Part shown: piece after piece, positions 1 through 64,000 of the stretch | Layout of the letters: each line of letters opens with the position of its first letter | How positions within the stretch are numbered: the first letter of the stretch is position 1 | NCBI RefSeq assembly: GCF_001677475.2 | Contig: NZ_CP015229.1 | Reading direction: 5' to 3' (one strand) | Origin: Escherichia coli | Lineage (GTDB): Bacteria; Pseudomonadota; Gammaproteobacteria; Enterobacterales; Enterobacteriaceae | Length of the DNA stretch: 64,000 bases | Program-made: the position numbers and the translations under genes | Notes under the pieces: model-generated | The model's database searches: none | What the model saw: only the letters and a program-made list of their open reading frames with translations | What the model was told of the DNA's origin: nothing

Positions 1-3000
1 GTTCGTATAGGTACCGACAAAATCAATGCTATAGCCTGACTCTGTAGTCTGAACGCCGTATGAGTCAGTGATTTTGATCATGCCGCGCTGCTGGAAACGG
101 TAGAAATCGTCACAGGAAATGATGTCGTTAATCCCGGCGATGGAGACGCCACCACTGATTTTCTGCATAACAGCATCTTCATCGGGAGTTACATCCACCT
201 GTTTATCCAGCGTCTTCACATCCCAGTTACCCGATTTGGTGCCTTTGAAGGTAAAGATAATCTCCACGTCTGCGCGCTGGCTGTCGAAGTCCAGCGACTT
301 AATGCGAACGATATCACCGGCACAATCGTAGTATTGGCCTACACGCCATGAGCGATCGCCGATAACAAGGAACTCATTCGCATGGTTAACCAGATCAGGA
401 TCAACATCCAGAATGCCTTTATTTATTGCATCCTCCACCAGCGGGCGCAGGCGTTTGATATCCGTCGCGGCCTTCTGAGTACGGTTCAATAATTTCTCAT
501 AGCGGGAAATGGCTTGAGAGATATTAGCCTTGCGCTGAATGGCGCTTTTCAACGACGCGCGATACTGTGCTAACAACATACGGTCTGTGTGATGGACACT
601 CCCCCAGCGGGCCTTCCAGTCTGCGTTATCAGCTGCTTTGGCCATTACCGCCTGTTTGAATTTAGCTACCTCGTCGGTGCTCTTTTCAAATTCCGCTTTG
701 CTTCGCTCTAATTCAGCGGTAAGTACCTCCACATCCTCGCCAGCTGCGTGCTGCGCCTTGATGTAGTTCTGAAGGTCGATAGTAGCCTGTTCTTTCTGGC
801 GAGCGCGTTGCGCGGCTTTCGCCTTATCCATTTGAACCTGCATCATTGCCAGACGTTCGCCATCATCCTTAGCGGTATACATCTGCATTTCGATCATATC
901 GTTGGCGTCGGCGTTCTCCATTTCTGACTTATCTGAACGGAGGATATCGGAGATCCAGCCTGCTTTACGCTTCAGCGTCTTAAGTCGGTATTCATCGAAA
1001 GAACCCTTGCCGCAGTAGTAATGAACGCGAACGCTTGCACGGTTGGAGCCAACTCGGGCACCGCGACCGTTACGCTGTGCGATACTGGCTGGTGTCCATG
1101 GCAACGTCAGATGATGGATGTCAGTCGTTCCTCGATGCAGGTTGATACCCACCTCTGCCTTTTTGTTGCAGATGATGATCGGAGTCCAGCCCTCCTGGAA
1201 GTCGGCTGCAATCTTTTCCAGACCGCCCAACGACATTTCATTTTGCTGCGCGATATAGGCGTCATACAGAGCCATTTGCTCGTTGTATTTCGCTATCTGT
1301 GCATCTGTTGGTTCATCCGGTAGCTCTTTCGGCGGTTTAACAGCTTTCAGTTTCTGACCGGTTTTGCCTGCCTCGGCAACCGTCTGAGCATTCAGGATCC
1401 CCACCTTTGAAGGTTCAAGGTTAAGAGCATTGCAGATAATGCGTTTGAGCTTCTGGTGTTGCGTTTTTTCATCGGTGAAGATGATTTGCTTACCTTCCGG
1501 GAAAAACTCCTTCAGCGTGGCGATCAGCTTCGCGTATTTGGGCGTAACGGGGTGAGTTACGGTCTGTTCGTCAATGCCAAACTTGGCCAGGCGCTTATTC
1601 ACTTCCTGCTCAAACGCTTCCGGAACCTGCAACTGAATAAACTCGCCCTTATCTATCAGGGAGTATTGCGATTGCTGCGTGATTGAATCATCACTGTCGT
1701 CGTCTTCGCTGGTGGCTTGTTTAGGCAAACTGTCCGCCAGCTGCTGCACCGCATCGGCGTACTCCGGCAGGAAACGATAGGTGATCCGGCGATAGTACAG
1801 GTCCATGTCAGTACATACGCGGTCCATATCCCTGATTATTGAGAAGATCGGACGGGCTTTCTCGTGCTCAATCACGCCGTCTTCATTAACCGAGGTCGTT
1901 ACGCCATTGTTGGCTTTTGCTGCCGCTTCCGCCTGCTGACGCAATTCTTCATACGCCGCCAGTTGTTCTTCAGTAAGTGGTGCATCCTGCTGGTGTTCGT
2001 CCAGCTCCGGGATCTCCACGGTATCCTTAACGTCTTCCGCCGTTTTAAGCGTTACCCAGCGATGGAATATACCGCGCAGCGCATCAAGGTTTTCAAAGCC
2101 CACCAGCGCCATTTTTTCTTCAACTTCACCGCTGATTTTCTGTACCGTTTCCAGCCTGGTCTTGCCGAAGAATTTAACGAAGTCATCAGGACCGTAGATC
2201 CCCATCTTCTGCCAGTATTCCTTCGGCAGAACATGAGAAAGCATGTTGTATGCATCGATCGGGGTGTTAACGACTGGCGTTGCAGTCAGGAGAACCGGTC
2301 CGCGCCCGCCATTCTTTTTCATCAGGTACGCGTTTTTAATTGCCATATCCCGCGCCGATTGCGCCACCGCACTGGTGGGCAGATAGGCCAGTTGTGACGC
2401 TTCGCGACCATTTTTATAGCTATTGCGGTAGTTGTGGCCTTCGTCGGCGATCACGCTGTCGAAGCCCATATCCTCAAAGTACGGATACTTCTCTGCTTTT
2501 TCGGTACCGGTATCTGAATACTCCGACAATACCCGGCGACGCGCCGCCTCTTTGCGATGGGAATCGGAATCCATTGCGCTGGCCACACGTCCGGCAGCAA
2601 CGAAGTCATAAAGCATGTCTTGTGCATGCTCATCTACGGTGTCATCACGTAGCGGAATGCGGGCGTATTGTTCTTTGGTAAACACGACTGCACGGTAATT
2701 TGAGTGCGGGATCGCATTCATCCGCGCCGTGATAGTGGCTTCATCTGCCAGCTTAAGAGCATCGCGCATAACTGGAGTGCCATCAGCACCAAGAACAGGT
2801 TTACCGTTCTCATCGAGCACCGGCACCTGGCGAATCTGATCGCCATCCATCAGCACATCAAGACCGACGAACAGGTAGTTACTGAATGCCTCTTCACTCA
2901 GGAATTCTTTTGCTTCGTAATACCAGTTTTCCAGCACTGATTTAGGCACTACATACGCAGTACGGGTGGAGCGACCGTTCTCATAGTTGAACGCCTCAAG

Positions 3001-5598
3001 TGCCAGCGCGGTCGTGGTTTTACCCAGCCCGGTGCCGAAGCCCAGGATGCCGCGCCCATCTTCGGACAGTCGGCGCACCTCGCTATTCTGGTAATCAAAT
3101 GGCTGACGCTTACCGCTTAATCCCTTCAACCCAAGCGGATCGCCAGAGTGTTCATACGGGATATTGCTATTGAACACATCGTTGTATTTGGCAACCAGCT
3201 CATCGTAGCGATCGTGCGTCTTGATCCACTTATTGAACTGGTCCTCAAGCAGTGCCATCTGCTCGCGGTAGCCGTTCGCCGTCGCGCTATCTTTGCCACC
3301 GATACGCGCACCATTGAGATACTTTTCCAGCTGTGCCGGGAACCCGGTCGCGTTTTCACCTGATTTACGGTCCCACTCGTAGCGGATCTCGCCTGTTTCT
3401 TTATCCTTGCGCTGGACGACACCGTATCGGTGCCCGACGAACAGACCATCACCACCGTGATAGGTGTCAGAAACCATTTCGTCGCCTTCCAGCTGCACTG
3501 ACTGCACATAGCGCAGATCCGGATAGCCGTTTTTCTGCAAAAACTCCAGAATGACGGAGCGGTCGAACCAACGGCTATTGAGCTTAAAGCGGATATTCTC
3601 TGCTGGCGTCTTGATGCGCTTCTCTTCGATCGCTGCCAGCTGATTAAGGACGTTGTTCTTTACTGGACCGTCGGGGAGTGTGGCAAGGAATTCCTGTTTT
3701 GGAGCCACTATCTCGTTAATGTCGCCGCTGGTGGCGCGGGCGAACGGAACAATCCCGCCATACGGTGAAACCGCAATACCAGGGGTGCTGGCCAATAAAT
3801 TAAGCAACTCTTCATCACTGGCTGGCAGTTCGCCGGTAAACGCAAGGCGGAAATCATCGAGCTGGATTGGATCGCGGGTAAGATCGCTATAGAGATAACG
3901 CAGGGTGTCCTGATAGCTGGTGGAGTCATAACTGGCGCTGGAATCATGCGTAACCAGCTTTCCTGTCAGCTCGTCAGAAATAGTGCCATCCAGCTTAATT
4001 GCCCCACGGAAAGCAAACCAGGCGCGCGCACCGCTTCCCGATAATTTAGCTATCGGACCGCGACCGGGGTTACCAAAACGGTCAATCTCTGCCTGCAAAC
4101 GGGATACCAGAGAAAGGCGCTTCTGTTCGATTTGTTCAGCACTATGCCCGGCGGCCTTCATATCCTGATATTCAATTAACATCCGGCCAATCATCGCCCC
4201 GCGATACAAGCGTTCACGGTATTTTTCAGGCTGGCTGTTAATCCAGTCCACCAGCTGCACCATATCGTCGCTGATTGATGTGGTGTACTTATCGCGGACA
4301 TTTGCCATCTGGGTAAATGTCATACCGAGACGGCCTTCTGTTGTAGTCAGGTTACGCTGAAGAGCCTCCCAGCTATCCGCGCCATAACTGGCAGCATCAA
4401 TCTTAAGCTCCTTACCAGCATCAGCTTCAATCCAGCGACCACCAGCATATTTTTGCCATACGCCATTAATCAGGCGCATTTCCCCTTCATCAACAACATC
4501 TGCGGTCGGTGACGGTTCAGCCATATCGAGCAAAGACCAGTCGATACGACTTTCGAAACGATGAATCAGCTTCGCTTTAAGAGCCTGGTTATCAATCTGC
4601 CCGTCGGCACGAACCTCAATACGCCCCTGGAAGCCCTTTTCCTGGGTACCATGAACAAACCGGCGGCCATCCTTTTCAAACCACTTGCCAGAAATAAACG
4701 TTGGCCAAAGCACATTTGCCGATTCAAGAGTGCTTTCATCCACCAGGGGGATTTTCTCAGCCATCTCTGCCGGATGTTTGCGCATCAGCACCACATCAAC
4801 GACTGTACTGGTCCCGTTTGCGTCAAAAGTACCGGTAGGCAAGCGGTGGGCACCAAGAAATTCAGCTTTCCGTGATAGGCGCAGGCGTAACCGCTTCATG
4901 TTTGAACCTGAAACAATGGACGGCGGCACAATCACGCACATGAATCCGCCTGGCTTTATCTTGTCCAGCATGCGGAGCATGAAGTAAGAACCCATGTCCG
5001 TTTCTTCTGCGTAAGGCTTATCGATGTTGCGTGTGTTATCACGACCGCCGAACGGAACGTTACCCACAACATGGTCGAATGAATCGTTAGGTGTGCTTAT
5101 AGCCAGCTGTTCGAACGGGGAAATCTGTACGCTGTCTTCCGGGTGTAACAACTGGTTTATACGACCGGAAACACTGCTGATCTCAGTCGCGGTCATCACC
5201 GTACCAACCGGTTTTGTCTCATTAAAAACGCCAGTTCCCGCCGATGGTTCCAGAGTGTTACCTACGTCCGCGCCGTAGAGCTTCATGATCTCCCAGACAC
5301 CTTCAGCGATCGGCTTTGGTGTGTAATATTCGGAGACGGACCCGCCAATGCCGCCTTCACCGGTGTACCCAGCCAGGATCTGGCGCTGTTCATCTGTCAG
5401 TGTCGCGCCGTCCACCAGCGAATTAAGCAAATCTATCGCCTTCTGATTCGCCTCCCGGCGCAGTCGGTCATAGCTTTTGCCTTCCACCTTTTCCACGCCG
5501 TATTTAATCGGCGCTCGGTGAGATGTTATTGCCCTAATGTATTTCAATATTTCGCTGACACTTGAACAGCGAAACACCCCCATAGATAGCTTGTTCAT
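1..5598 (-). CDS. darB: DarB-like antirestriction protein, N-terminal methyltransferase plus helicase domains; partial, C-terminus lies beyond window start
   Basis: Reverse-strand frame opens at ATG 5598 behind an AAGGA RBS and stays open to position 1; it is absent from the ORF track because it has no stop in the window. Translation shows an amino-methyltransferase-like motif (GNVPFG), Walker A (GFGTGLGKTT) and DEGH helicase motif. Position next to portal/protease/lyz/ssb matches P1 order. Confidence 0.75.
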   Translation of the reverse strand, partial: MNKLSMGVFRCSSVSEILKYIRAITSHRAPIKYGVEKVEGKSYDRLRREANQKAIDLLNSLVDGATLTDEQRQILAGYTGEGGIGGSVSEYYTPKPIAEGVWEIMKLYGADVGNTLEPSAGTGVFNETKPVGTVMTATEISSVSGRINQLLHPEDSVQISPFEQLAISTPNDSFDHVVGNVPFGGRDNTRNIDKPYAEETDMGSYFMLRMLDKIKPGGFMCVIVPPSIVSGSNMKRLRLRLSRKAEFLGAHRLPTGTFDANGTSTVVDVVLMRKHPAEMAEKIPLVDESTLESANVLWPTFISGKWFEKDGRRFVHGTQEKGFQGRIEVRADGQIDNQALKAKLIHRFESRIDWSLLDMAEPSPTADVVDEGEMRLINGVWQKYAGGRWIEADAGKELKIDAASYGADSWEALQRNLTTTEGRLGMTFTQMANVRDKYTTSISDDMVQLVDWINSQPEKYRERLYRGAMIGRMLIEYQDMKAAGHSAEQIEQKRLSLVSRLQAEIDRFGNPGRGPIAKLSGSGARAWFAFRGAIKLDGTISDELTGKLVTHDSSASYDSTSYQDTLRYLYSDLTRDPIQLDDFRLAFTGELPASDEELLNLLASTPGIAVSPYGGIVPFARATSGDINEIVAPKQEFLATLPDGPVKNNVLNQLAAIEEKRIKTPAENIRFKLNSRWFDRSVILEFLQKNGYPDLRYVQSVQLEGDEMVSDTYHGGDGLFVGHRYGVVQRKDKETGEIRYEWDRKSGENATGFPAQLEKYLNGARIGGKDSATANGYREQMALLEDQFNKWIKTHDRYDELVAKYNDVFNSNIPYEHSGDPLGLKGLSGKRQPFDYQNSEVRRLSEDGRGILGFGTGLGKTTTALALEAFNYENGRSTRTAYVVPKSVLENWYYEAKEFLSEEAFSNYLFVGLDVLMDGDQIRQVPVLDENGKPVLGADGTPVMRDALKLADEATITARMNAIPHSNYRAVVFTKEQYARIPLRDDTVDEHAQDMLYDFVAAGRVASAMDSDSHRKEAARRRVLSEYSDTGTEKAEKYPYFEDMGFDSVIADEGHNYRNSYKNGREASQLAYLPTSAVAQSARDMAIKNAYLMKKNGGRGPVLLTATPVVNTPIDAYNMLSHVLPKEYWQKMGIYGPDDFVKFFGKTRLETVQKISGEVEEKMALVGFENLDALRGIFHRWVTLKTAEDVKDTVEIPELDEHQQDAPLTEEQLAAYEELRQQAEAAAKANNGVTTSVNEDGVIEHEKARPIFSIIRDMDRVCTDMDLYYRRITYRFLPEYADAVQQLADSLPKQATSEDDDSDDSITQQSQYSLIDKGEFIQLQVPEAFEQEVNKRLAKFGIDEQTVTHPVTPKYAKLIATLKEFFPEGKQIIFTDEKTQHQKLKRIICNALNLEPSKVGILNAQTVAEAGKTGQKLKAVKPPKELPDEPTDAQIAKYNEQMALYDAYIAQQNEMSLGGLEKIAADFQEGWTPIIICNKKAEVGINLHRGTTDIHHLTLPWTPASIAQRNGRGARVGSNRASVRVHYYCGKGSFDEYRLKTLKRKAGWISDILRSDKSEMENADANDMIEMQMYTAKDDGERLAMMQVQMDKAKAAQRARQKEQATIDLQNYIKAQHAAGEDVEVLTAELERSKAEFEKSTDEVAKFKQAVMAKAADNADWKARWGSVHHTDRMLLAQYRASLKSAIQRKANISQAISRYEKLLNRTQKAATDIKRLRPLVEDAINKGILDVDPDLVNHANEFLVIGDRSWRVGQYYDCAGDIVRIKSLDFDSQRADVEIIFTFKGTKSGNWDVKTLDKQVDVTPDEDAVMQKISGGVSIAGINDIISCDDFYRFQQRGMIKITDSYGVQTTESGYSIDFVGTYTN

Positions 5599-5664
5599 TG
5601 GTAATCCTTAACAAGTGACTAGTGTTAAATTCCGTTAAAACACGATGCGAATTATTCTAATTAA

Positions 5665-8395
<2,731 letters not shown>

Positions 8396-8424
8396 CCACC
8401 AAAAATAACCCCGGCGGCTGCCGG
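8396..8424. terminator. bidirectional intrinsic terminator between convergent pro-like and lysis genes
   Basis: GC-rich hairpin CCCCGGC-GGCT-GCCGGGG flanked by A/T runs on both strands. Confidence 0.6.
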
Positions 8425-8439
8425 GGTTCTCGTTAACTA

Positions 8440-8694
8440 TTATCTCCTTCGCCTGCGTGCCATATATTTGCGCACCGCGCGGCGTGGACAATCTGAAGCA
8501 GTTTCTTTCTGCTGCATCAATCTCGCAGCCATGCTCAAAAATGTCAGGCACAGCCGAAGCCCGGCATACAATAGCGGTTCCAGTGGCCACGTCTCATTGA
8601 GCACATATACCGCCATGAAAATCGAGTCAAAAACTATCGCCGCCAGCGATAACTTCATTGTCGAAAGTCGGCGGAGCTGCCGGAGTTTATTCAT
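8440..8694 (-). CDS. hypothetical small membrane protein with Arg-rich C-terminal tail, downstream of lyz
   Basis: Track ORF with hydrophobic stretches; ends just before the terminator; could be spurious. Confidence 0.3.
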   Translation of the reverse strand: MNKLRQLRRLSTMKLSLAAIVFDSIFMAVYVLNETWPLEPLLYAGLRLCLTFLSMAARLMQQKETASDCPRRAVRKYMARRRRR

Positions 8695-9244
8695 TGACCA
8701 GTCCCGTCAGGCAAAGCTGGCGTTCTTTTTCACGGCGAATCTTTAAACCTCGCAGGGGCACGCCGTTACTGTTCACGAAATCAGGGAGATGGTTACACAT
8801 ATTCACCCATTCCCCTTTCTGCGCCCACTTGTGGATGGACGTTTCAACTCGCATGCCTCGCGCTTTGCTGTAGTAGGTCCGTAAGCTATTGCATCCCATA
8901 TTGAATGCCGCGCTTGTCATTGCACTGAAGGCATTATCGGGCATGTCTTTGCCCCGGAAGTGCTGATTAATACAGCGTTCAGCGATCAGGATATTCTTTT
9001 CCCAATCAGCGGCGATTTGCTGGTCTGTTTTTCGCACACCCGGCGTTACCCCGTGTGTATTACCGATCCCGTCAGTCCATACCCCCGCCGGGCACATGTA
9101 TGGATCACGTCGGCAACCTTCAGCGTTTCCGATAAGCTCAAGCCCCGCCTGGTTGGTTCGCACATTGCCATTACCCATCACGATGGTAATCATCACCGCG
9201 ATAGCGCAAATTGCACCGCCTCCTGCGGCTGTTTTTCCCTTCAT
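8687..9244 (-). CDS. lyz: SAR endolysin (T4-lysozyme-like muramidase with N-terminal signal-anchor-release segment), 185 aa
   Basis: Track ORF trimmed to internal ATG behind a GAGG RBS; N-terminal Gly/Ala-rich hydrophobic SAR segment (AAGGGAICAIAVMITIVMG) followed by catalytic Glu/Asp/Thr motifs (GNAEGC, RRDPY, WTDGIGNT); length equals P1 Lyz. Confidence 0.85.
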   Translation of the reverse strand: MKGKTAAGGGAICAIAVMITIVMGNGNVRTNQAGLELIGNAEGCRRDPYMCPAGVWTDGIGNTHGVTPGVRKTDQQIAADWEKNILIAERCINQHFRGKDMPDNAFSAMTSAAFNMGCNSLRTYYSKARGMRVETSIHKWAQKGEWVNMCNHLPDFVNSNGVPLRGLKIRREKERQLCLTGLVNE

Positions 9245-9377
9245 AAAGACCTCATAAGCGAATTTTTTACGCTCCAGGACAAACACCCATTCACAGCCAA
9301 TACCGACTGACTCGATCCCTTTAGAAGGTACAGGATAATGCAAATCACTTGTTAGCTACGTTTCAAAGATATACATT

Positions 9378-9394
9378 ATTGCTCTAATTAATTT
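9378..9394 (+). promoter_or_regulatory. P1 C1-repressor operator-like site upstream of ssb
   Basis: ATTGCTCTAATTAATTT matches the recalled C1 operator consensus ATTGCTCTAATAAATTT at 16 of 17 positions. Confidence 0.5.
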
Positions 9395-9413
9395 ATTTTA
9401 TTAGGTAAGATAA

Positions 9414-10046
9414 GTGGCACAACGCGGTGTAAACAAAGTCATCCTGATTGGTACCCTGGGGCAAGACCCGGAGATCAGGTATATACCAAATGGCGGCGCG
9501 GTCGGAAGACTCAGCATCGCAACGAATGAATCATGGCGCGACAAGCAAACGGACCAACAGAAAGAGCAAACAGAATGGCATAAAGTCGTTTTGTTCGGAA
9601 AACTTGCTGAAATTGCGAGTGAGTATTTACGAAAAGGTTCTCAGGTCTACATCGAAGGGAAACTTAAAACCCGTAAGTGGACAGATGACGCCGGTGTAGA
9701 ACGTTACACGACGGAAATTATCGTCAGCCAGGGCGGCACCATGCAAATGATCGGCGCTCGCCGTGACGATTCACAGTCCTCAAATGGCTGGGGGCAATCA
9801 AACCAACCTCAAAACCACCAGCAATACAGTGGTGGCGGTAAACCTCAGAGCAACGCCAATAACGAACCTCCAATGGACTTTGACGACGATATTCAAAAAC
9901 GACTGAAAGAAAAGCGGTGGTCCAGACGCCGACAAAAGCACGAACTCGCTAAAAAACGCCAAAGCTGGCAATGGCACGCGCTTTTCACGAAAAGAACACC
10001 CCGAGGCATTGCTTTCGCTGGTGGGAAAACATTCCTCCCCACCTGA
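9414..10046 (+). CDS. ssb: single-stranded DNA-binding protein with non-canonical C-terminus (basic 50-aa extension after DFDDDI instead of terminal PF)
   Basis: Track ORF; OB-fold region closely resembles E. coli/P1 SSB (VNKVILIG...TEWH...MDFDDDI); reading continues [14 protein letters not shown]... to a stop at 10046. Confidence 0.85.
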
Positions 10047-10083
10047 AGGCGCAATACATCAAATTTTAAGCAGAGAAAAGACT

Positions 10084-10737
10084 ATGAATAAAATGGCAAC
10101 GAAAGAGCTTTTTAAGTTCCTTCCCAAATACAAAGCTCACAAAATCGTTAGTGCATCGAAAATCAAAGATATCGAGATTATCTCATTGATTGATAATACC
10201 CCTGCTTGTGGCTATATCACATTAATGGACCCCCAAGGCGTAACGGTTCGTGTTGATGCAGCGTTTTTGCAAAAACACCGACCAGATACTGGCGGCTATC
10301 TGCTCGGTTATGAGGACGGTTATCTGTCCTATTCACCAGAAAAAACATTTGAAGAAGGCTTTAGTCGGACTAACGACTTCTTCGAAAATGAGGTATCGCT
10401 TAGCATTGAAGGTCACAATGGGGTGACATTCATTACAGCCAGGGACGTAACTATTGCTGCCGGTGGCATCATTACCACACAAGAAGAAATCGACCTTGAA
10501 GCAGCCGACTTCTCTGACGCGCTAATGTGGTTGAAGGAAGGCAAGAAAGTTGCCCGACGCGAGTGGAAAGGCGAAAAGCAATTCTGCTGGTTAGTTCTCG
10601 CTGGAAGCGTCAATTTACACGGCATTCACGTTCCTTATGGTGACCATTTTGTATTGAAAGATGCACAAAATATGGACAGCGTTTGGTTGCCGTCTGTGGA
10701 TGATTTACTGGCATGTGACTGGTTTGTAGTGGAGTGA
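10084..10737 (+). CDS. two-domain protein: unknown N-terminal domain plus C-terminal DUF2829-like (Tad2-family-like) domain
   Basis: Track ORF 10009-10737 trimmed to the ATG in frame; C-terminal motif ALMWLKEGKKVARREWKG ... DWFVVE resembles DUF2829. Confidence 0.55.
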   Translation: MNKMATKELFKFLPKYKAHKIVSASKIKDIEIISLIDNTPACGYITLMDPQGVTVRVDAAFLQKHRPDTGGYLLGYEDGYLSYSPEKTFEEGFSRTNDFFENEVSLSIEGHNGVTFITARDVTIAAGGIITTQEEIDLEAADFSDALMWLKEGKKVARREWKGEKQFCWLVLAGSVNLHGIHVPYGDHFVLKDAQNMDSVWLPSVDDLLACDWFVVE

Positions 10738-10743
10738 TTTAAC

Positions 10744-11526
10744 GTGGAAAATACTAAAGCAATTCAATACCGCCTGCGTAATGGTCAGAGTGTCGAAGTG
10801 ACCATCAATAATGATGGTGTGCCTGGCGAAAAGGTTTCGATCTCTGATCTGGCTATCGAAAAAACCATCATGTGCCACCTTGGCTTTACTGAAGAAGTGA
10901 GCAAAAAGCATGGTGTAGCAATCTGGAGCGCAATGGATACTGGTATGCGCAGATTCATTACTGCTCGTACCCCAGGGATGACCATGATGGACCTCATGCA
11001 GATTGCGCCGCTGTTTGAATGTGAGCCTTTAGATGTATTCAGCAATCCAGCTATCTGCCAGCAGTTATATGGTGAGATGAAACTCGCGGTTACCCCCATT
11101 GTGCTGCATGAAGGATCGCTTGCTGGCGTGTGGAAAGTGGAGCGTATTTCAAGCTACATGCCTTTCCATGTCAACGGCGTAATCACTGGTGAAAATCAAC
11201 CTGTTTCCGTTATAAAGTCAGACCTCAAGCGCGCAATTCTTGAAGCAAGTTGTCGAGTTGTCGGCCTGGGCAAACAGTCTTATGTTTCCTTCCCGGCTGG
11301 CCCTGAAGGCCCGGCAGAAATTCTGATTATGGATGCCGATCTGCTATGGCAAATACAGTTTCTGATTGGCAAAAGCATCATCCGCGCTGAAGAACTCGAT
11401 CAGTACATTACCTGCACGATGACGGATGAAGTCAAAAGTGTGGCTATAGCCAATGCCCGGAACCTATGTCGTGCTGCATTAACAGAACTGCAAGAAAACA
11501 CCACGGAAGAGGTGGAAAGTGATTAA
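10744..11526 (+). CDS. hypothetical protein, 260 aa
   Basis: Track ORF; GTG start behind a GGAG RBS; tightly packed with neighbours. Confidence 0.5.
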   Translation: MENTKAIQYRLRNGQSVEVTINNDGVPGEKVSISDLAIEKTIMCHLGFTEEVSKKHGVAIWSAMDTGMRRFITARTPGMTMMDLMQIAPLFECEPLDVFSNPAICQQLYGEMKLAVTPIVLHEGSLAGVWKVERISSYMPFHVNGVITGENQPVSVIKSDLKRAILEASCRVVGLGKQSYVSFPAGPEGPAEILIMDADLLWQIQFLIGKSIIRAEELDQYITCTMTDEVKSVAIANARNLCRAALTELQENTTEEVESD

Positions 11527-12613
11527 TCGTATACAGAATGAATCTGCCTGGTTAGCACTGATAGAACGGTATAAAGACAATTGGGAACTGGCAGCAAAAG
11601 AGTTGCTTGATATTGAGTTAACACCTCATCAAGCAAAAATTATTAACGCGATAAAGAACACCGGAGCCAAAGTCACTGCCACCACACCACATGGTATTGG
11701 GGAAACCTCTATTGTGGCAGTGATTAGCATCCTGCAAACAATACTGTATTCGTGTTCCCGTACAGTGGTTGTTTCTCCTGCGATTAACGATAGTCGAAAA
11801 ACAATAATTGACTATATGTTCCGTTATTGGGAGCGAGTTACCCAAAAACACCCTTTTCTTGGCAATTATTTCAGAATACACCCTGACAAAGGGTTGGTGC
11901 ATATCAGTGAAACATGGGGATGCGTCTATATAACCTATTGTCTGAATAACGAAGAGTCTCTGGCTGGTTTTACTGGACCGCACGATCTTTTCATCGTTAT
12001 TAACTCGGCGGAAATCAGCGATCGCGCTCATGCAGTGATAACTGGCAATTTAACCAATTATGACTCGCGCCTGCTGTTGCTGTCGAAACCATCGGAACGC
12101 GAGAAAGGGTACTTTTATGATTCGCATCACCGGTTGGCCCATAGTAAAAACAATCCTGCTGGTTTTTTCACGGCGATAACTCTAAACACAGAGGATTCAC
12201 CTCTCGTTTCTGAAGCATATCTTGAATTCAAAGCCAAAGAGTTTGGTGGACGCAATAGCGATGAATATCGCCGATTGATCTTGGGGAAATTCCCCGGGAT
12301 TCGGGAGTTGATGGAAAAGTCATCTGTTCCCCGTAATATGCACTTCACAATGACTGACGGTAGTAAATGGGTAGTGCCTACGATCGTGATCGCCAAACAC
12401 CATGCGAAACATCACGCTCAAAAACACAACTCCAGCACATTAGACTGGCTGAAGGCCTATACAATACCGTTATTCTCGGCAAACCATAACGCTATAACTG
12501 AATGGGCTAAACAAATCCCCTGGCAGGATGTGGCTGAAGAGGCGTTTGTCGAAAAACCACCAAGAGATTTGCACGAGCACTGTTGGCTGACATCAGAAAA
12601 AAGCTTCTCGTGA
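11519..12613 (+). CDS. hypothetical protein with terminase-large-subunit-ATPase-like region and non-canonical P-loop (GIGETS)
   Basis: Track ORF; local pattern LTPHQ ... TTPHGIGETS ... DLFIVINSAE ... ITGN parallels the Q-motif/Walker A/Walker B/motif III spacing of large terminases, but the Walker A lysine is replaced by Glu. Confidence 0.45.
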   Translation: MINRIQNESAWLALIERYKDNWELAAKELLDIELTPHQAKIINAIKNTGAKVTATTPHGIGETSIVAVISILQTILYSCSRTVVVSPAINDSRKTIIDYMFRYWERVTQKHPFLGNYFRIHPDKGLVHISETWGCVYITYCLNNEESLAGFTGPHDLFIVINSAEISDRAHAVITGNLTNYDSRLLLLSKPSEREKGYFYDSHHRLAHSKNNPAGFFTAITLNTEDSPLVSEAYLEFKAKEFGGRNSDEYRRLILGKFPGIRELMEKSSVPRNMHFTMTDGSKWVVPTIVIAKHHAKHHAQKHNSSTLDWLKAYTIPLFSANHNAITEWAKQIPWQDVAEEAFVEKPPRDLHEHCWLTSEKSFS

Positions 12614-12616
12614 GGT

Positions 12617-12643
12617 AAAAATCCCGCCGATTGGCGGGATTTC
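12617..12643. terminator. bidirectional intrinsic terminator between the accessory module and the dar operon end
   Basis: Hairpin ATCCCGCC-GATT-GGCGGGAT with flanking A and T runs. Confidence 0.6.
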
Positions 12644-12644
12644 T

Positions 12645-12953
12645 TCAATATACGATCTGGTCTACATGATCACCAAAATCATCGTCGTCGTCCTCATCGC
12701 CACCATCTACTGCTGGCCAATCAACAAACCAGCCAGCGTAAAGATGCAGCGTTCGGAGAACATCACTTGCGGGAGCATCAAGGGTGTTAACGAATCCCAT
12801 ATAGCTATTGGGATTTGCTCCAGCTATGGCTTCAGCGATCATGTCCTCGGTAATGTCACCGGAGATAATGCTTAAACGCCCGGAAACTTCTTCATTATCA
12901 TCAAATTCGATAATGGCATCTCCACCTAATGGCGCTGCGATTTTAATCTGCAT
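12645..12953 (-). CDS. small highly acidic protein (C-terminal DGGDEDDDDDFGDHVDQIVY), last gene of the dar operon
   Basis: Track ORF; overlaps the ddrB-like stop by 11 nt; function unknown. Confidence 0.5.
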   Translation of the reverse strand: MQIKIAAPLGGDAIIEFDDNEEVSGRLSIISGDITEDMIAEAIAGANPNSYMGFVNTLDAPASDVLRTLHLYAGWFVDWPAVDGGDEDDDDDFGDHVDQIVY

Positions 12954-13724
12954 TATTTAGCTCCTTTGCCACACCTAATAACAGTTCCAGCAATCCGTCA
13001 CCATTCATCAGTGATGCGGCAGCGGCCTCTTTGTCATGATACAACTGAAGAGCCATAGAGAATACTTCCGTTGCTGACGTTTTGGAAATAGTCGGTGATT
13101 TCTGCCGAATTTTCCCGGTGTTACTTACTGAGGCTGGCGGGTATACCTTCGCCATATAAATATTACTCAATCGAGATCTGAAGCACCATTCAGGCTTGCC
13201 ACGCCCACCGATATTGACGAAAGATGGCTTATCCCCTTCAACATTGGCCTTCAGGAATGACCGGGCTTTCTCTAACAAACCAGGGTTACTGTACTCAAGA
13301 TGATGACCCAGCTCGTGCCACAGTGCACTTGCATTTTCATCGTTCAAATTGACAGCAACAACACCATTTAGATTTGCATATGCCCTTCCCTGGTGGTGAA
13401 CTACCTTTGATAAGGTCGATATTTTCCCGCCGGTCAGGCGATAAATATCAGCAAGTTCCTTGCGCAGGTCTATCCCACCATTCTGTCCAGCGCGGGCTTC
13501 TTCCACTTCTTCTGTGATAAAAGAGTCGGCCCACTCAAGAGCTTTTTCTTCAGATACGGATGAGTTTGCGATCGCACTGTTCATGGCAGATAACACTTTC
13601 TCGTGGACCGAACCCATACTTCGCTGATTCATTTGCCAGCGTGTCTGCGGGTTATATGAGAATCGCTTAAGTAGTTGGTCAAGCTGCTCAAGTTCTTCTT
13701 CACTGACATACTTTTTAGCCTCAC
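12943..13724 (-). pseudogene. ddrB: 3' fragment of IS-interrupted ddrB-like gene (carries HELGHH zincin-like motif)
   Basis: Reading across the IS target duplication rejoins this frame to the upstream fragment (...PGIIGE|AKKYVSEEELEQL...). Confidence 0.6.
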
Positions 13725-13789
13725 TATTAGACGTCAACTAGTTTTGCCGACTCGCGCCAACTATACTGGCCGCACCCTTCAGGGCGACA

Positions 13790-14545
13790 TCAAGTCGCGC
13801 TTGTTACTGCCTTCGCTGTCTTTTTCCTGTAGCTTTCCCCTTTCAGTTCGAACATATATCCGTGATGGATCAGCCTGTCTGCCGCAGCCACCGCCATAGT
13901 CTCATCCACGAAGATGCTGCCCCACATGCTGAACGGATGGTTACTGGTTATCACCAGGCTCCCACGTTCATAGCGATGCGCTATTAACTCGAACAGCACA
14001 CCCGTTTCGGCACTATCGCGTTTGACATAGCCAAGATCATCCACCACTATCACCCGGTAGCGATCCAGTTTCAGTAGCAGCTCATTCAGTTTCAACTGAG
14101 CTCTGGCTTTACGTAGTTCCTGCAACAGCTCTCCTGCGCTGTAGAACCGGGCCCGGTAGCCCTGACCTACTACGCCATCCACGATCGCTGCCGCCAGATG
14201 GCTTTTCCCCAACCCGCTGGCTCCGAACAGCAGAACGTTTTCTCCTGCATCAACCCAGTCTGTCGTTTCACAGAGTTGCCGGAACTGAGCTCCATTCAGT
14301 TCCGGCACCTGACTGAAGTCGTATTCGCTCAGCGTTTTGGCAACTGGCAACCGGGCCTCCTTTTTATAACGACGCAGTTTTTCACTCTCGCGCCACAGGA
14401 GTTCTTCATTGCATAGCGTCAGAAGATAGCGCGATGGTGTCCAGCCTTCTGCCAGCGCTCGTTTTTCCAGAGCGTGCCATTCAGCTCCAACTCGTGTCAG
14501 GCGTAGTTTACGCAGGCTATGTTCAAGGTGATGGATATTGCTCAC
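13790..14545 (-). CDS. istB: IS21-family helper ATPase IstB
   Basis: Walker A GASGLGKSH, Walker B VIVVDDLGY, ITSNHPFSMW motif typical of IstB/DnaC-like AAA+ proteins. Confidence 0.9.
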   Translation of the reverse strand: MSNIHHLEHSLRKLRLTRVGAEWHALEKRALAEGWTPSRYLLTLCNEELLWRESEKLRRYKKEARLPVAKTLSEYDFSQVPELNGAQFRQLCETTDWVDAGENVLLFGASGLGKSHLAAAIVDGVVGQGYRARFYSAGELLQELRKARAQLKLNELLLKLDRYRVIVVDDLGYVKRDSAETGVLFELIAHRYERGSLVITSNHPFSMWGSIFVDETMAVAAADRLIHHGYMFELKGESYRKKTAKAVTSAT

Positions 14546-16041
14546 TGCGAACCTCCCTTGCCACGCAGTAGTTGCTCATAACTGCTCAGGTTATGCTGTA
14601 TCACATTGACTACCGGCAACGCCTTTTCTTTTATACCCAGGAAGCGCATCAGCCGGTGCAGATCCACGTTTCCCGGGGTATTCAGCATCTGCTCCATACC
14701 TTTTGCCACGACTGAGATATCGTCGTATCCTGCAGCCAGTTTCAGGGCATGTACCATCAGCCTTCCTGCCATATCGGGCTCCAGATGATTACATAAGCGA
14801 CGCCACAGCCTCCGCCATTCATCGTCCGGCAGGATGTCATTTCTCAGCGTTGCATGGCAGAACGCACCGGGCTTTTTTGCCAGACTGTCGATCACATGTC
14901 GGAAGTCGATACGACGGGCCCGCGTCTTCCCTTTTTCTGGTCTGACGCGAGGGCAGCTCATGACCTCGCTGCTGCCAACGTAACAGCTCAGACGATCGTC
15001 CCATAACCTGACCCGTAACAGTTGACCTACAAGCCGGGAAGGTACGCTGTAGACGACGTGCTTCACATTGATGGTACTGCTGCGACTAACCCTCACAGTC
15101 AGCTCATCATAGTCAGCACTGCGACGAAGCGGCAGCGGTTTCAGATGAAGACGTTCTTCCTTGACCAGATCCTGATTGTTACGGTTGTGCCGCATAACCT
15201 GCTGAGTGATGAAGGCCTGATATTCTTCTATGGTGCTGAAGTCGTTACTGCCCCGCAGTATCAGCGCCTGACAGATACGCCTTTTCAGATGTCCGTGGGC
15301 ACTTTCAACCGAGCCATTTTCGTGGCCCCGACCGGCATTATTGTGTACGCCCTGCATTCCGTAGTGCTGACAGAGAGTAGCATAACGCTCAGTCAGCTCG
15401 CGGCGTCCATCTTCGCCCTGTTGTTTCCATGCTGCCCTCAGGCTGTCCGTTTTATGTTCTACCGGCACTCCGCCCAGTTGTCCGAGGGCTTCCTGCAGGC
15501 CTTCAGCCAGAGCAGAGAAGCTCTCACCACCCAGAACAACCCGCATCCAGCTCCAGTGGCTCCATTCCAGACGGAAGTGATACAACTTATGCGCCAACAA
15601 CTTACCGGCGATGGTGACAACTACACCTTTCAGTTCAGTAAAGTCCGACAGGCCTCGCAGGCCGGGCTGATGTTGCTGGCGGAACATGACCTCCTGCTCT
15701 GTACCATACTGTAGTTTCCATTCGCGAACCCGCCGTTGCATTGTTCTTCGAAGGCTGTTGGGGTACTGGCCGGGATATTTATCCTGTAGCATCTCCAGTA
15801 GAGTTGTTGGTGTCAGAGCCGGCCTCTCTTTCAACAGAGGAACAAGCATGCTGTCCCACACAGCTTCCAGAGGATCTTTGCGTGTGCGCCAGTGCCGAAC
15901 ACTGTTTTTTGCCCACTCTCCTTTTTCGATCCGACGACCAGAACGGACTGAGATACCAGCCTTCATGGCCGAGATATGCTGAGTTATACCTTTCTTACGC
16001 TGAGTCATATAGTAACTGACCTGAGAAGTATTGAGCGTCAC
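14542..16041 (-). CDS. istA: IS21-family transposase IstA (true start may be an internal ATG)
   Basis: N-terminal HTH pattern like IS21 IstA, overlaps istB start in the typical istA-istB arrangement. Confidence 0.8.
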   Translation of the reverse strand: MTLNTSQVSYYMTQRKKGITQHISAMKAGISVRSGRRIEKGEWAKNSVRHWRTRKDPLEAVWDSMLVPLLKERPALTPTTLLEMLQDKYPGQYPNSLRRTMQRRVREWKLQYGTEQEVMFRQQHQPGLRGLSDFTELKGVVVTIAGKLLAHKLYHFRLEWSHWSWMRVVLGGESFSALAEGLQEALGQLGGVPVEHKTDSLRAAWKQQGEDGRRELTERYATLCQHYGMQGVHNNAGRGHENGSVESAHGHLKRRICQALILRGSNDFSTIEEYQAFITQQVMRHNRNNQDLVKEERLHLKPLPLRRSADYDELTVRVSRSSTINVKHVVYSVPSRLVGQLLRVRLWDDRLSCYVGSSEVMSCPRVRPEKGKTRARRIDFRHVIDSLAKKPGAFCHATLRNDILPDDEWRRLWRRLCNHLEPDMAGRLMVHALKLAAGYDDISVVAKGMEQMLNTPGNVDLHRLMRFLGIKEKALPVVNVIQHNLSSYEQLLRGKGGSQ

Positions 16042-16129
16042 GCCATTTCCTGTTGGATCATGTAAATGACACTCAGGTTACAAAACCGGCCAGAATAATC
16101 GGCGCCAGGCGGACTGAGTTATTGTCGTC

Positions 16130-18346
16130 TCATACCTCACCAATAATGCCAGGGAGAATATTGCCGTTAGGATTAAACGCTCGCGAAAGGAAGAGTTTCA
16201 GCGCCCCCATGCCCTCCGATGCTTCAATATCACCAATAACCCGGTTAACAATGGCCGCACTCTTCGGATTAGCATCCGCCAACGCTCTGGCTACAATTTG
16301 CAGGGACGATACGACCTCACGCTGCATATCCGTCCTGATCTCATCAATAAACTCTGGCGTTATGCCGTGCTCTTTAAGAATATCCCTGCCTTCCGCCGTT
16401 ACCCCATCGATATCACCGACATGTTTATTAACCCGACTTTGCAATGCCTTAAATGCCTTCAGAATTCCACGGGAATCATCCGCTTTACTAACGGCCTTCC
16501 TGAATGCTGGCAAGAAGTCTGAGTTAACCTCATTTTGTTGATCGGCCCACTGAATGGAGGCTTCTTTCATCTCGTCCAGAGTCAGATCACCCAACGCGGT
16601 ATGGTCTGTGAATATGAGCGACAACCTCTGAACCATTTCTGCCAATGGTGATGCCGAATGCGCCGCGCTAAGGAATGCTTTCACCCTGGTTGGGCGAATG
16701 GAAAACCAGTCAATAGCTGGTGGCATATCTCCGTTTTGTATCGCCTGCGCTATCTCATCAAAGCCGTCGCGCCCAAGGGAGGATGCGTGATTTAACAATC
16801 CGCGAAGTAACGAATTGCTGATACCGAATAATCGGCACCATTTATTCACGTCGGCAACAGGCATTCGAACAAAATGCGCAAGCACTTGTACAAGCTGTTC
16901 ATCCTGGGGATCTGTACGGGAAAGCAGCCTGATCAGATGAATAATGTCTTTGATGCCGGATGCCCGATGTAATAGCAAGCTGGTATATGGAGCAACACCG
17001 TTGTAACTACCGCCGGAAACGGACTCGAAAAGACCGCCGGATATCCCTTGCATGCCTTCGTTTTCCAGTTCCTGAGACACCTGGCGAAGGATATCCTGTA
17101 ACGACACATCGCCGCCGCCAAACATATCCCCCAGCGCCTGGCCCTGGTGCTGTAACTCATCATTGATACGTTGAGCCATCAACTTAAAGGCGGTGGCCAT
17201 ACGCTTCGCGCTACGGTTATTCGCGACGATGAACAACGCGAGTGCTTTCACTTCCGGGGCCGTTTCGCTGAACATATCCCCCTGAGCAATAACATCGGTA
17301 ATATGCTGGCCTGACTCCTTCGATTGCCTTACCAGGTCTACCGCATCTTTCAATGCCGCCAGCGCCTTTTTATCGAGGCTATCCGCTGTCTCAATGCCAT
17401 CAACAATAGTTGTCACAGCCTGCTTGTGCGCTTCTCCTGATAAAGCCTGCATCTGGACAAAATCATTGGCTGCCGCATTAAGCGCCGTCAGAACATTACG
17501 CATATCCGGATCAGGTTCTTCTGCAACCATCCTTACCAGGCGCGCATCCTTATATGCCTTGGCAAAGATCGCGTTTTGTATACGGTCAACAAGTTGCCGC
17601 GTTGGTCGCCCATCTTCCGTTACAAGGCCAGCAGCCTGTGTGGCACCAACTTGCGTCATGAATCCGCGAATAAACGCGTCATTACTGCGGCTAAGCAGAT
17701 CTCCGCTTTCTGACGGATTAAACAGCGCCATCATCGCCGGTGTTATGCTGTCGGCATCAACAAAAGCCTTTTCACTGGCTGCCATTTCCTGAAGATCAGA
17801 AATATTTGAGTCCTTGGCAAACTGAACGCGGTCAACCTTAGTTAACCGGCGGCGCACCAATACAGGAGCCGTCATTGATTCAACCTTTTCAGGTCGTATG
17901 CCGAATTCGGTCGCATGTTCAATCAGGTACTCACGATACCGATCCGCATTGCCGTCCTGATAGGCTTTAATGATTCCCATGGTCCGTCCATTACCTGACT
18001 CAACGGCATTGTCCTCACCAATTATCGGCGCGCCATGGCTGGATAAACCGGAATCGGTAAGCTGAGCAGGCCGCAAATCTTTGGATATCTGGTTAACCTG
18101 AAGAAGGCTGGATGCGCGGGTCCGGTCGCGCGGCTGAAGTTCCTGGGGATAGTCAGGATTAATTTTCCCATCCAGAGTATTGGATACCAAAAGAGCTGAG
18201 GCATCGACGATATCAAACGCTGTTTTTACCTCGTCTCCCTTCGCTGTCACCACATACGAAACCCGCCCATAATCGGGCAGGTTCTTAAGCAGCTCGATCA
18301 GCGTTTCTATGCTGGTGGCAATTACCACCTGATCGCTTAAGCTCAT
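16130..18346 (-). pseudogene. ddrB: 5' fragment of IS-interrupted ddrB-like gene; 738-codon ORF ending with an IS-encoded Val-stop
   Basis: ORF runs from the dar operon into the IS terminus and stops 2 codons inside; position after darA-ddrA matches P1. Confidence 0.6.
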
Positions 18347-18358
18347 CCCTGTTACGCC

Positions 18359-18724
18359 TTATGCTGCCTCTTCAATGTTGGCGGCTATCCATGCCGCCGT
18401 GTGCTGTTTAACCTGGTCCAGGTCGATGTATGTGCCAACATATTGACTCAAGTCCTGCAAGGTACCGATAAATGCATCTGTGCTCTGATCGACGAATTTA
18501 TCAGCCAGGAAATCAGCAACCAGTTTTGGCACACCATCATGTTCCGAAGGTTGTTTTTCCTCGCCACTACCACCGCCGGACGCGCCGTACCCCATCTGTT
18601 GCATGATCTGGTCAATTTCATCGCTGATATCCAGCAACTCCATGCCACTCGCGGTAGCAGCTTTGGACATCAGAGAATCCAACTTGTCGCTGAGGTCCAT
18701 TAACTCAATAGCTGATAGTGTCAT
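18359..18724 (-). CDS. DdrA-like small acidic protein
   Basis: Track ORF, overlaps darA stop; assigned by position. Confidence 0.4.
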   Translation of the reverse strand: MTLSAIELMDLSDKLDSLMSKAATASGMELLDISDEIDQIMQQMGYGASGGGSGEEKQPSEHDGVPKLVADFLADKFVDQSTDAFIGTLQDLSQYVGTYIDLDQVKQHTAAWIAANIEEAA

Positions 18725-20640
18725 GCCGCTACCCCCGCTTTCTGGATTGCTACCAGCAGATCAGCCAGGTGGCGAGCAGCGCCATTAACCAGCTCTTCGT
18801 TTTCCTCAAAACGCCCGGCAGCCTGAAGGGCTGCAATCGCTTCCCGGACATTACCCCGGGCGTTACGGATCTCCGCCATGTCAGTGCTTTGCATATCCAT
18901 CACGTTATTGAGATATTCAATGGCTTTATTAGCCTCTGCATCTGCTTCGCTAACCGTTTCATCAGGCTGTGCCGGGGCAGGTTCTGGCTGAGTAATCTCA
19001 CCGACTTCGGCCTGCAATGCATTGATCATGCTCTGCACCATTTTCTCGGTGCCAGCGCCCCCCGGAAACGCAATATTGGGGAAAGTTTTTTGAAACTGAG
19101 TTTTCAGCATTACGCGGAACTCGTCTGGTGAGCTGGTGGCCAGCTCCAGAGCTTTTTGTGCATATTTGCCAAACGGACCATTAGTAAGTGTCTTCGCCAG
19201 GAAGTCGAAAGAATCCTCGCGAGGCAATAACTTCAGGTCGTACTCACTCATTTGCTGATCAGAAAGCGGGGTATCGTAAGTAGCAATGCCGTAGCGTGCA
19301 TATTCATAATACGGGTCACCTTCATCAGGGCGCGGCAGAATTGCTTTGTTACCTTCAGGTATTGCGCCAGGGGCCGCCGGACGCATTTGCAGGGCATATC
19401 GATATGCACCTACAGAGACTTCTGGTTCAGGCGAAGAGCTACCGGTATCCTCCGCTGGTTCAGGTTCGACGTTTTCCGGTTTATGTTCTTCTGGTTGGAC
19501 CAGGTATTCCGATACATTACCCGCTTTATAGGCTTTAAACAGCTTGCCGATCGCATCTGCCATGTCCACACCCTGTATGGATTTAGCCTTGATCATGTAC
19601 ACGCTGCCATCCGAATCGGTTAACTGGATATACCCTTCGCCGTCCTCAATGAATTGCTTCATTGATGCTCCATTACTGAGCGTCACTTCCCCGTTCATAT
19701 GCATACGATTTTTGATACTGGCAAGGCGATCCGTCAGCGCGCGCGAGTGCCCACCAGTCATCCCCGCTGGATCAATGGTATCGCGCCCACCTGTGCGATT
19801 GAGCTGATCAATCTCCGTCTGCAAACGCTCATTCTCTTCATAAAGAGAATCCGCTTCCGATGCAACAGCGTTAATTTTCTGCTCCAGATCTACCTTCTGC
19901 CCTTCTACCGCTGCCACCTGATCCGCGAGGTCGCTCATGGCATCCTCTTTCTGGTCACTGTCAGCCTGTAGTTGGGTTATTTCATCAACCAGGGCTTTTT
20001 TCTTCTTCTGCGCACGCTGGAATTTTGCCGAGTTTTTCTCTGCAAGGTTGGCAAGTTTCATGGTGACCTGCGCCAGCGTCATATCACGTCCACTCATCGG
20101 AGCAACGGTGTGAGTAACGTCTTTTTTATTCAGTAAGAACTGGAAAGCAACCAGCGTATCGCTATTGGTGATCCGGTTTTCCGCTGTCGGGCTATGAAAC
20201 AGAATGCTGATAGTCTGACCATCACTGAGCGGAATAATGGCTGGCAGGACCGGCAGCCCGTTAACGTTACGTGCCCGGCCAATTTCAGCACCGCCGATCG
20301 CGCGCGCGCCGCTCTGGGCCACCTCCCCCGTTTTATCACTCCCCGCAGAGATTCCGGTACCATTCAGCTTCTGGTTCAATGCCCGGACAAATGCCTGCAT
20401 GGTCCGGTGTAACTGCAAACGAGTAGAACTAATCGCCTCCAGTAAATCCGTAGCACACCAGTGGATCGGCGTGTCATAGAAGAACGTAGCCTCGATTTCC
20501 TCCAGGGTGTTGGATTCCGTCATCAGATAGCGGTCCTCACCGGCCATTAATGCGCGATATTCATCATCAGTCACTGGCGGGGGAAGCACGTCAAGCCCAG
20601 GCTTGATCGTCACCCCTTTATTGATATTTAACTGTTCCAT
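18721..20640 (-). CDS. darA: DarA-like capsid-delivered antirestriction protein, 639 aa
   Basis: Size and position (hdf-darA-ddrA-ddrB) match P1; coiled-coil central region. Confidence 0.6.
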   Translation of the reverse strand: MEQLNINKGVTIKPGLDVLPPPVTDDEYRALMAGEDRYLMTESNTLEEIEATFFYDTPIHWCATDLLEAISSTRLQLHRTMQAFVRALNQKLNGTGISAGSDKTGEVAQSGARAIGGAEIGRARNVNGLPVLPAIIPLSDGQTISILFHSPTAENRITNSDTLVAFQFLLNKKDVTHTVAPMSGRDMTLAQVTMKLANLAEKNSAKFQRAQKKKKALVDEITQLQADSDQKEDAMSDLADQVAAVEGQKVDLEQKINAVASEADSLYEENERLQTEIDQLNRTGGRDTIDPAGMTGGHSRALTDRLASIKNRMHMNGEVTLSNGASMKQFIEDGEGYIQLTDSDGSVYMIKAKSIQGVDMADAIGKLFKAYKAGNVSEYLVQPEEHKPENVEPEPAEDTGSSSPEPEVSVGAYRYALQMRPAAPGAIPEGNKAILPRPDEGDPYYEYARYGIATYDTPLSDQQMSEYDLKLLPREDSFDFLAKTLTNGPFGKYAQKALELATSSPDEFRVMLKTQFQKTFPNIAFPGGAGTEKMVQSMINALQAEVGEITQPEPAPAQPDETVSEADAEANKAIEYLNNVMDMQSTDMAEIRNARGNVREAIAALQAAGRFEENEELVNGAARHLADLLVAIQKAGVAA

Positions 20641-20641
20641 G

Positions 20642-21253
20642 TTAATTTCCTGCTTTCAGTTGCTTAAGACGACGTTTGAGTTCGCCATTCCGTGCCTTTT
20701 CGTTATTGAGTCGGCCCGTCTCCTTATCCAGCTTCGCCCGCAAATCAGTGATCTGCTGTTGATTGAAAGACACCGAATTCTGCGCGGACTTATAAGCGGC
20801 AACCACCTGAGCATTCCGCTGTTTTGCTTCTTGCAGGCGCTGAAAGTTGGATTTAACTGCCGGTTTCTTGTCTACCGGATTGGCAACACGCTTCGCTTTG
20901 GCGATCAGTGATTTCTGGAATTTTGCGGAGTTTTTGCGGGCCGCCTGTCCCATGACGGTACCAAGCGTCTTGATATCCGGCGACTGAGCGTTAGGAATAG
21001 CTTTTCCATTCAGTTTCACAGACGATATATCGCCAGTATCGTTTACCTGTATGGCAAGAATTTGTCCGTCGTTAAGAACCAGCTTTGCGGTTTTAACTTT
21101 AACGCCATCTTTCGTTGTTGCGCGGTTGCTGGAGTCAACCTCAATTACCGTAACACCGGTTTTATTGATCGCCGCGATAAGGGATTTCAGCCCCTTTTCA
21201 TTAACCTGGTCAAAATCGACCGTTGCATACTTATTTTTCGTCATCTGACACAT
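20642..21253 (-). CDS. Hdf-like protein (dar operon)
   Basis: Track ORF directly upstream of darA; coiled-coil basic protein. Confidence 0.45.
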   Translation of the reverse strand: MCQMTKNKYATVDFDQVNEKGLKSLIAAINKTGVTVIEVDSSNRATTKDGVKVKTAKLVLNDGQILAIQVNDTGDISSVKLNGKAIPNAQSPDIKTLGTVMGQAARKNSAKFQKSLIAKAKRVANPVDKKPAVKSNFQRLQEAKQRNAQVVAAYKSAQNSVSFNQQQITDLRAKLDKETGRLNNEKARNGELKRRLKQLKAGN

Positions 21254-21674
21254 CCTGTGCGAGATTTATTACGTAACTTCTGCGGATTTGCTGAGTAACA
21301 GGGAAAATCCGATACAACGGGTTAATGAACGAGTCGCCATGCGTAACCATGACGTTGAAATGCCACAGTCGCTCTCCTTTACCCATATATTCAGTGGGTA
21401 TGTACAACCATTCACTGTTTTCGCCCTGTTCAGCTGACGTCAGACAACGTTGTTCGCCTTCAATCACTGTCGTCGGCTTCTGAACATCGCGGATCCAATA
21501 TCTGACCGTTGCGCCGCGCAAAAACGGGAATTTAGACCGGTATTTGAACGGCACCCGGATGAAACCCGGTTTAATTTCCACATCACCAAGTTCTAAATGC
21601 GTGATGTCCTTGCGTTTTAGCAAATAGCGATCGGCTAAGGCTAACGCAAGAACGCATACACCCCAGCCAATCAT
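21231..21674 (-). CDS. LydB-like putative antiholin/lysis regulator with N-terminal signal-anchor
   Basis: Position after holin-like gene at the head of the dar operon. Confidence 0.4.
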   Translation of the reverse strand: MIGWGVCVLALALADRYLLKRKDITHLELGDVEIKPGFIRVPFKYRSKFPFLRGATVRYWIRDVQKPTTVIEGEQRCLTSAEQGENSEWLYIPTEYMGKGERLWHFNVMVTHGDSFINPLYRIFPVTQQIRRSYVINLAQDVSDDEK

Positions 21675-22000
21675 TTCCCGCCTCCCTTTTTCACCAAACT
21701 TGTAAGAACATTCAGAATGCTATCGATATTCACTCGTTTCATCCCTGAAATCACCTCATGACCGTTATTGCTGGCTATCGTTACCATTAAGTACGTAATT
21801 GATAACTCCCAGCCCTCGTGTTGCCCCAATAGGTACGCCACCGCGCCAGCTGTCACTGCAACAAAGATCTCCGTAACCAATCCCAACAAATTGCCAGACT
21901 GGCGACCGTCTCGGACATCCATCAGGAACGTGCCTATCCCACCAATTACTGAAAGCAGGAGCGCAATAGCAACTGGAGCTAATTCCTGTGTGTCAAGCAC
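21671..22000 (-). CDS. putative holin (LydA-like), three predicted transmembrane segments
   Basis: 109 aa, hydrophobic helices, charged C-terminus. Confidence 0.5.
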   Translation of the reverse strand: MLDTQELAPVAIALLLSVIGGIGTFLMDVRDGRQSGNLLGLVTEIFVAVTAGAVAYLLGQHEGWELSITYLMVTIASNNGHEVISGMKRVNIDSILNVLTSLVKKGGGK

Positions 22001-22060
22001 AAGTTCCCTCCTACGTTGTCAGGAGGTAATGGTATGCAAAGTAACTTCTCATCTGGTTGT

Positions 22061-22345
22061 TCATAATTTGCCAATACATTCGTAAATCAAGTGAAAAACC
22101 CATATTTTGGTTATTCTTAATACAAAATGGCTATTCCAACTACATATCAAAAAAGCAACCACATTCAAAAATGAGTTTCCCCACTGAACTTCTGCAAGAC
22201 AAAAACCAACAAAACCACCTTTTATGGCAAGCAGCCATGCTTCAAGCCAATGTAAAAAACATGGCTTATAAGCTCCACGCCTAACTCCAGTAAGAAATAA
22301 ATAGGTTCCACTAATAATGGACATTAAAAAAATCAAAATCTGCAT
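22061..22345 (-). CDS. hypothetical small membrane protein
   Basis: ATG behind a strong GGGAGGAG RBS; three hydrophobic segments; sits in the AT-rich region upstream of the dar operon. Confidence 0.45.
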   Translation of the reverse strand: MQILIFLMSIISGTYLFLTGVRRGAYKPCFLHWLEAWLLAIKGGFVGFCLAEVQWGNSFLNVVAFLICSWNSHFVLRITKIWVFHLIYECIGKL

Positions 22346-22466
22346 AAGCTCCTCCCGGATCTAACAAAAATCAAGCAGGAACCTATTCAGATTGTTATTT
22401 CTGTGCATAACGCTTTGTTCTTTAAAATTCGCAGACTCATAAGAACAACGCATTAGAGTAAAAATC

Positions 22467-23027
22467 ATGCTGATCGGCTATGTACGCGTATCAACAAATG
22501 AACAAAACACTGCTTTGCAACGAAATGCCCTTGAAAGCGCAGGATGTGAGCTAATTTTTGAGGATAAGGCGAGCGGCAAAAAGACTGAACGCCCTGGGCT
22601 AAAAAAGGTTTTGCGTATGCTTTCCAGAGGTGACACCCTGGTCGTATGGAAGTTAGATCGTCTTGGGCGCAGCATGCGTCACTTGGTTGTGCTGGTGGAA
22701 GAGCTGCGTGACAGAGGAATTAATTTCCGGAGTCTCACTGACTCTATCGACACCAGTACACCAATGGGGCGTTTTTTCTTTCACGTAATGGGGGCGCTGG
22801 CTGAAATGGAACGCGAGCTTATCGTTGAACGTACACGCGCTGGACTTGATGCAGCTCGCGCAGAAGGTCGAATAGGAGGCCGTCGGCCTAAATACCAAGA
22901 AGAAACATGGCAGCAAATGCGTCGATTGCTGGAGAATGGCATCCCCCGTAAGCAGGTTGCAATCATCTATGATGTTGCTGTTTCCACGCTTTATAAAAAG
23001 TTTCCTGCGTCATCATTTCAATCCTAA
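22467..23027 (+). CDS. cin: Cin/Gin/Hin-family serine DNA invertase, 186 aa
   Basis: Resolvase catalytic N-terminus (GYVRVSTNEQ), C-terminal HTH; sits beside an invertible tail-fibre segment. Confidence 0.95.
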   Translation: MLIGYVRVSTNEQNTALQRNALESAGCELIFEDKASGKKTERPGLKKVLRMLSRGDTLVVWKLDRLGRSMRHLVVLVEELRDRGINFRSLTDSIDTSTPMGRFFFHVMGALAEMERELIVERTRAGLDAARAEGRIGGRRPKYQEETWQQMRRLLENGIPRKQVAIIYDVAVSTLYKKFPASSFQS

Positions 23028-23046
23028 ACCTTGGTTTAAGAGAACT
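23020..23046. other. cix-like recombination site (left)
   Basis: Imperfect palindrome TCCTAAACC-TT-GGTTTAAGA resembling gix/cix crossover sites, at the exact point where Sv-prime homology to S begins. Confidence 0.65.
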
Positions 23047-23074
23047 CGGTACCAGCGGTGAAAAGATCCCCCTG

Positions 23075-24676
23075 TTGAGCACGGCTAACACATGGAGTGC
23101 GCGCCAGACTTTCAACGGCGGGATCACCGGAGCGCTGACAGGGAACGCCGATACCGCAACGAAATTGAAAACAGCCAGAAACATTAATGGCGTCAGGTTC
23201 GATGGTTCTGGTGACATTAATATCAATACTATGGTATCGCGTGGTCGCGTAACGGCTCTGGGGGCGAATGCACAGGGGACATCCGGGATTCAGCTGTATG
23301 AGGCATACAACAATGGCTACCCTTCCCCCTATGGCAATGTGCTTCACCTTAAAGGTGCCACCGCTGCTGGCGAAGGTGAGTTATTCATTGGCTGGAGTGG
23401 CACGAGTGGTGACCATGCGCCCGTACATATCCGTTCGCGGCGGGATACTGATTCTGCTAACTGGTCTGAATGGGCGCAGGTCTATACGTCAAAAGATTCC
23501 GTTCCCGGCGTTAATGCCAAAGGGAATCAGGACACCTCTGGTAATGCGGCTACAGCGACTAAATTGCAGACAGCATGTACTATTAACGGTGTCTCGTTTG
23601 ATGGTTCTAAAAACATTGAGTTAACGGCGGAAGATTTAAATCTACAGGAATTCATTAATAAAGCAAATAATGCCGTTCAGCGTTCAGGCGATATCTTGTC
23701 CGGCGGGCTTACTTTTGAAAATGACTCAATCCTTGCCTGGATTCGAAATACTGACTGGGCAAAGATTGGATTTAAAAATGATGCCGACAGCGATACTGAT
23801 TCATACATGTGGTTTGAAACAGGCGACAACGGAAATGAATATTTCAAATGGAGAAGCCGCCAGAGCACCACAACAAAAGACCTGATGAATCTTAAATGGG
23901 ATGCTTTGTCTGTCCTTGTTAAAGCCCTTTTCAGCAGTGAAGTAAAAATATCGACAGTCAATGCACTGAGGATATTTAATTCATCTTTTGGTGCTATTTT
24001 TCGTCGCTCTGAAGAATGCCTGCATATCATCCCTACACGAGAGAATGAGGGAGAAAATGGTGATATAGGGCCACTACGCCCCTTTACGCTTAATCTCAGA
24101 ACTGGTCGGATAAGCATGGGGCATGGTCTGGATGTTACAGGAGATATAACAACTAACGCCTGGGTGTATGCAAACAGGTTTGCTATTAATAGTGGCTCAA
24201 CCTCATGGATTGATATGCGAAACCAGAATGTCATTTTTGGTAGAAACGCAGTATCAACAAGTTCTGCGCAGGCTTTGTTAAGACAAGACCATGCAGAACG
24301 CAAATTTTTTGTCGGTGGACTTGGTAACTACCAGTTTGGTTTTTACATGATTAATAATTCAAGGACAGCCAATGGCACCGATGGTCAGGCGTACATGGAT
24401 AATAACGGAAACTGGCTTTGCGGTGCGCAAGTTATTCCCGGCAACTATGGCAATTTTGATTCCAGATATGTGAAAGATGTTCGACTTGGTTCACAGCAAT
24501 ATTATGGAGTGAACAACTGGCAAACATGGAATTTCCAGTGCCCGTCAGGTCATGTATTGTCTGGTATTAATGTTCAGGATACAGGGTCCAACTCTGCCGA
24601 TAATATAGCTGGCGTTTATTACAGACCCGTTCAAAAGTATATAAATGGCACCTGGTATAATGTAGCGAGCGTTTAA
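23075..24676 (+). CDS. alternative tail-fibre variable part (Sv-prime), promoterless in this orientation
   Basis: First about 190 aa are about 80 percent identical to the matching region of S; open frame extends upstream to the cix-like site. Confidence 0.75.
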
Positions 24677-24677
24677 T

Positions 24678-25205
24678 ATGATGCACTTAAAGAACATAAA
24701 AGCGGGTAACGCTAAAACACTGGAACAGTATGAGTTAACAAAGAAACACGGAGTTATCTGGCTTTACTCTGAGGACGGAAAAAACTGGTATGAGGAAGTG
24801 AAAAACTTTCAGCCAGACACAATAAAGATTGTTTACGATGCAAATAATATTATTGTCGCCATCACTAAAGATGCCTCCACGCTTAACCCTGAAGGTTTTA
24901 GCGTCGTTGAGGTTCCCGATATAACAGCCAACCGCCGCGCTGATGATTCAGGAAAGTGGATGTTTAAGGATGGAGCTGTAGTTAAACGGATTTATACGGC
25001 AGACGAACAGCAACAACAAGCCGAATCACAAAAGGCCGCATTGCTTTCCGAAGCTGAATCAGTCATTCAGCCGCTGGAACGCGCTGTCAGGCTGAATATG
25101 GCAACAGACGAGGAACGCACACGACTGGAAGCATGGGAACGCTACAGTGTTCTGGTCAGCCGTGTGGATACGGCAAATCCTGAATGGCCACAAAAGCCTG
25201 AATAA
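24678..25205 (+). CDS. alternative tail-fibre assembly chaperone (U-prime)
   Basis: Paralogue of the U protein on the opposite strand (MMHLKNI...NWYEE...[13 protein letters not shown]). Confidence 0.8.
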
Positions 25206-25210
25206 AAATT

Positions 25211-25230
25211 AAGGCCCGCTATCGGGCCTT
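25211..25230. terminator. bidirectional hairpin between convergent U-prime and U
   Basis: AAGGCCCG-CTAT-CGGGCCTT. Confidence 0.55.
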
Positions 25231-25233
25231 GTC

Positions 25234-25767
25234 TCATTCAGGTTGTTCGGGAAATGTTACTGGCAGGCTGGAGGTGTCTGTAGATTCGACTTTCTGCGCA
25301 TAGAGCATCCACTCGGTTAATTTTTGTTTATTCTCGTCGGAAAGGATGCCCAGCCGTAGCTGTGAGTCCCATAGCTGGGTTTTATCCCTGACAAGTTGCA
25401 ACAGGCTTTGCTTTTCATTCTCTGCCTGCTGCCTCTGTTCCTCCTCGGTATAAGTTCGCTTTATCACTACGCCATCTTTGAACATCCATTTACCCGAAAT
25501 ATCAGCCCGGCGATTTGCTGTAATATCAGGAACCTCAACGACGCTTGCGCCTTCTGGATTAATTGCTGAAACATCCTTTTCAATACAAATAATAACGTTG
25601 TTGTGGTCATAGACCATTTTCAACGTATCAGGCTGAAAGTTCTTTTGTTCCTCATACCAGTTTTTCCCATCCTCTGTATAAAGCCATTTGATGTTAAATT
25701 GTTTCGTTAGCTGGTATTGCTCTTTTGTTTTAGGGTTGCCAGCAGTAATATTTTTTAAGTGCATCAT
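25234..25767 (-). CDS. tail-fibre assembly chaperone (U)
   Basis: Downstream of S, paralogous to U-prime. Confidence 0.8.
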
Positions 25768-25769
25768 AA

Positions 25770-28691
25770 TTAAATACTCCCCGCGTTATACCACGTTCCA
25801 TTAATGCAATACTGAATTGGCCTTGCCTGAGTTGTATCAATTAATTCATCACGGTTTCCGTTAACTGAACCCGTAACGACATAACCTGACCTGTCAGACC
25901 AGCCGGGACCATTCCATGTCTGAACAGATGACAGACCGCCAAGGCGAATACCTGTAATAAACCTTGAGTTACATTCTGCCTGCGTATATGCACCAACATC
26001 TCCTGCTGATGGCTTGCGTGTTGTGGTGTAAAATTCTGACCAGTCAGCTTCGAATCCGTAACCATCACGCGCTGAACGATAAAAAATACCACCGTTCCTG
26101 TAATTCACGCGGAACTGTACAGCAGGGCAGCTCCCCGTATTCATATTGAAGTGGAGGATTAATGTCGATGCGCCACCAATGATTGCGTTATAGACCCCGC
26201 TATTCCAGTTCCAGCCAACAGCTTTATCATTTCCGACAGTGCTTCCTGTTTGCCCTAAAGCAAATGCAGGTTGCTGATTTTTCGTGTTGTAGTCACGCCG
26301 CCAGCCTGGCGCATAATCTCCACCGTGGTTTATATAAGTAAATTGTGCATTAGTAGTTCCGCCACCGCTGGAAGTGCTTGGTGTTGTTACACGGATGGTC
26401 ATGGCACCTTTATTACCCATAACCTCAATAACGCAACCTGCAAGATGAATAGTTCCACAGCCAGTATCGGTAATAATTTTATTATTGCCGTATGACCATG
26501 AACATTTGCACATCCAGTATGGGTGATTGAATGCCCCTTGAGAATCCAGCCATTCAATCAATTGTGCTGTTGTCCAGTTACCTGCCCCTGTACTAATAGC
26601 ACTGTGAAAAGCGCGACATGCACCAATATTTTTGGTGAAGGTATCTTTTCCTGGAATATCCGCGCCGTTCTGGTTTTTCTGTAATGCTCCTACGGCTAAT
26701 TCTACGGTTTGCTCAAGATTTAAATCTTCCGCCGTTAGCTCAATGTTTTTAGAACCATCAAACGAGACACCGTTAATAGTACGTGCTGTCTGCAATTTGG
26801 TCGCTGTAGCCGCATTACCAGAGGTGTCCTGATTCCCTTTGGCATTAACGCCGGGAACGGAGTCTTTTGACGTATAGATCTGTGCCCATTCGGACCATGC
26901 CGCAGCAGTGCTATCTCTTTTGGATCGAATGAAAGCAGGTGCATGAGCGCCATTTGTGCCACTCCAGCCAATGAGCAACTCGCCTTCACCAGTTGATGCA
27001 GCTCCCTTCAGGTGAAGTACATTCCCGTAAGTCGTCGGATAACCATTGTTGTATGCCTCATACATCTGCAATCCAGTAGCAGCACCTTGCGTTGTACCGG
27101 TAAGCGCAGTAACGCGTCCTCTAGACGTAATTGTTGGTATCGAAATGTTCGTAGAACCATCGAACCTGACGCCATTAATATTTATGGCTGTTTTTAATTT
27201 CGTCGCGGTGTCGGCGTTCCCTGTCAGCGCCCCGGTGATCCCGCCGTTGAAAGTCTGGCGCGCACTCCATGTGTTAGCCGTACTCAACAGGGGGATCTTT
27301 TCACCGCTGGTACCGAGTTCTCTTAAACCAAGGTATTGGATAACGGCCAGTGTGCTTGTTTTAGCCAGAATATCGCGACCGACTGACGTTAAATCAGTCT
27401 GAGCTACCGTATCCTTACCAGTAAAATAAGGCAGTTTGTTTGCACCAGTCGCAAGGGCCGCGAGAGCGGTTAAAGTTGCATCCAGAGGCTGTTTGCCTGC
27501 CAGCGCATTTGTCATTGTTGTCGCAAAGTTCGGGTCATTGCCAAGTGCTGCGGCAAGCTCATTCAGGGTATCAAGAGCTTCTGGTGATGAACCAACCAGT
27601 GCGGATATGGCAGCTCTTACATAAGCGGTCGTAGCAATCTGCGTATTATTTGTGCCCTGTGCGGCGGTCGGCGCAGTAGGGACACCCGTTAATGCAGGGC
27701 TTGCCAAAGGCGCTTTGAGAGCCAGGGCATTGTTGATAGTTGTGCTGAAATTCGGGTCGTTATTGATCGCAGCCGCTATTTCTTTCAGCGTATCCAGTGT
27801 GCCAGGCGCACCGTTGATAAGTGCAGTTATAGCTGCCTTAACAAAGGCTGTATTTGCGATCTGCGTGCTGTTTGTACCTTGCGCTGCCGTCGGCGCGGTT
27901 GGCGTTCCTGTCAGACTCGGGCTTTCTATTGGCGCTTTGGTATCAGCCAGATCCTTTACAGACTTAACGGCTTTAGGGGTCGCCGCCATTGTTTCGCTGT
28001 CGCTGTTAGTTTCGCTACTGAGCTGAACTAATCCCTTTTGCGTTGTGCTTGCATCCTGCGCCGTATACTTGCTTTTTGCCAGATCGTAGGCTTTTTTAAC
28101 TGCCAGCGAACTTGCAGCAACATCACTTCTACTACTGGTTACAGAGTCTGAAATATCAATGCCGATCGTGCGGTTAATACGCTCGGATGTATCAATCATC
28201 TCCTGGGTAATGGCTGATACGCCAGCAGGGATATTCACCGTACAAACAAGCAGCTCCCCATCTCCTAACTGATATGAATCGGTATAGGTTCTGGCAACAA
28301 ATTCAGCCGCATGAATATGTGACGCGGTATTAACCTGATAGGTATCCTCTCCAAGGAGGTATCTTCCCTTCAGCACAATTGCATATTTCTTGCCTGCACT
28401 AAGTGCAAGAGAAATATCCTTACGGTGCTGAATAGTTACCTGGTAGAATTCACCAATATCCACCGACGCCGCGCCTGCGGTTTTATCACCATCCACTGAG
28501 GTGATTAACAGGTTCATCCCACCGCCAGGCTTAGGTAAGAAACCGGCATAAAATCCCGGGTCAACAATCCCCCTGAATTTTCGGTTTAGCGCGGCTGACA
28601 GATATGGTTCGTGGTATTGCACATCAGCCACCAGAGCCAACGACTCGGGTGATGGGGAAGTAACCGATGTGACAACTGTAACGTCATTCAT
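25770..28691 (-). CDS. tail fibre protein S (constant N-terminal part plus variable part), about 973 aa
   Basis: Track ORF trimmed to the ATG behind an AAGGA RBS; internal tandem Ala/Thr-rich repeats; crosses the right cix-like site. Confidence 0.8.
27316..27343. other. cix-like recombination site (right), inside S
   Basis: TTCTCTTAAACC-AA-GGTATTGGATAAC, inverted relative to the left site. Confidence 0.65.
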
Positions 28692-28702
28692 CAAACATAT
28701 CC

Positions 28703-29137
28703 TTATGCTGTAGTCGTGTTTATGGCCATAACTGCGGTATATGTTTTGCCCACATACAGCGAGTCTTCCTGGACACAAATAATGGCGATTGGCTTGTTCT
28801 CGTTATCCAGAACAACCAGAGTGTTGAATGGGTAGTTTTTCCCTTCCTGCAACTGGCTTTGATCAAGGTCCATTCGGACAGTAATTATCCCGCCTGAGTA
28901 GGTTGGGACGAGGTTGATGGTGCAAAATTGACTGGTCAGTTCTGCCAGATCGAAAGCCTTTGGCAGTTCTCCAATCTCATAAGTGCCATCTCCTTTCTTA
29001 GTAACCAGTGAACTGGTACCGAAAACGGCCTTGCTGATTAAAAATCGAGAGCCTTTGTTAATGGACGATTCAGCGCGCCGCTGATAGTAATAGTCCAACA
29101 ACTGACTCTTATAGAGGTTTGTTGAGACGTCAGACAT
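28703..29137 (-). CDS. tail fibre-associated protein (P1 R position)
   Basis: Track ORF immediately upstream of S. Confidence 0.45.
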   Translation of the reverse strand: MSDVSTNLYKSQLLDYYYQRRAESSINKGSRFLISKAVFGTSSLVTKKGDGTYEIGELPKAFDLAELTSQFCTINLVPTYSGGIITVRMDLDQSQLQEGKNYPFNTLVVLDNENKPIAIICVQEDSLYVGKTYTAVMAINTTTA

Positions 29138-29215
29138 GATTTTCCCTAATCAATGTTGTGAAGCCTCATTGTAAGAGAAGTAACTTGTCACCCCGCCCTG
29201 CGGACGGGGTGATTG

Positions 29216-30055
29216 TCAGGCGTCGCTATCCAGCAACAAATCATCTGCGCGTGTGCGATCAAACGTAGGTGTCGCTTTCACAATAGTGCCACCCGGCGTT
29301 GCGGTGATAGGGGCGCTAATCGACGTAACTCCAGTAAGCGAAGTTGTATCCGAAGTTTCAAACCAGCAGAATGCTTTTTCGGTATCAGAAATCTCGTTCA
29401 AGGTGATCATGTCGGCCTGTTCATTTACAACAACCGACAAATAGAGCGTAAGCCCATCAAACACTATATGCAGTGGCAGTAGAGGCTTTACGAACTGATT
29501 AAACTTTCTGAGAATTTCTTCTGTAATTGCTGACTGATCTATCGTGCCAGTAATACCCATTGTCCGGGCCAGGTCGTTTATGGGAATACTGATCATCCCT
29601 CTGGAAGTCAGAAACATCTCGCCGAATGTGCCGCCGGTAGTCTCCAGTGTGCTTTCTGGTATTAGAACTGTGCCATAGGGATGACGCTCAAGGTCCACCG
29701 GTGCATATATCGGATCCCATAAAACAGAAATACCGTTAAATTCGCGGTAAATTGTCTGGTTTATAGGGCGTTCAGTTCCCTTAAAGTGAATCTCATCAAG
29801 ACGCTGTTGTAACAACATCGGAACGGAAGATGAGTTCGACGTTCTGATAGTAAAGAACTGGCCAAGTTCATTTGTCCTGGTCTCCAGATCCTCCTTGCTC
29901 ATGGAAAAAATAGACTTCCGGTTGGTAATTCGCTCCAACCATGGGTCAACAAAGGTATCCATCATTAACTGAACCAAATCAGCCAATGATTTATAGAGCA
30001 ATGACTTTTGCTTAGCTGATGTAAGCCGGTTATTAAACCAGGAACGCTGCATCAC
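29216..30055 (-). CDS. baseplate protein (P1 gene 16 position)
   Basis: Synteny only. Confidence 0.45.
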   Translation of the reverse strand: MMQRSWFNNRLTSAKQKSLLYKSLADLVQLMMDTFVDPWLERITNRKSIFSMSKEDLETRTNELGQFFTIRTSNSSSVPMLLQQRLDEIHFKGTERPINQTIYREFNGISVLWDPIYAPVDLERHPYGTVLIPESTLETTGGTFGEMFLTSRGMISIPINDLARTMGITGTIDQSAITEEILRKFNQFVKPLLPLHIVFDGLTLYLSVVVNEQADMITLNEISDTEKAFCWFETSDTTSLTGVTSISAPITATPGGTIVKATPTFDRTRADDLLLDSDA

Positions 30056-31485
30056 TCCTCCTCATACGAAATATTAAAGGTGGAGTTTTCTGTATCCAGA
30101 TAAACGAAATCGTAAAAGCCGTTGGACTCATTCCACTCGACAAATTCCAGATAAAAGTCGCGGAAATAACCCAGCGTTTCGATAAATGCCCAAACGTCTT
30201 TTTTCTTAATCAGGATGTACTTGCCGACACGGTTCGGATCAAAGAAAGTTGAGTCACGCCCAAATTTTGTTTCCAGTGCCGACTTCAGCTCATCGGTCAC
30301 GTTCTCAATGGTCAGGCTTGCCGATATCCGCCCGGTGATGGTGATCTTAAAGGGTAGTTTTCTGACCTCTTTATACGAGAATTTCTTGTTCAACTCATTC
30401 GGCACCTTCTTAAAGGCAGCCAGGATCATTTCTTCAAGCTCTGACTGGCTTTTGTTTGGATGCCATCCTGAAATAAATATCCTATTGATATTCCGAATAT
30501 TATAAGCACCATCTAATTTCTCTTGCTGGCCTTCGCCCCATGCCTTTACCCAGGACAGTCCCGGGATGTTACGCACCAGAAAATACGTATAGTCCCCGCC
30601 CCATACGACCTGATCATCATAGGCAAGGTAATATTGTGCACGGTTACGTGTGATCTCCGTTGTTTCAGCATCGGTACCTGCGGTTATAGGTGTCGTTGTC
30701 TTAACTGAAATCAAATTAGCTAAATTAGCCGCAGAATCGACAGGCGTCAGGTTTTGGCCAGCAACCAGGGTTATATCGCCGTTGGTGCACCATACCTTAA
30801 GCGTAATTGTCGAGCCTTCTGGCGGTATTTGCCCAATTAGCCCATCGCCGAATCGAACCCCCAACTGCTCGGATGGTTTATAAAACTCAACGTAGACCTG
30901 GCTTTTACTACCGGCTAACCGGAACATAGTGCTGGAAGACCACTGCGTGGTCTTACCATCGGTCGTCACGAATACTTCCAGCTTATAGCAGACAGCAGTG
31001 AGAGCCTTTGATAACACGACTTCCAGAAATTCTTTGGCTGCCGTAACGGTATATGTCACCTCCTGGATTTCCAACTGTGCCACTTCTACCGTACCGGTGC
31101 CGTCAACCAATCTGCATACATCCATAGTCATGTAAGGGTACTGGTCGTCAGATATTAAAGGCATGTTTTTGGGGATTACCGCTGGAGCATCTTCACTTGT
31201 GGCTGTGATCTCAATCATCCCCGATGACGGTGTTGGCTTGGTACCAACATAACTGTTCGTTTCTGCCGCAGCCAGGATAGAGGAACGCCGCGTCGCAGTC
31301 GATATAAAGCCTTCAGCCAGCGCAGCATCGGCATATTGAAAACACCTGTATACAATCTGGGTAATAAACAATGTCAGCATCGAGACAAATTGAGAGCCGA
31401 CAAACTTCGACCAGAATGAATCTTTCTCGACAAGCTCTTCAAACTCTGCACGAATACTGTCTTTAGTCGGTGTTGTTTTACTCAT
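30052..31485 (-). CDS. baseplate wedge protein (BplA-like)
   Basis: 477 aa, overlapping starts with neighbours; synteny. Confidence 0.5.
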   Translation of the reverse strand: MSKTTPTKDSIRAEFEELVEKDSFWSKFVGSQFVSMLTLFITQIVYRCFQYADAALAEGFISTATRRSSILAAAETNSYVGTKPTPSSGMIEITATSEDAPAVIPKNMPLISDDQYPYMTMDVCRLVDGTGTVEVAQLEIQEVTYTVTAAKEFLEVVLSKALTAVCYKLEVFVTTDGKTTQWSSSTMFRLAGSKSQVYVEFYKPSEQLGVRFGDGLIGQIPPEGSTITLKVWCTNGDITLVAGQNLTPVDSAANLANLISVKTTTPITAGTDAETTEITRNRAQYYLAYDDQVVWGGDYTYFLVRNIPGLSWVKAWGEGQQEKLDGAYNIRNINRIFISGWHPNKSQSELEEMILAAFKKVPNELNKKFSYKEVRKLPFKITITGRISASLTIENVTDELKSALETKFGRDSTFFDPNRVGKYILIKKKDVWAFIETLGYFRDFYLEFVEWNESNGFYDFVYLDTENSTFNISYEEE

Positions 31486-31841
31486 AGCACCACGTCCTGT
31501 GTGATAGTTATATCCCTGATACGAATGGATATTTTCAACTTATCAAAAGCATCTCCCTCGGCTACTGACAAGCCAGAAATCGGTATGTCGGGTAAATCTA
31601 CCGTCAGTTTTTGCAAAAGCATTGCCTCAACCGCAATTTGAACATACGACAAGTTGGTCGGTTCGTGTTTAAACTGCGGTAAAACATTGCCCCATGACGG
31701 ATCTCCGTATACCTCACCCTGATAAGTGTTTAGCCACTCATATAAACGAGCGCCCCAGGCCTCCTCCTGGGACTCATACGTTTTTACGCCGGATAACTCC
31801 AGCGTCAGTAAAGGATCAATTTCGTTATTGTTGGCCATCAA
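31482..31841 (-). CDS. small baseplate protein (PmgA / gp25-like position)
   Basis: Synteny and size. Confidence 0.45.
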   Translation of the reverse strand: MMANNNEIDPLLTLELSGVKTYESQEEAWGARLYEWLNTYQGEVYGDPSWGNVLPQFKHEPTNLSYVQIAVEAMLLQKLTVDLPDIPISGLSVAEGDAFDKLKISIRIRDITITQDVVL

Positions 31842-34800
31842 TCAACTCTCGCGTAGTCATTCATCAACGGATCATCAATTGACAGTGGCACCGTGCGCAT
31901 AACGCCCGGTTGAGGCGTGCTGACCTTTACGACAGTTCCCTGGCCTTTCGCCGAGTCTTTGGTGTGCTCTTCAATCCTGGCAAGCAATGAGGTCATCTGC
32001 GCAAACAGCCGCTTCGTTTCACCATCAAGTGAAACGGTATTATCAGCCAACTGCATTGTCGGCTTAGCACCGGAACCGCCAAGGTCACTAATAACCTGCC
32101 CGTCTATCTGCATACGACCGGTTGGTTGCTGCAAATCGTTGGCGGCAGTCGTCACCTGGGACGTGGAGGCTGGTTGAGGAGAATTATTTGAGCGCATTCC
32201 CCGGGCATTAATGAGTTTGTCATACAGCCCATCAATCCCCATTTGTGCACCGAGTTGGTCAAAGTAACTTGAGTTGTTTGCTACCGGACGTGCCTCTTCA
32301 ACTGGCATAGGTGTATCAACATACACATTGCCAGCTGCCGTTGCGGTTCCCCTTCCTCGTGCACGTTCTTCGAGGGTTCCCTGAACGACTTCCCGACGCA
32401 TCCCCCGGCCATTCATGAATTTGTTGACCAGATCGTTAACGCCAACAGCATTGCCGATTTTGTCTACCAGACCGCCTTTCTCAAACGGGCTATCACCAGG
32501 GGTAAACGCCAGGCCAGTAGACTGATCGATAACAGCGTTATCAGGCAGTGGTCCCCTCACTCCATATTGCGCCCCACCCTGTGCTCCTGCTCCAGGTGTA
32601 TAGATTTCACCACCCAAATAGCGAGCACGATGAGTATTGACCTTGATCGCGTACTCACGGTTTTCTTTCGATAAGTCACCTGTGCCTTTTTTCCACTTAT
32701 TGATAGTGCCAAACCCAGCGTTATATGCAGTGATGGCCTCGTTTAAGTCTCCATTGGCTTGCTTCAGATACTTGCTCATGAGAAGAGCCGCAGCTTCTGC
32801 CGATTTCACAGGATCAAATGCATCCGGTTCCGATATCCCTGTCTCTTTACGAGCAATACTCGTGAACTGGAACATCCCGAGTGCGCCACCACTTAACTTT
32901 CCATCTGGTGATCTTGTAAGCGGAGACTTTGCGTTAGGATCCCCTCCTGATTCAGTTGCAGCAATCGCGTAAAGAGTGCCTTCTGGAAGACCATATTTAT
33001 TCTCTAGTTCAGCAAAATATGGAGCCAACTTATCGAGATTTGCCTTACCTTCAGCGCCAAGACTTCCTACTTTTACATCCAAGTTGCCATTGTTGTAGGT
33101 ATCCGCAGCTTTCTGAATATCATTCCTGGTTCCAGTAGTATTACGCGACGATGATGACGAGCTATTTTGACCAATGGCTTTATCAATTTTCTGCAACGCG
33201 CGATTGCCCGTTTCTACGGCATTTGCATTGATAATCTGATTAGCAGTTTCTTTAACTGTTTTATTGCTATCTTTCGCCGTATCTAAGGATGCATTTACAA
33301 CACGAGTGACAATATTAGCCTTTTTAGGGGTATATTCAGTCTTAGGAGCATTGCCCTCCTGACGTTCTTTAGCAGGTGTTTTTAATTCAGGTGTAACCTC
33401 TTTCGCATCCGCTTTATTGACTAGCTTTGATGCAACCCAGGCCACAGGGGTGCTCTGAACAGCGGCATCAGCAACCTCACCTGAAAGCTCTTTTGCGGCA
33501 CTCCATAGATTACTGCCAGCCTCTTTAATGTATTTCCCCGGGTTCTTAATGAAATCAATTGCACTATCAATTGCATCACTGAAAACCTTTTTCAGGTTAT
33601 CGACAGTAAAGAAGTCTTTGATGGCGTCTAATTTTTCGTTCAGACTCTTGGTTGTGTCACTGAACCAAGCTGAAATAGCATCGCCAATCTTGGCTGTGTA
33701 ATCGTTGAATGTTGTGGATATGGTGTCACCAAGGTTAGAAATGTATGTTTCTAAATTGGTAATCCCACTATCAATGGCCTGTGCAATACTTTCCGTCGAA
33801 AATGATTGCAACATATTGCCGATATCCTCAAATCCAAGTGATTTGAGAACGCCACCAATGGCACTGCTAATACCAGATACCAGTCCTCCCATATCGAGAA
33901 CGTTAGCCAGTGTATAAGCCGCTTTTTGCTGAAAAGATGGATCTTCCCCATCCTTAAGCCCAAAGGTCCGACGTTGTGCTTCTGTATCATTCCAACCGGT
34001 TACCGCATCATAGATACCTCCAGCCACCGTGCCGACTAGCGGAATTGCGCGTAAAACCCCCTTTGCAAGTGCCTTAACACCTAGTTTCCCCAATCCCTTA
34101 GTTGCAAGTTTTCCGGCACCGCGAGTAGCCAATTCGCCAGCTTCTTTGGCAGCAGCTTTTTTCCCACCAAAGCCCAATAAGCTTGCAACTTTTTTTATAC
34201 CTAAAGCGCCTAGTGCCATCGAGCCAACTTTCTTTAGTGCCCCACGGCCAAAAATGAGGGAAGCAATACCACCGGCCCCCTTCCCTAACAGGCTAAATAA
34301 TTTGGACAGCAAGCCGCCCTTCTTTTTCCCGGTGTTTTTGGCTATCTGATCAAGGGCGCTGAGAATCTTGTCATTGCCCTCTTTAATTTCGCTGGTCTGA
34401 TCCTGAAGTTCCTGAACCGTCCGTTTTTGGGTGTTAACCTGAACGACATCGGCACTACTTTGCGATTTACGCCTAAAAAAACCTTTTTTACGGCTGTTAT
34501 CGTCATTGCCACGAATCACATCGGCAATAGACTTTCTGGCACCATTAAGCGATCCGCCAACTTCTTTTGATATCCCGCCAAGCTCCTTCCCTGCGGCCCA
34601 CAATGGACCAGCAACGGCATAACCTAACGCATCGACGGCACGAGTCTCTGAAGGGTTACCTATGCCTTCAGCTACTTTTGACAGTTTTTTTAATAAACCT
34701 GATTCAGCATTTAGACGCTCATCATCCTCTTTTCGCCTGGCCTTTTCTGCTCGTTCAGCATGGGCATCTTCCGCTGCGGCCTTACTCCCTGACTTTCCAA

Positions 34801-35266
34801 TAAAACGACCACGCGCATCGCGTTGGTTTTGGCTTTTTTGCGCACCGCCTTTTTGACCGAACATTTCGCGAGCGTGTTCGGCTGCTTCGGTCCGTTGCGC
34901 CTTTACATCCTCTGGTATAGCCTTCCTGCGTCGTTTTTTACCCTTTGGTGTGGTTGATTTGGCCCGCTGTTCCTGTTGAGCAACATCTTCCTGAACTACA
35001 CGAGAAACGTCCCCTAAATTAAGCCGTTTCATTGCGTCAACAATAGGGTCTACTGATGGCGCTTTGGCCACAAAGTCAGGCCGGGAATTTTCGATTGTGC
35101 GATTTAATGCCGACACGCTGCGAGAGACAGGATCAACAGTAGCAACTCGCCCACCTTTCAAATCTTCAACAGCTTCCCGGATACCAGCAAGCTCTTCCAG
35201 CTCTTTTGCGCTGGCGGTTTCAACTGTCCTTATAACATCGTCAATGTTGGCGTTTTTTCTTTCCAT
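31838..35266 (-). CDS. sit: tail tape-measure-like injection protein with lytic transglycosylase domain (Sit-like), 1142 aa
   Basis: SLT-like motif (TESGGDPNAKS ... GALGMFQFTS); size matches P1 Sit. Confidence 0.8.
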   Translation of the reverse strand: MERKNANIDDVIRTVETASAKELEELAGIREAVEDLKGGRVATVDPVSRSVSALNRTIENSRPDFVAKAPSVDPIVDAMKRLNLGDVSRVVQEDVAQQEQRAKSTTPKGKKRRRKAIPEDVKAQRTEAAEHAREMFGQKGGAQKSQNQRDARGRFIGKSGSKAAAEDAHAERAEKARRKEDDERLNAESGLLKKLSKVAEGIGNPSETRAVDALGYAVAGPLWAAGKELGGISKEVGGSLNGARKSIADVIRGNDDNSRKKGFFRRKSQSSADVVQVNTQKRTVQELQDQTSEIKEGNDKILSALDQIAKNTGKKKGGLLSKLFSLLGKGAGGIASLIFGRGALKKVGSMALGALGIKKVASLLGFGGKKAAAKEAGELATRGAGKLATKGLGKLGVKALAKGVLRAIPLVGTVAGGIYDAVTGWNDTEAQRRTFGLKDGEDPSFQQKAAYTLANVLDMGGLVSGISSAIGGVLKSLGFEDIGNMLQSFSTESIAQAIDSGITNLETYISNLGDTISTTFNDYTAKIGDAISAWFSDTTKSLNEKLDAIKDFFTVDNLKKVFSDAIDSAIDFIKNPGKYIKEAGSNLWSAAKELSGEVADAAVQSTPVAWVASKLVNKADAKEVTPELKTPAKERQEGNAPKTEYTPKKANIVTRVVNASLDTAKDSNKTVKETANQIINANAVETGNRALQKIDKAIGQNSSSSSSRNTTGTRNDIQKAADTYNNGNLDVKVGSLGAEGKANLDKLAPYFAELENKYGLPEGTLYAIAATESGGDPNAKSPLTRSPDGKLSGGALGMFQFTSIARKETGISEPDAFDPVKSAEAAALLMSKYLKQANGDLNEAITAYNAGFGTINKWKKGTGDLSKENREYAIKVNTHRARYLGGEIYTPGAGAQGGAQYGVRGPLPDNAVIDQSTGLAFTPGDSPFEKGGLVDKIGNAVGVNDLVNKFMNGRGMRREVVQGTLEERARGRGTATAAGNVYVDTPMPVEEARPVANNSSYFDQLGAQMGIDGLYDKLINARGMRSNNSPQPASTSQVTTAANDLQQPTGRMQIDGQVISDLGGSGAKPTMQLADNTVSLDGETKRLFAQMTSLLARIEEHTKDSAKGQGTVVKVSTPQPGVMRTVPLSIDDPLMNDYARVD

Positions 35267-35347
35267 GATCTTATCGCCTACCGTTTCGGTTTAAGTTTTT
35301 CTTCCAGTTTCTCCAACAGGAAAAACGCATAGGATTCAGTGAGCCTT

Positions 35348-36229
35348 TCAGCGTCCTGAATCGGTATACCCCCATACAAAACCAGGTTGGACACTAAGGT
35401 CTGATAGCTTTTCAATCCCCACCTGTGGAATGAAGTCGGTAGCCCGAAAGGGCACCCACAGACGGGTATATGCACCCTCTGTGGACTCCTTTTTATCCTG
35501 ATTTGGGCATTTATGCGGCGGGAGACGAAGACGCATTTCACCTTTATCGATGTAGCACGGTAAACCATGTTCGAGCTTTTCATGAGCCAGTCGGATGTGT
35601 GCCGCCAGCTTCATAAATTCAGTATCAATGGCCATCCGTTTAATCGTTTCATAACGACGCTCAGCCTGATCTTCACGAGTACCGCTAACATCGTTATAAA
35701 GCTCACACTGATAAGCGAATTCCCAAAAACGCAAATCAACGATCGCTTCTTTGAATTCCGCGTCGTCTTCAGGTGGCAATGCTGCACGGCGCATCTCCAG
35801 CATTTCCATTGCCCAACCATCAAGCGGCACGATACGCCATTGATAAGGTACTCCCTCTACAGACACCTCAATATCGTCAATGAAAGGTTCCACTTCCAGG
35901 ACCTGGATATCTTCAGCCAGAGCATTCATATCACAATCGTAATAATGCTCTTTACCACAATGTTTACAGGTGTAGGTGAATGTCTCGACCGGTGTTTCAC
36001 GGGAGCCGGTAAATATCCACCATAACGCGGTAATCCGGTCCTGCGCCGTCCATGTCAGGGGATCATGTTTCGCGGGTTCAGCCAGCAAGGCTTTTAAATA
36101 CGCCGTTGTCTGTTGTTCTTGTTCCTCCGGTGTTATCGAGTTGAAACGCATCGCATCAGCAATATTTGGCTGACGGAACTGGATCAATTCAGTTGGCCGC
36201 GATGGTAGCGGGAAAAGAGGTAAAAGCAT
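35348..36229 (-). CDS. tail morphogenesis protein (PmgB-like position), contains CxxC pair
   Basis: Synteny only. Confidence 0.4.
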   Translation of the reverse strand: MLLPLFPLPSRPTELIQFRQPNIADAMRFNSITPEEQEQQTTAYLKALLAEPAKHDPLTWTAQDRITALWWIFTGSRETPVETFTYTCKHCGKEHYYDCDMNALAEDIQVLEVEPFIDDIEVSVEGVPYQWRIVPLDGWAMEMLEMRRAALPPEDDAEFKEAIVDLRFWEFAYQCELYNDVSGTREDQAERRYETIKRMAIDTEFMKLAAHIRLAHEKLEHGLPCYIDKGEMRLRLPPHKCPNQDKKESTEGAYTRLWVPFRATDFIPQVGIEKLSDLSVQPGFVWGYTDSGR

Positions 36230-36243
36230 CCTTGCTCCTTAAT

Positions 36244-36855
36244 TCAAAGAGAAAAGCTAAAGCCCAGAAGGGAAGCCAAAGAACTTGAGGATTGGTTAAA
36301 CGTGCTGTGCAATGCGAAGGTCATTGGGAATGACTTAAATTCAGTAACCTGATCTCGCGCATAGGTGACATCGCCGGTAGTGACCGGGAATACCGTCATC
36401 TCATTTTCCAGTTTGGTTAAACCGGAAGACAGTAACCGATAAATACGCACATTGAGCAAATATTTAGACGGTATATTCCCAGTACCGTCCGGATTAATCA
36501 CCCGACTTTTTGCCGTCTTAAACCAGTCCAAAACGAGGCCATCAACGGTATCCCTGACCATCATTGTTATCTGCCCAGGCGAACGCTCCGTTGGCTGAAG
36601 GATATTCCCTCCGCCGATTTTAATCGTTTCATATTCGATGCTGTAATCGTGGTAGGTAATGTCTTTGGCAAAGAAGTCTGCCCCCTCCAGTCCATCAACT
36701 TCGACAGAGAACTGCCATCCTTGCGCGAACAGCATTTTGTTCATGATGATTGACGTCAGCTTACCAACTTCCCGCTCACCAACGCCGGAGCCAAATAATG
36801 TCGTCGTTAATGCCGAAGATACATAAGACTTTACTGATGCAACATTAAGTCCCAT
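36244..36855 (-). CDS. putative tail tube protein (Tub-like position)
   Basis: Synteny and size. Confidence 0.4.
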   Translation of the reverse strand: MGLNVASVKSYVSSALTTTLFGSGVGEREVGKLTSIIMNKMLFAQGWQFSVEVDGLEGADFFAKDITYHDYSIEYETIKIGGGNILQPTERSPGQITMMVRDTVDGLVLDWFKTAKSRVINPDGTGNIPSKYLLNVRIYRLLSSGLTKLENEMTVFPVTTGDVTYARDQVTEFKSFPMTFALHSTFNQSSSSLASLLGFSFSL

Positions 36856-36865
36856 ATCAACGACC

Positions 36866-37310
<445 letters not shown>

Positions 37311-37400
37311 GTTATTTCAAGCCTTTTAAGCCCCTTCAAAAATGCCCGCATCTCCTTTTAAAGCGAATTTTAAAGAAGCTCCAAAAGCAGGTCAATTAAG

Positions 37401-37916
37401 TCAACCTGCCTTTGCTTTTACGCTGTGTGAGAGAATACTTGCTTCAATTTCTTCCAAAATCTCTCTGACTTGCTCGTCGGACATATCAACCAACATCAAT
37501 GCAGCCAGGCGTTTACGACCCTCTAGTTGCAGCAGTTCTTGAGTATCTTTGTCCAATAAGCGTAGTACCGTTTCAACGCCTTTCCTTGCGAACATGCTGG
37601 TAAGAGCCTCTCGTTCTTCACTAGTAAGAAACGAGAGCATCTCAGTTAGCTGATCGCCTTGACTTAAACTGCTTTGTGATTCTTGTATTTTTGGTGGGTT
37701 TCCGTTGCCTGTTTTTAACCATTCAAGACTAACACCTTCACTTTCTGCAATGCGTACCAATATGCTTTCTCGAGGTTCTGGTGTGTTTCCCTTTTTAAAA
37801 TAGCTTTGTAACGTATTGATATTTATTCCCCAGGCTCTGGCTGCAGCACTTCTTGATGGATACCGTCTAATAAGATATGCCATGCGCTCTACGATAGGTT
37901 CTTTTGCTTGCTCCAT
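37401..37916 (-). CDS. Mu-like prophage repressor (c-like), N-terminal HTH
   Basis: Leftward gene divergent from ner/A/B; HTH-like segment RSAAARAWGININTLQSY. Confidence 0.6.
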   Translation of the reverse strand: MEQAKEPIVERMAYLIRRYPSRSAAARAWGININTLQSYFKKGNTPEPRESILVRIAESEGVSLEWLKTGNGNPPKIQESQSSLSQGDQLTEMLSFLTSEEREALTSMFARKGVETVLRLLDKDTQELLQLEGRKRLAALMLVDMSDEQVREILEEIEASILSHSVKAKAG

Positions 37917-38107
37917 AAAAGTACCTCTAGGTATTTTTCTGCATAAAGGTTCTTTTCCATCTATCTAATTGAATAGAAAGGAAAATTCAAAAATACAAAC
38001 AAAATACAAAAAATACCTTGTAATGGTACTTTTTGTGATCTACGATTTTATCCATACGGATATCCGACCGGATATCCGCGCGGGTAACTTTGTAGGGTAA
38101 AGGAAAG
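37917..38107. promoter_or_regulatory. divergent early promoter/operator region with tandem palindromes CGGATATCCG and AAATACAAA repeats
   Basis: Two copies of the 10-bp palindrome separated by 2 bp just upstream of ner. Confidence 0.5.
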
Positions 38108-38359
38108 ATGAGACAAAGAGAAGATCGCGACCGCGATTGGCCTTCGCTAAAGATTCAGCTGGCGCTCAAAGATAATGGGTGGTCTTCCTTCCGGGAGCTT
38201 TCACTCCATGCTGGTTATGCTCAGGATTCACTGAAAGCGGTAGTTCGTACACCGAACAAAAAATACGAACGCGTAATTTCTGACGCTATAGGTGTACCGC
38301 CAGAAATCATCTGGCCCAGCCGGTATCGTAACGATGGATTTATCAGGAAGGCGTCGTGA
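38108..38359 (+). CDS. ner: Ner-like DNA-binding protein
   Basis: Pattern DW...L...SL.ALS...GY...L......P...E.II...L...PE.IWPSRY matches Mu Ner/Nlp. Confidence 0.8.
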   Translation: MRQREDRDRDWPSLKIQLALKDNGWSSFRELSLHAGYAQDSLKAVVRTPNKKYERVISDAIGVPPEIIWPSRYRNDGFIRKAS

Positions 38360-38360
38360 T

Positions 38361-40457
38361 ATGCAGTTGTACGTTACCGCAAACGACTTGCTCGGCGTAC
38401 CAGGAATGCCAGTCACTGCAAAAGGTATCCGTCAGGCGTTACAGCGTTTTGCCCATGGGCGCAATGACGTTAGCCGCCGACGTGAAGGCACAAAAGCCAT
38501 TGAATACCACATCGATTGCCTGCCAGAGGTAACTCAAAGGGCACTGCGTGAACGCTATGTGGAACAGCTGGTGGCTACAGAGAACAATGTTTCTGAAGTG
38601 AAGGTTGTTACCAGGAAGGCTCGTAATCCTGATGCAGTCCAGGCAATCGAAGCATATCGCGGTTCTCCACAACTGATGGAAGAACGCCTGAACGCGTTGA
38701 CCGAAAACCAGCGCCGGGTATCTGAAGCAAGATCTGCGCTGGTGGTGGAAGTGCTGAGGCTGGAAAGAGACGGTGATCTCGGGCGACTGAAAGCCATTAA
38801 CTTTCTTGTCGAAAAAGCCCGTAAAGGTGAACTACCGGAACGCCTGCAACAGGCCGCAGTTAACGCCAATGCAAAACGTGGTGCTAATCGCACCATCAGT
38901 CGTGACCCACTTTATCAGTGGGTGCTGAAGTACAACCAGTCACAGAACGCCGCAGAACGGCTGCTGTTACTGGCACCAGGAAAACGCGACGAAATAAAAC
39001 CGGAGGAAATTAGCTGGCTACCTGAATTTCTGGCGCAGTATCGCCAGGCGAATGGCAGACCTATGTCAGAAGCCTACGAAGATTTTGTCGCGGAATGGCA
39101 GCGTCGCCATGCAGACGAACCCTACATGATAGAGGTGATGCCCTCTTACGATGTGGTTCGTTATGCCATGAAGAAATTGCCGGAAGTGGTGAAACAAAAA
39201 GGCCGTGTTACCGGCAGTGAATACCGTCAGCTTGAAGGATTCACCCGCCGCGACTGGACAGCTATGCCGGTGAATTATGTCTGGATTGGTGACGGTCACG
39301 GTATGAAGCTGAAATGTGCGCATCCGATCCACGGGCGTCCATTCTCACCAGAAGTCACGTTTGTGATCGACGGTGGAACCCGGTTTGTTGTTGGCTGGAG
39401 TCTTGATCTTGCCGAGAACGTTTTCGCCGTTGCCGGAGCGATACAGCACGGCATTCGCAACCACGGAAAACCGTTCCTGTATTACTCGGATAACGGTTCT
39501 GGTGAAACGGCTGACATGCTTGACAAAGAGGTCGTGGGTATTCTGCCCCGCCTGGGGATTAAACACCCAACAGGTATTGCCGGTAATCCACAGGGGCGCG
39601 GCATTATTGAACGCCTGAACCGGACACTGCCGATGCGTATAGCCAGGAGGTATCGCACCTATTTTGGCAAGGGTGCTGACCGGGAATCGTTGCGTGTACT
39701 TAACCGTGATCTGCGTTCAGCGTTTAACGCCCTGCAACAGGACAAGCCTCTGAACGACCGCCAGAAAGCTGCAATGCGCGAGCTACCATCGTGGGCGGAG
39801 CTTATTGAGGCTATTCGTGAAGGCGTGGAATGGTACAACAACCGCCCGCATTCTGAGCTGCCTATGAAACCGAACGGGCGGCATTACAGCCCGGCAGAGT
39901 TCAGAAAAAAACGCCTGGCAGAAGAAGACACCGAAATTGAGTGGCTGAGTGATCTTGAGCTGCGCGACATGTTCCGCCCGATGGTGGAGCGTCCGGTAAA
40001 ACGCTGTGAAATCAAATGGCTTGGCAATATTTATTACGCGCCGGAGCTGCGTGACGAACACGGTCGCAAAGTGCTTATCAGTTATGACATTCATGACGCC
40101 GAGCGAATTACGGTACGTCGCAAGGACGGCAGCTTTATCTGTGAGGCGATATGGAACGGCAATAAACGCGCAGCCTTCCCTGTCAGTGCGGAATATCACA
40201 AACAACAGCAGCGTATTAAAGGGATGCGCAAACGCGCTGAGGAAAAAATTCGCGATGCTGAAGATGAAGGTATTCAGATTCTGGAACACAAACAGGCTGA
40301 ACCCTGGCTGGATAATGTTTATCGCCCGGTTGGTAATGTGGTGGCCGTTCAGCAACCGGAATATGAAGAAGAGCATGACGAAGAATTTGAACGCGATTTC
40401 AGACTGGGGATGCAAAAACTTTTTGCCATGCAGGAAGAAGATGATCCGCTGGCCTGA
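38361..40457 (+). CDS. Mu-type DDE transposase A
   Basis: Track ORF 38292-40457 trimmed to the ATG; N-terminus parallels Mu A (PG.P.T..G......KGGKAIEY); about 700 aa. Confidence 0.85.
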   Translation: MQLYVTANDLLGVPGMPVTAKGIRQALQRFAHGRNDVSRRREGTKAIEYHIDCLPEVTQRALRERYVEQLVATENNVSEVKVVTRKARNPDAVQAIEAYRGSPQLMEERLNALTENQRRVSEARSALVVEVLRLERDGDLGRLKAINFLVEKARKGELPERLQQAAVNANAKRGANRTISRDPLYQWVLKYNQSQNAAERLLLLAPGKRDEIKPEEISWLPEFLAQYRQANGRPMSEAYEDFVAEWQRRHADEPYMIEVMPSYDVVRYAMKKLPEVVKQKGRVTGSEYRQLEGFTRRDWTAMPVNYVWIGDGHGMKLKCAHPIHGRPFSPEVTFVIDGGTRFVVGWSLDLAENVFAVAGAIQHGIRNHGKPFLYYSDNGSGETADMLDKEVVGILPRLGIKHPTGIAGNPQGRGIIERLNRTLPMRIARRYRTYFGKGADRESLRVLNRDLRSAFNALQQDKPLNDRQKAAMRELPSWAELIEAIREGVEWYNNRPHSELPMKPNGRHYSPAEFRKKRLAEEDTEIEWLSDLELRDMFRPMVERPVKRCEIKWLGNIYYAPELRDEHGRKVLISYDIHDAERITVRRKDGSFICEAIWNGNKRAAFPVSAEYHKQQQRIKGMRKRAEEKIRDAEDEGIQILEHKQAEPWLDNVYRPVGNVVAVQQPEYEEEHDEEFERDFRLGMQKLFAMQEEDDPLA

Positions 40458-40532
40458 ATAAAAAAACAGTCCGCGGGAACGGACTGTTAAACAAGGAAAA
40501 CAAAGTGAATCTGTAATGATGGAGGAAATACT

Positions 40533-41486
40533 ATGACTGATATTGATGATGTTTTCAACACTATTAATACGTTGATCAACGAGGGCGACAAGCCCCAGGA
40601 AGATATTGCTGATGAGGCCGGAATGTCTCCGGCAACACTCTCGGCTCTGCGTAAAGGAGAATACAAAGGCAATGTCGAAGGTATGCATGACAAATTACAG
40701 GAATGGTATCGGGTCTGGCAAAAAGGGCAGAATTTGTCAGGTGCCCCCGGCGTTGTGAAGACCCAGACATTTTGTGATTTGCATGAGCTGTTTAAAACAG
40801 TGCGCTCACTCGGGATTATCAGTGTTGTTGTTGGCGTACCGGGTGTCGGCAAAACTTTTGCTGCACGGGAATATTGCCGCAAGACAGCTAATGCCTGGAT
40901 GGTGACGCTTGCACCGGCACATTCGAGCGTAACGGAATGCCTCCTTGAAATAGCATATGCGCTGGAAATTAATAATCCGGGAAGAAATAAGGGGAATATA
41001 ACCCGCGCCATTCGCAGAAAACTGGGCGGTGGTAAAGAAACCAGTGGCCGTGTTAACCCCCTGCTGATTATTGATGAAGCTGATCACTTAAGTGTGGATG
41101 GTCTGGAGCAATTACGCGCCATTCAGGATGCTACTGGCGTGGGGATGGTTTTAATTGGCAACCCGAAACAGATGGCGGATGCCACCCGTCGTGGGACTGA
41201 TGAACTGGCTCGTTTGTTCAGCCGTTTTGCCATGACAAAACAACTGCGCAAAGTGAAAAAGACTGATGTGATGGCTGTAGCCAAAGCATGGGGAGTAACA
41301 CAGGAAGATGAGCTGGATCTGCTGATGAGGGTTGCCGAAAAGCCCGGGGGATTGCGTGTATTAACTCACACACTGAATCATGCGTGGCTGGCGGCGAAAG
41401 GTGCTGGTTCATCCCTGAATAAAAGTCACATAAAAGCGGCTTTTAAGGAGGCTTACAGCAACCCTAAGTTGCTGAACTGGCAGTAA
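40533..41486 (+). CDS. Mu B-type AAA+ target-DNA activator
   Basis: Walker A GVPGVGKT, Walker B LLIIDEADHL; directly after transposase. Confidence 0.85.
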   Translation: MTDIDDVFNTINTLINEGDKPQEDIADEAGMSPATLSALRKGEYKGNVEGMHDKLQEWYRVWQKGQNLSGAPGVVKTQTFCDLHELFKTVRSLGIISVVVGVPGVGKTFAAREYCRKTANAWMVTLAPAHSSVTECLLEIAYALEINNPGRNKGNITRAIRRKLGGGKETSGRVNPLLIIDEADHLSVDGLEQLRAIQDATGVGMVLIGNPKQMADATRRGTDELARLFSRFAMTKQLRKVKKTDVMAVAKAWGVTQEDELDLLMRVAEKPGGLRVLTHTLNHAWLAAKGAGSSLNKSHIKAAFKEAYSNPKLLNWQ

Positions 41487-41498
41487 GGGGCATAAACC

Positions 41499-41726
41499 AT
41501 GATGTCACGGAATATCAAAATGGCAACGGAAGTAAAGACCTGGTTACAGGAGCGCGGCAGCCACGTCAACGAATCCTGGCTGGGCGTGGCCCGCCCGGTG
41601 CTTGAAATCACCTGCCCGCCACCAGAGCTGGTCAGAAACGCTGTCAGGATTATGGAGCATAAATCCGGGGTTGCCCGTTCAGTATGGACGGCCCGTCTTA
41701 ATGGTTGTCAGATTATCTGGAGATAA
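41499..41726 (+). CDS. hypothetical early protein (Mu kil position)
   Basis: Position only. Confidence 0.35.
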
Positions 41727-41728
41727 CG

Positions 41729-41959
41729 ATGAGTATCAGGTCTGGAAAATATATTGAGTGGGTTAAACATTGTCAGCGCCACGGAGTGCCTTTGACGACA
41801 TATAAATGCCCAGGATGTGGCAAACAACTTATGACGCAAAGTTCCCCCGAAAATGAAGTATGGGACTCCTTCACATGTTGTCCGTGGTGTAGTGGTGTTT
41901 TCTTTAAACAGGTAGAAGGCGCGAAAATAAAGGTCAGCGCAGTTATTCAGAATCAATAA
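41729..41959 (+). CDS. zinc-ribbon protein (CPGCG ... CCPWCSG)
   Basis: Two Cys pairs; track ORF trimmed to the ATG. Confidence 0.45.
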   Translation: MSIRSGKYIEWVKHCQRHGVPLTTYKCPGCGKQLMTQSSPENEVWDSFTCCPWCSGVFFKQVEGAKIKVSAVIQNQ

Positions 41960-41970
41960 GGAGAAACAAA

Positions 41971-42240
41971 ATGGCAAAAGTAATCTTTGAATTTAACCGC
42001 ATGGAAGATGTTGAGTTTCAGAAAAAAGGAGGTTTCTTTGTAGGAATGAGTGTGCAACTGGAAGAACGGTCTCCTAAGGAGCAAATCGGACCACATGACG
42101 TAATGGCAGGCATTATCAAGAGCATGGCTCCTGAAATTATTGAAAAAGCAACCCAGGAGTTGTTGAAGTCAGCCAGACAACTTGGACTGGAAGCCGAAGG
42201 CGAGTTATTCCGGTATAAACCGGATGCAGCCAAACATTAA
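41971..42240 (+). CDS. hypothetical early protein
   Basis: Track ORF in a tight same-strand array. Confidence 0.4.
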   Translation: MAKVIFEFNRMEDVEFQKKGGFFVGMSVQLEERSPKEQIGPHDVMAGIIKSMAPEIIEKATQELLKSARQLGLEAEGELFRYKPDAAKH

Positions 42241-42260
42241 TTCATAAAGGAACTCTGACA

Positions 42261-42680
42261 ATGAAAGCCAAAATCAGAAACGAAATTCAGGCATTAATTC
42301 GAATTAAAATGCGTAATAACAATGGCAGAGACTTACGCGAGTTTATTTGCGCGCGCGAAGTTGAGGGGTATGGCGAAAAGACTTACCTGATTGCATTTGA
42401 CCATTACAGCATTTGTGCGCGTTATTGCGGGGAGGCGGTATTCCGCGCCATTACGTTTGGCAATGCCTTCAATGTGGATTTATGGGAATACGTCATGGAC
42501 CGCGAATACATCAGCGCGTCAGACCCGGACGCACGGGAGCAGTGGAAGAACATCTGGCGCGATTACCGGCAAATGGCGAAAGGCTGGACGCAGGGGACGT
42601 ATTCTTCCCTTGCCCTGAAAGCGGTTCAGCTATCTGTGCGGCATATGCTGTCGGCACGATTCGAACTCCCGGTGCACTGA
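42261..42680 (+). CDS. hypothetical early protein
   Basis: Track ORF. Confidence 0.4.
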   Translation: MKAKIRNEIQALIRIKMRNNNGRDLREFICAREVEGYGEKTYLIAFDHYSICARYCGEAVFRAITFGNAFNVDLWEYVMDREYISASDPDAREQWKNIWRDYRQMAKGWTQGTYSSLALKAVQLSVRHMLSARFELPVH

Positions 42681-42696
42681 TAAGGAGGGCATCATC

Positions 42697-42984
42697 ATGA
42701 TAATCCCTCGCAAAAGATGGTCACGTGAAGACCGGGAATTTATCGAAGCCAGTGTCGGGAAAATGACTGTTGAAGAAATGGCGAAAAAACTGAACGTTGC
42801 CACAAGCGCCCTGCGGGCACATGCCAGAAGGTACGGAATATCGTTGTGTGTATACAAAATCAGTGAGCACGACAAATATTTGTGTCGTGAACTTTATAAA
42901 GAAGGGGTGGCTATTCATGTCATTGCCCAAAAGATGGAATTAAGCAATCGGGCTGTATCCAGCATTGTATACAGAGAATATTAA
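42697..42984 (+). CDS. hypothetical early protein, possible HTH
   Basis: Track ORF. Confidence 0.4.
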   Translation: MIIPRKRWSREDREFIEASVGKMTVEEMAKKLNVATSALRAHARRYGISLCVYKISEHDKYLCRELYKEGVAIHVIAQKMELSNRAVSSIVYREY

Positions 42985-43004
42985 TTAACAGGAGCTTTAT
43001 TTAT

Positions 43005-43529
43005 ATGGCTAAACCAGCAAAACGAATCAGGAATGCCGCAGCAGCTTATGTTCCTCAATCCCGGGATGCCGTGGTGTGTGATATTCGCTGGATTGGTGAC
43101 CTGCAACGCGAAGCGGTACGACTTGAAACGGAAATGAATGACGCTATTGCTGAAATTACGGAGAAATACGCCTCACGGATTGCGCCGCTTAAAACCCGTA
43201 TTGAAACCCTTTCAAAAGGCGTTCAGGGGTGGTGTGAAGCGAACCGTGACGAACTGACGAACGGCGGCAAGGTGAAGACGGCCAACCTGGTAACCGGCGA
43301 TGTGTCATGGCGTCAGCGCCCACCATCGGTAAGTATTCGCGGTGTGGATGCGGTGATGGAAACGCTGGAGCGTCTTGGCCTGCAACGCTTTATTCGCACG
43401 AAACAGGAAATCAACAAGGAAGCGATTTTACTGGAACCGAAAGCGGTCGCAGGTGTTGCCGGAATTACAGTTAAATCGGGCATTGAAGATTTTTCTATTA
43501 TTCCGTTTGAACAGGAAGCCGGTATTTAA
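43005..43529 (+). CDS. gam: Gam host-nuclease inhibitor (Ku-like DNA end-binding protein), 174 aa
   Basis: Near-identical over most of its length to Mu Gam as recalled (MAKPAKRI ... IIPFEQEAGI). Confidence 0.9.
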   Translation: MAKPAKRIRNAAAAYVPQSRDAVVCDIRWIGDLQREAVRLETEMNDAIAEITEKYASRIAPLKTRIETLSKGVQGWCEANRDELTNGGKVKTANLVTGDVSWRQRPPSVSIRGVDAVMETLERLGLQRFIRTKQEINKEAILLEPKAVAGVAGITVKSGIEDFSIIPFEQEAGI

Positions 43530-43627
43530 TACCACCACAAATATTTAATTAGTTCACTTTCTTTTAATTATGGCGCGATGCGTCAGGGGATTGCTCGCGC
43601 CTGAATCTGATATACGGGATATAAAAA

Positions 43628-44170
43628 ATGATTAATACAAAAGTTCTGAGCGGCGTCAGCACATTATTACAGGTTTACGGGCGTCTGACCTGCGGCGTTC
43701 TGGCTGAAAAAATGAAGATGCCACCTTCCTCAATGGTGTATTTCCTGCGTGATGCGGTTGATGCCGGAGTTCTCACTGAATGCAACGGATTTTATGACGT
43801 TCCGCGCCCTCGTCCAACGCCGCCAGTAAGACGAAACGCAACAACTGAACACCCCGATGTTGATGATGCTCAATGGTGCGCGTTCCGCCGCTCTTTGCCC
43901 TGGCTGGAAGGCAATGCCATTCCGGCACTGGCAAAAGAATTCGCGACAGGCGTACTGACCTGCGAGTCGGTTTACATCGTTGCTGAAGTGGATGACGAGA
44001 TGTGCAAACAGGGAATGCCCCGTTTTGTGATGGCTTATATCGATATCCGGCTGGGTCGTTTTATTTGTGGCTCCAGTGGCTGGAATATCACCGACCACAT
44101 CCTGCGCTATCTCATTCTTGATTATTCACCGGTTCCGGCAGAAACACAGGAAATCAGCGAGCATGGTTAA
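43628..44170 (+). CDS. hypothetical early protein, 180 aa
   Basis: Track ORF. Confidence 0.4.
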   Translation: MINTKVLSGVSTLLQVYGRLTCGVLAEKMKMPPSSMVYFLRDAVDAGVLTECNGFYDVPRPRPTPPVRRNATTEHPDVDDAQWCAFRRSLPWLEGNAIPALAKEFATGVLTCESVYIVAEVDDEMCKQGMPRFVMAYIDIRLGRFICGSSGWNITDHILRYLILDYSPVPAETQEISEHG

Positions 44171-44337
44171 GTCAACTGGCTTTGTCCTGCTGGTTGGCAC
44201 CTGCGGGAATGATGCCTGTGATGCCATTCCGGTAACGGAAAAAATCTGGCCCACAGAGCAGACATGTATGCAGGTGCAGGAACGCTTACAAAAACGCTAT
44301 CCCGGTGAAGTTTTTTATTGCGAAGAGGTATTACGAA

Positions 44338-44700
44338 ATGAGTAAGCATATTTATGACGACCCTAAATATCGGGCTGAAATGCGGGCGCAACTGGTTGTC
44401 AGTGGATATACACCGGAGCAGGCCGATACAACTATGACAGAACTGATGGGACAGCTTCCATTTGATGAAGCTGAATATGAATACTGGCTGAAGCGGTACA
44501 AGCTGGAAATTATGGAAAATACCACACTTCCATCGCTGATCAGAATAATAAAAAGCGTTGTCGACAATGCTTGTTATAGCGGTGATTGTCTGGCCGCAGC
44601 AATTGCGACCCATGCTCTGGTGAATCTGCTGGAGGTTACCGGCGCAGTTTTCCTGAATCCTGAAAAGGTATTAAGAGATGAAAATACAGATGATTACTGA
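44338..44700 (+). CDS. hypothetical early protein
   Basis: Track ORF trimmed to the ATG. Confidence 0.4.
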   Translation: MSKHIYDDPKYRAEMRAQLVVSGYTPEQADTTMTELMGQLPFDEAEYEYWLKRYKLEIMENTTLPSLIRIIKSVVDNACYSGDCLAAAIATHALVNLLEVTGAVFLNPEKVLRDENTDDY

Positions 44701-45013
44701 TGCTGATTTAATGGCTGCAACCTTAGTTTCCAGTGGCATGTCAGAACAAAAGGTAAATGATTTTCTGGATAATGTCGTATACCAACACTATGAGCAGGCC
44801 AGAGAAAATTTAATTTCGGAAAAGCTCACGATGATTGCTGAATCATTAAGCCCTGCATGGATTATCGAAGAGTTGCGGGGAATCATTGCCAGCCATGATA
44901 AAGTGGCGGCAGTTGCCGCCCTCGATGTGCTACAGCGAATGAGTAAAGAGCTATTCAACACTGAATTAATTTTTAAATCCGGGGGACATAATGAGCCGCA
45001 CATCCCTGATTAA
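44678..45013 (+). CDS. hypothetical early protein
   Basis: Track ORF. Confidence 0.4.
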   Translation: MKIQMITDADLMAATLVSSGMSEQKVNDFLDNVVYQHYEQARENLISEKLTMIAESLSPAWIIEELRGIIASHDKVAAVAALDVLQRMSKELFNTELIFKSGGHNEPHIPD

Positions 45014-45542
45014 ATTAATTCATGTTGCCCGTCGGGAGTTGCAACTCGACGATGACACTTACCGCGCCTTTCTGGTGCAGTGCACAGGCAAGACCAGTTG
45101 CCGCGAGCTGACCTTCGCACAACTGGAACTGGTGCTCGATGCCATGAAAGAGCGCGGTTTTAAGAAGCAGAAAAAACATCCCCGCCGTCGCTTTAAGGGG
45201 CATGTCACACCACGCGAGAAGATTTACAAAATCTGGCAGCAGATGTTTCTTGATGGTTTCGTCTCCGATATCAGCGACGCCGCGCTGGACAAATACGTTG
45301 AACGCCTGACGGCCAGACGTAATGGCGGTCAGGGTGTTTCCACGCTGGTCTGGTGTCACGGGGAATCGTTGCAGGTTGTGCTCGAAACGCTCAAGCAGTG
45401 GCACATGCGCTGCATCCGGGAAGCCTTTGCCCGACATGGTGTGCCGTTACCTGCAAGCCCATCCGGGCGGGAACTACGCGGATATGATGCACTGACCAGT
45501 GCATATGCCCGCGCACGAAACAGCGGGAGAATTGCTGTATGA
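44991..45542 (+). CDS. GemA-like regulatory protein (DUF1018-like)
   Basis: Position immediately before the Mor/C-like gene; size. Confidence 0.5.
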   Translation: MSRTSLIKLIHVARRELQLDDDTYRAFLVQCTGKTSCRELTFAQLELVLDAMKERGFKKQKKHPRRRFKGHVTPREKIYKIWQQMFLDGFVSDISDAALDKYVERLTARRNGGQGVSTLVWCHGESLQVVLETLKQWHMRCIREAFARHGVPLPASPSGRELRGYDALTSAYARARNSGRIAV

Positions 45543-45988
45543 AACAGATGAAAGAGCAGGATTTATTCGAAGACCTTCGGGACGACAGCGTTCTGGAATA
45601 TCTTCATGATTACCAGGAAAACACCGCTTATCCGGCGTTACTTTCTGAACTGAACGCACTGCTGCGTAAAGAGCTGGCCCGGATTGGCGCAGACCCTGCT
45701 CATTCCCTTGAGCTGGTTGTGGCGATTTGTCGCCATATCGGCGGGATGCAGGTTTATGTTCCGAGGGGGAATATTCTGGAGAATCTTGTCCGGGATATGC
45801 GTATCTGGCGTGATTTTAACGGTCATAATATTCCTGAACTGGTTCAGCGTTACGGGGTGACGTATAAAACCGTCTACAAGGCCATCAAACGGATGCGACG
45901 TCTGGAGCGCAATAAATACCAGCCGGATTTGTTTTACCCCTCCCCGAACCTGCCTCACCCCGTTCGTCGTCCACCACGACGCCCTTAA
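45539..45988 (+). CDS. Mor/C-family transcriptional activator
   Basis: C-terminal HTH with preceding Gly-rich turn, position before the lysis/late block. Confidence 0.65.
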   Translation: MKQMKEQDLFEDLRDDSVLEYLHDYQENTAYPALLSELNALLRKELARIGADPAHSLELVVAICRHIGGMQVYVPRGNILENLVRDMRIWRDFNGHNIPELVQRYGVTYKTVYKAIKRMRRLERNKYQPDLFYPSPNLPHPVRRPPRRP

Positions 45989-45993
45989 TCAAT

Positions 45994-46018
45994 GAAGCCG
46001 GTAAATCCGGCTTTTTTT
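45994..46018 (+). terminator. intrinsic terminator after the early operon
   Basis: GAAGCCGG-TAAA-TCCGGCTT followed by a run of seven T. Confidence 0.75.
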
Positions 46019-46073
46019 ATGCCTCCGGCACCATGAAGCAGACCACGTTTAAATCTGCTTCACAGGTGCTTTT

Positions 46074-46670
46074 ATGGAAAATCAAAAATTCTCCCCGGCC
46101 TTTGAACATGCGCTGAATTTCATTCTGCGTCCCGATATCGAAGGCGTCTATGCCAATGACCCCACTGACCGTGGCGGTGAAACCAAATACGGCATTTCTG
46201 ACCGCCGCGACGGTGTGACTGACGGCAAAACCGATGTCAACGGCGACGGCAAACCGGATACCCGCATCAGGGATTTAACCCGCGAACAGGTTGCTCAGAT
46301 TTACTGGCGCGATTACTGGCTGCCTGCCGGATGTGACCAGTGGCCTGATGGCGTGGCGATGTTTGTGTTCGATGCGGCGGTTCAGCATGGCGTTAAAAAA
46401 GCTATCAGGATTTTGCAGGAAGCCGCGGATGTGGATGCTGACGGCATCATCGGCCCCCGTACCCGTAAGGCCGTGAGCCTGTCCACCCCGGACTGGCTGC
46501 TGGCCCGCTGCATTGTCCGTCGTTCCCGCTTTTATGCCGACATCATCAAGTCCAAACCCGCCCAGGGCAAATACCTGAACGGCTGGTTTAACCGCATGGA
46601 AAAGCTGACCGACGCCTGTCTGGAAATCATCGATACCCCTCCAGGCATCATGTCCGCCACGCGGGGGTGA
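46074..46670 (+). CDS. endolysin, GH108-type muramidase with peptidoglycan-binding C-terminal region
   Basis: N-terminal motif ANDPTDRGGETKYGI typical of glycoside hydrolase family 108. Confidence 0.7.
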   Translation: MENQKFSPAFEHALNFILRPDIEGVYANDPTDRGGETKYGISDRRDGVTDGKTDVNGDGKPDTRIRDLTREQVAQIYWRDYWLPAGCDQWPDGVAMFVFDAAVQHGVKKAIRILQEAADVDADGIIGPRTRKAVSLSTPDWLLARCIVRRSRFYADIIKSKPAQGKYLNGWFNRMEKLTDACLEIIDTPPGIMSATRG

Positions 46671-46897
46671 TATGGGCAAAGGCTGGGATGCCTCTCTGAA
46701 AGCCGGGCGGCGCGACCGCCTGCGTCAGGAGGTTCTGCACCGCATGGCCGGAGGTCCGCCCCCGAAACCGCTGGACTATACCGGCCATGACGGCACACAC
46801 GCCAGCTACTACATGCGTGGCTGGAACTCCGTGGATACACGGGACATTTTCTGGCAGTGCCAGAAGTACAGGGAAAAATTCAATGTGGAAAAAGGTT

Positions 46898-47308
46898 ATG
46901 AACAAAATTTTAAAACTGTGTGACTGGCTGATTTGTTCCCGACTGATGAGAACCCCATGGCCGCTGGCCGGACTGACGCTCTGTATGTTCATCATCAGCA
47001 TGTTATGTGGCTGGCGATCGTTCGTGTTGATGTTGTTGTCCTTTGCCGGGGTGGTGTTGTTTTCATACAGCGCAAGCCTCGGGAATGTGCCATTTCGCCT
47101 GCTGCCTGAGGTCCGTTACCGGGCTTTTGGTCGCCACATCATCGTGTGGTCATGGGTGGTCTGGGCGCTGGGATATTTCTGCTGCGTCTTCAGCACGCTG
47201 ATGATGATGTCACCGGCACACCCGGTGTTCTGGCTGTGTGGTGGCGGTTGCGGCGCTCTGCTCTGTCTTCAGCGTTATCTGTATGGAGGTTTCCCGTGGA
47301 TCCGTTAA
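46898..47308 (+). CDS. putative holin / lysis membrane protein
   Basis: Track ORF trimmed to the ATG behind a GTGGAAAAAGG RBS; multiple transmembrane segments. Confidence 0.4.
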   Translation: MNKILKLCDWLICSRLMRTPWPLAGLTLCMFIISMLCGWRSFVLMLLSFAGVVLFSYSASLGNVPFRLLPEVRYRAFGRHIIVWSWVVWALGYFCCVFSTLMMMSPAHPVFWLCGGGCGALLCLQRYLYGGFPWIR

Positions 47309-47904
47309 CCCTTTCAGGCATCGCCTCCGTTCTGCTGAAAGCCGGGCCGGGGCTGATTCGTTCCGTCGGGCGCTGGTTTGGTGGCGGTACATCTGCCGCC
47401 GCTGACTCGGTGGCCGGTATGGTGGAAAGCGTCCGGGAAAGCCTGCCGGTGGCTGAACAGCAGCGCGTTCTGGAACAGAAGATGGCGATGTTACCACCGG
47501 AACAACAGATACAACTGGAAACCCTGAAAATTCAGCTGCAACAACTGGAGGTGGAGCGGCAGAAGCTGGTGCTGGCTGACCAGCAGGCCGCACACCACGA
47601 ACAGCAGGAAACCATCCGCAATGGTGACAACGCCACGGACAGCTATGTGCGCCAGACGCGCCCGCTGCTGGCCCGCCTTTCCTGTTACAGCGGTCTGGCC
47701 TATGTGCTGTTGCTCTCCTGCGGCCAGATTGCCGGAGCCGTTGCCGGTGCCAGAGGTATCACGCTGCATATGCCAACACCGGACTGGGATATCACGCTGA
47801 TGTTGCTTACCCCTGCGCTGGGCTATCTCGGCGTGCGAACCCTTGACGGCTTTGCCCGTTACAGCAAATCAAGCCGTCACAAAATGTCTGCGGGGCTGAA
47901 ATGA
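47296..47904 (+). CDS. membrane protein with coiled-coil, possible spanin-like lysis component
   Basis: GTG after a GGAGG RBS; N- and C-terminal hydrophobic segments flank a Gln/Glu-rich coil. Confidence 0.35.
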   Translation: MDPLTLSGIASVLLKAGPGLIRSVGRWFGGGTSAAADSVAGMVESVRESLPVAEQQRVLEQKMAMLPPEQQIQLETLKIQLQQLEVERQKLVLADQQAAHHEQQETIRNGDNATDSYVRQTRPLLARLSCYSGLAYVLLLSCGQIAGAVAGARGITLHMPTPDWDITLMLLTPALGYLGVRTLDGFARYSKSSRHKMSAGLK

Positions 47905-48128
47905 CCGATGAAATCGACCGCATCAGTGAAGTGGTTCTGAACGAGCGTCAGTGCGTCGTTAAAGCCTGGCAGACGCGGACAAAAGAAGCGCCCCACAGTC
48001 GGGGCTTCTGCAATGACTGCGGGAACGTTATTCCGGCACAGCGCCTTGCGGCGCTGCCGGATGTGGTGACCTGTATTGACTGCCAGCAGATGCGTGAGCG
48101 CAGGAGGAAGACATGTCCTGGGAAGTGA
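47901..48128 (+). CDS. TraR/DksA-family C4 zinc-finger protein
   Basis: CNDCG ... CIDCQ spacing. Confidence 0.6.
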   Translation: MTDEIDRISEVVLNERQCVVKAWQTRTKEAPHSRGFCNDCGNVIPAQRLAALPDVVTCIDCQQMRERRRKTCPGK

Positions 48129-48418
48129 TCCGGGCCAACTGGCCCATTTTATGGGCGCTGTTGATGACAGCGATAAATTTGCTTCAGCTGATTCTGGCAA
48201 AGACTTACGTCAAACGCGAAGAGTTTGATTCGCTGCGTTCCCGTGTGTCGGTGATGGAAGGTCTGGTGAATCAGCTCCCCGACCGCAATGAATTTCACCG
48301 CCTGCAACTGGATATCAGCAACCTGCGGGGCGAAATCCGGGAACTGGGGCCATCCATACGCCAGGTTTCCCGCATCAGTGATTTGTTATTAGAGAACGAG
48401 TTAAAGGTAAAAAATTAA
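48113..48418 (+). CDS. small membrane protein
   Basis: Track ORF, N-terminal TM helix. Confidence 0.4.
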   Translation: MSWEVIRANWPILWALLMTAINLLQLILAKTYVKREEFDSLRSRVSVMEGLVNQLPDRNEFHRLQLDISNLRGEIRELGPSIRQVSRISDLLLENELKVKN

Positions 48419-48711
48419 TGGCGATGAAAGAGATCCTCACTGAAGACCGTCGTCTGGTGTTGCTGCGTTCCCTGCTGGACTGTGGCGACAGCGCGAATGA
48501 ATCCGTGTTGCAGACCTGCCTTCAGGCTTATGGTCATAAGGTATCCCGTGATGTGGTGCGCACCCAGCTTGCATGGCTTCGCGAGCAGGGGTTGGTTCGT
48601 CTGTCTGATGTGGGCGGCTGTTACGTGGCTGAAATCACCGGCAGCGGCGAGGATGTGGCAAACGGCCTGTCCAGCGTTCCGGGCGTTAAAAAACCCCGTG
48701 CGAGGGGCTGA
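48418..48711 (+). CDS. hypothetical protein
   Basis: Track ORF. Confidence 0.4.
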   Translation: MAMKEILTEDRRLVLLRSLLDCGDSANESVLQTCLQAYGHKVSRDVVRTQLAWLREQGLVRLSDVGGCYVAEITGSGEDVANGLSSVPGVKKPRARG

Positions 48712-48713
48712 GC

Positions 48714-49013
48714 ATGGCCCGAAAACTGAAGCCGTTAAGTCGCGGAGAACGGGCCGTCGTGCGGCAACTGGCGTACTGCCTTGTGCTGGCAGATATTGAG
48801 CAAAACGCCATTGTCCGTGCATACGAACAACAGACCGGAAAGCCCTGGAGCCCGGATGCACCGGACAGCCCCATGAAACGCTTTCTGCGGTCATCACCGG
48901 CATGTGCGCGGCTGTGGAAGCTGCTGGGTAAGGATATCCGGTCCGTTCGCGAAGAAATATACGCCGGTCTGAAAACACCGGGAACTGAAGACGGGGGCCG
49001 TCGTGAACCGTAA
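48714..49013 (+). CDS. hypothetical protein
   Basis: Track ORF. Confidence 0.4.
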   Translation: MARKLKPLSRGERAVVRQLAYCLVLADIEQNAIVRAYEQQTGKPWSPDAPDSPMKRFLRSSPACARLWKLLGKDIRSVREEIYAGLKTPGTEDGGRREP

Positions 49014-49129
49014 AAAGAATCCGATAAGTAAAGCGTCCCGTGATGAACTCCGCCGTCTGGCGCACAACCTGACATGGCGGGAAATCCAGAGCGGCGCGCT
49101 GAAATCTGCATACGAAAGTTTACAGCGTA

Positions 49130-49732
49130 GTGAGCAACAGGAGGGCAAACATGGAAAATGAACAACGCCCCACCCGTGGCCGTCTTTCCAAAGTGGATTT
49201 ACTCCCGGACAGCATCCGGGAGCAGTTGCATCAGATGCTGCGGGAAAAGCGGCACACGCAGGAAGAAATCCGCGAAGCCATCAACGCCCTGATTGACGAA
49301 CACAACCTGCCGGAAGAGATGCAGTTAAGCCGGACGGGTTTAAACCGTTATGCCAGCCGCATGGAAAAAGTCGGGGCCAAAATCCGCGCCTCCCGCGAAA
49401 TGGCCGAAGTCTGGGCGGCAAAGCTGGGTTCCGCGCCAACATCAGACGTCGGCAGGCTGCTGATGGAGTTTGTAAAAACGCTGGCCTTTGAAACGTCCAT
49501 GTCGATGGCAGAAGACGACAAACCTGTAGCACCAAAGGCGCTGGGGCAACTGGCGCTGGTTGCCCAGCGTCTGGAAGCGGCAGCCATGACCAGCCATAAA
49601 CGCGAGAAAGCGATCCGCGATGCGTTTGCACAGGAGATGGCTGAGAAAACCGAAGAGCTGGTCAGAACGGGTGGTCTGTCAGGCGGTGCGGCTGACACCA
49701 TCAAACGAGACATTCTGGGGATTAGCGCATGA
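49130..49732 (+). CDS. putative terminase small subunit (Mu gp27-like position)
   Basis: Immediately upstream of and overlapping the large terminase. Confidence 0.5.
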   Translation: MSNRRANMENEQRPTRGRLSKVDLLPDSIREQLHQMLREKRHTQEEIREAINALIDEHNLPEEMQLSRTGLNRYASRMEKVGAKIRASREMAEVWAAKLGSAPTSDVGRLLMEFVKTLAFETSMSMAEDDKPVAPKALGQLALVAQRLEAAAMTSHKREKAIRDAFAQEMAEKTEELVRTGGLSGGAADTIKRDILGISA

Positions 49733-51264
49733 CACAGATGAACACGTTCAGTGAATCCGATGTTCTGCTGCCGTATCAGAAACGCTGGGTGGCGGATGAT
49801 TCAAAACTGAAAATCGCCGAGAAATCACGCCGTACCGGGTTAACCTGGGCGGAAGCGGCAGATGCAGCACTGACCGCATCACTGAAGAAGGAAAACGGCG
49901 GGCGCGATCACTTTTATATCGGTTCGAATAAGGAGATGGCCCGCGAATTTATCGACGCCGTAGCGATGTGGGCGAAAGCGTTTAATGCGGCAGCGGAAGA
50001 AATCCGCGAGGAAGTGATCACCGACGAAGACATGGACATTCTGACGTTCGTCGTGTACTTCGCCAGCGGTTTTAAGGTCAAGGCGCTGTCCAGCAATCCG
50101 GGCAACATTCGCGGGATGCAGGGGAATGTCACCATCGACGAAGCGGCGTTTCATGAAAAACTGGATGAGGTACTCAAGGCGGTCACACCACTGACCACGT
50201 GGGGCGGTAAGGTTCGCCTTATCTCCACCCATGACGGCGTGGACAACCCGTTTAACCAGCTGATTCAGGAGAGCCGCGCAGGCAAAAAAGATTACCGTAT
50301 TCACACCATCACGCTGGATGACGCCTGCAGTGACGGGCTGTACCGGCGTATCTGTCAGGTACGCGGCATGGAGTGGTCACCGGAGGCCGAGGCGGAATGG
50401 AAAGAAGGCCTGCTGCGAAATACCGCCACCCGCGAAGACGCCCTGGAGGAATATTACTGCGTCCCGAAAAACGGCGGCGGCACGTATATCCCCCGCTCAA
50501 TGCGTGAACGTGCAGCCCGTGGCACCGGAAAAGTGTTGCGCTTTACCGGCACACCGGAATTTAACGCACTGACGGAAAGCCAGCGCCGGGCAGATATCCG
50601 GGAATGGCTGGAAACGGTGGTGCGCCCTGAACTGGAAAAACTCCCACAGAACCTGCGCCACTGTCTGGGGGAAGACTTTGCGCGTTCGGGTGACCTGACT
50701 GTGCTGGCCCCGGTGACGGTGAACGACGACACCACCCGCGAGGTGCCGTTCCTGGTTGAGCTTGCCAATGTGCCGTTTAAACAGCAGGAGCAGGTACTGT
50801 TCTGGCTTTGCGATCGTCTGCCCCGTCGTGACGGCATCAAAATGGATGCGCGGGGGAATGGTCAGTATCTGGCAGAACAGGCGGCGGAGCGGTACGGCGA
50901 CGAGGTGGAACAGGTGATGCTGTCCGTGGCGTTTTACCGTGAAAACATGCCCCGTTTCCGTGCGGCGTTTGAAGATGATGAGCTGATCCTTCCGAAGCAT
51001 GAAGACGTGATCAATGACCTCGGGGCCATTCAGTTACTGCGTGGCGTTCCCGGCATTGATGATTCACGAACCAGAGGCAGCGACGGTCACAAACGTCACG
51101 GCGACGCCGCTGTGGCCATTTTCCTGGGCTTCCTTGCCAGTAAAGATGACTGCCACCGTTACGAACTGCACCGTCTGAACCGCCCGGCGAAACCGGAAGA
51201 ACGCAACGCGCGCCGCCAGCTGAAGCTGACGCGCGGCCTGAAAAATGAGGGAGGTTTACTGTGA
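49729..51264 (+). CDS. terminase large subunit
   Basis: N-terminal LPYQKRW motif, 511 aa, followed by portal. Confidence 0.7.
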   Translation: MTQMNTFSESDVLLPYQKRWVADDSKLKIAEKSRRTGLTWAEAADAALTASLKKENGGRDHFYIGSNKEMAREFIDAVAMWAKAFNAAAEEIREEVITDEDMDILTFVVYFASGFKVKALSSNPGNIRGMQGNVTIDEAAFHEKLDEVLKAVTPLTTWGGKVRLISTHDGVDNPFNQLIQESRAGKKDYRIHTITLDDACSDGLYRRICQVRGMEWSPEAEAEWKEGLLRNTATREDALEEYYCVPKNGGGTYIPRSMRERAARGTGKVLRFTGTPEFNALTESQRRADIREWLETVVRPELEKLPQNLRHCLGEDFARSGDLTVLAPVTVNDDTTREVPFLVELANVPFKQQEQVLFWLCDRLPRRDGIKMDARGNGQYLAEQAAERYGDEVEQVMLSVAFYRENMPRFRAAFEDDELILPKHEDVINDLGAIQLLRGVPGIDDSRTRGSDGHKRHGDAAVAIFLGFLASKDDCHRYELHRLNRPAKPEERNARRQLKLTRGLKNEGGLL

Positions 51265-52832
51265 ACCAGAAACAACAGGCCGGGGCCGCACGCCGTCTGC
51301 TGAACCCGGCAACCGGTGAGGAAGACACGCTGAAAAAAGAGGCGCTCAACGAAGCACAGGCCCGTCCGCGTCAGGCTGGCGTGCGTCCGGCCTCGCCGGG
51401 CATCAGCATCGCCTCCGGGCTGAATCCCGGCAGGCTGGCAGGCATTCTGCGCAATGCCGCCAACGGTATCACGCGTGATTTTTTTATCCTTGCCGAAGAG
51501 ATGGAAGAACGCGATTTGCATTACGCCTCGGTGCTGCGCACCCGCAAGCTGACGGTGGCGGGTATTGAACCGGTGGTGGTGGCTGCCAGTGATGACGATG
51601 CCGACGTACAGCTGGCGGATGCCATACGTGCGCTGATGGAAGCCCCGCAAATCCCCGAGCTGATGTTTGATTTGCTCGACGGGCTGGGAAAAGGCGTGGC
51701 GGTCTGTGAAATTTTGTGGAACACCCGCAACAACCACTGGGTGCCCCGTGATTATGAGTGGGTTGATCCCCGTTTTCTGAAAGCCGAAAAGCCCACTCTG
51801 CGCCGGTTCCGCCTGCTGACTGACGATGAACCGGTGGATGGCGTACCGCTGACACCGGGAAAATTCATTGTTCACCAGCCGCGTCTGAAATCCGGTCTGC
51901 CGCTGCGTAACGGTCTGGCCCGTCTGGTGGCTGTGATGTATATGCTGAAATCCTTTACCGTGCGTGACTGGTGGGCATTTGCGGAAAAATTCGGCATTCC
52001 GGTTACGGTGGGGAAATACGGTCCCAACGCCACGGAGGAGCAAATCCGCGTGCTGATTGATGCGATTGCCTCCATTGCCTCAGATGCCGGGTGTGCCATT
52101 CCGCAGTCCATGCAACTGGAGATGCAGGAAACCGCCAGCCGGAATAACGGCGGCGCGCTGTTCCGTGAAATGGCTGAATGGTGCGATGCGCAAATCAGTA
52201 AAGCCGTACTGGGGCAGACCATGACCACAGATAATGGCAGTTCGCGTTCACAGGCGGACGTGCACAATCAGGTGCGCATGGACATTGTGCGCTGGGACGC
52301 GCGACAGCTGGCTAACACGCTGAATGAATATCTGGTGCGTCCCTACATCGAGGCCAACTACGGGCCACAGGCGCACTATCCCCGTGTTGTTCTGCGTATC
52401 AGTGAAGCCGAAGATCTGAAGGCGCTGACTGATGCTCTGGTGCCACTGATTGACCGGGGGATGCGGGTTCAGGAATCGGAGCTGCGGGATCGGTTCGGCC
52501 TGGCGGAACCGGACGAAGGGGCTGATGTTCTGCATCCGGTGTCTGCCGGAATGTCAGGTGATATGGCGATGAACCACGAGCGCGTCGCCCTGAACCGGGA
52601 ACACCCCGACGAACTGGCACAGATGGTGGATGATGCCCTGCGTGACTGGCAGAAAACCGGCGAGGCGTTCACAAACCCGGTGCTGACACTGGCGCAGGAA
52701 TGCGACAGTTTTGATGACTTTCTGAAACGCCTGCCTGAGCTTCAGGAAACGCTGAACGCGGACGACTTTGCCCTGCAACTGGCGGAGGTGTGCTTTAAGG
52801 CCCGTGCGCTGGGAGACACTGGTCATGCGTGA
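51261..52832 (+). CDS. portal protein (Mu gp29/DUF935-like)
   Basis: 523 aa between terminase and F-like gene. Confidence 0.7.
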   Translation: MNQKQQAGAARRLLNPATGEEDTLKKEALNEAQARPRQAGVRPASPGISIASGLNPGRLAGILRNAANGITRDFFILAEEMEERDLHYASVLRTRKLTVAGIEPVVVAASDDDADVQLADAIRALMEAPQIPELMFDLLDGLGKGVAVCEILWNTRNNHWVPRDYEWVDPRFLKAEKPTLRRFRLLTDDEPVDGVPLTPGKFIVHQPRLKSGLPLRNGLARLVAVMYMLKSFTVRDWWAFAEKFGIPVTVGKYGPNATEEQIRVLIDAIASIASDAGCAIPQSMQLEMQETASRNNGGALFREMAEWCDAQISKAVLGQTMTTDNGSSRSQADVHNQVRMDIVRWDARQLANTLNEYLVRPYIEANYGPQAHYPRVVLRISEAEDLKALTDALVPLIDRGMRVQESELRDRFGLAEPDEGADVLHPVSAGMSGDMAMNHERVALNREHPDELAQMVDDALRDWQKTGEAFTNPVLTLAQECDSFDDFLKRLPELQETLNADDFALQLAEVCFKARALGDTGHA

Positions 52833-53589
52833 AACCCTCATCCCGAAAGAGGCGCTGGCGTGGCTGAAGGCGAAGAAGCTGCGCCCCGGTTTTGATTACC
52901 GGGATGTGTGGCGGGAAGAACACCGGAACAGCTTCACCGTGGCAAAAATGCTGCAACTGGATTTGTTGTCGGATGTGAAATCCCTTGTGGAAGACGCCCT
53001 GCAAAGCGGGCAGACGTTCAGCGAGTTCCGGGAGATGCTGCAACCGCTGCTGATAAAACGCGGATGGTGGGGCGTACAGGAGATGGATGATCCGCTGACG
53101 GGCGAAAGGCGCACCGTGCAACTGGGCAGCGACCGCCGCCTCCGCACGATTTTTGACACCAACATGCGCACCGCCCGCGCGGCGGGCCAGTGGGAACGCA
53201 TTCAGCGGACAAAGCGGGCCATGCCGTATCTGATTTATGAGCTGGGGCCATCCCGCGAGCACCGGGCGGAGCATGTGAAATGGGCGCGTCTGTGTCTGCC
53301 TGTAGACCACCCGTTCTGGCAGACGCATTTCGCCCCTAACGGCTGGGGCTGCAAATGCACCATCCGTCAGGTCAGCCGTGGTGAGTATGCGCAACTGGCG
53401 GCACAGGGCACCATTCACACCGAAGCGCCGGAAATCAGGACTGTCCGCTGGGTGAACAAACGTACGGGCGAAGAGGAAGAGGTGCCGGAAGGGATTGATC
53501 CGGGCTGGAACTACAATCCCGGTATAAACCGTGAGCAGGAGCTGGCGCGCCAGCTGGCGACAAAACAGGCCCGTTTTGACAGTGAGTAA
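52825..53589 (+). CDS. Mu F-like head morphogenesis protein
   Basis: C-terminal GWGCKC motif typical of the phage Mu F-like family. Confidence 0.65.
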   Translation: MRETLIPKEALAWLKAKKLRPGFDYRDVWREEHRNSFTVAKMLQLDLLSDVKSLVEDALQSGQTFSEFREMLQPLLIKRGWWGVQEMDDPLTGERRTVQLGSDRRLRTIFDTNMRTARAAGQWERIQRTKRAMPYLIYELGPSREHRAEHVKWARLCLPVDHPFWQTHFAPNGWGCKCTIRQVSRGEYAQLAAQGTIHTEAPEIRTVRWVNKRTGEEEEVPEGIDPGWNYNPGINREQELARQLATKQARFDSE

Positions 53590-63300: not shown

Positions 63301-64000
63301 TGGGATCCGTGATTCTTACCGTTGACGGCAAACTGTGGGAAGGCTGGACGGAAATGTCTGTCAGTCGTTCCCTGAAGGCGATTGCCGGTGAGTTTGAGCT
63401 CAGTGTAACAACCCGCTGGTCATCGGCGGCACCGCGCGTGATTCGTGAGGGGCAACCCTGCACGGTCAGGCTGGGTGCAGATACCGTGCTGACGGGGTAT
63501 ATCGATGATTTTATCCCCAGCTATGACGCAAACAGCGTGGAGATTCGCGTCATGGGGCGCGATAAAACCGGCGACCTGGTGGACTGCTCTGTGGTGCATT
63601 CGTCCGGGAAATGGAAAGGCGTGCGGCTTGAACAGGTGGCGGCTGATGTCTGCCGCCCGTTCGGGATAACCGTCATCACGGAAAACCCGACCGGGGAGGC
63701 GTTTGCGTCCGTTGTTCTGGAACAGGGTGAAACGGGTTTTGAACTGCTCGACCGGCTGGCAAAACAGCGCGGCGTTCTGCTGACGTCTGACGGGGCGGGT
63801 AATCTGATTATCACCCGCGCCTCTTCCGTTCGCGCGGGCGTGTCACTGGTGCTGGGAAAAAATATCCTCGCCGCCCGTGGGCGCTTCAGCTGGCGGGAGC
63901 GTAACAGTCAGTACATCATCAAGGGCACCACCAGTGCCGGTGGCAGAGTGTGGGACAGCCAGCCTGCCCCGATGGTGGGCGGTCGCCAGTACATCATCGA
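63300..64000 (+). CDS. baseplate hub protein (Mu gp44 / P2 gpD-like), partial, continues beyond window
   Basis: ATG overlapping the previous stop; frame open to the window end. Confidence 0.55.
   Translation, partial: MGSVILTVDGKLWEGWTEMSVSRSLKAIAGEFELSVTTRWSSAAPRVIREGQPCTVRLGADTVLTGYIDDFIPSYDANSVEIRVMGRDKTGDLVDCSVVHSSGKWKGVRLEQVAADVCRPFGITVITENPTGEAFASVVLEQGETGFELLDRLAKQRGVLLTSDGAGNLIITRASSVRAGVSLVLGKNILAARGRFSWRERNSQYIIKGTTSAGGRVWDSQPAPMVGGRQYII

Follow-up and report, generated by a model that had tools for sequence, protein, structure and literature searches.

A P1-type phage-plasmid of Escherichia coli carries its antirestriction gene ddrB in two pieces, separated at codon 737 of 995 by one copy of the IS21-family insertion sequence ISEc10, and a second mobile element, a Mu-like prophage, breaks pmgC on the same backbone. 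Transposition of ISEc10 together with ordinary mobile-element decay, including conversion of the element into a phage-dead plasmid, very probably explains these observations. All coordinates refer to the window, the whole 64,000-nucleotide stretch of DNA that was analysed.

ISEc10 interrupts ddrB

The ddrB locus and its neighbours comprise the following features:

12645..12953 (−), hxr homologue, 102 aa, 98% identical to P1 Hxr
12943..13724 (−), 3′ part of ddrB, residues 737–995, with the zincin-type metallopeptidase domain and no start of its own
13719..13724, target-site duplication CCTCAC, copy 1 (single copy in P1)
13725..16134 (−), ISEc10 (IS21 family), 2,410 bp, with ddrB in the same orientation
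13725..13772, terminal inverted repeat, istB-proximal arm, 48 nt, 71% complementary to 16087–16134
13790..14545 (−), istB, helper AAA+ ATPase, 251 aa, intact (NCBIfam NF038214)
14542..16041 (−), istA, IS21-family transposase, 499 aa, intact (NCBIfam NF033546)
16087..16134, terminal inverted repeat, istA-proximal arm, 48 nt, pairing with 13725–13772
16135..16140, target-site duplication CCTCAC, copy 2 (single copy in P1)
16130..18346 (−), 5′ part of ddrB, residues 1–737 followed by a Val and a stop codon that ISEc10 contributes, 738 aa, 80.3 kDa
17394..17792 (+), iddB homologue, an antisense ORF within ddrB that is not hit by the IS
18359..18724 (−), ddrA homologue, intact, 121 aa, directly preceding the 738-aa ORF
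18721..20640 (−), darA homologue, intact, 639 aa

A preliminary description of this DNA had proposed that the split gene was ddrB, and comparison with P1 bore this out. Both parts were contiguous on one P1 DdrB homologue (98.4% identity for residues 1–737 and 99.2% for residues 737–995), and the synteny of the darA operon was conserved, with the P1 order lydA-lydB-hdf-darA-ddrA-ddrB-hxr kept and all neighbours full length. The IddB homologue was 98.5% identical to P1 IddB over 132 aa, and every P1 gene in the window apart from ddrB and pmgC was full length. Of 20 phage records covering the repaired protein fully, 17 matched it by tblastn as a single piece over residues 1–995.

In silico removal of ISEc10 and one CCTCAC yielded a single ORF of 2,988 bp and 995 aa (...PGIIGEAKKYVSEEELEQL...), the same length as P1 ddrB (NC_005856 24542..27529; DdrB 995 aa, 108.7 kDa); the in-frame repair envisaged earlier thus stood, but its size of about 994 aa was one residue off. 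The P1 empty site contains one CCTCAC (25318–25323), the two BLAST segments against P1 overlapped by exactly these 6 bp, and the joined flanks equalled P1 across 70 bp. P1 DdrB and repaired DdrB have the ddrB-ParB and C-terminal zincin domains and the operon neighbours in common; unlike P1, the window gene is cut, and its normal start yields only the 738-aa product. As described previously, the 738-codon ORF enters the IS and stops there: its C-terminus reads ...PGIIGE-V-stop, with the Val codon spanning the junction and the TGA within ISEc10. The 6-bp duplication was likewise present on both sides of the IS. The downstream ORF occupies 12943..13737 (−). The hxr ATG overlaps the end of ddrB, so translational coupling of the two genes, and with it polarity of the IS on hxr, is probable. 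A consensus scan for outward or hybrid promoters or terminators affecting the 3′ fragment or hxr returned nothing above shuffled expectation, and found no minus-strand promoter close to the junction.

The insert, named ISEc10, a common E. coli element, after RefSeq-annotated copies, is the only one of its kind within the window. Its assignment to the IS21 family, also made in the preliminary description, is supported by IstA and IstB, which scored above the cut-offs of their NCBIfam equivalogs (IstA, 226 bits against NF033546, cut-off 160; IstB, 267 bits against NF038214, cut-off 200) and are encoded consecutively on one strand, istA then istB, with a 4-nt overlap. At the DNA level, identity to RefSeq-annotated ISEc10 copies reached 99.9% at best, and identity to copies labelled 'ISEc10 family' by RefSeq/PGAP ranged from 99.0 to 99.9%. 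Only 3–5 nt, private to the window copy, distinguished it from the nearest copies; IstA was 2–3 aa apart from these, and IstB carried a private L80V that was not in the three copies compared. The imperfect inverted repeats of about 50 bp noted earlier were found again on inspection as the 48-nt arms listed above, exactly terminal on the element. The end bases TATTAGACG...CGTCTCATA marked the same limits in four independent copies in other contexts, with target duplications of 5–7 bp or none; direct target duplications in the IS21 family measure 4–8 bp. Copies in OkiPb01695 (NZ_AP042570/1) and RM9088 (NZ_CP042298) share the 2,410-bp length, the termini and the istA/istB order with the window copy, are 99.8–99.9% identical to it and have target duplications of 5–7 bp. 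None of the ISEc10 copies listed sits in ddrB, making this a new target. The perfect duplication, the intact istAB and the distance of just 3–5 nt to the nearest copies indicate that the insertion was simple and probably recent, in keeping with the original proposal.

A Mu-like prophage end cuts pmgC

The preliminary description overlooked that another mobile element has also damaged this P1-type backbone:

36866..37152 (−), 3′ half of pmgC, codons 94–188 only
37153..64000 (+), Mu-like transposable prophage, left end plus about 27 kb, continuing past the window end

The Mu-like end cuts pmgC at codon 94/95. PHROG matches in the prophage included a repressor, MuA- and MuB-type proteins, terminase, portal, sheath and tape measure, with PHROG 310, 296 and 3037 at the left end, and Pfam Mu-transpos_C and Phage-MuB_C were matched on an identical contig. 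Chromosomal copies, whose alignments start from window position 37152/37153, and the empty site together fixed the left end to within 1 bp; CP099272.1 has an uninterrupted 188-aa pmgC across this point. Public gene calls include 'PmgC' proteins of 81–90 aa, but a naturally short pmgC was rejected since in the nearest intact relative a single 188-aa ORF runs through the junction. A simple insertion, of which only the left end lies in the window, is the likely origin of the break, although a rearrangement is possible. The chimeric PmgC′ ORF was found on a 136,480-bp contig, and the composite element, represented by the contig that carries WP_244585999.1, is probably about 136 kb; assembly GCA_002516285.1 contains both the ddrB and the pmgC lesions.

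In P1, pmgC is essential (PMC9024508). With this gene broken, the element is most likely phage-dead and maintained only as a plasmid, which would relax selection on virion functions, including Dar; a comparison of plating between ddrB genotypes would thus be impossible on the element as it stands.

Position of the cut in DdrB and expected effects

The repaired protein contains an N-terminal ddrB-ParB domain (PF18763, E = 6e-39, residues 36–167) and a C-terminal zincin metallopeptidase identified by an invariant HExxH at residues 872–876 and a fold search match. Iyer et al. 2017 predicted a C-terminal zincin-like metallopeptidase (MPTase) domain in P1 DdrB, and this domain is present in the window DdrB. 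Its recognition required exhaustive HMMER and fold searches; for the C-terminal fragment, Pfam, PHROGs and PDB sequence searches gave no functional label, and a word-indexed homologue search returned near-identical proteins only. The cut follows the ddrB-ParB/helical part at the N-terminus and precedes the metallopeptidase domain.

The data are best accommodated by transposition of an active ISEc10 into the ddrB gene carried by an E. coli phage-plasmid of P1 type (IncY-like), which would have duplicated CCTCAC. Translation of the dar late operon would end one codon plus stop into the IS, leaving a 738-aa, 80-kDa DdrB that lacks the peptidase domain and a 3′ fragment that is presumably untranslated. 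Two secondary sources, PMC9024508 (Table 1) and PMC12810830, describe DdrB as helping DarB incorporation and link EcoB/EcoK with DarB, Ulx and DdrB. In P1, DdrB is known from this literature to enter the virion and to contribute to antirestriction. The earlier statement that loss of ddrB alters the restriction spectrum was only roughly right. Since DdrB reportedly assists the loading of DarB into capsids, ddrB::ISEc10 would be expected to weaken DarB-dependent protection against EcoB/EcoK-type type I restriction, and we infer that the allele is at least a hypomorph. DarA/DdrA-dependent protection should be intact, and some polarity on the overlapping hxr would be expected. Both ddrB and hxr are nonessential (PMC10695390).

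The preliminary description called the insertion inactivating, which overstates the case: the 738-aa remnant could be null or partly functional. It may keep some function because the virion form of DdrB is reported as a processed product of about 76 kDa, the packaged half being a prediction (PMC5512222). A milder reading of the truncation follows: residues 1–737 plus Val would mimic the processed N-terminal virion form, retain capsid targeting and DarB loading, and lose to the IS only a spare self-processing peptidase. The first 700 residues of DdrB amount to 76.3 kDa, which, like the 80.3 kDa of the remnant, is near the mass of the packaged form. The well-folded core of the zincin domain begins only downstream of the cut: residues 1–30 of the fragment had lower pLDDT, and alignments of most homologues began at fragment residues 30–50. 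Phage D6 and Acinetobacter or Aeromonas phages have the N-terminal part without this C-terminal domain, and in P0009 the C-terminal ~325 residues are joined to an unrelated N-terminus, indicating that the modules are separable. In addition, the capsid-targeting signal of DarB is N-terminal (PMC9024508). Against this reading, the packaged DdrB fragment is itself predicted, and peptide-level evidence for it was not found in the virion-proteomics supplement of PMC9024508. In phage N4, a region with the equivalent peptidase domain is required for encapsidation (PMC5512222). The ~37 extra residues and the foreign Val could cause misfolding or degradation, and the peptidase may have targets beyond DdrB itself. 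On balance we regard a mild truncation of this kind as unlikely, albeit well ahead of the other alternatives, and consider it slightly more doubtful still that ISEc10 created a natural 'pre-processed', peptidase-less DdrB that is both packaged and functional. Nevertheless, the remnant, with 737 native residues against ~700 in the reported virion form, may still be packaged and work, in which case 'inactivation' would be the wrong term. The zincin domain of this polyvalent protein would then serve only for self-release, with no further need for it after truncation close to the processing site, and the allele would provide a natural separation-of-function mutant of the Dar system. As the break sits at the boundary between the delivered part of DdrB and its peptidase domain, the allele could be used to probe that domain's role.

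Distribution of the insertion allele

The exact 738-aa product was found on about six (5–6) independent public contigs; the other junction is spanned by a 264-aa chimeric ORF, which likewise turned up on about six independent ones. Both junctions recurred at 100% identity in about six assemblies of draft or short-read type, and the samples that carry them include SRR24416076, SRR3929499, GCA_002516285.1 and GCA_018683295.1; for the right-hand junction, two contigs were retrieved, both 100% identical to the window and both breaking inside the IS. IS-containing ddrB was absent from complete E. coli genomes, PLSDB plasmids and INPHARED phage records: none of 1,430 matching E. coli records and none of 1,042 PLSDB records had an insertion at this site, and ddrB spanned 2,988 bp, with an empty site, in every matching complete record. 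The exact left-junction 27-mer had no match in IMG/VR or GTDB representative genomes.

Recurrence of a 100% identical allele in about six assemblies implies that it has persisted in a lineage, and could be taken as a sign of selection, with loss of DdrB or Hxr benefiting the plasmid or host through a changed restriction-evasion spectrum, as the previously proposed effect of ddrB loss on antirestriction would suggest, or through relief of a cost. However, the identical flanks fit clonal descent and not repeated independent hits, and the matching E. coli and PLSDB records surveyed above offer no further insertion. Moreover, Dar proteins act from the virion only (PMC12707154), and with pmgC broken the element probably cannot make virions, rendering selection on a Dar phenotype implausible; we judge this explanation very improbable. 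We favour reading the disruption of ddrB as part of the ordinary decay that mobile elements bring to a phage-plasmid, over an adaptive shift in its restriction-evasion spectrum. Misplacement of an IS copy into ddrB during assembly was dismissed as having almost no chance of being correct: ISEc10 occupies up to 12–14 places per genome in some strains and can mislead assemblers, but here a perfect 6-bp duplication lies exactly at the true IS ends, each junction occurs independently on about six draft or short-read contigs, and both retrieved right-hand contigs stop within the IS, as expected of a real repeat.

Comparison with other P1 elements

The ddrB::ISEc10 allele adds one more case to a familiar class of event. 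The annotation of reference P1 places IS1 between isaA and isaB and has IS5 next to the res-mod genes, likewise insertions into non-essential functions and a long-known source of P1 genome variation; the IS family and target differ from those of ISEc10 in the window, from which the IS1 of P1 is absent. The classical darA-operon mutants with IS or transposon insertions were reportedly described by Iida et al. in 1987 and 1998. The insertion has little importance beyond annotation, where both ORFs should be recorded as one ddrB pseudogene interrupted by ISEc10 instead of two separate hypothetical proteins. The break in pmgC and the oversized composite call for scoring the element as a P1-type plasmid that is probably phage-defective, which matters for phage-plasmid censuses and for inferred infectious spread.

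Defective P1-like phage-plasmids that turned into plain plasmids have been described with a stress on gene loss and exchange (Pfeifer & Rocha 2024, PMC10879196). Those plasmids resemble the element studied here in having a P1-type backbone that persists as a plasmid after loss of phage functions. In contrast to them, the backbone genes in the window are all still present and are disrupted by what are probably two clean insertions, one of an IS and one of a Mu-like phage, so that the window neatly illustrates how other mobile elements can disable a phage-plasmid.

An ISEc10 copy splits a P1-type ddrB gene

The dar-region and IS genes discussed here all lie on the minus strand and are arranged as follows:

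Upstream of the 738-aa ORF, minus strand: darA homologue, 639 aa, beside the ddrA homologue (ORF survey)
Upstream of the 738-aa ORF, minus strand: ddrA homologue, 121 aa (ORF survey)
16130..18346, minus strand: 738-aa ORF, the 5' part of ddrB, directly 3' of the ddrA homologue
14542..16041, minus strand: 499-aa ORF (istA), downstream of the 738-aa ORF
13790..14545, minus strand: 251-aa ORF (istB), downstream of the 738-aa ORF
12943..13737, minus strand: 264-aa ORF, chimeric across the second junction, downstream of the 738-aa ORF

The 738-aa ORF ends ...NILPGIIGE-V-stop, with the valine codon spanning the junction and the TGA lying within the insert. CCTCAC hexamers at 13719-13724 and 16135-16140 enclose a 2,410-bp insert (13725..16134). 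In silico deletion of the insert and one hexamer copy yields a single 'repaired' ORF of 2,988 bp and 995 aa, reading ...PGIIGEAKKYVSEEELEQL...; P1 ddrB (24542..27529) is likewise 2,988 bp. By tblastn, residues 1-995 of the repaired protein align in one piece with P1 (98.6%), P7, SJ46, RCS47 and others, and the window halves match P1 DdrB at 98.4% (residues 1-737) and 99.2% (residues 737-995). At the DNA level, window 12647-13724 corresponds to P1 24246-25323 and window 16135-22057 to P1 25318-31240; these segments share exactly 6 bp of P1, CCTCAC, and once joined the flanks match P1 perfectly across 70 bp. The preliminary description of a ddrB-like gene split by an IS21-family insertion, with inverted repeats and a target duplication, is therefore confirmed: the flanks align contiguously to one homologue, P1 DdrB, and re-inspection revealed CCTCAC at both ends and a terminal inverted repeat with 48-nt arms (71% complementary). 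Judged by sequence, the interrupted gene is ddrB, and its reconstruction is exact.

By its match to RefSeq-annotated copies, the insert is ISEc10, a member of the IS21 family. It is matched by 951 E. coli records, the top ones 99.8-99.9% identical over its full length, and RefSeq labels istA and istB of the best-matching copies 'IS21-like element ISEc10 family'. Both products score above the curated NCBIfam IS21 equivalog cut-offs (IstA, 226 against 160 bits; IstB, 267 against 200 bits). Four independent ISEc10 copies fetched with their flanks start with TATTAGACG and finish with CGTCTCATA, at the exact limits of the window insert; target duplications of 5, 6 and 7 bp flank three of them, and the fourth adjoins another IS. 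The window copy, the only one in the window, has 3-5 nt differences from its closest relatives and retains intact istA and istB, with an IstB L80V substitution absent from all three copies compared. Several E. coli genomics papers mention ISEc10. Strain RM9088 (NZ_CP042298/CP042296; crow) carries one of the closest copies (99.8%) together with the closest relative of the Mu-like prophage described below, and OkiPb01695 (bovine) has ISEc10 matches at 12 chromosomal places and 2 on a plasmid; these strains may hint at the type of host in which the window's element gained its insertions.

The interrupted allele recurs in draft data

IS-containing ddrB was found neither in complete E. coli genomes (5,426 genomes; 1,430 matching records) nor in PLSDB plasmids (1,042 matching records). 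None of these matching records covers at least 80% of the query, and all listed flank matches span 2,988 bp, the empty site. In every phage record that covers at least 80% of DdrB the match falls in a single place, and therefore none of those records carries an IS in ddrB. The junction 27-mer was not found in IMG/VR or GTDB representative genomes. A look-up of exact sequences in draft data identified the 738-aa product on 5-6 contigs (Logan SRR24416076, SRR3929499 and others), two of which were retrieved; they match the window at 100% identity for 7.0 and 4.2 kb and end 27 nt into the IS. Six contigs, GCA_002516285.1 among them, carry the chimeric 264-aa ORF that spans the other junction. Because exact matches exist, the junctions are real; the allele marks a lineage sampled several times, and its identical flanks suggest clonal descent.

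The insertion removes a predicted peptidase domain from DdrB

Pfam places a ddrB-ParB domain (PF18763) at DdrB residues 36-167 and detects no second domain. Iyer et al. (PMC5512222) report that P1 DdrB is cut down to a ~76-kDa (~700-aa) form before it is packaged, and predict that a C-terminal zincin metallopeptidase cleaves DdrB itself; packaging of the N-terminal rather than the C-terminal product is likewise a prediction. An exhaustive HMMER search with the severed fragment (residues 737-995) recovered 392 relatives, and HExxH is present in 143/143 relatives. Nine residues never vary among 23 sequences aligned at ~30% identity (R113, H136, E137, H140, E143, E178, Y189, Y194 and E219, fragment numbering), with H136, E137 and H140 corresponding to H872, E873 and H876 of full-length DdrB. 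The AlphaFold model of the fragment is confident (pLDDT 89.4, pTM 0.83); its first ~30 residues are modelled with lower confidence and most homologues begin to align at residues 30-50, so the IS lies in an inter-domain segment. Separability of the DdrB modules is supported by phages such as D6, which encode the N-terminal part only, and by the public 654-aa protein P0009, which joins the last ~325 DdrB residues (from ~670, zincin domain included) to an unrelated N-terminal region. P0009 is 100% identical to window 12946-13722 (minus strand) over DdrB residues 737-995 and represents module shuffling near the place, at ~700 aa, where DdrB is reported to be processed.

The remnant (the 738-aa product) would be a null or hypomorph if its folding, targeting or function depends on the peptidase domain; alternatively, it could act as a near-normal, 'pre-processed' DdrB. 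The computed masses of the remnant (80.3 kDa) and of the first 700 residues (76.3 kDa) accommodate both readings. In our judgement, loss or reduction of DdrB function is reasonably probable and is favoured, and near-normal activity is possible if rather unlikely; the preliminary term 'inactivating' is overstated. The main remaining value of the allele is that it could act as a natural peptidase-less DdrB.

[quoted passage not shown] Given these reported roles, a ddrB null is expected to resemble darB, and from the literature should be EcoB/EcoK sensitive while keeping EcoA protection. Dar proteins work in cis and exclusively from the virion, and mutant phenotypes are made harder to read by incorporation dependencies (PMC12707154). 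None of the genes ddrB, iddB and hxr is essential (PMC10695390). The start codon of hxr (ATG) and the stop of ddrB overlap, so that hxr has likely lost translational coupling or suffers polarity from the IS; no promoter-like or terminator-like signals above background were found around the IS junctions.

A Mu-like prophage disrupts pmgC

P1 homology ends at 37152, within pmgC, of which only codons 94-188 remain; in IncY plasmid CP099272.1, the closest relative without the interruption, a 188-aa pmgC runs unbroken across this point. The gene is essential in P1 (PMC9024508). It is interrupted, probably by simple insertion, by the following feature:

37153 to the window end at 64000 and beyond, right end outside the window: Mu-like transposable prophage inside pmgC

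The prophage encodes a repressor, MuA-type and MuB-type proteins, terminase, DUF935 portal, MuF-like protein, sheath, tape measure and baseplate hub. Motifs of the ATTCAAGATA type are repeated at its end; three spaced copies of the form ATTCAAGATA(A/G), at window 37170-37300 just inside the left end, resemble Mu's transposase-binding sites L1-L3. The end itself, TATGACC..., does not open with the canonical TG. Alignments to chromosomal relatives (93-97% identical) begin at window 37152/37153, confirming a true element end. The closest of these is in E. coli RM9088 (96.6% identity, 90% coverage). The pmgC::Mu junction also occurs in GCA_002516285.1 and GCA_018683295.1, the former also having the ddrB::IS junction. 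The chimeric PmgC' ORF equals an annotated E. coli protein, WP_244585999.1, and the longest contig carrying it is 136,480 bp, in agreement with about 95 + 2.4 + 38 kb. From the P1 headful size, a composite of ~136 kb would be well above what a P1 head can package with terminal redundancy.

With pmgC broken and the composite probably oversized, the element is most likely a plasmid that can no longer run the P1 lytic cycle to its end; P1-like phage-plasmids are known to become defective (PMC10879196). Such a loss would make a Dar phenotype moot, and the IS hit is then most simply explained by relaxed selection on virion functions. The preliminary description was right about what had inserted and where, but missed the larger neighbouring lesion in pmgC. 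The ddrB insertion is a new instance of an ordinary event, involving a known IS, a known gene and a known phage-plasmid family.

The surrounding backbone is P1-like

Window 1-37152 is colinear with P1 11639-46296, and all P1 genes within it except ddrB and pmgC are full length, with 90-100% identity. The invertible C segment (tail-fibre S/U genes; window 22414-28691) is oriented opposite to the P1 reference. Identity to P1 in the S variable part is just ~75-92%, so tail-fibre specificity probably differs from that of P1. A distant homologue (~31%) replaces lydC. At the site of P1's IS1 and isaB, adjoining hxr, lies a 364-aa ORF (11519-12613, plus strand) with no Pfam or NCBIfam match. A 217-aa ORF (10084-10737, plus strand) whose C-terminal part matches the Tad2-like Pfam domain (Thoeris anti-defence 2; E = 6e-18) sits within ~660 bp that have no DNA homology to P1 and interrupt the isaA homologue, with ssb on one side and the remaining isaA on the other.

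Follow-up and report, generated by a model that had tools for sequence, protein, structure and literature searches.

In the window (the whole stretch of 64,000 nucleotides of Escherichia coli DNA analysed here), the gene order of the P1 darA operon, hdf, darA, ddrA, ddrB and hxr, is kept around a ddrB gene that lies in two pieces (Table 1). The open reading frame at 12943-13737 on the minus strand encodes a product of 264 amino acids, which from its residue 6 onward corresponds to residues 737-995 of the 995-amino-acid DdrB protein of P1, with 257 of 259 residues identical. At the DNA level, this region is about 98-99.6% identical to P1-family phages and the homology to P1 stops exactly at position 13724, the end coordinate that the original prediction had given. 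The identity and the darA-ddrA-ddrB-hxr synteny establish the gene as the orthologue of P1 ddrB. Residues are numbered below either within the fragment or as in P1 DdrB, the fragment number plus 736 giving the P1 number.

The frame of 995 codons is not intact in the window, where an insertion sequence (IS) of 2410 bp follows codon 737. Full-length copies of this element in E. coli genomes, annotated as belonging to the ISEc10 family, are 99.9% identical to it. The only start available to the open reading frame of the 3' piece is a TTG at 13737, inside the end of the IS; the first in-frame ATG is 36 codons further in, and no Shine-Dalgarno-like sequence was seen upstream of the TTG. The 5' piece agrees with P1 DdrB in 725 of 737 residues. 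With ddrB split by the IS at this point, what the window carries of the peptidase domain is a remnant detached from the ParB-bearing DdrB body to which it is fused in P1, and the reading frame and its start indicate that the severed fragment is most likely an unexpressed pseudogene remnant. The original prediction had described the fragment as belonging to an internal capsid protein; it is indeed the C-terminal piece of DdrB, now cut off by the IS and no longer part of an intact protein. When the ddrB::IS junction was searched in PLSDB, no plasmid match was obtained.

On the other side of hxr, the segment at 10009-12613 (plus strand) takes the place that isaA/IS1/isaB have in P1 between ssb and hxr, a place where P7 and JL22 carry a porin gene. 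The open reading frame at 10009-10737 (plus strand) encodes a Tad2-like (Thoeris anti-defence 2) domain (Pfam, E 4e-18), and those at 10744-11526 (260 amino acids) and 11519-12613 (364 amino acids), both on the plus strand, gave no Pfam match.

Table 1. Features of the ddrB region in the window, with P1 residue numbers unless stated otherwise.
Feature	Position	Strand	Description
hxr	12645-12953	-	102-aa ORF; 11-nt overlap with the ddrB stop
ddrB 3' remnant	12943-13724	-	259 residues = DdrB 737-995, plus TAA stop at 12943-12945; 99% identity to P1 DdrB
Core zincin fold	12946-13467	-	fragment residues 86-259 (P1 822-995); AlphaFold model; a helix precedes strand 106-109
E955 (fragment E219)	13066-13068	-	conserved TEVFS motif; invariant in alignments A2 and A3; start of predicted helix 220-226 (fragment)
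Y925 and Y930	13141-13158	-	conserved Tyr between HExxH and the Glu helix; Y925 at 13156-13158, Y930 at 13141-13143
HELGHHLE	13294-13317	-	codons verified; HELGHH at 13300-13317
E879	13294-13296	-	in HELGHHLE
H877	13300-13302	-	in HELGHHLE
H876	13303-13305	-	in HELGHHLE
E873	13312-13314	-	in HELGHHLE
H872	13315-13317	-	in HELGHHLE
R849	13384-13386	-	conserved RAY strand ahead of the active-site helix; invariant in A3; R in 132/148 rows among the best 150 homologues
Target-site duplication, left copy	13719-13724		CCTCAC (6 bp); verified in the sequence
ISEc10-like IS21-family element	13725-16134	-	2410 bp; boundaries from comparison with P1
istB	13790-14545	-	NCBIfam IstB match; same orientation as ddrB
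istA	14542-16041	-	NCBIfam IS21 transposase match; same orientation as ddrB
Target-site duplication, right copy	16135-16140		CCTCAC (6 bp); verified in the sequence
ddrB 5' part	16130-18346	-	residues 1-737 (16133-18346), then Val and stop from the IS end; 738 aa, 80.3 kDa
ddrB-ParB domain	17846-18241	-	DdrB residues 36-167; Pfam match
ddrA	18359-18724	-	ORF list, synteny with P1
darA	18721-20640	-	DarA_N and DarA_C Pfam matches, synteny with P1
hdf	20642-21253	-	ORF list, synteny with P1

Conservation of the HExxH motif and extent of the family

The product of the 3' piece holds ALWHELGHHLEY within ...NASALWHELGHHLEYSNPG..., and the HELGHH motif to which the original prediction drew attention is present in ALWHELGHHLEY. 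The six frames of the window contain four HExxH motifs, against 5.1 expected, and a single HExxHH, a number that 21 of 100 shuffles also reach. The motif thus occurs at the rate of chance, as would be the case if it had arisen by accident in a non-enzymatic C-terminal region, and its significance depends only on conservation and fold. When the fragment, full-length DdrB and 12 homologues were scanned against Pfam, NCBIfam and PHROGs, no peptidase family was found and PHROGs gave 'unknown function' only; the lack of a Pfam or NCBIfam peptidase match speaks for the same reading. The Pfam peptidase and metallopeptidase (MPTase) models gave no match to the fragment, full-length P1 DdrB or the 12 homologues at E values up to 10, and judging by these comparisons the DdrB-type clade appears to be outside the coverage of Pfam.

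Homologues were collected by an exhaustive HMMER scan of 1.84 billion representatives at 50% identity (E <= 1e-3), which was used because a word-indexed search, whether started from one sequence or from a profile, returned close relatives only. The scan placed the DdrB-type peptidase family at 392 clusters at 50% identity. Among the best 150 of these 392 homologues, fragment residues H136, E137, H140 and E143 are each kept in 152-153 of about 155 aligned rows, E178 in 126/136, Y189 in 132/137 and Y194 in 129/134, and the second histidine of the HH pair (H877) in 119/157. In alignment A3, which holds 30 sequences with 19-42% identity to the query, R113, H136, E137, H140, E143, E178, Y189, E219 and S222 are invariant. 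The HExxH motif is therefore essentially invariant over this range, and H872, E873, H876, E879 and E955 are invariant or nearly so even in homologues whose identity is as low as about 20%. The family signature can be written as R...HExGH(H)xE...E...YxxxxY...(T/S)ExxS. The 'further His/Glu-rich stretch downstream' of the original prediction was not recovered as a compositional feature; what is present instead are the discrete conserved residues H877, E879, E914 and E955.

The orthologue in Cronobacter phage JK004, with 59% identity over the whole protein and 41-42% over the aligned C-terminal fragment, keeps the motif as HEVGHHLE. The comparison of P1 and JK004 DdrB also revealed a mosaic, in which the first 440 residues (ParB region) are about 95% identical and residues 480-820 are barely alignable. 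More distant homologues, with 23-26% identity, were found in the Vibrio Ackermannviridae phages VAP7, D506, YC, K476, 1.244.A, GR28A and 207E48.1. In these phages the domain forms the extreme C-terminus of proteins, 630-1207 amino acids long, that have no other annotation, and it keeps the RAY, LWHExGHxxE and TEVxSMGLQ motifs. The protein C-terminus is at most 11 residues past the domain in 29 of 32 full-span homologues, and the partner domains of the homologues are ddrB-ParB, InPase with two ddrB-ParB, and Phage_Mu_F. The setting is that of the polyvalent-protein MPTases, zincins in multidomain phage or conjugative proteins that are delivered with DNA, as described by Iyer et al. 2017 (PMC5512222), who name P1 DdrB among them.

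Predicted fold and comparison with known zincins

AlphaFold models of the fragment reached a pLDDT of 71.9 with an alignment of 12 sequences, and of 89.9, with a pTM of 0.84, with an alignment of 30 sequences. In fragment numbering, the model runs from an N-terminal helical lead-in, which precedes the zincin-like MPTase domain in the remnant, through strands 106-109 and 121-124, the HExxH helix 132-145, a second helix, a β-rich insert and helix 220-226 to two C-terminal helices. H136, E137 and H140 are predicted to share one helix, preceded by a small β-sheet, as expected of a zincin. The invariant E219 opens helix 220-226 in the model and would be the third metal ligand, with E143 and E178 as alternative conserved acids. 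The nearest solved folds to the model are zincin metallopeptidases or degenerate copies of them, so that the structure prediction, like the conservation, agrees with the original prediction.

Taken together, these results refute the chance-motif reading, which we consider practically out of the question: the HExxH motif is kept across the aligned homologues and the model gives it the canonical helical position that it has in zincin-like folds. A further reading is that the domain is an inert zincin-like scaffold that serves protein-protein interaction or capsid targeting, as in the lethal-factor-like N-terminal domains of anthrax EF, LF and Certhrax. In those inert domains the HExxH motif has been lost. 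In the DdrB family, in contrast, the two histidines and the glutamate of the motif, the downstream glutamate and the two tyrosines are nearly invariant at about 20-40% identity, the pattern expected of a working active site, and an inert scaffold is for this reason very improbable.

The predicted fold is zincin-like and appears to come closest to the M34 and MtfA types, while at the level of sequence the domain belongs to no curated peptidase family. A Foldseek search of the PDB returned nothing significant, and sequence and profile searches of PDB chains likewise returned nothing significant and did not retrieve LF or PPEP. The best PDB profile match, to the active-site strand and HEAGH of FtsH, had an E value of 0.33 and was discarded as evidence. 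With the MEROPS M34 peptidases (PPEP-2, PPEP-3 and the catalytic domain of anthrax lethal factor) the DdrB domain shares about 14-15% identity, with no Pfam match. It differs from them in a long β-rich insert, some 75 residues in length, that separates HExxH from the Glu helix, in the additional conserved residues of HExxHHxE and E914, and in its setting, since the M34 members are secreted toxins or proteases whereas DdrB belongs to the phage head. MtfA (Mlc titration factor A, PDB 3dl1) is a zincin that acts as a stand-alone cytoplasmic regulator and aminopeptidase, and no relation to the DdrB domain was detected at the sequence level.

With respect to context, the closest parallels are the C-terminal domain of ArdC, TraC1 and the N4 virion RNA polymerase region, which likewise carry a zincin module in a multidomain protein delivered with mobile-element DNA. 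Transfer or packaging of the ArdC, TraC1 and N4 proteins takes place in unprocessed form, whereas processing is reported for DdrB (Iyer et al. 2017, PMC5512222). In addition, the DdrB-type clade is phage-specific and C-terminal, unlike the ArdC, TraC1 and N4 MPTases.

Possible roles of the peptidase domain

The idea that DdrB is a metallopeptidase is already known, from annotation since 2004 and from papers since 2013. The ddrB note of the P1 RefSeq/GenBank record, part of the P1 annotation since 2004, reads 'possible metallopeptidase', the gene is named prt ('putative protease') in P7, and the JL22 annotation gives 'putative metallopeptidase'. The DdrB family was listed among suspected, not yet formally described zincins by Lenart et al. 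2013, and Iyer, Burroughs, Anand, de Souza & Aravind 2017 (PMC5512222) defined the C-terminal MPTase domain of P1 DdrB and proposed its autoproteolysis to a 76-kDa form. The domain in the window is the same one, at the same place in the operon. The original prediction was aware of no such function assigned to a Dar component, but these records and papers assign one; its candidate metallopeptidase survives as a zincin-like domain supported by conservation and predicted fold, and the suggestion of novelty does not. No biochemical report of Zn2+ binding or peptide hydrolysis by any family member was found in the literature searched. The present analysis brings no new concept; it adds independent support from conservation, a confident structure model, a family that is large and absent from Pfam, the naming of its apparent nearest solved relatives (lethal-factor/PPEP and MtfA zincins) and a natural IS-truncated ddrB allele.

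We consider it probable that the stretch is a 3' remnant of ddrB with the described MPTase domain, and that in intact DdrB this domain binds Zn2+ and cleaves its own protein near residue 700. By analogy with the mechanism and architecture of gluzincins, H872, H876 and E955 would bind Zn2+ and E873 would be the general base that activates the hydrolytic water. In zincins of the lethal-factor/PPEP type a tyrosine stabilises the transition state, and either Y925 or Y930 is a candidate for this function in DdrB. The domain would cut its own polypeptide in a poorly conserved linker around residue 700, so that the N-terminal part with the ParB domain would be set free as the species of about 76 kDa reported for P1 heads, and the peptidase would be discarded. 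Residues 660-780 are the least conserved part of DdrB between P1 and JK004, which fits a linker, and residues 1-700 of P1 DdrB have a computed mass of 76.3 kDa. A processed DdrB of 76 kDa (about 700 amino acids) in P1 heads is reported by Iyer et al. 2017 (PMC5512222) with reference to Łobocka 2004 and Walker & Walker 1981. Self-cleavage is the likeliest role of the domain, with a somewhat better than even chance of being the right one. If the domain is active, it would account for the trimming of P1 DdrB before the Dar anti-restriction cargo enters the head or while it does so, and, more widely, for the way in which phages divide polyvalent virion proteins into functional pieces.

The main rival to self-cleavage is activity in trans, in which the zincin would either process other head-internal Dar proteins during morphogenesis or be injected with the DNA and cleave host restriction or defence targets. 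The strong conservation of the catalytic residues would serve this role equally, and Iyer et al. 2017 (PMC5512222) allow both options for the MPTases of polyvalent proteins. It also agrees with the P1 record, in which DarA is proteolytically processed, and with the listing of DdrB as helping the addition of DarB to the capsid. In virion mass spectrometry of P1 (Gonzales 2022), full-length DdrB was covered to 59.5%, no positions being given for the peptides, and this figure is compatible with a packaged C-terminal domain. This coverage would correspond to about 85% of the 700-residue fragment, so the C-terminal domain may be present in P1 virions. Against a role in trans, the larger capsid-targeted proteins that carry the domain nearly always end with it, as would suit a module that removes itself. 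Head maturation in P1 has a predicted prohead protease of its own, Pro, and for the DdrB domain no substrate is known. On balance we regard activity in trans as rather unlikely. It is still more doubtful that the DdrB-type zincins are a distinct uncurated family (at least 392 clusters) of phage-delivered effector proteases, injected with the DNA to cleave host restriction or defence proteins; if they were, the ddrB::IS allele in the window would be a ready-made separation-of-function mutant.

Under the self-cleavage reading, which we favour, the allele can be considered in another way. The truncated DdrB of the window (738 amino acids, 80.3 kDa) extends about 37 residues beyond the processed form of P1 heads, and because the two differ so little in length the IS insertion may mimic the processing product and make the peptidase dispensable. 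A natural IS-truncated allele that ends 37 residues past the presumed cleavage point could help to decide whether P1-type phages require the peptidase.

Genes adjacent to members of the family

Some neighbouring genes of the homologues were also observed. On the Logan contig SRR9182847_86721 (2986-12221), a distant homologue of 625 amino acids is located between a protein of 1001 amino acids with InPase and DarA_N domains and an LPD1 protein of 1448 amino acids, and the locus resembles a Dar-like cluster of internal proteins in an unrelated phage. An open reading frame of about 87-102 amino acids lies directly 3' of the MPTase-bearing gene, mostly overlapping it, in P1-like phages, Vibrio phages and a metagenomic MuF-fusion locus (window 12645-12953, which is hxr, also in P1 and JK004; L004:4759-5031; L005:4567-4830; L008:3546-3809; L009:3564-3827; L011:3699-3962; L013:3194-3487). 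That these small open reading frames form one conserved, hxr-like partner gene was considered and dropped, since a profile-profile comparison of Hxr with the others gave a probability of 0.2%. The Hxr protein of P1 itself has a very acidic sequence, unlike an Xre-type repressor.

Follow-up and report, generated by a model that had tools for sequence, protein, structure and literature searches.

Hxr, a highly acidic protein encoded directly after ddrB in the darA operon of P1-like phage-plasmids, as a candidate partner of the DdrB C-terminal domain

The Dar system of phage P1 is the classic case of virion-delivered antirestriction. It is described as six proteins, and the darA operon closes with a seventh conserved gene, hxr. 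What does the product of this seventh gene do, and does its extreme acidity mark it as a mimic of DNA? The question is raised here by positions 12645 to 12953 of a 64,000-nucleotide stretch of Escherichia coli DNA (contig NZ_CP015229.1, assembly GCF_001677475.2), the whole of which we call the window. A preliminary description of this DNA had reported a highly acidic 102-aa protein at the end of a dar operon, translationally coupled to a ddrB-like gene, and had suggested that it might be an antirestriction DNA mimic. The features at this end of the operon are as follows:

12645..12953, minus strand: hxr coding sequence, orthologue of P1_gp021, 102 aa (ORF list and translation, identity to P1 alleles, PHROG 2292, dN/dS)
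12943..12953, minus strand: 11-nt overlap of ddrB and hxr (ddrB stop TAA at 12943-12945, hxr ATG at 12951-12953)
12961..12966, minus strand: Shine-Dalgarno sequence AAGGAG of hxr, formed by Lys-Glu codons near the end of ddrB (read directly)
12617..12644, either strand: bidirectional terminator-like hairpin at the end of the darA operon (fold energies)

The translated ORF runs from an ATG start to a C-terminal end of ...DGGDEDDDDDFGDHVDQIVY and carries 23 Asp and Glu residues against 3 Lys and Arg residues, for a net charge of -20 and a computed pI of ~4, which bears out the preliminary account of its length, ending, and acidity. Judged by its sequence, it is the already catalogued gene hxr of a P1-like phage-plasmid. 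At the protein level, it shares 98% identity with P1 Hxr (YP_006490) and is 100% identical to alleles of phage vB_EcoM-813R1 and of many E. coli plasmids, and it matches PHROG 2292 with an E value of 2e-59 (residues 1 to 102 on profile positions 1 to 105 of 105). At the DNA level, the hxr region is 98 to 99% identical to phage P1 and P1-like phages, and a tblastn search with Hxr returned matches in 20 phage records and 503 plasmids, with E. coli predominant. Since dN/dS values lie between 0.06 and 0.22 (pairs with unsaturated synonymous sites only), we count hxr as a real gene, and one under purifying selection. In the literature open to search, neither a function of Hxr nor an hxr-specific mutant phenotype is reported, and hxr was non-essential in a CRISPRi screen (PMC10695390).

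The hairpin at 12617-12644, with folding energies of -19.3 kcal/mol (minus strand; z = -5.3) and -20.7 kcal/mol (plus strand; z = -5.0), begins directly after the hxr stop codon, so hxr is the final cistron of the operon. A promoter scan of positions 12400 to 14000 found no sigma-70-like site, and for this reason no separate hxr promoter is proposed. In the P1 annotation, the operon has the order LPdar-lydA-lydB-hdf-darA-ddrA-ddrB-hxr, and the gene series lydA to hxr is closed by hxr in every P1-like element examined, in agreement with the placement at the end of a dar operon given in the preliminary description. The corresponding features in the window are as follows:

12943..13737, minus strand: C-terminal remnant of ddrB, a 264-aa ORF with HELGH (HExxH) (PHROG 2299, blastn against P1)
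~13725..16134, minus strand: ISEc10 (IS21-family) insertion in ddrB (gap in P1 homology, 100% identity to ISEc10 istB)
13790-14545, minus strand: istB of ISEc10 (ORF list)
14542-16041, minus strand: istA of ISEc10 (ORF list)
16130..18346, minus strand: N-terminal part of ddrB, a 738-aa ORF with a ParB-like region (ORF list, blastn against P1 ddrB)
18359-18724, minus strand: ddrA, 121 aa (ORF matched to P1 annotation)
18721-20640, minus strand: darA (ORF matched to P1 annotation)
20642-21253, minus strand: hdf (ORF matched to P1 annotation)
21231-21674, minus strand: lydB (ORF matched to P1 annotation)
21671-22000, minus strand: lydA (ORF matched to P1 annotation)
22029..22047, minus strand: late promoter LPdar (position transferred from the P1 annotation by homology)

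The gene is thus the same as in P1 and sits at the same position after ddrB, but unlike in P1, ddrB of the window is interrupted. Homology to P1 by blastn covers 12647-13724, breaks off, and starts again at 16135, and a 6-bp P1 sequence is duplicated on the two flanks of the gap; the stretch 16135-22051 aligns ungapped to P1 positions 10073-15989 at 98.3% identity. The 2.4-kb insert is ISEc10 in the same orientation as the darA operon, and its junction with ddrB is shared by no plasmid in PLSDB. Because ISEc10 splits ddrB, the ORF adjoining hxr, the ddrB-like gene of the preliminary description, is only a 264-aa DdrB remnant. Given the orientation of ISEc10, read-through transcription from its side into hxr is plausible.

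The remnant corresponds to positions 736 to 995 of the 995 positions of PHROG 2299 (E = 1e-154), and H141, E142, H145, and H146 are invariant in this C-terminal fragment; intact ddrB orthologues carry the Pfam domain ddrB-ParB. Iyer and colleagues assigned the DdrB C terminus to the zincin-like metallopeptidase domains of injected "polyvalent" proteins, and DdrB is processed from ~108 to 76 kDa (PMC5512222). Comparison of the fragment with Pfam and PDB sequences gave nothing significant, so the metallopeptidase assignment rests on the invariant HExxH motif together with that work.

At the ddrB/hxr junction, the two reading frames overlap by 11 nt, and the AAGGAG sequence lies 7 nt from the hxr ATG. 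This arrangement recurs well beyond the near-identical P1 relatives. Across the related loci examined, among them those returned by a search of IMG/VR with the conserved DdrB C terminus as the query, an Hxr homologue stood at the end of ddrB and on the same strand in 172 of 172 cases (43 distinct Hxr sequences), including 16 divergent IMG/VR loci. Overlaps of 11 to 14 nt are found across divergent loci (L003 to L012), DdrB ends in ...LGCMKE(L/I/M)xNAx across clades, and the Lys-Glu codons give AAGGAG or AAGGAA in all divergent loci. Even in independent metagenomic contigs in which Hxr is only 35 to 46% identical, the junction is kept, as is the order lydB-hdf-darA-ddrA-ddrB-hxr. The translational coupling to ddrB proposed in the preliminary description is thus confirmed by the conserved junction, and hxr is as conserved with the darA operon as the known Dar components are. 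The absolute, translationally coupled linkage of hxr to the ddrB C-terminal domain is the strongest signal in our data. Synteny of hxr and ddrB inside one phage lineage may also stem from simple inheritance.

The family is small and keeps to one setting. We found 19 representatives among 1.8 billion proteins, and a profile search with Hxr gave 35 clusters among 5.8 billion proteins. All members are stand-alone proteins of ~95 to 105 aa, barring fragments and one tandem duplicate, and none occurs outside P1-like elements in Enterobacterales (Escherichia, Salmonella, Citrobacter, Enterobacter, Klebsiella, Hafnia, and Rosenbergiella), with no fusions and no second genomic context. The tandem duplicate lies at the same operon position. 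Three long matches in the representative search (P0020, P0026, and P0027) are FG-GAP/VCBS repeat proteins whose similarity is limited to a low-complexity GD(I/V)T..A.....G stretch, and these were discarded as spurious.

Of all window ORFs that reach 80 aa (184 in number), Hxr is the most acidic (-0.196 charges per residue, compared to a mean of +0.04 and a standard deviation of 0.06), and no other has 11 or more acidic residues within a stretch of 22. Second in acidity comes ddrA. The charge of Hxr is divided between two regions:

12714..12953, minus strand: region for the folded core, residues 1-80 (AlphaFold2 model, AFDB models, invariant columns)
12648..12713, minus strand: region for the disordered polyacidic tail, residues 81-102, net charge -10 (pLDDT, clade charges, allele comparison)

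The AlphaFold2 model places three beta strands, two helices, and a short strand in the core, with pLDDT values of ~83 to 90 except in block 21-30 (69), and AFDB models of other family members agree with it (TM-scores of 0.69 to 0.84). Values below 50 are found at residues 83-87 and 93-102. Across clades, the net charge is -5 to -11 for the core and -9 to -11 for the tail, so that about half of the negative charge of Hxr lies in a disordered, sequence-variable segment. The tail keeps its composition across clades while its sequence varies, and its Asp run ranges from D4 to D9 among near-identical P1-like alleles. In most comparisons, omega is lower in the core (0.09 to 0.22) than in the tail (0.3 to 0.5), with the order reversed in one pair. 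Positions that are invariant or nearly so (P8, G32, S50, G53, V55, N56, L66, R67, W75, W79, and P80) fall in the core and include the conserved motifs G-x-V-N, V-L-R-x-L, and G-W-x-V-x-W-P. The conserved positions are hydrophobic, structural, or interface-type rather than acidic, as would be expected of a specific protein interface.

Hxr matched no Pfam family, even at E values up to 10, and neither Hxr nor the DdrB C-terminal fragment had matches in NCBIfam or PADLOC. Against PDB sequences, nothing was significant; the top match, the C terminus of RapA, had an E value of 0.2 and was dropped as a candidate relative. Hxr is accordingly best described, from its predicted structure, as an orphan alpha/beta fold with a disordered polyacidic tail. 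Such a tail recalls those of SSB and T7 gp2.5, which are likewise disordered and polyacidic with a hydrophobic end and could occupy DNA-binding or partner clefts. Hxr, in contrast, has no OB fold, and its conserved C-terminal tip almost always pairs a hydrophobic residue with a final Asn, His, or Tyr (...IVY, IVN, VVN, PIH, or NVN). A tip of the D-D-D-I-P-F type is absent, and the SSB analogy was dropped because the terminal residue of Hxr is not Phe.

The database label of Hxr points in a different direction. The gene is annotated as "possible repressor; homolog of Xre," and the label has spread in databases as "putative repressor" or "Repressor." Its sole basis is an annotation note from 2004 that gave 28% identity over ~58 residues to an Xre repressor. 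Against this, Hxr has no match to HTH_3 or any other Pfam family, its predicted structure opens with three beta strands and contains no helix-turn-helix, and no fold match to HTH proteins was found; the model has neither an all-helical five-helix fold nor a basic surface. Its net charge of -20 cannot be reconciled with DNA binding, and hxr is late and operon-terminal. We therefore regard an Xre-like transcriptional repressor as exceedingly improbable and the annotation as wrong, the reading being effectively refuted. The result also bears on the DNA-mimic idea, which the preliminary description had said would be undermined by clear homology to a regulatory protein; the Xre label is a claim of that kind, and it fails in both profile and fold comparisons. 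The correction matters in practice, since "repressor" is carried on more than 500 plasmids of clinical Enterobacterales.

Could Hxr then act as a DNA mimic? Like Ocr (T7 gp0.3) and ArdA, it is small, strongly acidic, encoded by a mobile element, and tied to the evasion of type I restriction through its place in an antirestriction operon, and it was on the small size, the acidity, and the operon position that the preliminary suggestion was based. The homology and structure comparison with Ocr- and ArdA-type mimics that had been recommended with it gave no Pfam match (E values up to 10), no PDB match, and no fold match. Known DNA mimics are mutually non-homologous (PMC12707154), so the missing homology leaves room for a mimic. 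The model of Hxr lacks the all-alpha elongated fold with a rigid carboxylate array that characterizes Ocr, as well as the profile match and three-domain fold expected of ArdA. Both Ocr and ArdA form rigid dimers in which carboxylates imitate the backbone of DNA, whereas Hxr carries half of its charge in a disordered tail that varies in sequence and length, and its conserved residues are non-acidic. Timing and mode of action differ as well. On entry, Ocr and ArdA are the first to be expressed, this being when they must act, and they work in trans; a mimic that is to shield incoming DNA has to be either synthesized right then or injected. By contrast, hxr lies behind the late promoter LPdar, in an operon whose antirestriction function acts in cis. 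Classical co-infection experiments showed that Dar acts only on DNA packaged with it (PMC12707154), and the failure of Dar+ phage to rescue co-infecting Dar- phage in these experiments speaks against a diffusible inhibitor as part of the Dar phenotype. Considering the late promoter, the cis-only behavior of Dar, the absence of Hxr from the virion proteome (see below), and the location of the charge in a floppy tail, we rate it as improbable that Hxr is a free-standing, trans-acting mimic that blocks the DNA-binding groove of type I restriction-modification enzymes. What survives of the preliminary idea is the association with the darA operon, while a mimic of the Ocr or ArdA type is unsupported. 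It is possible that the acidic tail serves as a nucleic-acid-like decoy.

In a rival reading, Hxr would itself be packaged and injected as a Dar component, perhaps riding on DdrB, and its acidic core and tail would serve as a local decoy, in cis, against type I enzymes or BREX on incoming DNA. That hxr closes the antirestriction operon in every relative would fit such a role, as would a net charge of -20 with both core and tail acidic in every clade; late expression suits a packaged protein, and local action is compatible with the cis-only behavior of Dar. DdrA offers a precedent, being encoded in the same operon, similar in size (121 aa), and second only to Hxr in acidity, and since DdrA is packaged, Hxr could be packaged too. 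Unlike Hxr, DdrA has been detected in virions and is reported to act against EcoA, and no sequence relationship between the two is seen. LC-MS/MS of P1 virions detected all six known Dar proteins, including 13-kDa DdrA, while Hxr was absent, also from the supplement (PMC9024508). That absence carries little weight, since tryptic sites in Hxr number only three (K4, R26, and R67) and leave essentially one convenient peptide, so that the protein could have been missed; a candidate peptide for mass spectrometry is IAAPLGGDAIIEFDDNEEVSGR. Reviews and a 2026 structural study nevertheless list six Dar proteins without Hxr, no phenotype is on record for it, its fold resembles that of no DNA mimic, and the small proteins encoded at the equivalent position in Vibrio phages (described below) are not acidic. 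On balance, an injected acidic decoy seems to us rather doubtful.

Gene pairs such as colicin DNase-Im, barnase-barstar, and CdiA-CT/CdiI, in which an effector is paired with its immunity protein or an enzyme with its inhibitor, provide another frame for the linkage of hxr to ddrB. As in these systems, an enzymatic domain at the C terminus of a large delivered protein is followed by a small, acidic, coupled, and co-occurring ORF. In contrast to them, Hxr has no homology to any immunity family, and the likeness is one of gene arrangement alone; we also know of no toxicity of the DdrB C-terminal domain. The reading that we tentatively prefer, although we would stop somewhat short of calling it probable, is that Hxr is a dedicated cognate partner of the DdrB C-terminal HExxH domain, chaperone- or inhibitor-like, with its acidic tail left free.

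A structural hint comes from a fusion model in which the DdrB C-terminal fragment of the window was joined to Hxr by a 30-residue Gly/Ser linker and predicted with AlphaFold2 from a 15-row paired alignment. The model of this tethered construct, obtained from a shallow alignment, uncontrolled, and with no PAE or contacts, had a pTM of 0.74 and a mean pLDDT of 75.9. For two domains of these sizes that are each confidently folded but not confidently placed relative to one another, a rough estimate puts the pTM at ~0.58. Within the fusion, the Hxr core has pLDDT values of ~75 to 86 in most blocks, with 57 at fusion residues 311-320; residues 81-83 of Hxr form a new short strand, and disorder persists in the poly-Asp tail. 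The model suggests that the Hxr core docks on the DdrB C-terminal domain with the tail free, bearing in mind that tethering can bias docking in a fusion of this kind. A profile search with the DdrB C terminus found too few proteins for a deeper alignment. The DdrB C-terminal domain is non-basic (net charge of -5 to +5), and docking on it therefore does not account for the acidity of Hxr.

Under the partner reading, Hxr would be made late in infection and co-translated with DdrB, the coupling of the two genes ensuring that both proteins are produced in step. The Hxr core, with its two invariant tryptophans and its G-x-V-N and V-L-R-x-L motifs, would bind the metallopeptidase-like HExxH domain at the DdrB C terminus, and the ~20-residue polyacidic tail would remain free. 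In the producing cell, Hxr might then act as a chaperone or an immunity-like regulator that keeps the domain inactive, soluble, or off DNA until processing and prohead loading, and it may possibly act likewise on other nucleic-acid-binding Dar proteins. The free tail may keep the complex soluble or away from nucleic acid, or it may engage a further basic partner. Hxr itself would probably be left behind rather than injected. We infer the binding only from the indirect AlphaFold signal, and the kind of effect on DdrB (inhibitory or chaperone-like) and the non-packaging of Hxr are likewise inferences.

If Hxr does control DdrB, this would help to explain what restrains the metallopeptidase domains that injected polyvalent proteins carry, in the cell that produces them, and how Dar proteins are ordered into the capsid. 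It would also bear on whether published ddrB deletion phenotypes include polar effects on hxr.

A similar gene arrangement is found outside the P1 lineage. A tblastn search with the DdrB C-terminal fragment found distant homologues in Vibrio phages of the Ackermannviridae (E values from 2e-9 to 1e-2), where the domain forms the C termini of proteins of 630 to 1207 aa and the HExxH and STE(V/I)(L/I)SMGLQ motifs are conserved. In all seven of the Vibrio phages examined, a tightly coupled ORF of 87 to 130 aa directly follows the gene with the DdrB-C-like domain. Four of the seven junctions have a 4-nt overlap (ATGA in D506) and three have a gap of 1 to 2 nt, and at both junctions that were read (VAP7 and D506) the final codons of the large gene contain a Shine-Dalgarno-like element. 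The small proteins are non-acidic, with net charges of +4 to -7 and no polyacidic tail. Profile-profile comparison of Hxr with them by hhalign gave a probability of 0.3%, with only an L..xG(W/Y)xV motif aligned; because this is not significant, we call the Vibrio-phage ORFs positional analogues and not homologues.

This distribution suggests that the role as a partner came first and that the acidity arose later, in the P1 lineage. We consider it unlikely, though still worth stating, that Hxr and the Vibrio-phage small ORFs together represent an unrecognized class of partners (inhibitor, immunity-like, or chaperone) for the C-terminal HExxH domain of injected polyvalent phage proteins, to which the P1 lineage added a polyacidic mimic tail; if that were so, Hxr would be a new orphan-fold anti-defense accessory factor. 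In a search of BFVD with the Hxr model, the best TM-score (0.43/0.47; Foldseek E value of 3.2) belonged to the VAP7 small protein (QDB73363). This protein is mis-annotated as "tetraspanin-15."

The poly-Asp run in the tail of Hxr, the 102-aa acidic protein encoded directly after ddrB as the last gene of the darA operon, varied from 4 to 9 residues (window 12670-12700) across otherwise near-identical P1-like alleles (loci L013 to L172), a pattern that slippage in GAT/GAC repeats would be expected to produce. In a few alleles from these loci the tail ended differently (...EEVFSDETVNQLLY), and the tip of one allele was frameshifted. On a metagenomic P1-like contig (L173), a tandem duplication occupied the usual place of hxr after ddrB, with a first copy whose acidic tail was reduced to a short stub and a second copy carrying the full tail.

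L173 6001-6555: Hxr tandem duplication, 184 aa

A second small acidic protein, DdrA, is encoded in the same operon.

18359..18724 (-): ddrA, 121 aa

At -0.13 charge per residue, ddrA ranked second for acidity among ORFs in the window, so the presence of small acidic proteins may be a recurrent trait of the Dar operon.

Seven Vibrio Ackermannviridae phages (VAP7, D506, 207E48.1, K476, K447, YC, and GR28A; L174 to L180) each encoded a large protein whose C-terminal HExxH domain is DdrB-C-like; the ORF that follows, of 87 to 130 aa, is tightly coupled to it. These small ORFs were non-acidic, and one carries the wrong annotation "tetraspanin-15." The gene pairs may exemplify a module of general occurrence, in which the domain comes with a small partner.

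The ddrB gene of the window was interrupted after about codon 735 by an IS21-family element, flanked on both sides by a 6-bp duplication of P1 sequence.

about 13725..16134 (-): ISEc10, with istA and istB, inserted in ddrB

The remaining N-terminal fragment is close in size to processed DdrB (76 kDa). The ISEc10/ddrB junction was shared by no plasmid in PLSDB.

Two neighboring regions also differed from P1.

10009..12613 (+): three ORFs (242, 260, and 364 aa) replacing the P1 isaA-IS1-isaB region
9414..10046 (+): P1-type ssb, with a deletion near 9890-9900 compared with P1

Phage vB_EcoM-813R1 has the same three-ORF arrangement, in which the middle ORF (260 aa) is isaA-like and the last (364 aa) matched PHROG 5902 and gave a weak hit of the terminase-large-subunit type. 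The 15 bp missing from ssb (CGTTTTGAATGTGTA) include the stop codon and the two codons before it, which encode the Pro-Phe that closes the essential DDDIPF tip; the reading frame now continues to 210 aa, and its product has a basic 49-residue C-terminal extension in place of the protein-interaction tip.

Follow-up and report, generated by a model that had tools for sequence, protein, structure and literature searches.

What is the gene that fills the 466 bp between the holin gene lydA and the DNA invertase gene cin, and which signals around it control its neighbours? The window, by which we mean the whole stretch of DNA that was analysed, comprises 64,000 nt of one strand of contig NZ_CP015229.1 from the Escherichia coli assembly GCF_001677475.2. 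To judge from its sequence, it is a phage-plasmid of the P1/P7 family, and the 466 bp interval is the lydC locus already known there, together with two control regions of divergent orientation. The region 21600–22600 is 99.8% identical to the phage-plasmid RCS47 and 99.7% identical to phage P7 (AF503408), and the gene order annotated in both across the matching stretch is lydB, lydA, lydC, cin. Transferred to window coordinates, the features of the P7 record fall at 22061–22345 (lydC), 22029–22047 (LPdar), 22446–22462 [Op(lydC)] and 22467–23027 (cin). The interval has exact limits: the GTG of lydA begins at 22000 on the minus strand, and the ATG of cin has its A at 22467. The locus is already annotated in P7 and P1, in the P7 record with lydC, LPdar and a predicted C1 operator, and there is nothing new in its identity. 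An earlier sequence-only reading of this DNA had missed that the gene is already named and, as its P1 allele, studied (PMC9025707). The features of the locus are the following.

21671–22000, minus strand: lydA, the main holin gene, with a GTG start codon at 22000..21998 (Pfam PF16083, 30.1 bits; PHROG 1527, 4.3e-49; P7 annotation).
22007–22026, minus strand: predicted hairpin in the lydA leader, CCUCCUG (22026..22020), ACAACG, UAGGAGG (22013..22007), 7 bp (fold and inverted repeat).
22029–22047, minus strand: late promoter LPdar, AAGTTACTTTGCATACCAT, with a palindromic -22 box AAGTTACTT (22047..22039), TGCA and the -10 hexamer TACCAT (22034..22029) (annotated in P7, P1 and AJ000741).
22052–22466, no strand assigned: P7-type replacement module of 415 bp, consisting of lydC and the lydC–cin spacer (divergence from the P1 type).
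22061–22345, minus strand: lydC, P7-type allele, 94 amino acids, a LydA/LydC-family holin-like membrane protein (ORF list, P7 annotation and profiles).
22349–22356, minus strand: ribosome-binding site of lydC, GGGAGGAG (read from the sequence).
22423–22428, plus strand: TAAAAT, the -10 element of the predicted cin promoter 'P1cin' (P1 annotation).
22446–22462, minus strand: Op(lydC), a predicted C1 operator (P7 annotation; weak).
22467–23027, plus strand: cin, the serine DNA invertase of the C segment (Pfam Resolvase, 3.8e-51; HTH_7, 2.4e-18; P7 and P1 annotation).

The G+C content of 22001–22466 is 0.356 (35.6%), compared with 0.512 for the whole window. Equally low values occur in just 0.16% of the 466 bp stretches of the window, and the lowest of these all lie at the lydC locus. 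The AT-richness that the sequence-only reading had noted is therefore real, as is the 94-codon minus-strand ORF with a strong ribosome-binding site that it had pointed out at 22061–22345. The sequence upstream of this ORF reads ...CCGGGAGGAGCUU-AUG, in which GGAGG (22355..22351) is positioned 5 nt before the ATG. Two further ORFs were taken as spurious. One, of 75 codons on the plus strand (22057–22284), is antisense to lydC; the other, of 35 codons on the minus strand (22361–22468), has neither a PHROG match nor a Shine–Dalgarno sequence, and its frame is broken in P1 by indels in the spacer. A scan of both strands of 21500–23200 against Rfam returned no known RNA family, and a match to a plant-virus pseudoknot was at chance level (E = 0.98; 20.5 bits, the gathering score being 65). 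Of the neighbouring products, that of 109 amino acids (LydA) fits the holin model PF16083 and that of 147 amino acids fits the LydB model with E = 8e-104.

The 94-residue product is 98.9% identical to LydC of P7 (AAQ07503) and of RCS47, and the P7 record names the ORF lydC, 'lysis determinant C; putative holin'. In RefSeq the P7-type protein is labelled 'hypothetical protein', while most of the listed P1-type records carry the label 'phage holin family protein'. The holin family PHROG 1527, to which LydA also belongs, matches residues 1–92 of the window LydC with E = 2e-35. This profile may include the P7-type allele as a member, and the comparison was hence repeated between profiles, using as the target P1-type LydC, LydA and the holin of phage D6, with zero P7-type sequences in it. 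The P7-type profile aligned to this target by hhalign over 76 columns with a probability of 97.5%, E = 5.6e-12 and 29% identity. Invariant across the family alignment are Ser9, Gly13, Leu18, Ala40 and, in the third helix, an I-x-S-x-N motif formed by Ile67, Ser69 and Asn71.

Pfam gives no match to the window LydC even at E ≤ 1; its relatives P1 LydC (30.4 bits), 673R5 LydC (38.6 bits) and LydA (30.1 bits) all score above the gathering threshold of 28.4 bits of PF16083 (Phage_holin_3_3). NCBIfam returned zero matches for the window LydC, P1 LydC or LydA. With BLASTP, the window LydC aligns to P1 LydC with 30% identity over 73 residues and gives no alignment with the adjacent LydA. Among 5.8 billion proteins, a word-indexed search retrieved nothing beyond near-identical copies of the allele. 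Besides the allele itself, an exhaustive phmmer search of 1.84 billion representatives returned a single match (P0004, 894 amino acids), a repeat protein whose score sums weak repeats and which we consider spurious. The homology of the window LydC to the LydA/LydC holin family, as judged from the profile alignments, is nevertheless secure, though Pfam does not recognise it. The small membrane protein expected from the sequence is thus the annotated LydC. Its gene lies directly upstream of lydA (holin) and lydB (antagonist), which is a holin gene context, and with 94 residues and at least one predicted transmembrane helix it falls within the size generally used for holins (fewer than 150 amino acids).

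Kyte–Doolittle profiles with a 19-residue window have peaks at residues 3–21 (2.09), 33–51 (1.42) and 58–76 (1.46) and a weaker one at 74–92 (1.25). The three hydrophobic segments that had been read from the translation are a fair description of the three strong peaks, to which a C-terminal amphipathic helix has to be added. The AlphaFold2 model, calculated from a nine-sequence alignment that included LydA, is a helical bundle with helices at residues 2–22, 30–54, 58–70 and 72–92 and a mean pLDDT of 80.4. The best viral matches to this model in Foldseek are LydA-type holins (TM-score 0.76, rmsd 2.5 Å), with weak E-values. The N-terminus bears no charge, loop 1 contains RRGAYK (+3), the short loop 2 has only Glu52, and Arg77 and Lys80 follow the third segment. 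By the positive-inside rule, this distribution suggests a topology with the N-terminus out, three membrane spans and the C-terminus in. In the window LydC the hydrophobicity of the third segment (1.46) is like that of the second; the values for the third segment are 0.75 in P1 LydC and 0.78 in LydA. The less hydrophobic third segment of the latter two agrees with the two helices that are predicted for them in the literature. Within the last 18 residues, RITKIWVFHLIYECIGKL, Arg77, Lys80, Glu89 and Lys93 are charged and the remainder is hydrophobic and aromatic, whereas the usual C-terminal tail of a holin is charged. The aromatic content of the protein as a whole is unusually high, with 20 Phe, Trp, Tyr or His residues.

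For P1, the gene of LydC (93 amino acids) has been described as monocistronic, under a putative early promoter and directly before the dar operon (PMC9025707). The reported identity of the protein to LydA is 29%, and two transmembrane helices are predicted in it (PMC9025707). Cloned lydC or lydA is toxic, and a lydC frameshift delays lysis both in E. coli and in Enterobacter cloacae (PMC9025707). A P1 lydA lydD double mutant that keeps lydC forms no plaques, hence the assignment of LydC as an accessory holin, and LydC was concluded to behave as a canonical holin (PMC9025707). In a CRISPRi screen P1 lydC was non-essential (PMC10695390). Transcript or protein data for lydC were not found in the literature for either allele, and the supplementary text of the P1 RNA-seq paper (PMC8201110), in the part available, has no lydC entry.

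The best explanation, in which we place good confidence, is that LydC of the window is an accessory holin-family protein of lysis timing at the known lydC locus. Judged by P1 LydC, its site of insertion is most likely the cytoplasmic membrane. There it would join LydA, the main holin, and LydD, the pinholin, in timing the permeabilisation of the membrane, which would release the SAR endolysin Lyz, and it would be an accessory and non-essential factor in this timing. Holin activity of the P7-type allele is presumed from that of the P1 protein, and lydC presumably also has a promoter and an expression timing of its own.

A different role for the same protein is suggested by one of the P1 experiments. 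In P1 with lambda R replacing lyz, loss of lydC slightly sped up lysis in E. coli, and the authors raised a possible timing role (PMC9025707). P7-type LydC might accordingly not form holes at all and instead regulate LydA, as an antiholin-like protein or timing modulator that enters mixed oligomers with LydA in the membrane. The unusually aromatic composition, the lack of a typical charged holin tail, the third strongly hydrophobic segment that P1 LydC and LydA do not have and the position of lydC directly upstream of lydA would all suit such a regulator. P1 LydC, however, was concluded to behave as a canonical holin that is toxic when cloned and the loss of which usually delays lysis (PMC9025707), and we consider a purely regulatory LydC improbable.

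The putative accessory holin is encoded on a sharply bounded piece of DNA. P1 and the window are identical through position 22051, four bases upstream of the LPdar -22 box; beyond it lydC diverges, the lydC–cin spacer is only partially similar and good alignment resumes at the cin ATG. This P7-type module is present in 19 plasmids of PLSDB (16 from Escherichia and three from Salmonella) and in 27 of 5426 complete E. coli genomes, where it is plasmid-borne every time. The P1-type module matched 229 plasmids, 213 of them at a coverage of at least 80%. The P7 type is thus the rarer version of lydC, with 19 plasmids compared with 213 that carry the P1 type at near full length. The lydC–cin–S segment is one of eight hypervariable regions in P1-like phage-plasmids (PMC9603915), and phage D6 has a single holin gene between cin and lydB and no lydC.

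Composition sets the module apart as well. Its G+C content is 34.7%, that of the lydC ORF is 33.7% compared with 41.5% for P1 lydC, and GC3 in lydC is 0.274, compared with 0.468 in P1 lydC and 0.44–0.51 in the neighbouring genes (lydA, 0.509; cin, 0.439). Low G+C, a sharp replacement boundary at 22051/22052, the lack of relatives beyond the allele itself in an exhaustive search and the description of lydC as separate, monocistronic and under a putative early promoter (PMC9025707) would also be compatible with a horizontally acquired 'moron', the membrane protein of which serves the lysogen, in superinfection exclusion or envelope modification, and not lysis. Against this, LydC is homologous to the LydA/P1-LydC holins and its gene takes exactly the place of lydC, expression of holin-family proteins is toxic (PMC9025707) and promoter scans of the interval gave no sign of a promoter active in the lysogen. 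A role of this kind is very unlikely.

Within the P7-type allele there is little variation. The lydC frame is intact in every copy examined (19 plasmids and 27 E. coli genomes), and one variant LydC (P0002) has an in-frame deletion of three residues. The differences are Asn61/Asp61 and Ile81/Val81, which amounts to two non-synonymous and zero synonymous substitutions. Codon 61 (window position 22165) is AAT (Asn) in the window and GAT (Asp) in P7 and three variant plasmids examined; Asn61 is also found in plasmid p3 of E. coli EC02, the module of which is 100% identical. dN/dS is uninformative at both levels, with only two substitutions within the allele and with protein sequences too diverged (30% identity) between the alleles. 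We see hardly any prospect that lydC is a decaying or silent remnant without function in this lineage, as its dispensability in P1 (PMC10695390), its absence from D6, the exclusively non-synonymous differences and the RefSeq label 'hypothetical protein' might suggest, given that the frame is intact in all copies and the one deletion in-frame, the ribosome-binding site is strong and the residues conserved in the family are retained.

Downstream of lydC, the interval contains the late promoter that had been suspected there for the lydA/dar operon, at 22047..22029 on the minus strand and identical to the LPdar annotated in P1 and P7. It consists of a 9 bp inverted repeat near -22 and a -10 hexamer and has no -35 element, as is characteristic of these late promoters. 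The lydC stop codon is followed 13 nt later by the -22 box, and the stretch from lydC to lydA contains no predicted terminator. Late gene expression in P1 needs the phage factor Lpa and the host protein SspA (PMC8201110). The Lpa-dependent LPdar drives lydA, lydB, hdf, darA and genes beyond. The pattern AAGTNACTT-N4-TANNNT occurs in two exact copies in the window, LPdar and a second copy at 29186..29168 (minus strand). The second copy reads AAGTTACTT-CTCT-TACAAT, and 32 nt downstream of it there is an ATG at 29136; in EC02 p3 it is followed by a 435 bp gene for a 'hypothetical protein' and then by tail-protein genes.

The leader of lydA can fold into the 7 bp hairpin listed above, in which the lydA Shine–Dalgarno sequence AGGAGG (22012..22007) is paired. 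The predicted energy is -10.7 kcal/mol (z = -3.3), a value equalled by one in 200 shuffled sequences. The hairpin is invariant in P1, SJ46 and 673R5, the P1-type loci examined, and therefore carries no covariation evidence. D6, without lydC, has a different leader, which is a single comparison. With the usual spacing from the end of the -10 hexamer at 22029, late transcripts should start at about 22023–22020, inside the 5' arm of the hairpin, and transcripts from LPdar consequently cannot form it; the folds predicted for them are weaker (-6.9 to -7.3 kcal/mol). The hairpin could thereby keep lydA untranslated in transcripts that read through from lydC, with the ribosome-binding site left free in those from LPdar, and translation of the main holin would then wait for the late promoter to fire. 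If the hairpin works in this way, it would explain how the holin operon can lie right downstream of an unterminated gene without premature holin synthesis. The three-span topology, if true, would mean that phages of the P1 family exchange accessory holins of distinct function as a cassette. We regard these two ideas as tentative and rather doubtful, namely three spans in the P7-type protein compared with two in the P1 type, or a lydA hairpin that masks the ribosome-binding site in read-through transcripts only.

On the other side of lydC, the -10 element TAAAAT of P1cin is shared by the window, P7, P1 and pLHM10-1, whereas in D6 it is not conserved. In a loose promoter scan P1cin matches at 8/12 positions, with a best -35 of 3/6 at a spacing of 15 bp (the criterion being 16–18 bp). 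P2cin, the second promoter predicted in P1, is not conserved in the window. Of the cin promoter that had been proposed to lie in the interval, the -10 element therefore stands, while the poor -35 and the loss of P2cin leave the promoter as a whole plausible only. A weak plus-strand promoter with TAAAAT (22423–22428) as its -10 probably drives cin. A strict promoter and terminator scan of 21900–22600 gave no promoters, and the one terminator that it placed inside cin is at chance level. No convincing sigma-70 promoter for lydC emerged from either the strict or the loose scan; the loose candidate TTGATA-N19-CATGAT (22494..22464, minus strand) has poor spacing, and such matches occur about seven times per kb.

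The lydC–cin spacer also contains two sequence features of a different kind. A block (A/T)TTGTNATTTC at 22391–22401, about 65–75 nt upstream of the cin ATG, is conserved in the window, P1 and the distant D6, and the rest of the spacer around it has diverged between the three. The block may belong to the cin promoter or be bound by a protein. An inverted repeat at 22408–22422/22441–22455 (13 of 15 positions complementary, 18 nt apart) flanks the TAAAAT element and overlaps Op(lydC). By a rough estimate it is borderline by chance, and a substitution within it in pLHM10-1 is uncompensated.

The predicted operator Op(lydC) was compared with the 17 bp asymmetric sequence ATTGCTCTAATAAATTT, which we take to be the C1 operator consensus and which is backed by a copy with a single mismatch at window position 9378. 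Op(lydC) matches it at 11 of 17 positions (six mismatches), and 76 sites in the window score equally well or better, three of them within the interval. Its core ATTAGAG is changed to ATAGGAG in the variant plasmids pLHM10-1 and p28322-3. With a chance-level score and a core that is not conserved, Op(lydC) is unsupported as a C1 operator. Elsewhere in the window, plus-strand matches to the consensus at 9378–9394 and 5528–5544 have one and three mismatches, with 0.11 such matches expected by chance; judged by these scores, they presumably mark genuine C1-controlled promoters elsewhere in the phage.

The P1-like homology of the window ends near 37152, where a Mu-like transposable prophage starts (37152–64000, with the junction near 37152–37155). 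Copies of the motif ATTCAAGATAA lie at 37169, 37240 and 37291, an ORF of 171 amino acids lies at 37401–37916 (minus strand), and a Mu-type transposase of 721 amino acids is encoded at 38292–40457 (plus strand; Pfam Mu-transpos_C, 4.4e-18, and HTH_Tnp_Mu_1). The element has 84–86% DNA identity to D108, SfMu and Yersinia Mu-like phages over about 5 kb, and from about 46 kb the G+C content climbs to 0.57–0.59. In the otherwise matching EC02 p3 the P1-like sequence runs on through an intact 567 bp gene at this junction, so that the Mu-like element appears to interrupt that gene in the window. The window ORF 36866–37174 would be its truncated remnant.

The importance of the present locus is small, as both P7 and P1 are already annotated here and genetic work has described the P1 allele. 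What the comparison adds is the recognition of a divergent and poorly recognised P7-type allele in a sharply bounded AT-rich module, together with the failure of the predicted C1 operator by its sequence score. In about 8% of P1-like plasmids, lydC is present as an allele to which current pipelines give the label 'hypothetical protein', and the P7-type protein can be re-labelled as a LydA/LydC-family holin-like protein. The results obtained with P1 LydC should not be carried over to the P7-type allele without testing.

Among known systems, the closest is LydC of P7 and RCS47, with a 98.9% identical protein in the same place between LPdar and cin; P7 LydC differs by one residue, which is Asn61 in the window and Asp61 in P7. 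P1 LydC (AAQ14002) occupies the same slot, belongs to the same family and shares the order of helices and the I-x-S-x-N motif at a similar length (93 versus 94 amino acids). It differs in that the identity is only 30%, it passes the PF16083 threshold that the window LydC fails, and its C-terminus is charged where that of the window protein is hydrophobic. LydA of P1 and P7 resembles the window LydC in its membership of PHROG 1527, in its fold (TM-score 0.76) and in the adjacency of its gene to lydC, but LydA and its antagonist LydB are both expressed from the late promoter, upstream of which lydC is located. As a P1 late promoter, LPdar of the window has the same -22 box and the same -10 hexamer, with no difference from the P1 sequence.

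Follow-up and report, generated by a model that had tools for sequence, protein, structure and literature searches.

A probable P1/P7-type Cin/C-segment tail-fibre switch with mosaic inverted repeats in Escherichia coli

General features of the locus

Within the 64-kb window (the whole stretch of Escherichia coli DNA that was analysed) lie an invertase gene, cin, and a late tail-fibre operon -- LPs, R, S and U -- of P1-like (Punavirus) type, with a 4.3-kb segment bounded by crossover sites that carries two alternative ends for the S fibre. The order and orientation of cin, S and R are the same as in the P1 annotation. The 6.4-kb locus is about 94.5% identical to phages RCS47 and P7 over 92% of its length, and the P1/P7 records in general match it at 90-95% identity. 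Its flanks are 97-98% identical to P1-like phages, the left one at about 98% and the right one at about 97% up to position 37152. When the locus was divided into 200-nt slices and compared with four relatives, every slice was at least 87% identical to one of them, and none was found without a close relative (the per-slice values are approximate, as repeat HSPs were handled roughly). Statements made here about P1 are based on the GenBank annotations of P1 and P7, both of which include cixL, together with the papers cited.

The original prediction had set the switch between 23020 and 28691, and all of the elements it described are found in or directly beside that span, whose right-hand end is the ATG of S. 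It is possible to annotate with confidence the cix sites, the enhancer, the constant part Sc of the fibre, both variable parts, and the chaperone genes U and U', though the findings have little importance outside annotation.

The invertase gene, its enhancer and the crossover sites

The invertase gene that had been predicted is cin, at 22467..23027 on the + strand, just to the left of where the predicted region starts. Its product is a serine DNA invertase of 186 aa with the Pfam domains Resolvase (E 3.8e-51) and HTH_7 (E 2.4e-18); it is 99% identical to the Cin proteins of P1 and P7, differing at 2 and 1 residues, respectively, and its catalytic Ser lies within the intact motif YVRVSTNEQ. Inside the 5' part of the gene, at 22485..22556, is a sis-type recombinational enhancer, located by alignment to the annotated enhancers of P1 (69/72 nt identical) and P7 (72/72 nt). 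On the strength of that alignment it is presumed to be functional here, and it may well depend on Fis, as the P1 enhancer does.

The 3' end of cin overlaps the first of two 26-bp crossover sites, cixL (23019..23044, + strand), and the cin stop codon falls within it. This site, CAATCCTAAACC-TT-GGTTTAAGAGAA, is identical to the cixL of P1 and P7. The second, cixR, at 27318..27343, reads TTATCCAATACC-TT-GGTTTAAGAGAA on the - strand and is identical to P1 cixR. The two are thus the inverted cix-like sites that had been expected to bracket a 4.3-kb segment, both having TT at the center when read into that segment. A search of the full 64-kb window for further cix-like sites, such as a Min-like multi-inversion system would have, detected none (0 matches were expected by chance).

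Tail-fibre genes and the invertible segment

The operon is read on the - strand. Its late promoter LPs, which drives R-S-U, was placed at 29167..29186 by alignment with the P7 annotation of LPs, from which it differs at one spacer position, neither the -10 nor the -22 box having any change. Gene R (28703..29137, -), a tail fibre structure/assembly gene according to the P7/P1 annotation, lies upstream of S in the same operon. S itself begins with Sc (27332..28691, -; ATG at 28691), the constant N-terminal part of the fibre protein, which is about 453 aa long and contains two Phage_fiber_2 repeats. The internal tandem Ala/Thr-rich repeats that had been reported for S are also present, as two adjacent 74-aa units at 27495-27716 and 27717-27938 (together 27495..27938, -) that share 51 of 74 aa and 139 of 222 nt; Ala and Thr make up 38% of the repeat stretch vs 24% of the whole protein. 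They were already annotated, being the "repeated elements b1/b2" of P1 Sc, for which the P1 record lists a0, a1, b1 and b2. Tandem Repeats Finder, run on 22400-28800, detected nothing in the DNA; with only 63% identity at that level, the Sc repeats are visible solely in the protein.

The invertible C-segment (23031..27331) takes up the 4301 bp that separate the central dinucleotide of cixL from that of cixR. As had been predicted, it holds two alternative variable parts, each with a chaperone gene of its own that has a Caudo_TAP domain. They form two convergent cassettes, 23033-24676 with 24678-25205 on the + strand and 25770-27329 with 25234-25767 on the - strand. When the segment was flipped in silico, an in-frame S ORF without stops was obtained both ways, giving a protein of 973 aa in the present state and 1001 aa in the inverted one.

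The variable part expressed at present (25770..27329, -; 519 codons plus stop) is fused in frame to Sc. It belongs to the P1 "Sv prime" class, being 90% identical to P1 Sv', and has a weak gp37_C match that falls marginally below the Pfam cut-off; taken as a whole, S has 94% identity to P7 gpS. The chaperone currently co-oriented with S (25234..25767, -) is a U'-type tail fibre assembly protein of 177 aa (Caudo_TAP E 1e-36), and the length of its gene equals that of P1 gpU' (534 bp).

The other variable part (23033..24676, +; 547 codons) is of the P1 "Sv" class and silent; it fuses in frame to Sc after the in silico flip and would be expressed solely after inversion. It is followed at 24678..25205 (+) by the gene for its U-type tail fibre assembly chaperone (175 aa; Caudo_TAP E 8.7e-38), which is the same length as P1 gpU (528 bp). 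The identity of the silent part to P1 Sv is about 97% in its first 300 aa and 76% over the full length, the differences lying in the distal ~250 aa. It is 87% identical to the cin-side part of P7, from which its last ~60 aa differ, and its last 124 aa are 96% identical to the fibre of Shigella phage SfMu and to a P2-like fibre. The silent fibre is thus a chimera, in which a P1-type arm is followed by a shaft of P7 type and a tip, about 60 aa long, of SfMu/P2 type; the same three-way combination was not seen as such among the phage records examined. It is possible, though we put this forward tentatively and regard it as rather doubtful, that the chimeric fibre with its U-type chaperone has a receptor specificity, perhaps for O-antigen, different from that of P1 S and of P7.

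A G+C-rich hairpin, identified by consensus match only, occupies 25211..25230 between the two convergent chaperone genes. With AATTTTTATT following it on the - strand, it looks like a terminator of the current R-S-U' transcript.

The inverted repeats

Inside the cix sites are inverted repeats of 0.63 kb, which are dispensable for Cin recombination. The left, cin-side arm (23033..23650, +) is close to both P1 arms throughout the alignment and carries the P1-type allele, while the right, Sc-side arm (26709..27329, -) is close throughout to the Sc-side arm of P7 and carries the P7-type allele. Compared directly, the two arms match over 360 nt (83%) and over 239 nt (87%); by global alignment (about 650 nt) their DNA is 81% identical, and 175 of 218 residues (80%) match at the protein level. 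The original figure of about 80% for the shared junctions of about 190 aa was thus essentially right. The identity is very unevenly distributed: the outer ~180 nt and the inner ~180 nt are 87-100% identical, the ~270-nt core only about 60%.

The same prediction held that the repeats had diverged, and here the low identity stands but the wording does not, as the arms are a recombinational mosaic of two pre-existing alleles. The 81% identity reflects modular exchange of the ~270-nt core, leaving the P1 allele in one arm and the P7 allele in the other. Unlike arms are not a new property, since the P7 genome record already has the P7-type arm, and they should not be taken as decay, since the allele mosaic is also found in P7 and in other plasmids. 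The inverted repeats of P1 are 98% identical and those of P7 87-88%, so that near-perfect repeats of about 620 bp, the strict P1 type, are seen neither here (~81%) nor in P7; essentially identical repeats are a property of P1 itself and not of the family. Together with the two arm alleles, the chimeric silent fibre, if it does have a specificity of its own, would show that the repeats within the cix sites can themselves be exchanged as a module and are not a fixed block of homology.

Orientation and inversion

In the sequenced state, Sc is joined to the P1-Sv'-type part and the U'-type chaperone, which is C(-) in the P1 nomenclature. In comparisons with the P1 records exactly the span of the segment (query 622-4942) matches on the strand opposite to the query. 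P1 S' requires O-antigen (bioRxiv 10.1101/2022.07.24.501295), and by analogy the C(-)-like state would be expected to target O-antigen-bearing strains over those with rough K-12-type LPS.

The single assembled sequence gives one orientation here, and both are observed among relatives. Of the PLSDB plasmids that cover at least 80% of the locus, 34 records have the present orientation and 36 match the version inverted in silico, the two states being about equally common. Two sister E. fergusonii plasmids, NZ_AP028829 and NZ_AP028849, of 122,823 bp each, become identical over 8.3 kb, with 0 mismatches, when the 4,280-bp cix-bounded segment of one is flipped. The Salmonella plasmid pSA20094620.3 has the same pair of unlike arms (80% identical to each other, and 97-98% identical to the corresponding arms in the window) with the segment in the opposite orientation. 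What was found is an intact Cin with both orientations in relatives, and not a single orientation alongside a mutated invertase. These relatives attest to inversion as such rather than to the place of the crossover, at cix or by homologous exchange in the repeats, because the arms of the E. fergusonii pair are identical for about 445 nt and, in the Salmonella plasmid, homogenisation extends over the outer ~176 nt and the alleles break at different points.

The Cin-driven host-range switch of P1 C-segment / Mu G-segment type that had been predicted is borne out by the matches of the whole locus, by the conservation of Cin, cixL, cixR and the enhancer, by the in-frame fusions, and by the presence of both orientations in relatives. 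We have very little doubt that the locus belongs to a P1/P7-like phage-plasmid (Punavirus) and is its Cin/C-segment switch, based on site-specific inversion. A switch of the tail-fibre tip, and through it of host range, is of a known, textbook kind, and all of its parts look intact. Characterisation of the system goes back to the early 1980s, and the genome records of both P1 and P7 have it annotated; the biology of the P1 C-segment, Cin and cix is well established (bioRxiv 10.1101/2022.07.24.501295; PMC6906374). In the mechanism that we propose, Cin, a member of the Hin/Gin/Cin/Pin invertase group that is presumably active in this element, would bind the two inverted 26-bp sites and, helped by the Fis-bound enhancer within cin, would cut at the central TT and rotate the 4.3-kb segment. 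With LPs and Sc staying fixed, each orientation would fuse Sc to a different variable part and co-transcribe the matching chaperone gene. Inversion from the present state would yield the 1001-aa fibre, with its chimeric P1/P7/SfMu-type tip, along with the U-type chaperone.

The 0.63-kb repeats could in principle be used in a different way, with inversion proceeding mainly by RecA-dependent homologous recombination between them rather than by Cin at cix. The high identity of the arms at their two ends (87-100% over ~180 nt each) speaks for this, and the breakpoints within the first ~180 nt vary among relatives, which shows that exchange or gene conversion inside the arms does occur. We nevertheless consider it very improbable as the main route: Cin is intact and has been conserved along with canonical cix sites and the enhancer, the unlike core would block branch migration, the outer half-sites always remain with the flanks, and for P1 there is experimental proof of Cin-mediated inversion (Iida et al. 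1982, cited in PMC6906374 and bioRxiv 10.1101/2022.07.24.501295). Even less credible than homologous inversion is the idea that the switch is frozen, its arms having drifted apart by point mutation to 81% identity vs the 98% of P1. The differences are confined to the one ~270-nt block between near-identical ends, and each arm is close to an existing allele, that of P1 for the cin-side arm and that of P7 for the Sc-side arm; moreover, open reading frames have been kept in both arms and a relative with the same arm pair has the other orientation. Gradual drift of the repeats was rejected on the first two of these grounds, which together with the Salmonella plasmid effectively refute it.

A Mu-like prophage in pmgC

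A separate matter, and a more unusual one than the switch, is the insertion of a Mu-like prophage at 37152/37153, inside the essential gene pmgC. P1 homology stops at 37152 within the gene, and all that is left of PmgC is its last 94 codons, in which it is identical to the P1 protein. At the start of the Mu-like sequence ATTCAAGATA motifs recur, resembling end repeats to which a transposase binds, and from 37153 on it encodes MuA, MuB, Mor and a Mu-type portal. The P1 CRISPRi screen, like genetic work before it, scored pmgC as essential (PMC10695390), and it is therefore probable that the host prophage is defective.

This bears on what the switch does for the element, since with a Mu-like prophage in an essential gene it may lack consequence for the virions. 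The segment could then be an intact but functionless passenger in a crippled prophage, its DNA perhaps flipping with no infectious P1-like virions being made, and inversion would have no host-range consequence here. On this reading the insertion not only splits pmgC, the P1-like sequence giving way there to Mu-type genes, but also cuts off the tub/pmgB/sit tail operon from its late promoter LPsit. On the other hand, the components of the switch are intact and seem to be under purifying selection, with Cin at 99% identity and both fibres as full ORFs; the insertion could be recent; essentiality calls from CRISPRi can be polar; and only half of the structure is seen, since the window stops short of the second Mu-like end and of the remainder of pmgC. 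We regard the passenger state as a serious possibility, though on balance somewhat the less probable one. It concerns the consequence of the switch and not its identity as a Cin/C-segment system.

Relationships to known inversion systems

The locus has the same order of elements as P1 (AF234172, AF234173, NC_005856) -- lydC, cin, cixL, [Sv'/U' and U/Sv], cixR, Sc, R, 16 -- and shares with it nearly the whole of Cin (99%), both cix sites, an enhancer matching at 69 of 72 nt, a segment of about 4.3 kb and the b1/b2 repeats of Sc. It differs from P1 in its inverted repeats, which in P1 are 636 nt long and 98% identical, whereas here they are at about 81%, with the ~270-nt core replaced on the Sc-side arm. 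The region upstream of cin also differs, being P7-type here, and the orientation of the segment is opposite to that in the P1 reference records. The best phage matches are P7 and RCS47 (AF503408, FO818745), which have the same orientation as here. P7 has the same allele of the Sc-side arm, the same enhancer and the same region upstream of cin, a gpS that is 94% identical, and arms that are likewise unlike each other (87-88%). Its cin-side arm, however, is without some 300 nt for which the present locus has the P1 allele, and its annotation divides U into Ua and Ub, whereas both chaperone genes are intact here.

The unique ~3 kb of the segment, comprising the tips and U/U', is 89-90% identical in DNA to the G segments of Mu, D108 and SfMu. 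The Gin-gix system of Mu/SfMu also works on the same principle, its invertase, from the same group as Cin, joining one or the other of two variable parts to a constant one; Gin can act on cix sites. In Mu the inverted repeats of the G segment are short, at 34 bp, and gin is found on the opposite side of it; unlike Mu, the present locus has 0.63-kb repeats inside the cix sites and a constant part that is a P1-type Sc. Min, which has been mentioned for p15B among P1-like elements (PMC6906374), and the plasmid shufflons likewise vary fibre or pilus tips by site-specific inversion beside a recombinase gene, but they do so with many crossover sites and several segments, while the two cix sites of the window allow two states only.

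The invertible segment

The product of the cin gene (22467-23027, plus strand) is 186 aa long and combines a Resolvase with an HTH_7 domain; two of its residues differ from P1 Cin and one from P7 Cin. The inversion enhancer within the gene, annotated as such in both P1 and P7, is 69/72 identical to the former and 72/72 to the latter. The site cixL (CAATCCTAAACC-TT-GGTTTAAGAGAA, 23019-23044) overlaps the stop codon of cin, and cixR (27318-27343; TTATCCAATACC-TT-GGTTTAAGAGAA as read on the minus strand) lies inside S, the tail fibre gene; both are identical to their P1 counterparts. No further cix sites were detected in the 64-kb window, where none is expected by chance. The 4301 bp between the two sites hold two convergent cassettes, one on the plus strand with a 547-codon variable part followed by a 175-aa Caudo_TAP chaperone and one on the minus strand with a 519-codon variable part followed by a 177-aa Caudo_TAP chaperone. 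An invertase with inverted cix-like sites around a 4.3-kb segment, encoding two alternative variable parts each with its own chaperone, is thus what the original prediction had described.

As sequenced, the segment joins the constant fibre part Sc to a variable part that shares 90% identity with P1 Sv', and the 177-aa U'-type chaperone comes next. In P1 nomenclature this is C(-); the P1 reference records agree, since their matches to precisely the span from cix to cix lie on the opposite strand. When 23031-27331 is reverse-complemented in silico, both junctions are unaltered and the 973-aa S becomes an uninterrupted 1001-aa S, so either orientation is productive. The inversion mechanism of P1 has been characterised experimentally (Iida et al. 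1982 and subsequent studies, cited by PMC6906374 and bioRxiv 10.1101/2022.07.24.501295). Given the near-identity to that system, Cin would bind at the cix sites and Fis would act at the enhancer, with cleavage at the central dinucleotide and then a 180-degree rotation. Assignment to the P1 C-segment / Mu G-segment type is supported by this near-identity of Cin, cix sites and enhancer to those of P1, and by an S that is in frame both ways.

Orientation among relatives

Both orientations are found in PLSDB, where coverage of the locus reaches 80% or more in 34 records for the sequence as it stands and in 36 for the in silico inverted version. Two Escherichia fergusonii plasmids, NZ_AP028829 and NZ_AP028849, are of equal length; over 8.3 kb they disagree at 2266 positions, with no mismatches left after a 4280-bp cix-bounded segment is flipped; Salmonella plasmid pSA20094620.3 carries the same diverged arm pair in the opposite orientation. 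These comparisons do not place the crossover at the cix core, because the outermost parts of the arms are identical or homogenised. Three further records (NZ_CP016549.1, NZ_CP099870.1 and NZ_CP099904.1) each contain two whole cin/C-segment loci at different positions, one per orientation, which points to dimers or duplications of P1-like elements, with each switch having flipped on its own.

The repeat arms

The segment is bordered, inside the cix sites, by 0.63-kb inverted arms that are 83-87% identical by ungapped extension and 81% by global alignment, with 175 of 218 amino acids (80%) shared. The predicted figure of about 80% therefore holds. The divergence is unevenly spread: identity between the arms is 87-100% over the first and the last ~180 nt and only about 60%, with indels, over the central ~270 nt. 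By six-way alignment, both P1 arms match the cin-side arm and the Sc-side arm of P7 matches the Sc-side arm here; about 300 nt are missing from the P7 cin-side arm. With divergence so non-uniform, and the arms matching P1 and P7 alleles respectively, the pair is a mosaic of alleles that arose through recombination. Such a mosaic is not new, being already a feature of the sequenced reference phage P7, whose own repeats are 87-88% identical (those of P1, 636 nt, are 98%), and it is irrelevant to Cin, which requires the cix sites only. The sequence just upstream of cin (22400-22466) is identical to P7 and clearly unlike P1, so the cin promoter region is of P7 type, coexisting with one P1-type arm.

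Each arm also contains a 78-nt internal direct repeat, its copies about 71-72% identical and about 400 nt apart (23141-23218 and 23540-23617 in the cin-side arm, 26742-26819 and 27144-27221 in the Sc-side arm), encoding the motif GNA(D/A)TATKL(K/Q)TA-x-(N/T)INGV-x-FDGS. Between the two motif copies lie the ~300 nt that the P7 cin-side arm lacks, which suggests a deletion there through recombination between these repeats.

Fibre operon and tips

Outside the segment, all on the minus strand, lie Sc (27332-28691), R (28703-29137) and the late promoter LPs, with the same -10 and -22 boxes as in P7. The predicted internal tandem Ala/Thr-rich repeats of the S fibre are present in Sc as two adjacent 74-aa units (27495-27938) with 51 of 74 residues in common, just downstream of two Phage_fiber_2 repeats; the P1 annotation lists their equivalents in Sc as "repeated elements b1/b2".

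The expressed tip belongs to the P1 S' / P7 S class. The silent tip is a chimera: its first 300 aa are about 97% identical to P1 Sv, most of the shaft is P7-type, and over the last 124 aa it reaches 96% identity with the fibre of Shigella phage SfMu and with a P2-like fibre, as against only 63-67% with P1, P7 and Mu. Between the convergent chaperone genes U and U' is a G+C-rich hairpin (25211-25230) with a T-run on the minus strand only; termination may therefore differ between orientations, and may be efficient after the chaperone in the present one and weaker once inverted.

A Mu-like prophage within pmgC

P1 homology ends inside pmgC, at the junction 37152/37153, and of PmgC just the C-terminal 94 codons remain (36866-37150). 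From there on the sequence is a Mu-like transposable prophage, running off the window at 64000, with MuA (38292-40457), MuB (40533-41486), Mor (45539-45988), a Mu-type portal (51261-52832), a terminase, a tape measure protein and a DNA circularisation protein; it shows only 72-85% nucleotide identity to any PLSDB record. Its putative left end (37153-37300) begins with TG and has three copies of a ATTCAAGATA(A) motif, at about 37170, 37241 and 37291, that resemble MuA end-binding sites. A leftward divergent 171-aa ORF (37401-37916, minus strand), with no Pfam match, occupies the place of the Mu c-type repressor. As pmgC is essential in P1 (PMC10695390) and the insertion also splits LPsit from the tail genes, the P1-like prophage is probably defective, and the intact switch may have no phenotypic consequence in the present element.

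Relationship to known switches

The host element is a P1-like phage-plasmid (Punavirus), with P1-like phages ~98% identical over positions 1-22400 and P1, SJ46 and phi456 ~96-97% identical over 29001-37152. For the 6.4-kb locus as a whole (22400-28800), no identity above ~95.6% was found in the phage, plasmid and E. coli collections. Every 200-nt slice is at least 87% identical to some relative among four fetched loci, so the locus is a patchwork of known sequence. The switch system is itself already known: RCS47 and P7 are ~94.5% identical to the locus over 92% of its length, and the G segments of Mu, D108 and SfMu are 89-90% identical to its unique central 3 kb.

What the first reader, a model, noticed from the sequence alone, without database searches (positions are those of the whole stretch)
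37917..38107. Tandem palindromes CGGATATCCG in the Mu-like repressor/ner switch region
Two copies of a perfect 10-bp palindrome separated by 2 bp lie just upstream of ner, preceded by AAATACAAA repeats. They are good candidates for the operator sites that set the lysogeny/transposition decision of this element.
Basis: seen in the sequence. Interest (0 to 1): 0.35.

Follow-up and report, generated by a model that had tools for sequence, protein, structure and literature searches.

The report
Ner operator of a Mu-like prophage
The two back-to-back palindromes are real and are most likely where the phage's small Ner (Cro-like) regulator binds at the start of the transposase operon of a Mu-like prophage: an ordinary example of a known kind of genetic switch, though this version has not been described.

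Summary
Confirmed. CGGATATCCG occurs exactly twice in the 64 kb window, at 38057-38066 and 38069-38078, 29 bp upstream of a Ner homologue. The gene order is that of Mu: c repressor (minus strand), then ner, MuA and MuB.

Comparison with about 35 related loci gives three results.
- **The palindromes go with ner, not c.** They stay identical where the repressor is only 81% or 46% identical and the A/T-rich repeats have been replaced.
- **They are the core of a larger array.** Seven GGRTAW hexamers in five units about 12 bp apart span 38048-38100, from just after a conserved Pe-like promoter to the ner ribosome-binding site. This is where the dyad repeats I recall as the Ner sites lie in Mu and D108.
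- **Most relatives carry GATAACC/GGTTATC.** This lineage has a symmetric A>T / T>A change that makes each unit self-palindromic. The change coincides with Ner His12>Pro.

The AAATACAAA repeats belong to a separate half-site family, AAAA(A/G)TACC. That family varies with the repressor's helix-turn-helix and flanks the Pe -35 hexamer.

Best reading: Ner operator (palindromes) plus c operators (A/T repeats). Binding is untested. It is a new member of a known kind and of low to moderate interest.

The parts
37153..37156 (.). Left end of the Mu-like prophage (TG at 37155-37156) and its junction with P1-like plasmid DNA
   Evidence: P1-like plasmids match the window only up to 37152. From TGACCAAGTAAATT... 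onward the sequence matches the left end of the E. coli FDAARGOS_943 Mu-like prophage inserted in narI.
37401..37916 (-). c-type immunity repressor, 171 aa, with a CI-like helix-turn-helix
   Evidence: ORF. It gives weak Pfam matches to Phage_CI_repr and HTH_19. It is 81% identical to the L001 repressor and 46% identical to the L003 repressor. It shows no similarity to the MuA N-terminus.
37917..37938 (.). Inverted repeat AAAAGTACC-tcta-GGTATTTTT over the c start codon and ribosome-binding site; candidate c operator
   Evidence: two of the four intergenic AAAAWRTACC half-sites lie here. The matching inverted repeat in relatives uses each locus's own half-site in the short-c loci.
37989..38017 (+).
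   Evidence: families D3, D4. Relatives carry tandem AAAATACC or AAAGAACC at the same place, in step with the repressor type.
38006..38036 (.). Inverted repeat ACAAAAAATACC-ttgtaat-GGTACTTTTTGT straddling the Pe -35 hexamer; candidate main c operator, equivalent to Mu O2
   Evidence: I2: 12-nt arms, 92% complementary. Every relative has an inverted repeat around its -35, and its sequence changes with the repressor.
38018..38046 (+). Candidate early promoter Pe: TTGTAA, 17 bp spacer, TACGAT
   Evidence: Read; it matches 8 of 12 consensus positions, below the scan threshold. The homologous position in L031 scores 10 of 12 (TTGACA-17-TATGCT). Mu Pe (TTTACA-17-TATCTT, 993-1021) lies the same distance before its dyad repeat.
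38048..38053 (-). Unit U0: TTATCC, which is GGATAA on the minus strand
   Evidence: Conserved TTATCC block in alignment A2. It is one of the hexamers in the cluster.
38057..38066 (.). Palindrome 1 (unit U1), CGGATATCCG; candidate Ner operator core
38069..38078 (.). Palindrome 2 (unit U2), CGGATATCCG; candidate Ner operator core
38082..38088 (+). Unit U3: GGGTAAC, in 12-bp phase with U1 and U2
   Evidence: TAA is invariant in all 26 aligned loci. Hexamer cluster.
38095..38100 (+). Unit U4: GGGTAA, overlapping the ner ribosome-binding region
   Evidence: Its conservation may partly reflect the Shine-Dalgarno sequence.
38108..38359 (+). ner gene, 83 aa
   Evidence: Pfam HTH_35, E 1e-13. Mu Ner 1NEQ, E 3.6e-7, and EnrR 7F9H, E 1.8e-5. 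It is 35% identical to Mu Ner and 34% identical to D108 Ner.
38361..40457 (+). MuA-type transposase
   Evidence: Pfam Mu-transpos_C, HTH_Tnp_Mu_1 and rve.
40533..41486 (+). MuB-type ATPase
   Evidence: Pfam Phage-MuB_C and AAA_22.

Best explanation
The two CGGATATCCG palindromes are the core of the operator for the prophage's Ner protein, the Cro-like early regulator of Mu-type transposable phages. They belong to an array of GGRTAW hexamers (five units U0-U4 about 12 bp apart, 38048-38100). The array begins a few bases after the -10 hexamer of the early promoter Pe and ends at the ner ribosome-binding site. Once Pe fires, Ner accumulates and binds these units. The likely stoichiometry is one monomer per half-site, with neighbours contacting each other as in the EnrR-DNA crystal. 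Bound at about +4 to +48 of Pe, Ner would throttle transcription of ner, A and B. It would also block any leftward repressor transcription that has to start in or cross this segment, and so commit the phage to transposition and lytic growth. The A/T-rich repeats upstream, including AAATACAAA, are a different site family, AAAA(A/G)TACC. Those are bound by the c repressor and overlap the Pe -35 and the c translation start. Shown here: the sequence features, their conservation, which gene each travels with, and the homology of the proteins. Inferred: binding, stoichiometry, transcription start points and regulatory outcome.
For: 1. Context: the gene order c(-)/ner/MuA/MuB and the protein homologies.
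2. Linkage to ner: the palindromes are base-for-base identical in L001, L003 and L007-L010. In those loci the repressor is 81% or 46% identical and the A/T repeats are replaced by other half-sites.
3. Phylogenetic footprint: in a gap-free alignment of 26 loci from Escherichia, Yersinia, Serratia, Pantoea, Kluyvera, Erwinia and others, with Ner 43-100% identical, the segment from the -10 to the ATG is conserved as TTATCC / GAGATAACC / GGTTATCC / GGrTAAC / AGGATAG in 12-bp phase.
4. Dyad symmetry: 79.5% of cells pair, against 23-45% when the partner is slid. One symmetric double change (A.T to T.A, columns 36/45) in 6 loci creates GGATATCC.
5. Covariation with Ner: all 6 loci with ATATCC units have Ner DWP, and all 17 with ATAACC/GTTATCC have H at that position. 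The equivalent EnrR residues, His20 and Arg21, contact the DNA backbone (PMC9023278).
6. Hexamer cluster: 7 GGRTAW hexamers in 53 bp against 0.17 expected per 60 bp, the densest cluster in the window.
7. Position: the site starts 11 bp after the candidate Pe -10. In Mu the dyad AGCTAGCTAAGT-N6-ACTTAGTTAAAT (1029-1058) starts 8 bp after the Pe -10, and in D108 CCGTGAGCTAC-N8-GTAGCTCACGG lies 25 bp before ner. That these dyads are the footprinted Ner sites is my recollection of Tolias & DuBow 1985/86, Goosen & van de Putte and Kukolj et al. 1989; I did not retrieve those papers.
8. Independence from MuA: a sequence model of the array hits once in the window and otherwise only directly upstream of ner homologues. 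A c-ner pair without any transposase (L055, followed by an amino-acid permease) still has GGTTAACC / GGGTAAT / GGGTAAT in phase before its ner-like gene.
Against: - No binding data exist for this Ner.
- The site shares no sequence with the Mu or D108 dyad repeats. That is expected at 34-35% protein identity, but it means nothing is transferred by sequence homology of the site.
- Linkage to ner could partly reflect physical adjacency, if the recombination breakpoint simply falls near the Pe -10.
- U3 and U4 overlap the ribosome-binding region, and possibly a leftward promoter, so their conservation has other possible causes.
- Pe is weak by consensus (8 of 12) and no transcription start has been mapped.
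- The P12/H12 covariation rests on at most two independent lineages.
- Dyad symmetry is equally compatible with an RNA hairpin.
Confidence: 0.75

Rival explanations
1. The palindromes act mainly as RNA. They form a 9-bp hairpin at the 5' end of the early transcript, and of any leftward transcript, which would stabilise the mRNA or modulate ner translation rather than bind protein. This could also coexist with Ner binding.
For: Predicted hairpin of -18.8 kcal/mol (z -2.05) on the plus strand and -20.0 kcal/mol (z -3.25) on the minus strand. The dyad is conserved, with one double-sided change.
Against: The arms are conserved in sequence, not only in complementarity: 5 of the 9 pairs depart only by unpaired cells. 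L013 and L035 lose the dyad (GATAACC...GATTACC) yet keep the 12-bp phased hexamers. Units U0, U3 and U4 carry the same hexamer outside the hairpin. There is no Rfam match, no U-tract and no terminator call on the plus strand.
Confidence: 0.1
2. The palindromes are an operator for the c repressor, equivalent to Mu O3, and not for Ner.
For: They lie in the c-ner intergenic region. From memory, in Mu O3 lies close to the Ner site.
Against: The palindromes are unchanged in loci whose repressor is 46% identical and whose A/T half-sites are different. They do not resemble the AAAA(A/G)TACC family that covaries with the repressor helix-turn-helix.
Confidence: 0.06
3. The palindromes are part of a transpositional enhancer bound by the N-terminal domain of the MuA-type transposase.
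For: MuA here has the Mu DNA-binding domain PF02316. The enhancer of Mu lies in this intergenic region (from memory). The palindromes are linked to A as well as to ner. The repressor and the MuA N-terminus are not homologous here, so the enhancer need not coincide with the c operators.
Against: A related phased motif persists upstream of a ner-like gene in L055, which has no transposase. The site's position and dyad character match those of the dyads upstream of ner in Mu and D108.
Confidence: 0.05
4. The tandem palindromes are a chance or compositional feature, for example two EcoRV sites, with no function.
For: GATATC is about twice as frequent as expected in the window.
Against: The expected number of such tandem palindromes is about 6e-5 per window. 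The site is identical or conservatively varied at the same position in dozens of loci.
Confidence: 0.01

Closest known systems
Ner operator of phage Mu (AGCTAGCTAAGT-N6-ACTTAGTTAAAT, Mu 1029-1058)
   Same: It lies between the early promoter Pe and ner, starting a few bp after the Pe -10. It is made of units of about 12 bp with dyad symmetry. The adjacent gene encodes a homologous HTH_35 protein.
   Different: There is no sequence similarity between the sites. The Mu arms are 12 bp with a 6-bp spacer (18 bp centre to centre), whereas here the units are 12 bp apart, each is self-palindromic, and the array has five units. Ner is only 35% identical.
Ner operator of phage D108 (CCGTGAGCTAC-N8-GTAGCTCACGG)
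   Same: It is a perfect inverted repeat directly upstream of ner, and it shows that Ner specificities diverge between close relatives (literature from memory).
   Different: Different sequence, 11-bp arms, 8-bp spacer and a single dyad.
EnrR of Edwardsiella piscicida (PDB 7F9H/7F9I), a Ner-like protein crystallised on DNA
   Same: It is a homologous fold (E 1.8e-5). Monomers pack side by side on a compact palindrome. The residues equivalent to Ner P12 and S13 lie at the DNA backbone.
   Different: EnrR is a global nucleoid-associated regulator that recognises AT-rich AATAAATNATTTATT. It has an N-terminal extension that contacts the minor groove and is not part of a phage switch.
Lambda Cro and the OR operators
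   Same: The logic is the same: a small early protein binds dyad sites between divergent regulatory genes, turning down both the early operon and repressor synthesis.
   Different: The protein family is unrelated in detail. In lambda, Cro and CI share the same operators, whereas here Ner and c appear to have separate site families.

Membership tests
Ner operator of Mu-type transposable phages | Lies immediately upstream of a ner (HTH_35) gene, between the early promoter and the ner start | tested here: met
   Ner homology. The site spans 38048-38100, between the candidate Pe -10 (38041-38046) and the ATG at 38108. Mu and D108 have the same layout.
Ner operator of Mu-type transposable phages | Repeated units of 10-12 bp with dyad symmetry | tested here: met
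   Two perfect 10-bp palindromes with a 12-bp period. The dyad is conserved in relatives.
Ner operator of Mu-type transposable phages | Site sequence changes with Ner and not with the c repressor | tested here: met
   The palindromes are identical with swapped repressors. ATATCC against ATAACC tracks Ner P12 against H12. A model of the array is found only upstream of related ner genes.
Ner operator of Mu-type transposable phages | Bound by Ner, with repression of Pe and of repressor transcription | not testable with these tools
   This needs EMSA or footprinting and reporter assays.
Ner operator of Mu-type transposable phages | Sequence similarity to the Mu or D108 Ner sites | tested here: not met
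   Reading against one search shows no shared motif. Mu and D108 themselves share none, so this is not a strict requirement.
c-repressor operators (Mu O1-O3 type) | Several copies of a half-site that covaries with the repressor and overlaps Pe | tested here: not met
   This is not met for the palindromes. It is met for the A/T-rich AAAA(A/G)TACC family at 37916-38036.
Mu-like transposable prophage | MuA DDE transposase with the Mu C-terminal domain, MuB ATPase, c and ner at the left end, TG terminus | tested here: met
   The right end lies outside the window.
Intrinsic terminator or structured RNA element | A stable hairpin followed by a U-tract, or a match to a curated RNA family | tested here: not met
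   A hairpin is predicted, but there is no U-tract, no terminator call at this site and no Rfam match.

The most novel reading that the evidence does not exclude
The window lineage carries a switched Ner specificity. A symmetric A.T to T.A change in both half-sites turns the ancestral GATAACC-N4-GGTTATC dyad into two self-palindromic GGATATCC units, and it is coupled to His12>Pro at the start of Ner helix 1. Because each unit can then be read in either orientation, Ner might assemble as a continuous array of about five units, phased 12 bp apart, from the Pe start to the ner ribosome-binding site. That would be a filament-like mode closer to EnrR than to a classical dimer-operator pair. It would define a separate Ner 'anti-immunity' type that recombines independently of c immunity.
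Probability: 0.2. Interest if true: 0.4.

Novelty: new member of a known kind. Interest (0 to 1): 0.25.

Why it matters
The result gives a concrete, testable operator consensus, GGRTAW units phased 12 bp apart, for a large Enterobacterales branch of the Ner family. Until now only the Mu and D108 sites and the EnrR motif had been defined. It also separates the Ner sites from the repressor sites in the switch. It shows that the immunity module (c, its operators and Pe) and the ner module recombine independently, with the breakpoint near the Pe -10. Finally, it points to one candidate specificity residue, position 12. This helps with annotating Mu-like prophages and designing reporters, but it does not change how such switches are understood.

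Tried and rejected
- **IHF site.** The consensus WATCAANNNNTTR has no match with at most 1 mismatch in 37900-38110, so a Mu-like IHF site between the operators could not be placed.
- **Leftward repressor promoter (Pc).** I could not locate it. The scan found no promoter in the intergenic region. My hand-read candidates are weak and not convincingly conserved (TTGAAT-17-TAGATA on the minus strand at 37990-37962; TTGTCT-16-TACAAA at 38116-38089). The claim that Ner also blocks c transcription therefore rests on analogy with Mu.
- **E. coli K-12 sfsB (nlp) upstream region.** It has no GGRTAW array. SfsB is closer to Mu Ner, so this gives no independent test.
- **Primary papers on the Mu and D108 Ner footprints.** They are not in the held library. 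What I say about those sites comes from memory, from the GenBank annotation and from reading the sequences.
- **Literature search for the 10-mer.** It returned only unrelated primer sequences.
- **Similarity between the repressor and the MuA N-terminus, as in Mu.** None was found.
- **Rfam.** No match.
- **Enrichment of one-mismatch copies.** I checked it and put it down to GATATC abundance.

Full report
**Observation.** The interval 37917-38107 is exactly the intergenic region between a leftward 171-aa repressor-like ORF (37401-37916) and a rightward 83-aa ORF (38108-38359). CGGATATCCG occurs at 38057-38066 and again at 38069-38078, with AC between the copies. These are the only exact copies in the 64 kb window. 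By my own arithmetic, a 10-bp palindrome repeated after 2 bp is expected about 6e-5 times per window. One search also lists 11 one-mismatch copies against 1.6 expected. These do not point to further sites. GATATC is simply common here (33 copies), and the count of GGATATCC (6) matches its maximal-order Markov expectation of 6.3. AAATACAAA lies at 37991 and 38002, inside an 11-bp tandem repeat.

**Context.**
- The 83-aa protein matches Pfam HTH_35 (E 1e-13) and the solved Mu Ner structure 1NEQ (E 3.6e-7). It is 35% identical to Mu Ner and 34% identical to D108 Ner.
- Downstream lie a MuA-type transposase (Mu-transpos_C, HTH_Tnp_Mu_1, rve) and a MuB-type ATPase.
- The repressor gives only weak CI-like helix-turn-helix matches and, unlike Mu c, has no similarity to the transposase N-terminus.
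- The left end of the element is at about 37153-37155. P1-like plasmids match the window only up to 37152. From TGACCAAGTAAATT onward the sequence matches the end of a related prophage inserted in narI of E. coli FDAARGOS_943.
- The 37 kb to the left is a P1-like phage-plasmid carrying sit, bplA, pmgB and tub.

**Which gene do the palindromes go with?**
- L001 has a repressor 81% identical to the window's. The A/T-rich part of its intergenic region differs, yet CATACGGATATCCGACCGGATATCCGCGCGGGTAA is identical.
- L003 and the IMG/VR loci L007-L010 have Ner 98-100% identical, while the L003 repressor is only 46% identical and L007's predicted c N-terminus is the same as L003's. Their A/T repeats are of another type (ACCAAAGAACC / GGAATCTTTGGT), yet the palindromes are again identical.
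- The palindromes therefore go with the ner side and the A/T repeats with the c side. The breakpoint between the two modules lies near the -10 of the rightward promoter.

**Phylogenetic footprint.** Scans with the Ner protein returned 19 viral and 80 genomic loci. For 26 loci with Ner 43-100% identical, the 83 bp before the ner ATG align without gaps (alignment A2). The genera include Escherichia, Yersinia phage Tongde, Pseudomonas phage VW-6B, Serratia, Erwinia, Izhakiella, Mixta, Buttiauxella, Pantoea, Kluyvera and Cedecea.
- The consensus is a -10-like TAnnnT, then TTTATCCGTA, GAGATAACCnCn, CGGTTATCCGCn, CGGnTAACTTTT and TAGGATAGATGA, then ATG.
- This amounts to five units about 12 bp apart, each carrying a GGRTAW-type hexamer in one orientation or the other.
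- In the window the hexamers start at 38058, 38070, 38082 and 38095 on the plus strand, and at 38048, 38060 and 38072 on the minus strand. That is seven in 53 bp where 0.17 per 60 bp is expected, and it is the densest cluster in the window.
- A sequence-only model built from A2 hits once in the window. Elsewhere it hits only directly upstream of ner homologues from Edwardsiella, Morganella and the IMG/VR loci, and weakly in a few others. More distant Ner homologues have other sites.

**What is special in this lineage.**
- Most relatives have the dyad GATAACC-N4-GGTTATC.
- The window, L001, L003, L004, L011 and L002 have A>T in the left arm and T>A in the right arm (A2 columns 36 and 45). This is the only well-populated double-sided change in the dyad (6 sequences). 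It makes each unit self-palindromic (GGATATCC).
- All six of these loci have Ner 'DWP', whereas the 17 others have H at that position. L002's Ner otherwise resembles the H group, so the association spans two rather different backgrounds.
- In the EnrR-DNA crystal structure the equivalent residues, His20 and Arg21 at the start of helix 1, contact the DNA backbone (PMC9023278).
- This is a lead and not a proof, because it rests on at most two independent events.

**Position relative to promoters.**
- TTGTAA (38018-38023), a 17-bp spacer and TACGAT (38041-38046) form a weak sigma-70-like promoter. It matches 8 of 12 consensus positions, below the threshold of the scan.
- The homologous hexamers in relatives are better. 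L031 has TTGACA-17-TATGCT (10 of 12), and several others read TTGATT or TTGAAT with TAnnnT.
- A start near 38053 would put the palindromes at about +4 to +26.
- In Mu the scan finds Pe at 993-1021, which agrees with the GenBank feature 991-1028 labelled as part of the Ner binding region. The dyad AGCTAGCTAAGT-N6-ACTTAGTTAAAT follows at 1029-1058.
- In D108 the perfect dyad CCGTGAGCTAC-N8-GTAGCTCACGG lies 25 bp before ner.
- That these dyads are the footprinted Ner sites is my recollection of Tolias & DuBow 1985/86, Goosen & van de Putte 1984/86 and Kukolj et al. 1989. Those papers were not retrievable here.
- The geometry is the same, but the sequences are unrelated, as they also are between Mu and D108.

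**The A/T-rich repeats.**
- The half-site AAAAWRTACC (at most 1 mismatch) has 17 hits in the window. Four of them fall in 37916-38034.
- Two form an inverted repeat over the c start codon and ribosome-binding site (37917-37938). Two form the inverted repeat ACAAAAAATACC-N7-GGTACTTTTTGT, which straddles the Pe -35 (I2).
- The AAATACAAA copies are tandem, slightly degenerate versions directly upstream.
- Across loci, the repressor's helix-turn-helix and these half-sites change together. Types with ...NT(L)(N/Q/K)SYF go with AAAATACC, and ...NYY types go with AAAGAAC(C).
- These repeats are therefore the likely c operators, equivalent to Mu O1/O2. Their position at about -38 to -65 of Pe would also suit an UP-like or bent segment.
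- One caveat applies. In loci with a longer c N-terminus, the inverted repeat at the c start lies in codons for K-E...G-S-F. There it does not always match the -35 repeat (L032, L034), so part of its conservation is coding constraint.

**Mechanism proposed.** After the repressor is lost, Pe fires and Ner is the first product. Ner binds U1 and U2, and probably U0, U3 and U4 as well, on one face of the helix. This would limit further transcription of ner, A and B. By analogy with Mu, where Ner is described as shutting off repressor transcription (PMC9936078), it would also prevent renewed c expression. EnrR shows that monomeric Ner-like proteins can pack side by side on a compact palindrome, which fits one monomer per half-site. 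All steps after 'the sites are there, conserved and ner-linked' are inference.

**Rival explanations.**
- *RNA hairpin.* A 9-bp stem is predicted on both strands. However, the arms are conserved in sequence and not only in pairing. Two loci lose the dyad yet keep the phased hexamers. The hexamer also recurs outside the stem. There is no U-tract and no Rfam match. A secondary role at the 5' end of the mRNA cannot be excluded.
- *c-repressor site.* The repressor swaps argue against it.
- *MuA enhancer element.* This cannot be excluded by linkage alone, because A is linked too. But L055 (Pseudocitrobacter) has a c-like gene and a ner-like gene followed by an amino-acid permease with no transposase, and it still shows GGTTAACC, GGGTAAT and GGGTAAT in phase before the ner-like gene.
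- *Chance.* Conservation excludes it.

**Novelty and score.**
- The kind of element, a Ner operator in the c-ner switch of a transposable phage, is well known.
- This site family (GGRTAW units phased 12 bp apart, with the GGATATCC variant) does not appear in the literature I could search.
- The prophage type is rare in complete E. coli genomes: 3 of 5426 genomes match the region.
- I rate it a new member of a known kind, with interest 0.25.
- The most novel reading still open is a specificity switch coupled to His12>Pro, with array-like Ner binding. I give it a probability of about 0.2 and an interest of 0.4 if true.

Noticed in passing
window 1-37152 against 37153-64000: The Mu-like prophage sits inside a P1-like phage-plasmid carrying sit, bplA, pmgB and tub. 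It interrupts the ORF at 36866-37174. All 507 PLSDB records that match the flank stop at 37152, so none carries this insertion. G+C content is 48.9% in the P1 part and 54.5% in the Mu-like part.
   Followed up: partly
window 37917-37960 (minus strand): Upstream of the c start there is a short ORF, ATG CAG AAA AAT ACC TAG (MQKNT*), with its own GGAAAAG ribosome-binding-like sequence. It looks like the remnant of the longer N-terminus (M.KE..GSF...GKEP) seen in related repressors. The window and L001 repressors start at the second KEP motif.
   Followed up: partly
L055 (Pseudocitrobacter faecalis) 766-3191; possibly also L050, L058 and L063: A c-like helix-turn-helix gene and a ner-like gene stand next to an amino-acid permease with no transposase. 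This may be a domesticated or decayed c-ner pair, and it still has phased GGTTAACC/GGGTAAT motifs upstream of the ner-like gene.
   Followed up: partly
Ner residue 12 (window 38141-38143) against A2 columns 36/45: Pro12 occurs in 6 of 6 loci with ATATCC units, and His12 in 17 of 17 loci with ATAACC/GTTATCC units. The equivalent EnrR residue lies at the DNA backbone.
   Followed up: partly
window 17039 and 17089: Two further exact GGATATCC octamers lie 50 bp apart in the P1-like part. This is the second densest GGRTAW cluster in the window (4 in 60 bp).
   Followed up: no
window 37367-37414 (minus strand): A 14-pair terminator-like hairpin (37414-37382) lies right at the 3' end of the c gene. 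A promoter-like match, TTGACC-17-TAAAAT (37395-37367), points leftward toward the prophage end.
   Followed up: no
window 38124-38137: A palindrome ATCGCGGTCGCGAT lies inside the first codons of ner. The scan flagged it as terminator-like on the minus strand.
   Followed up: no
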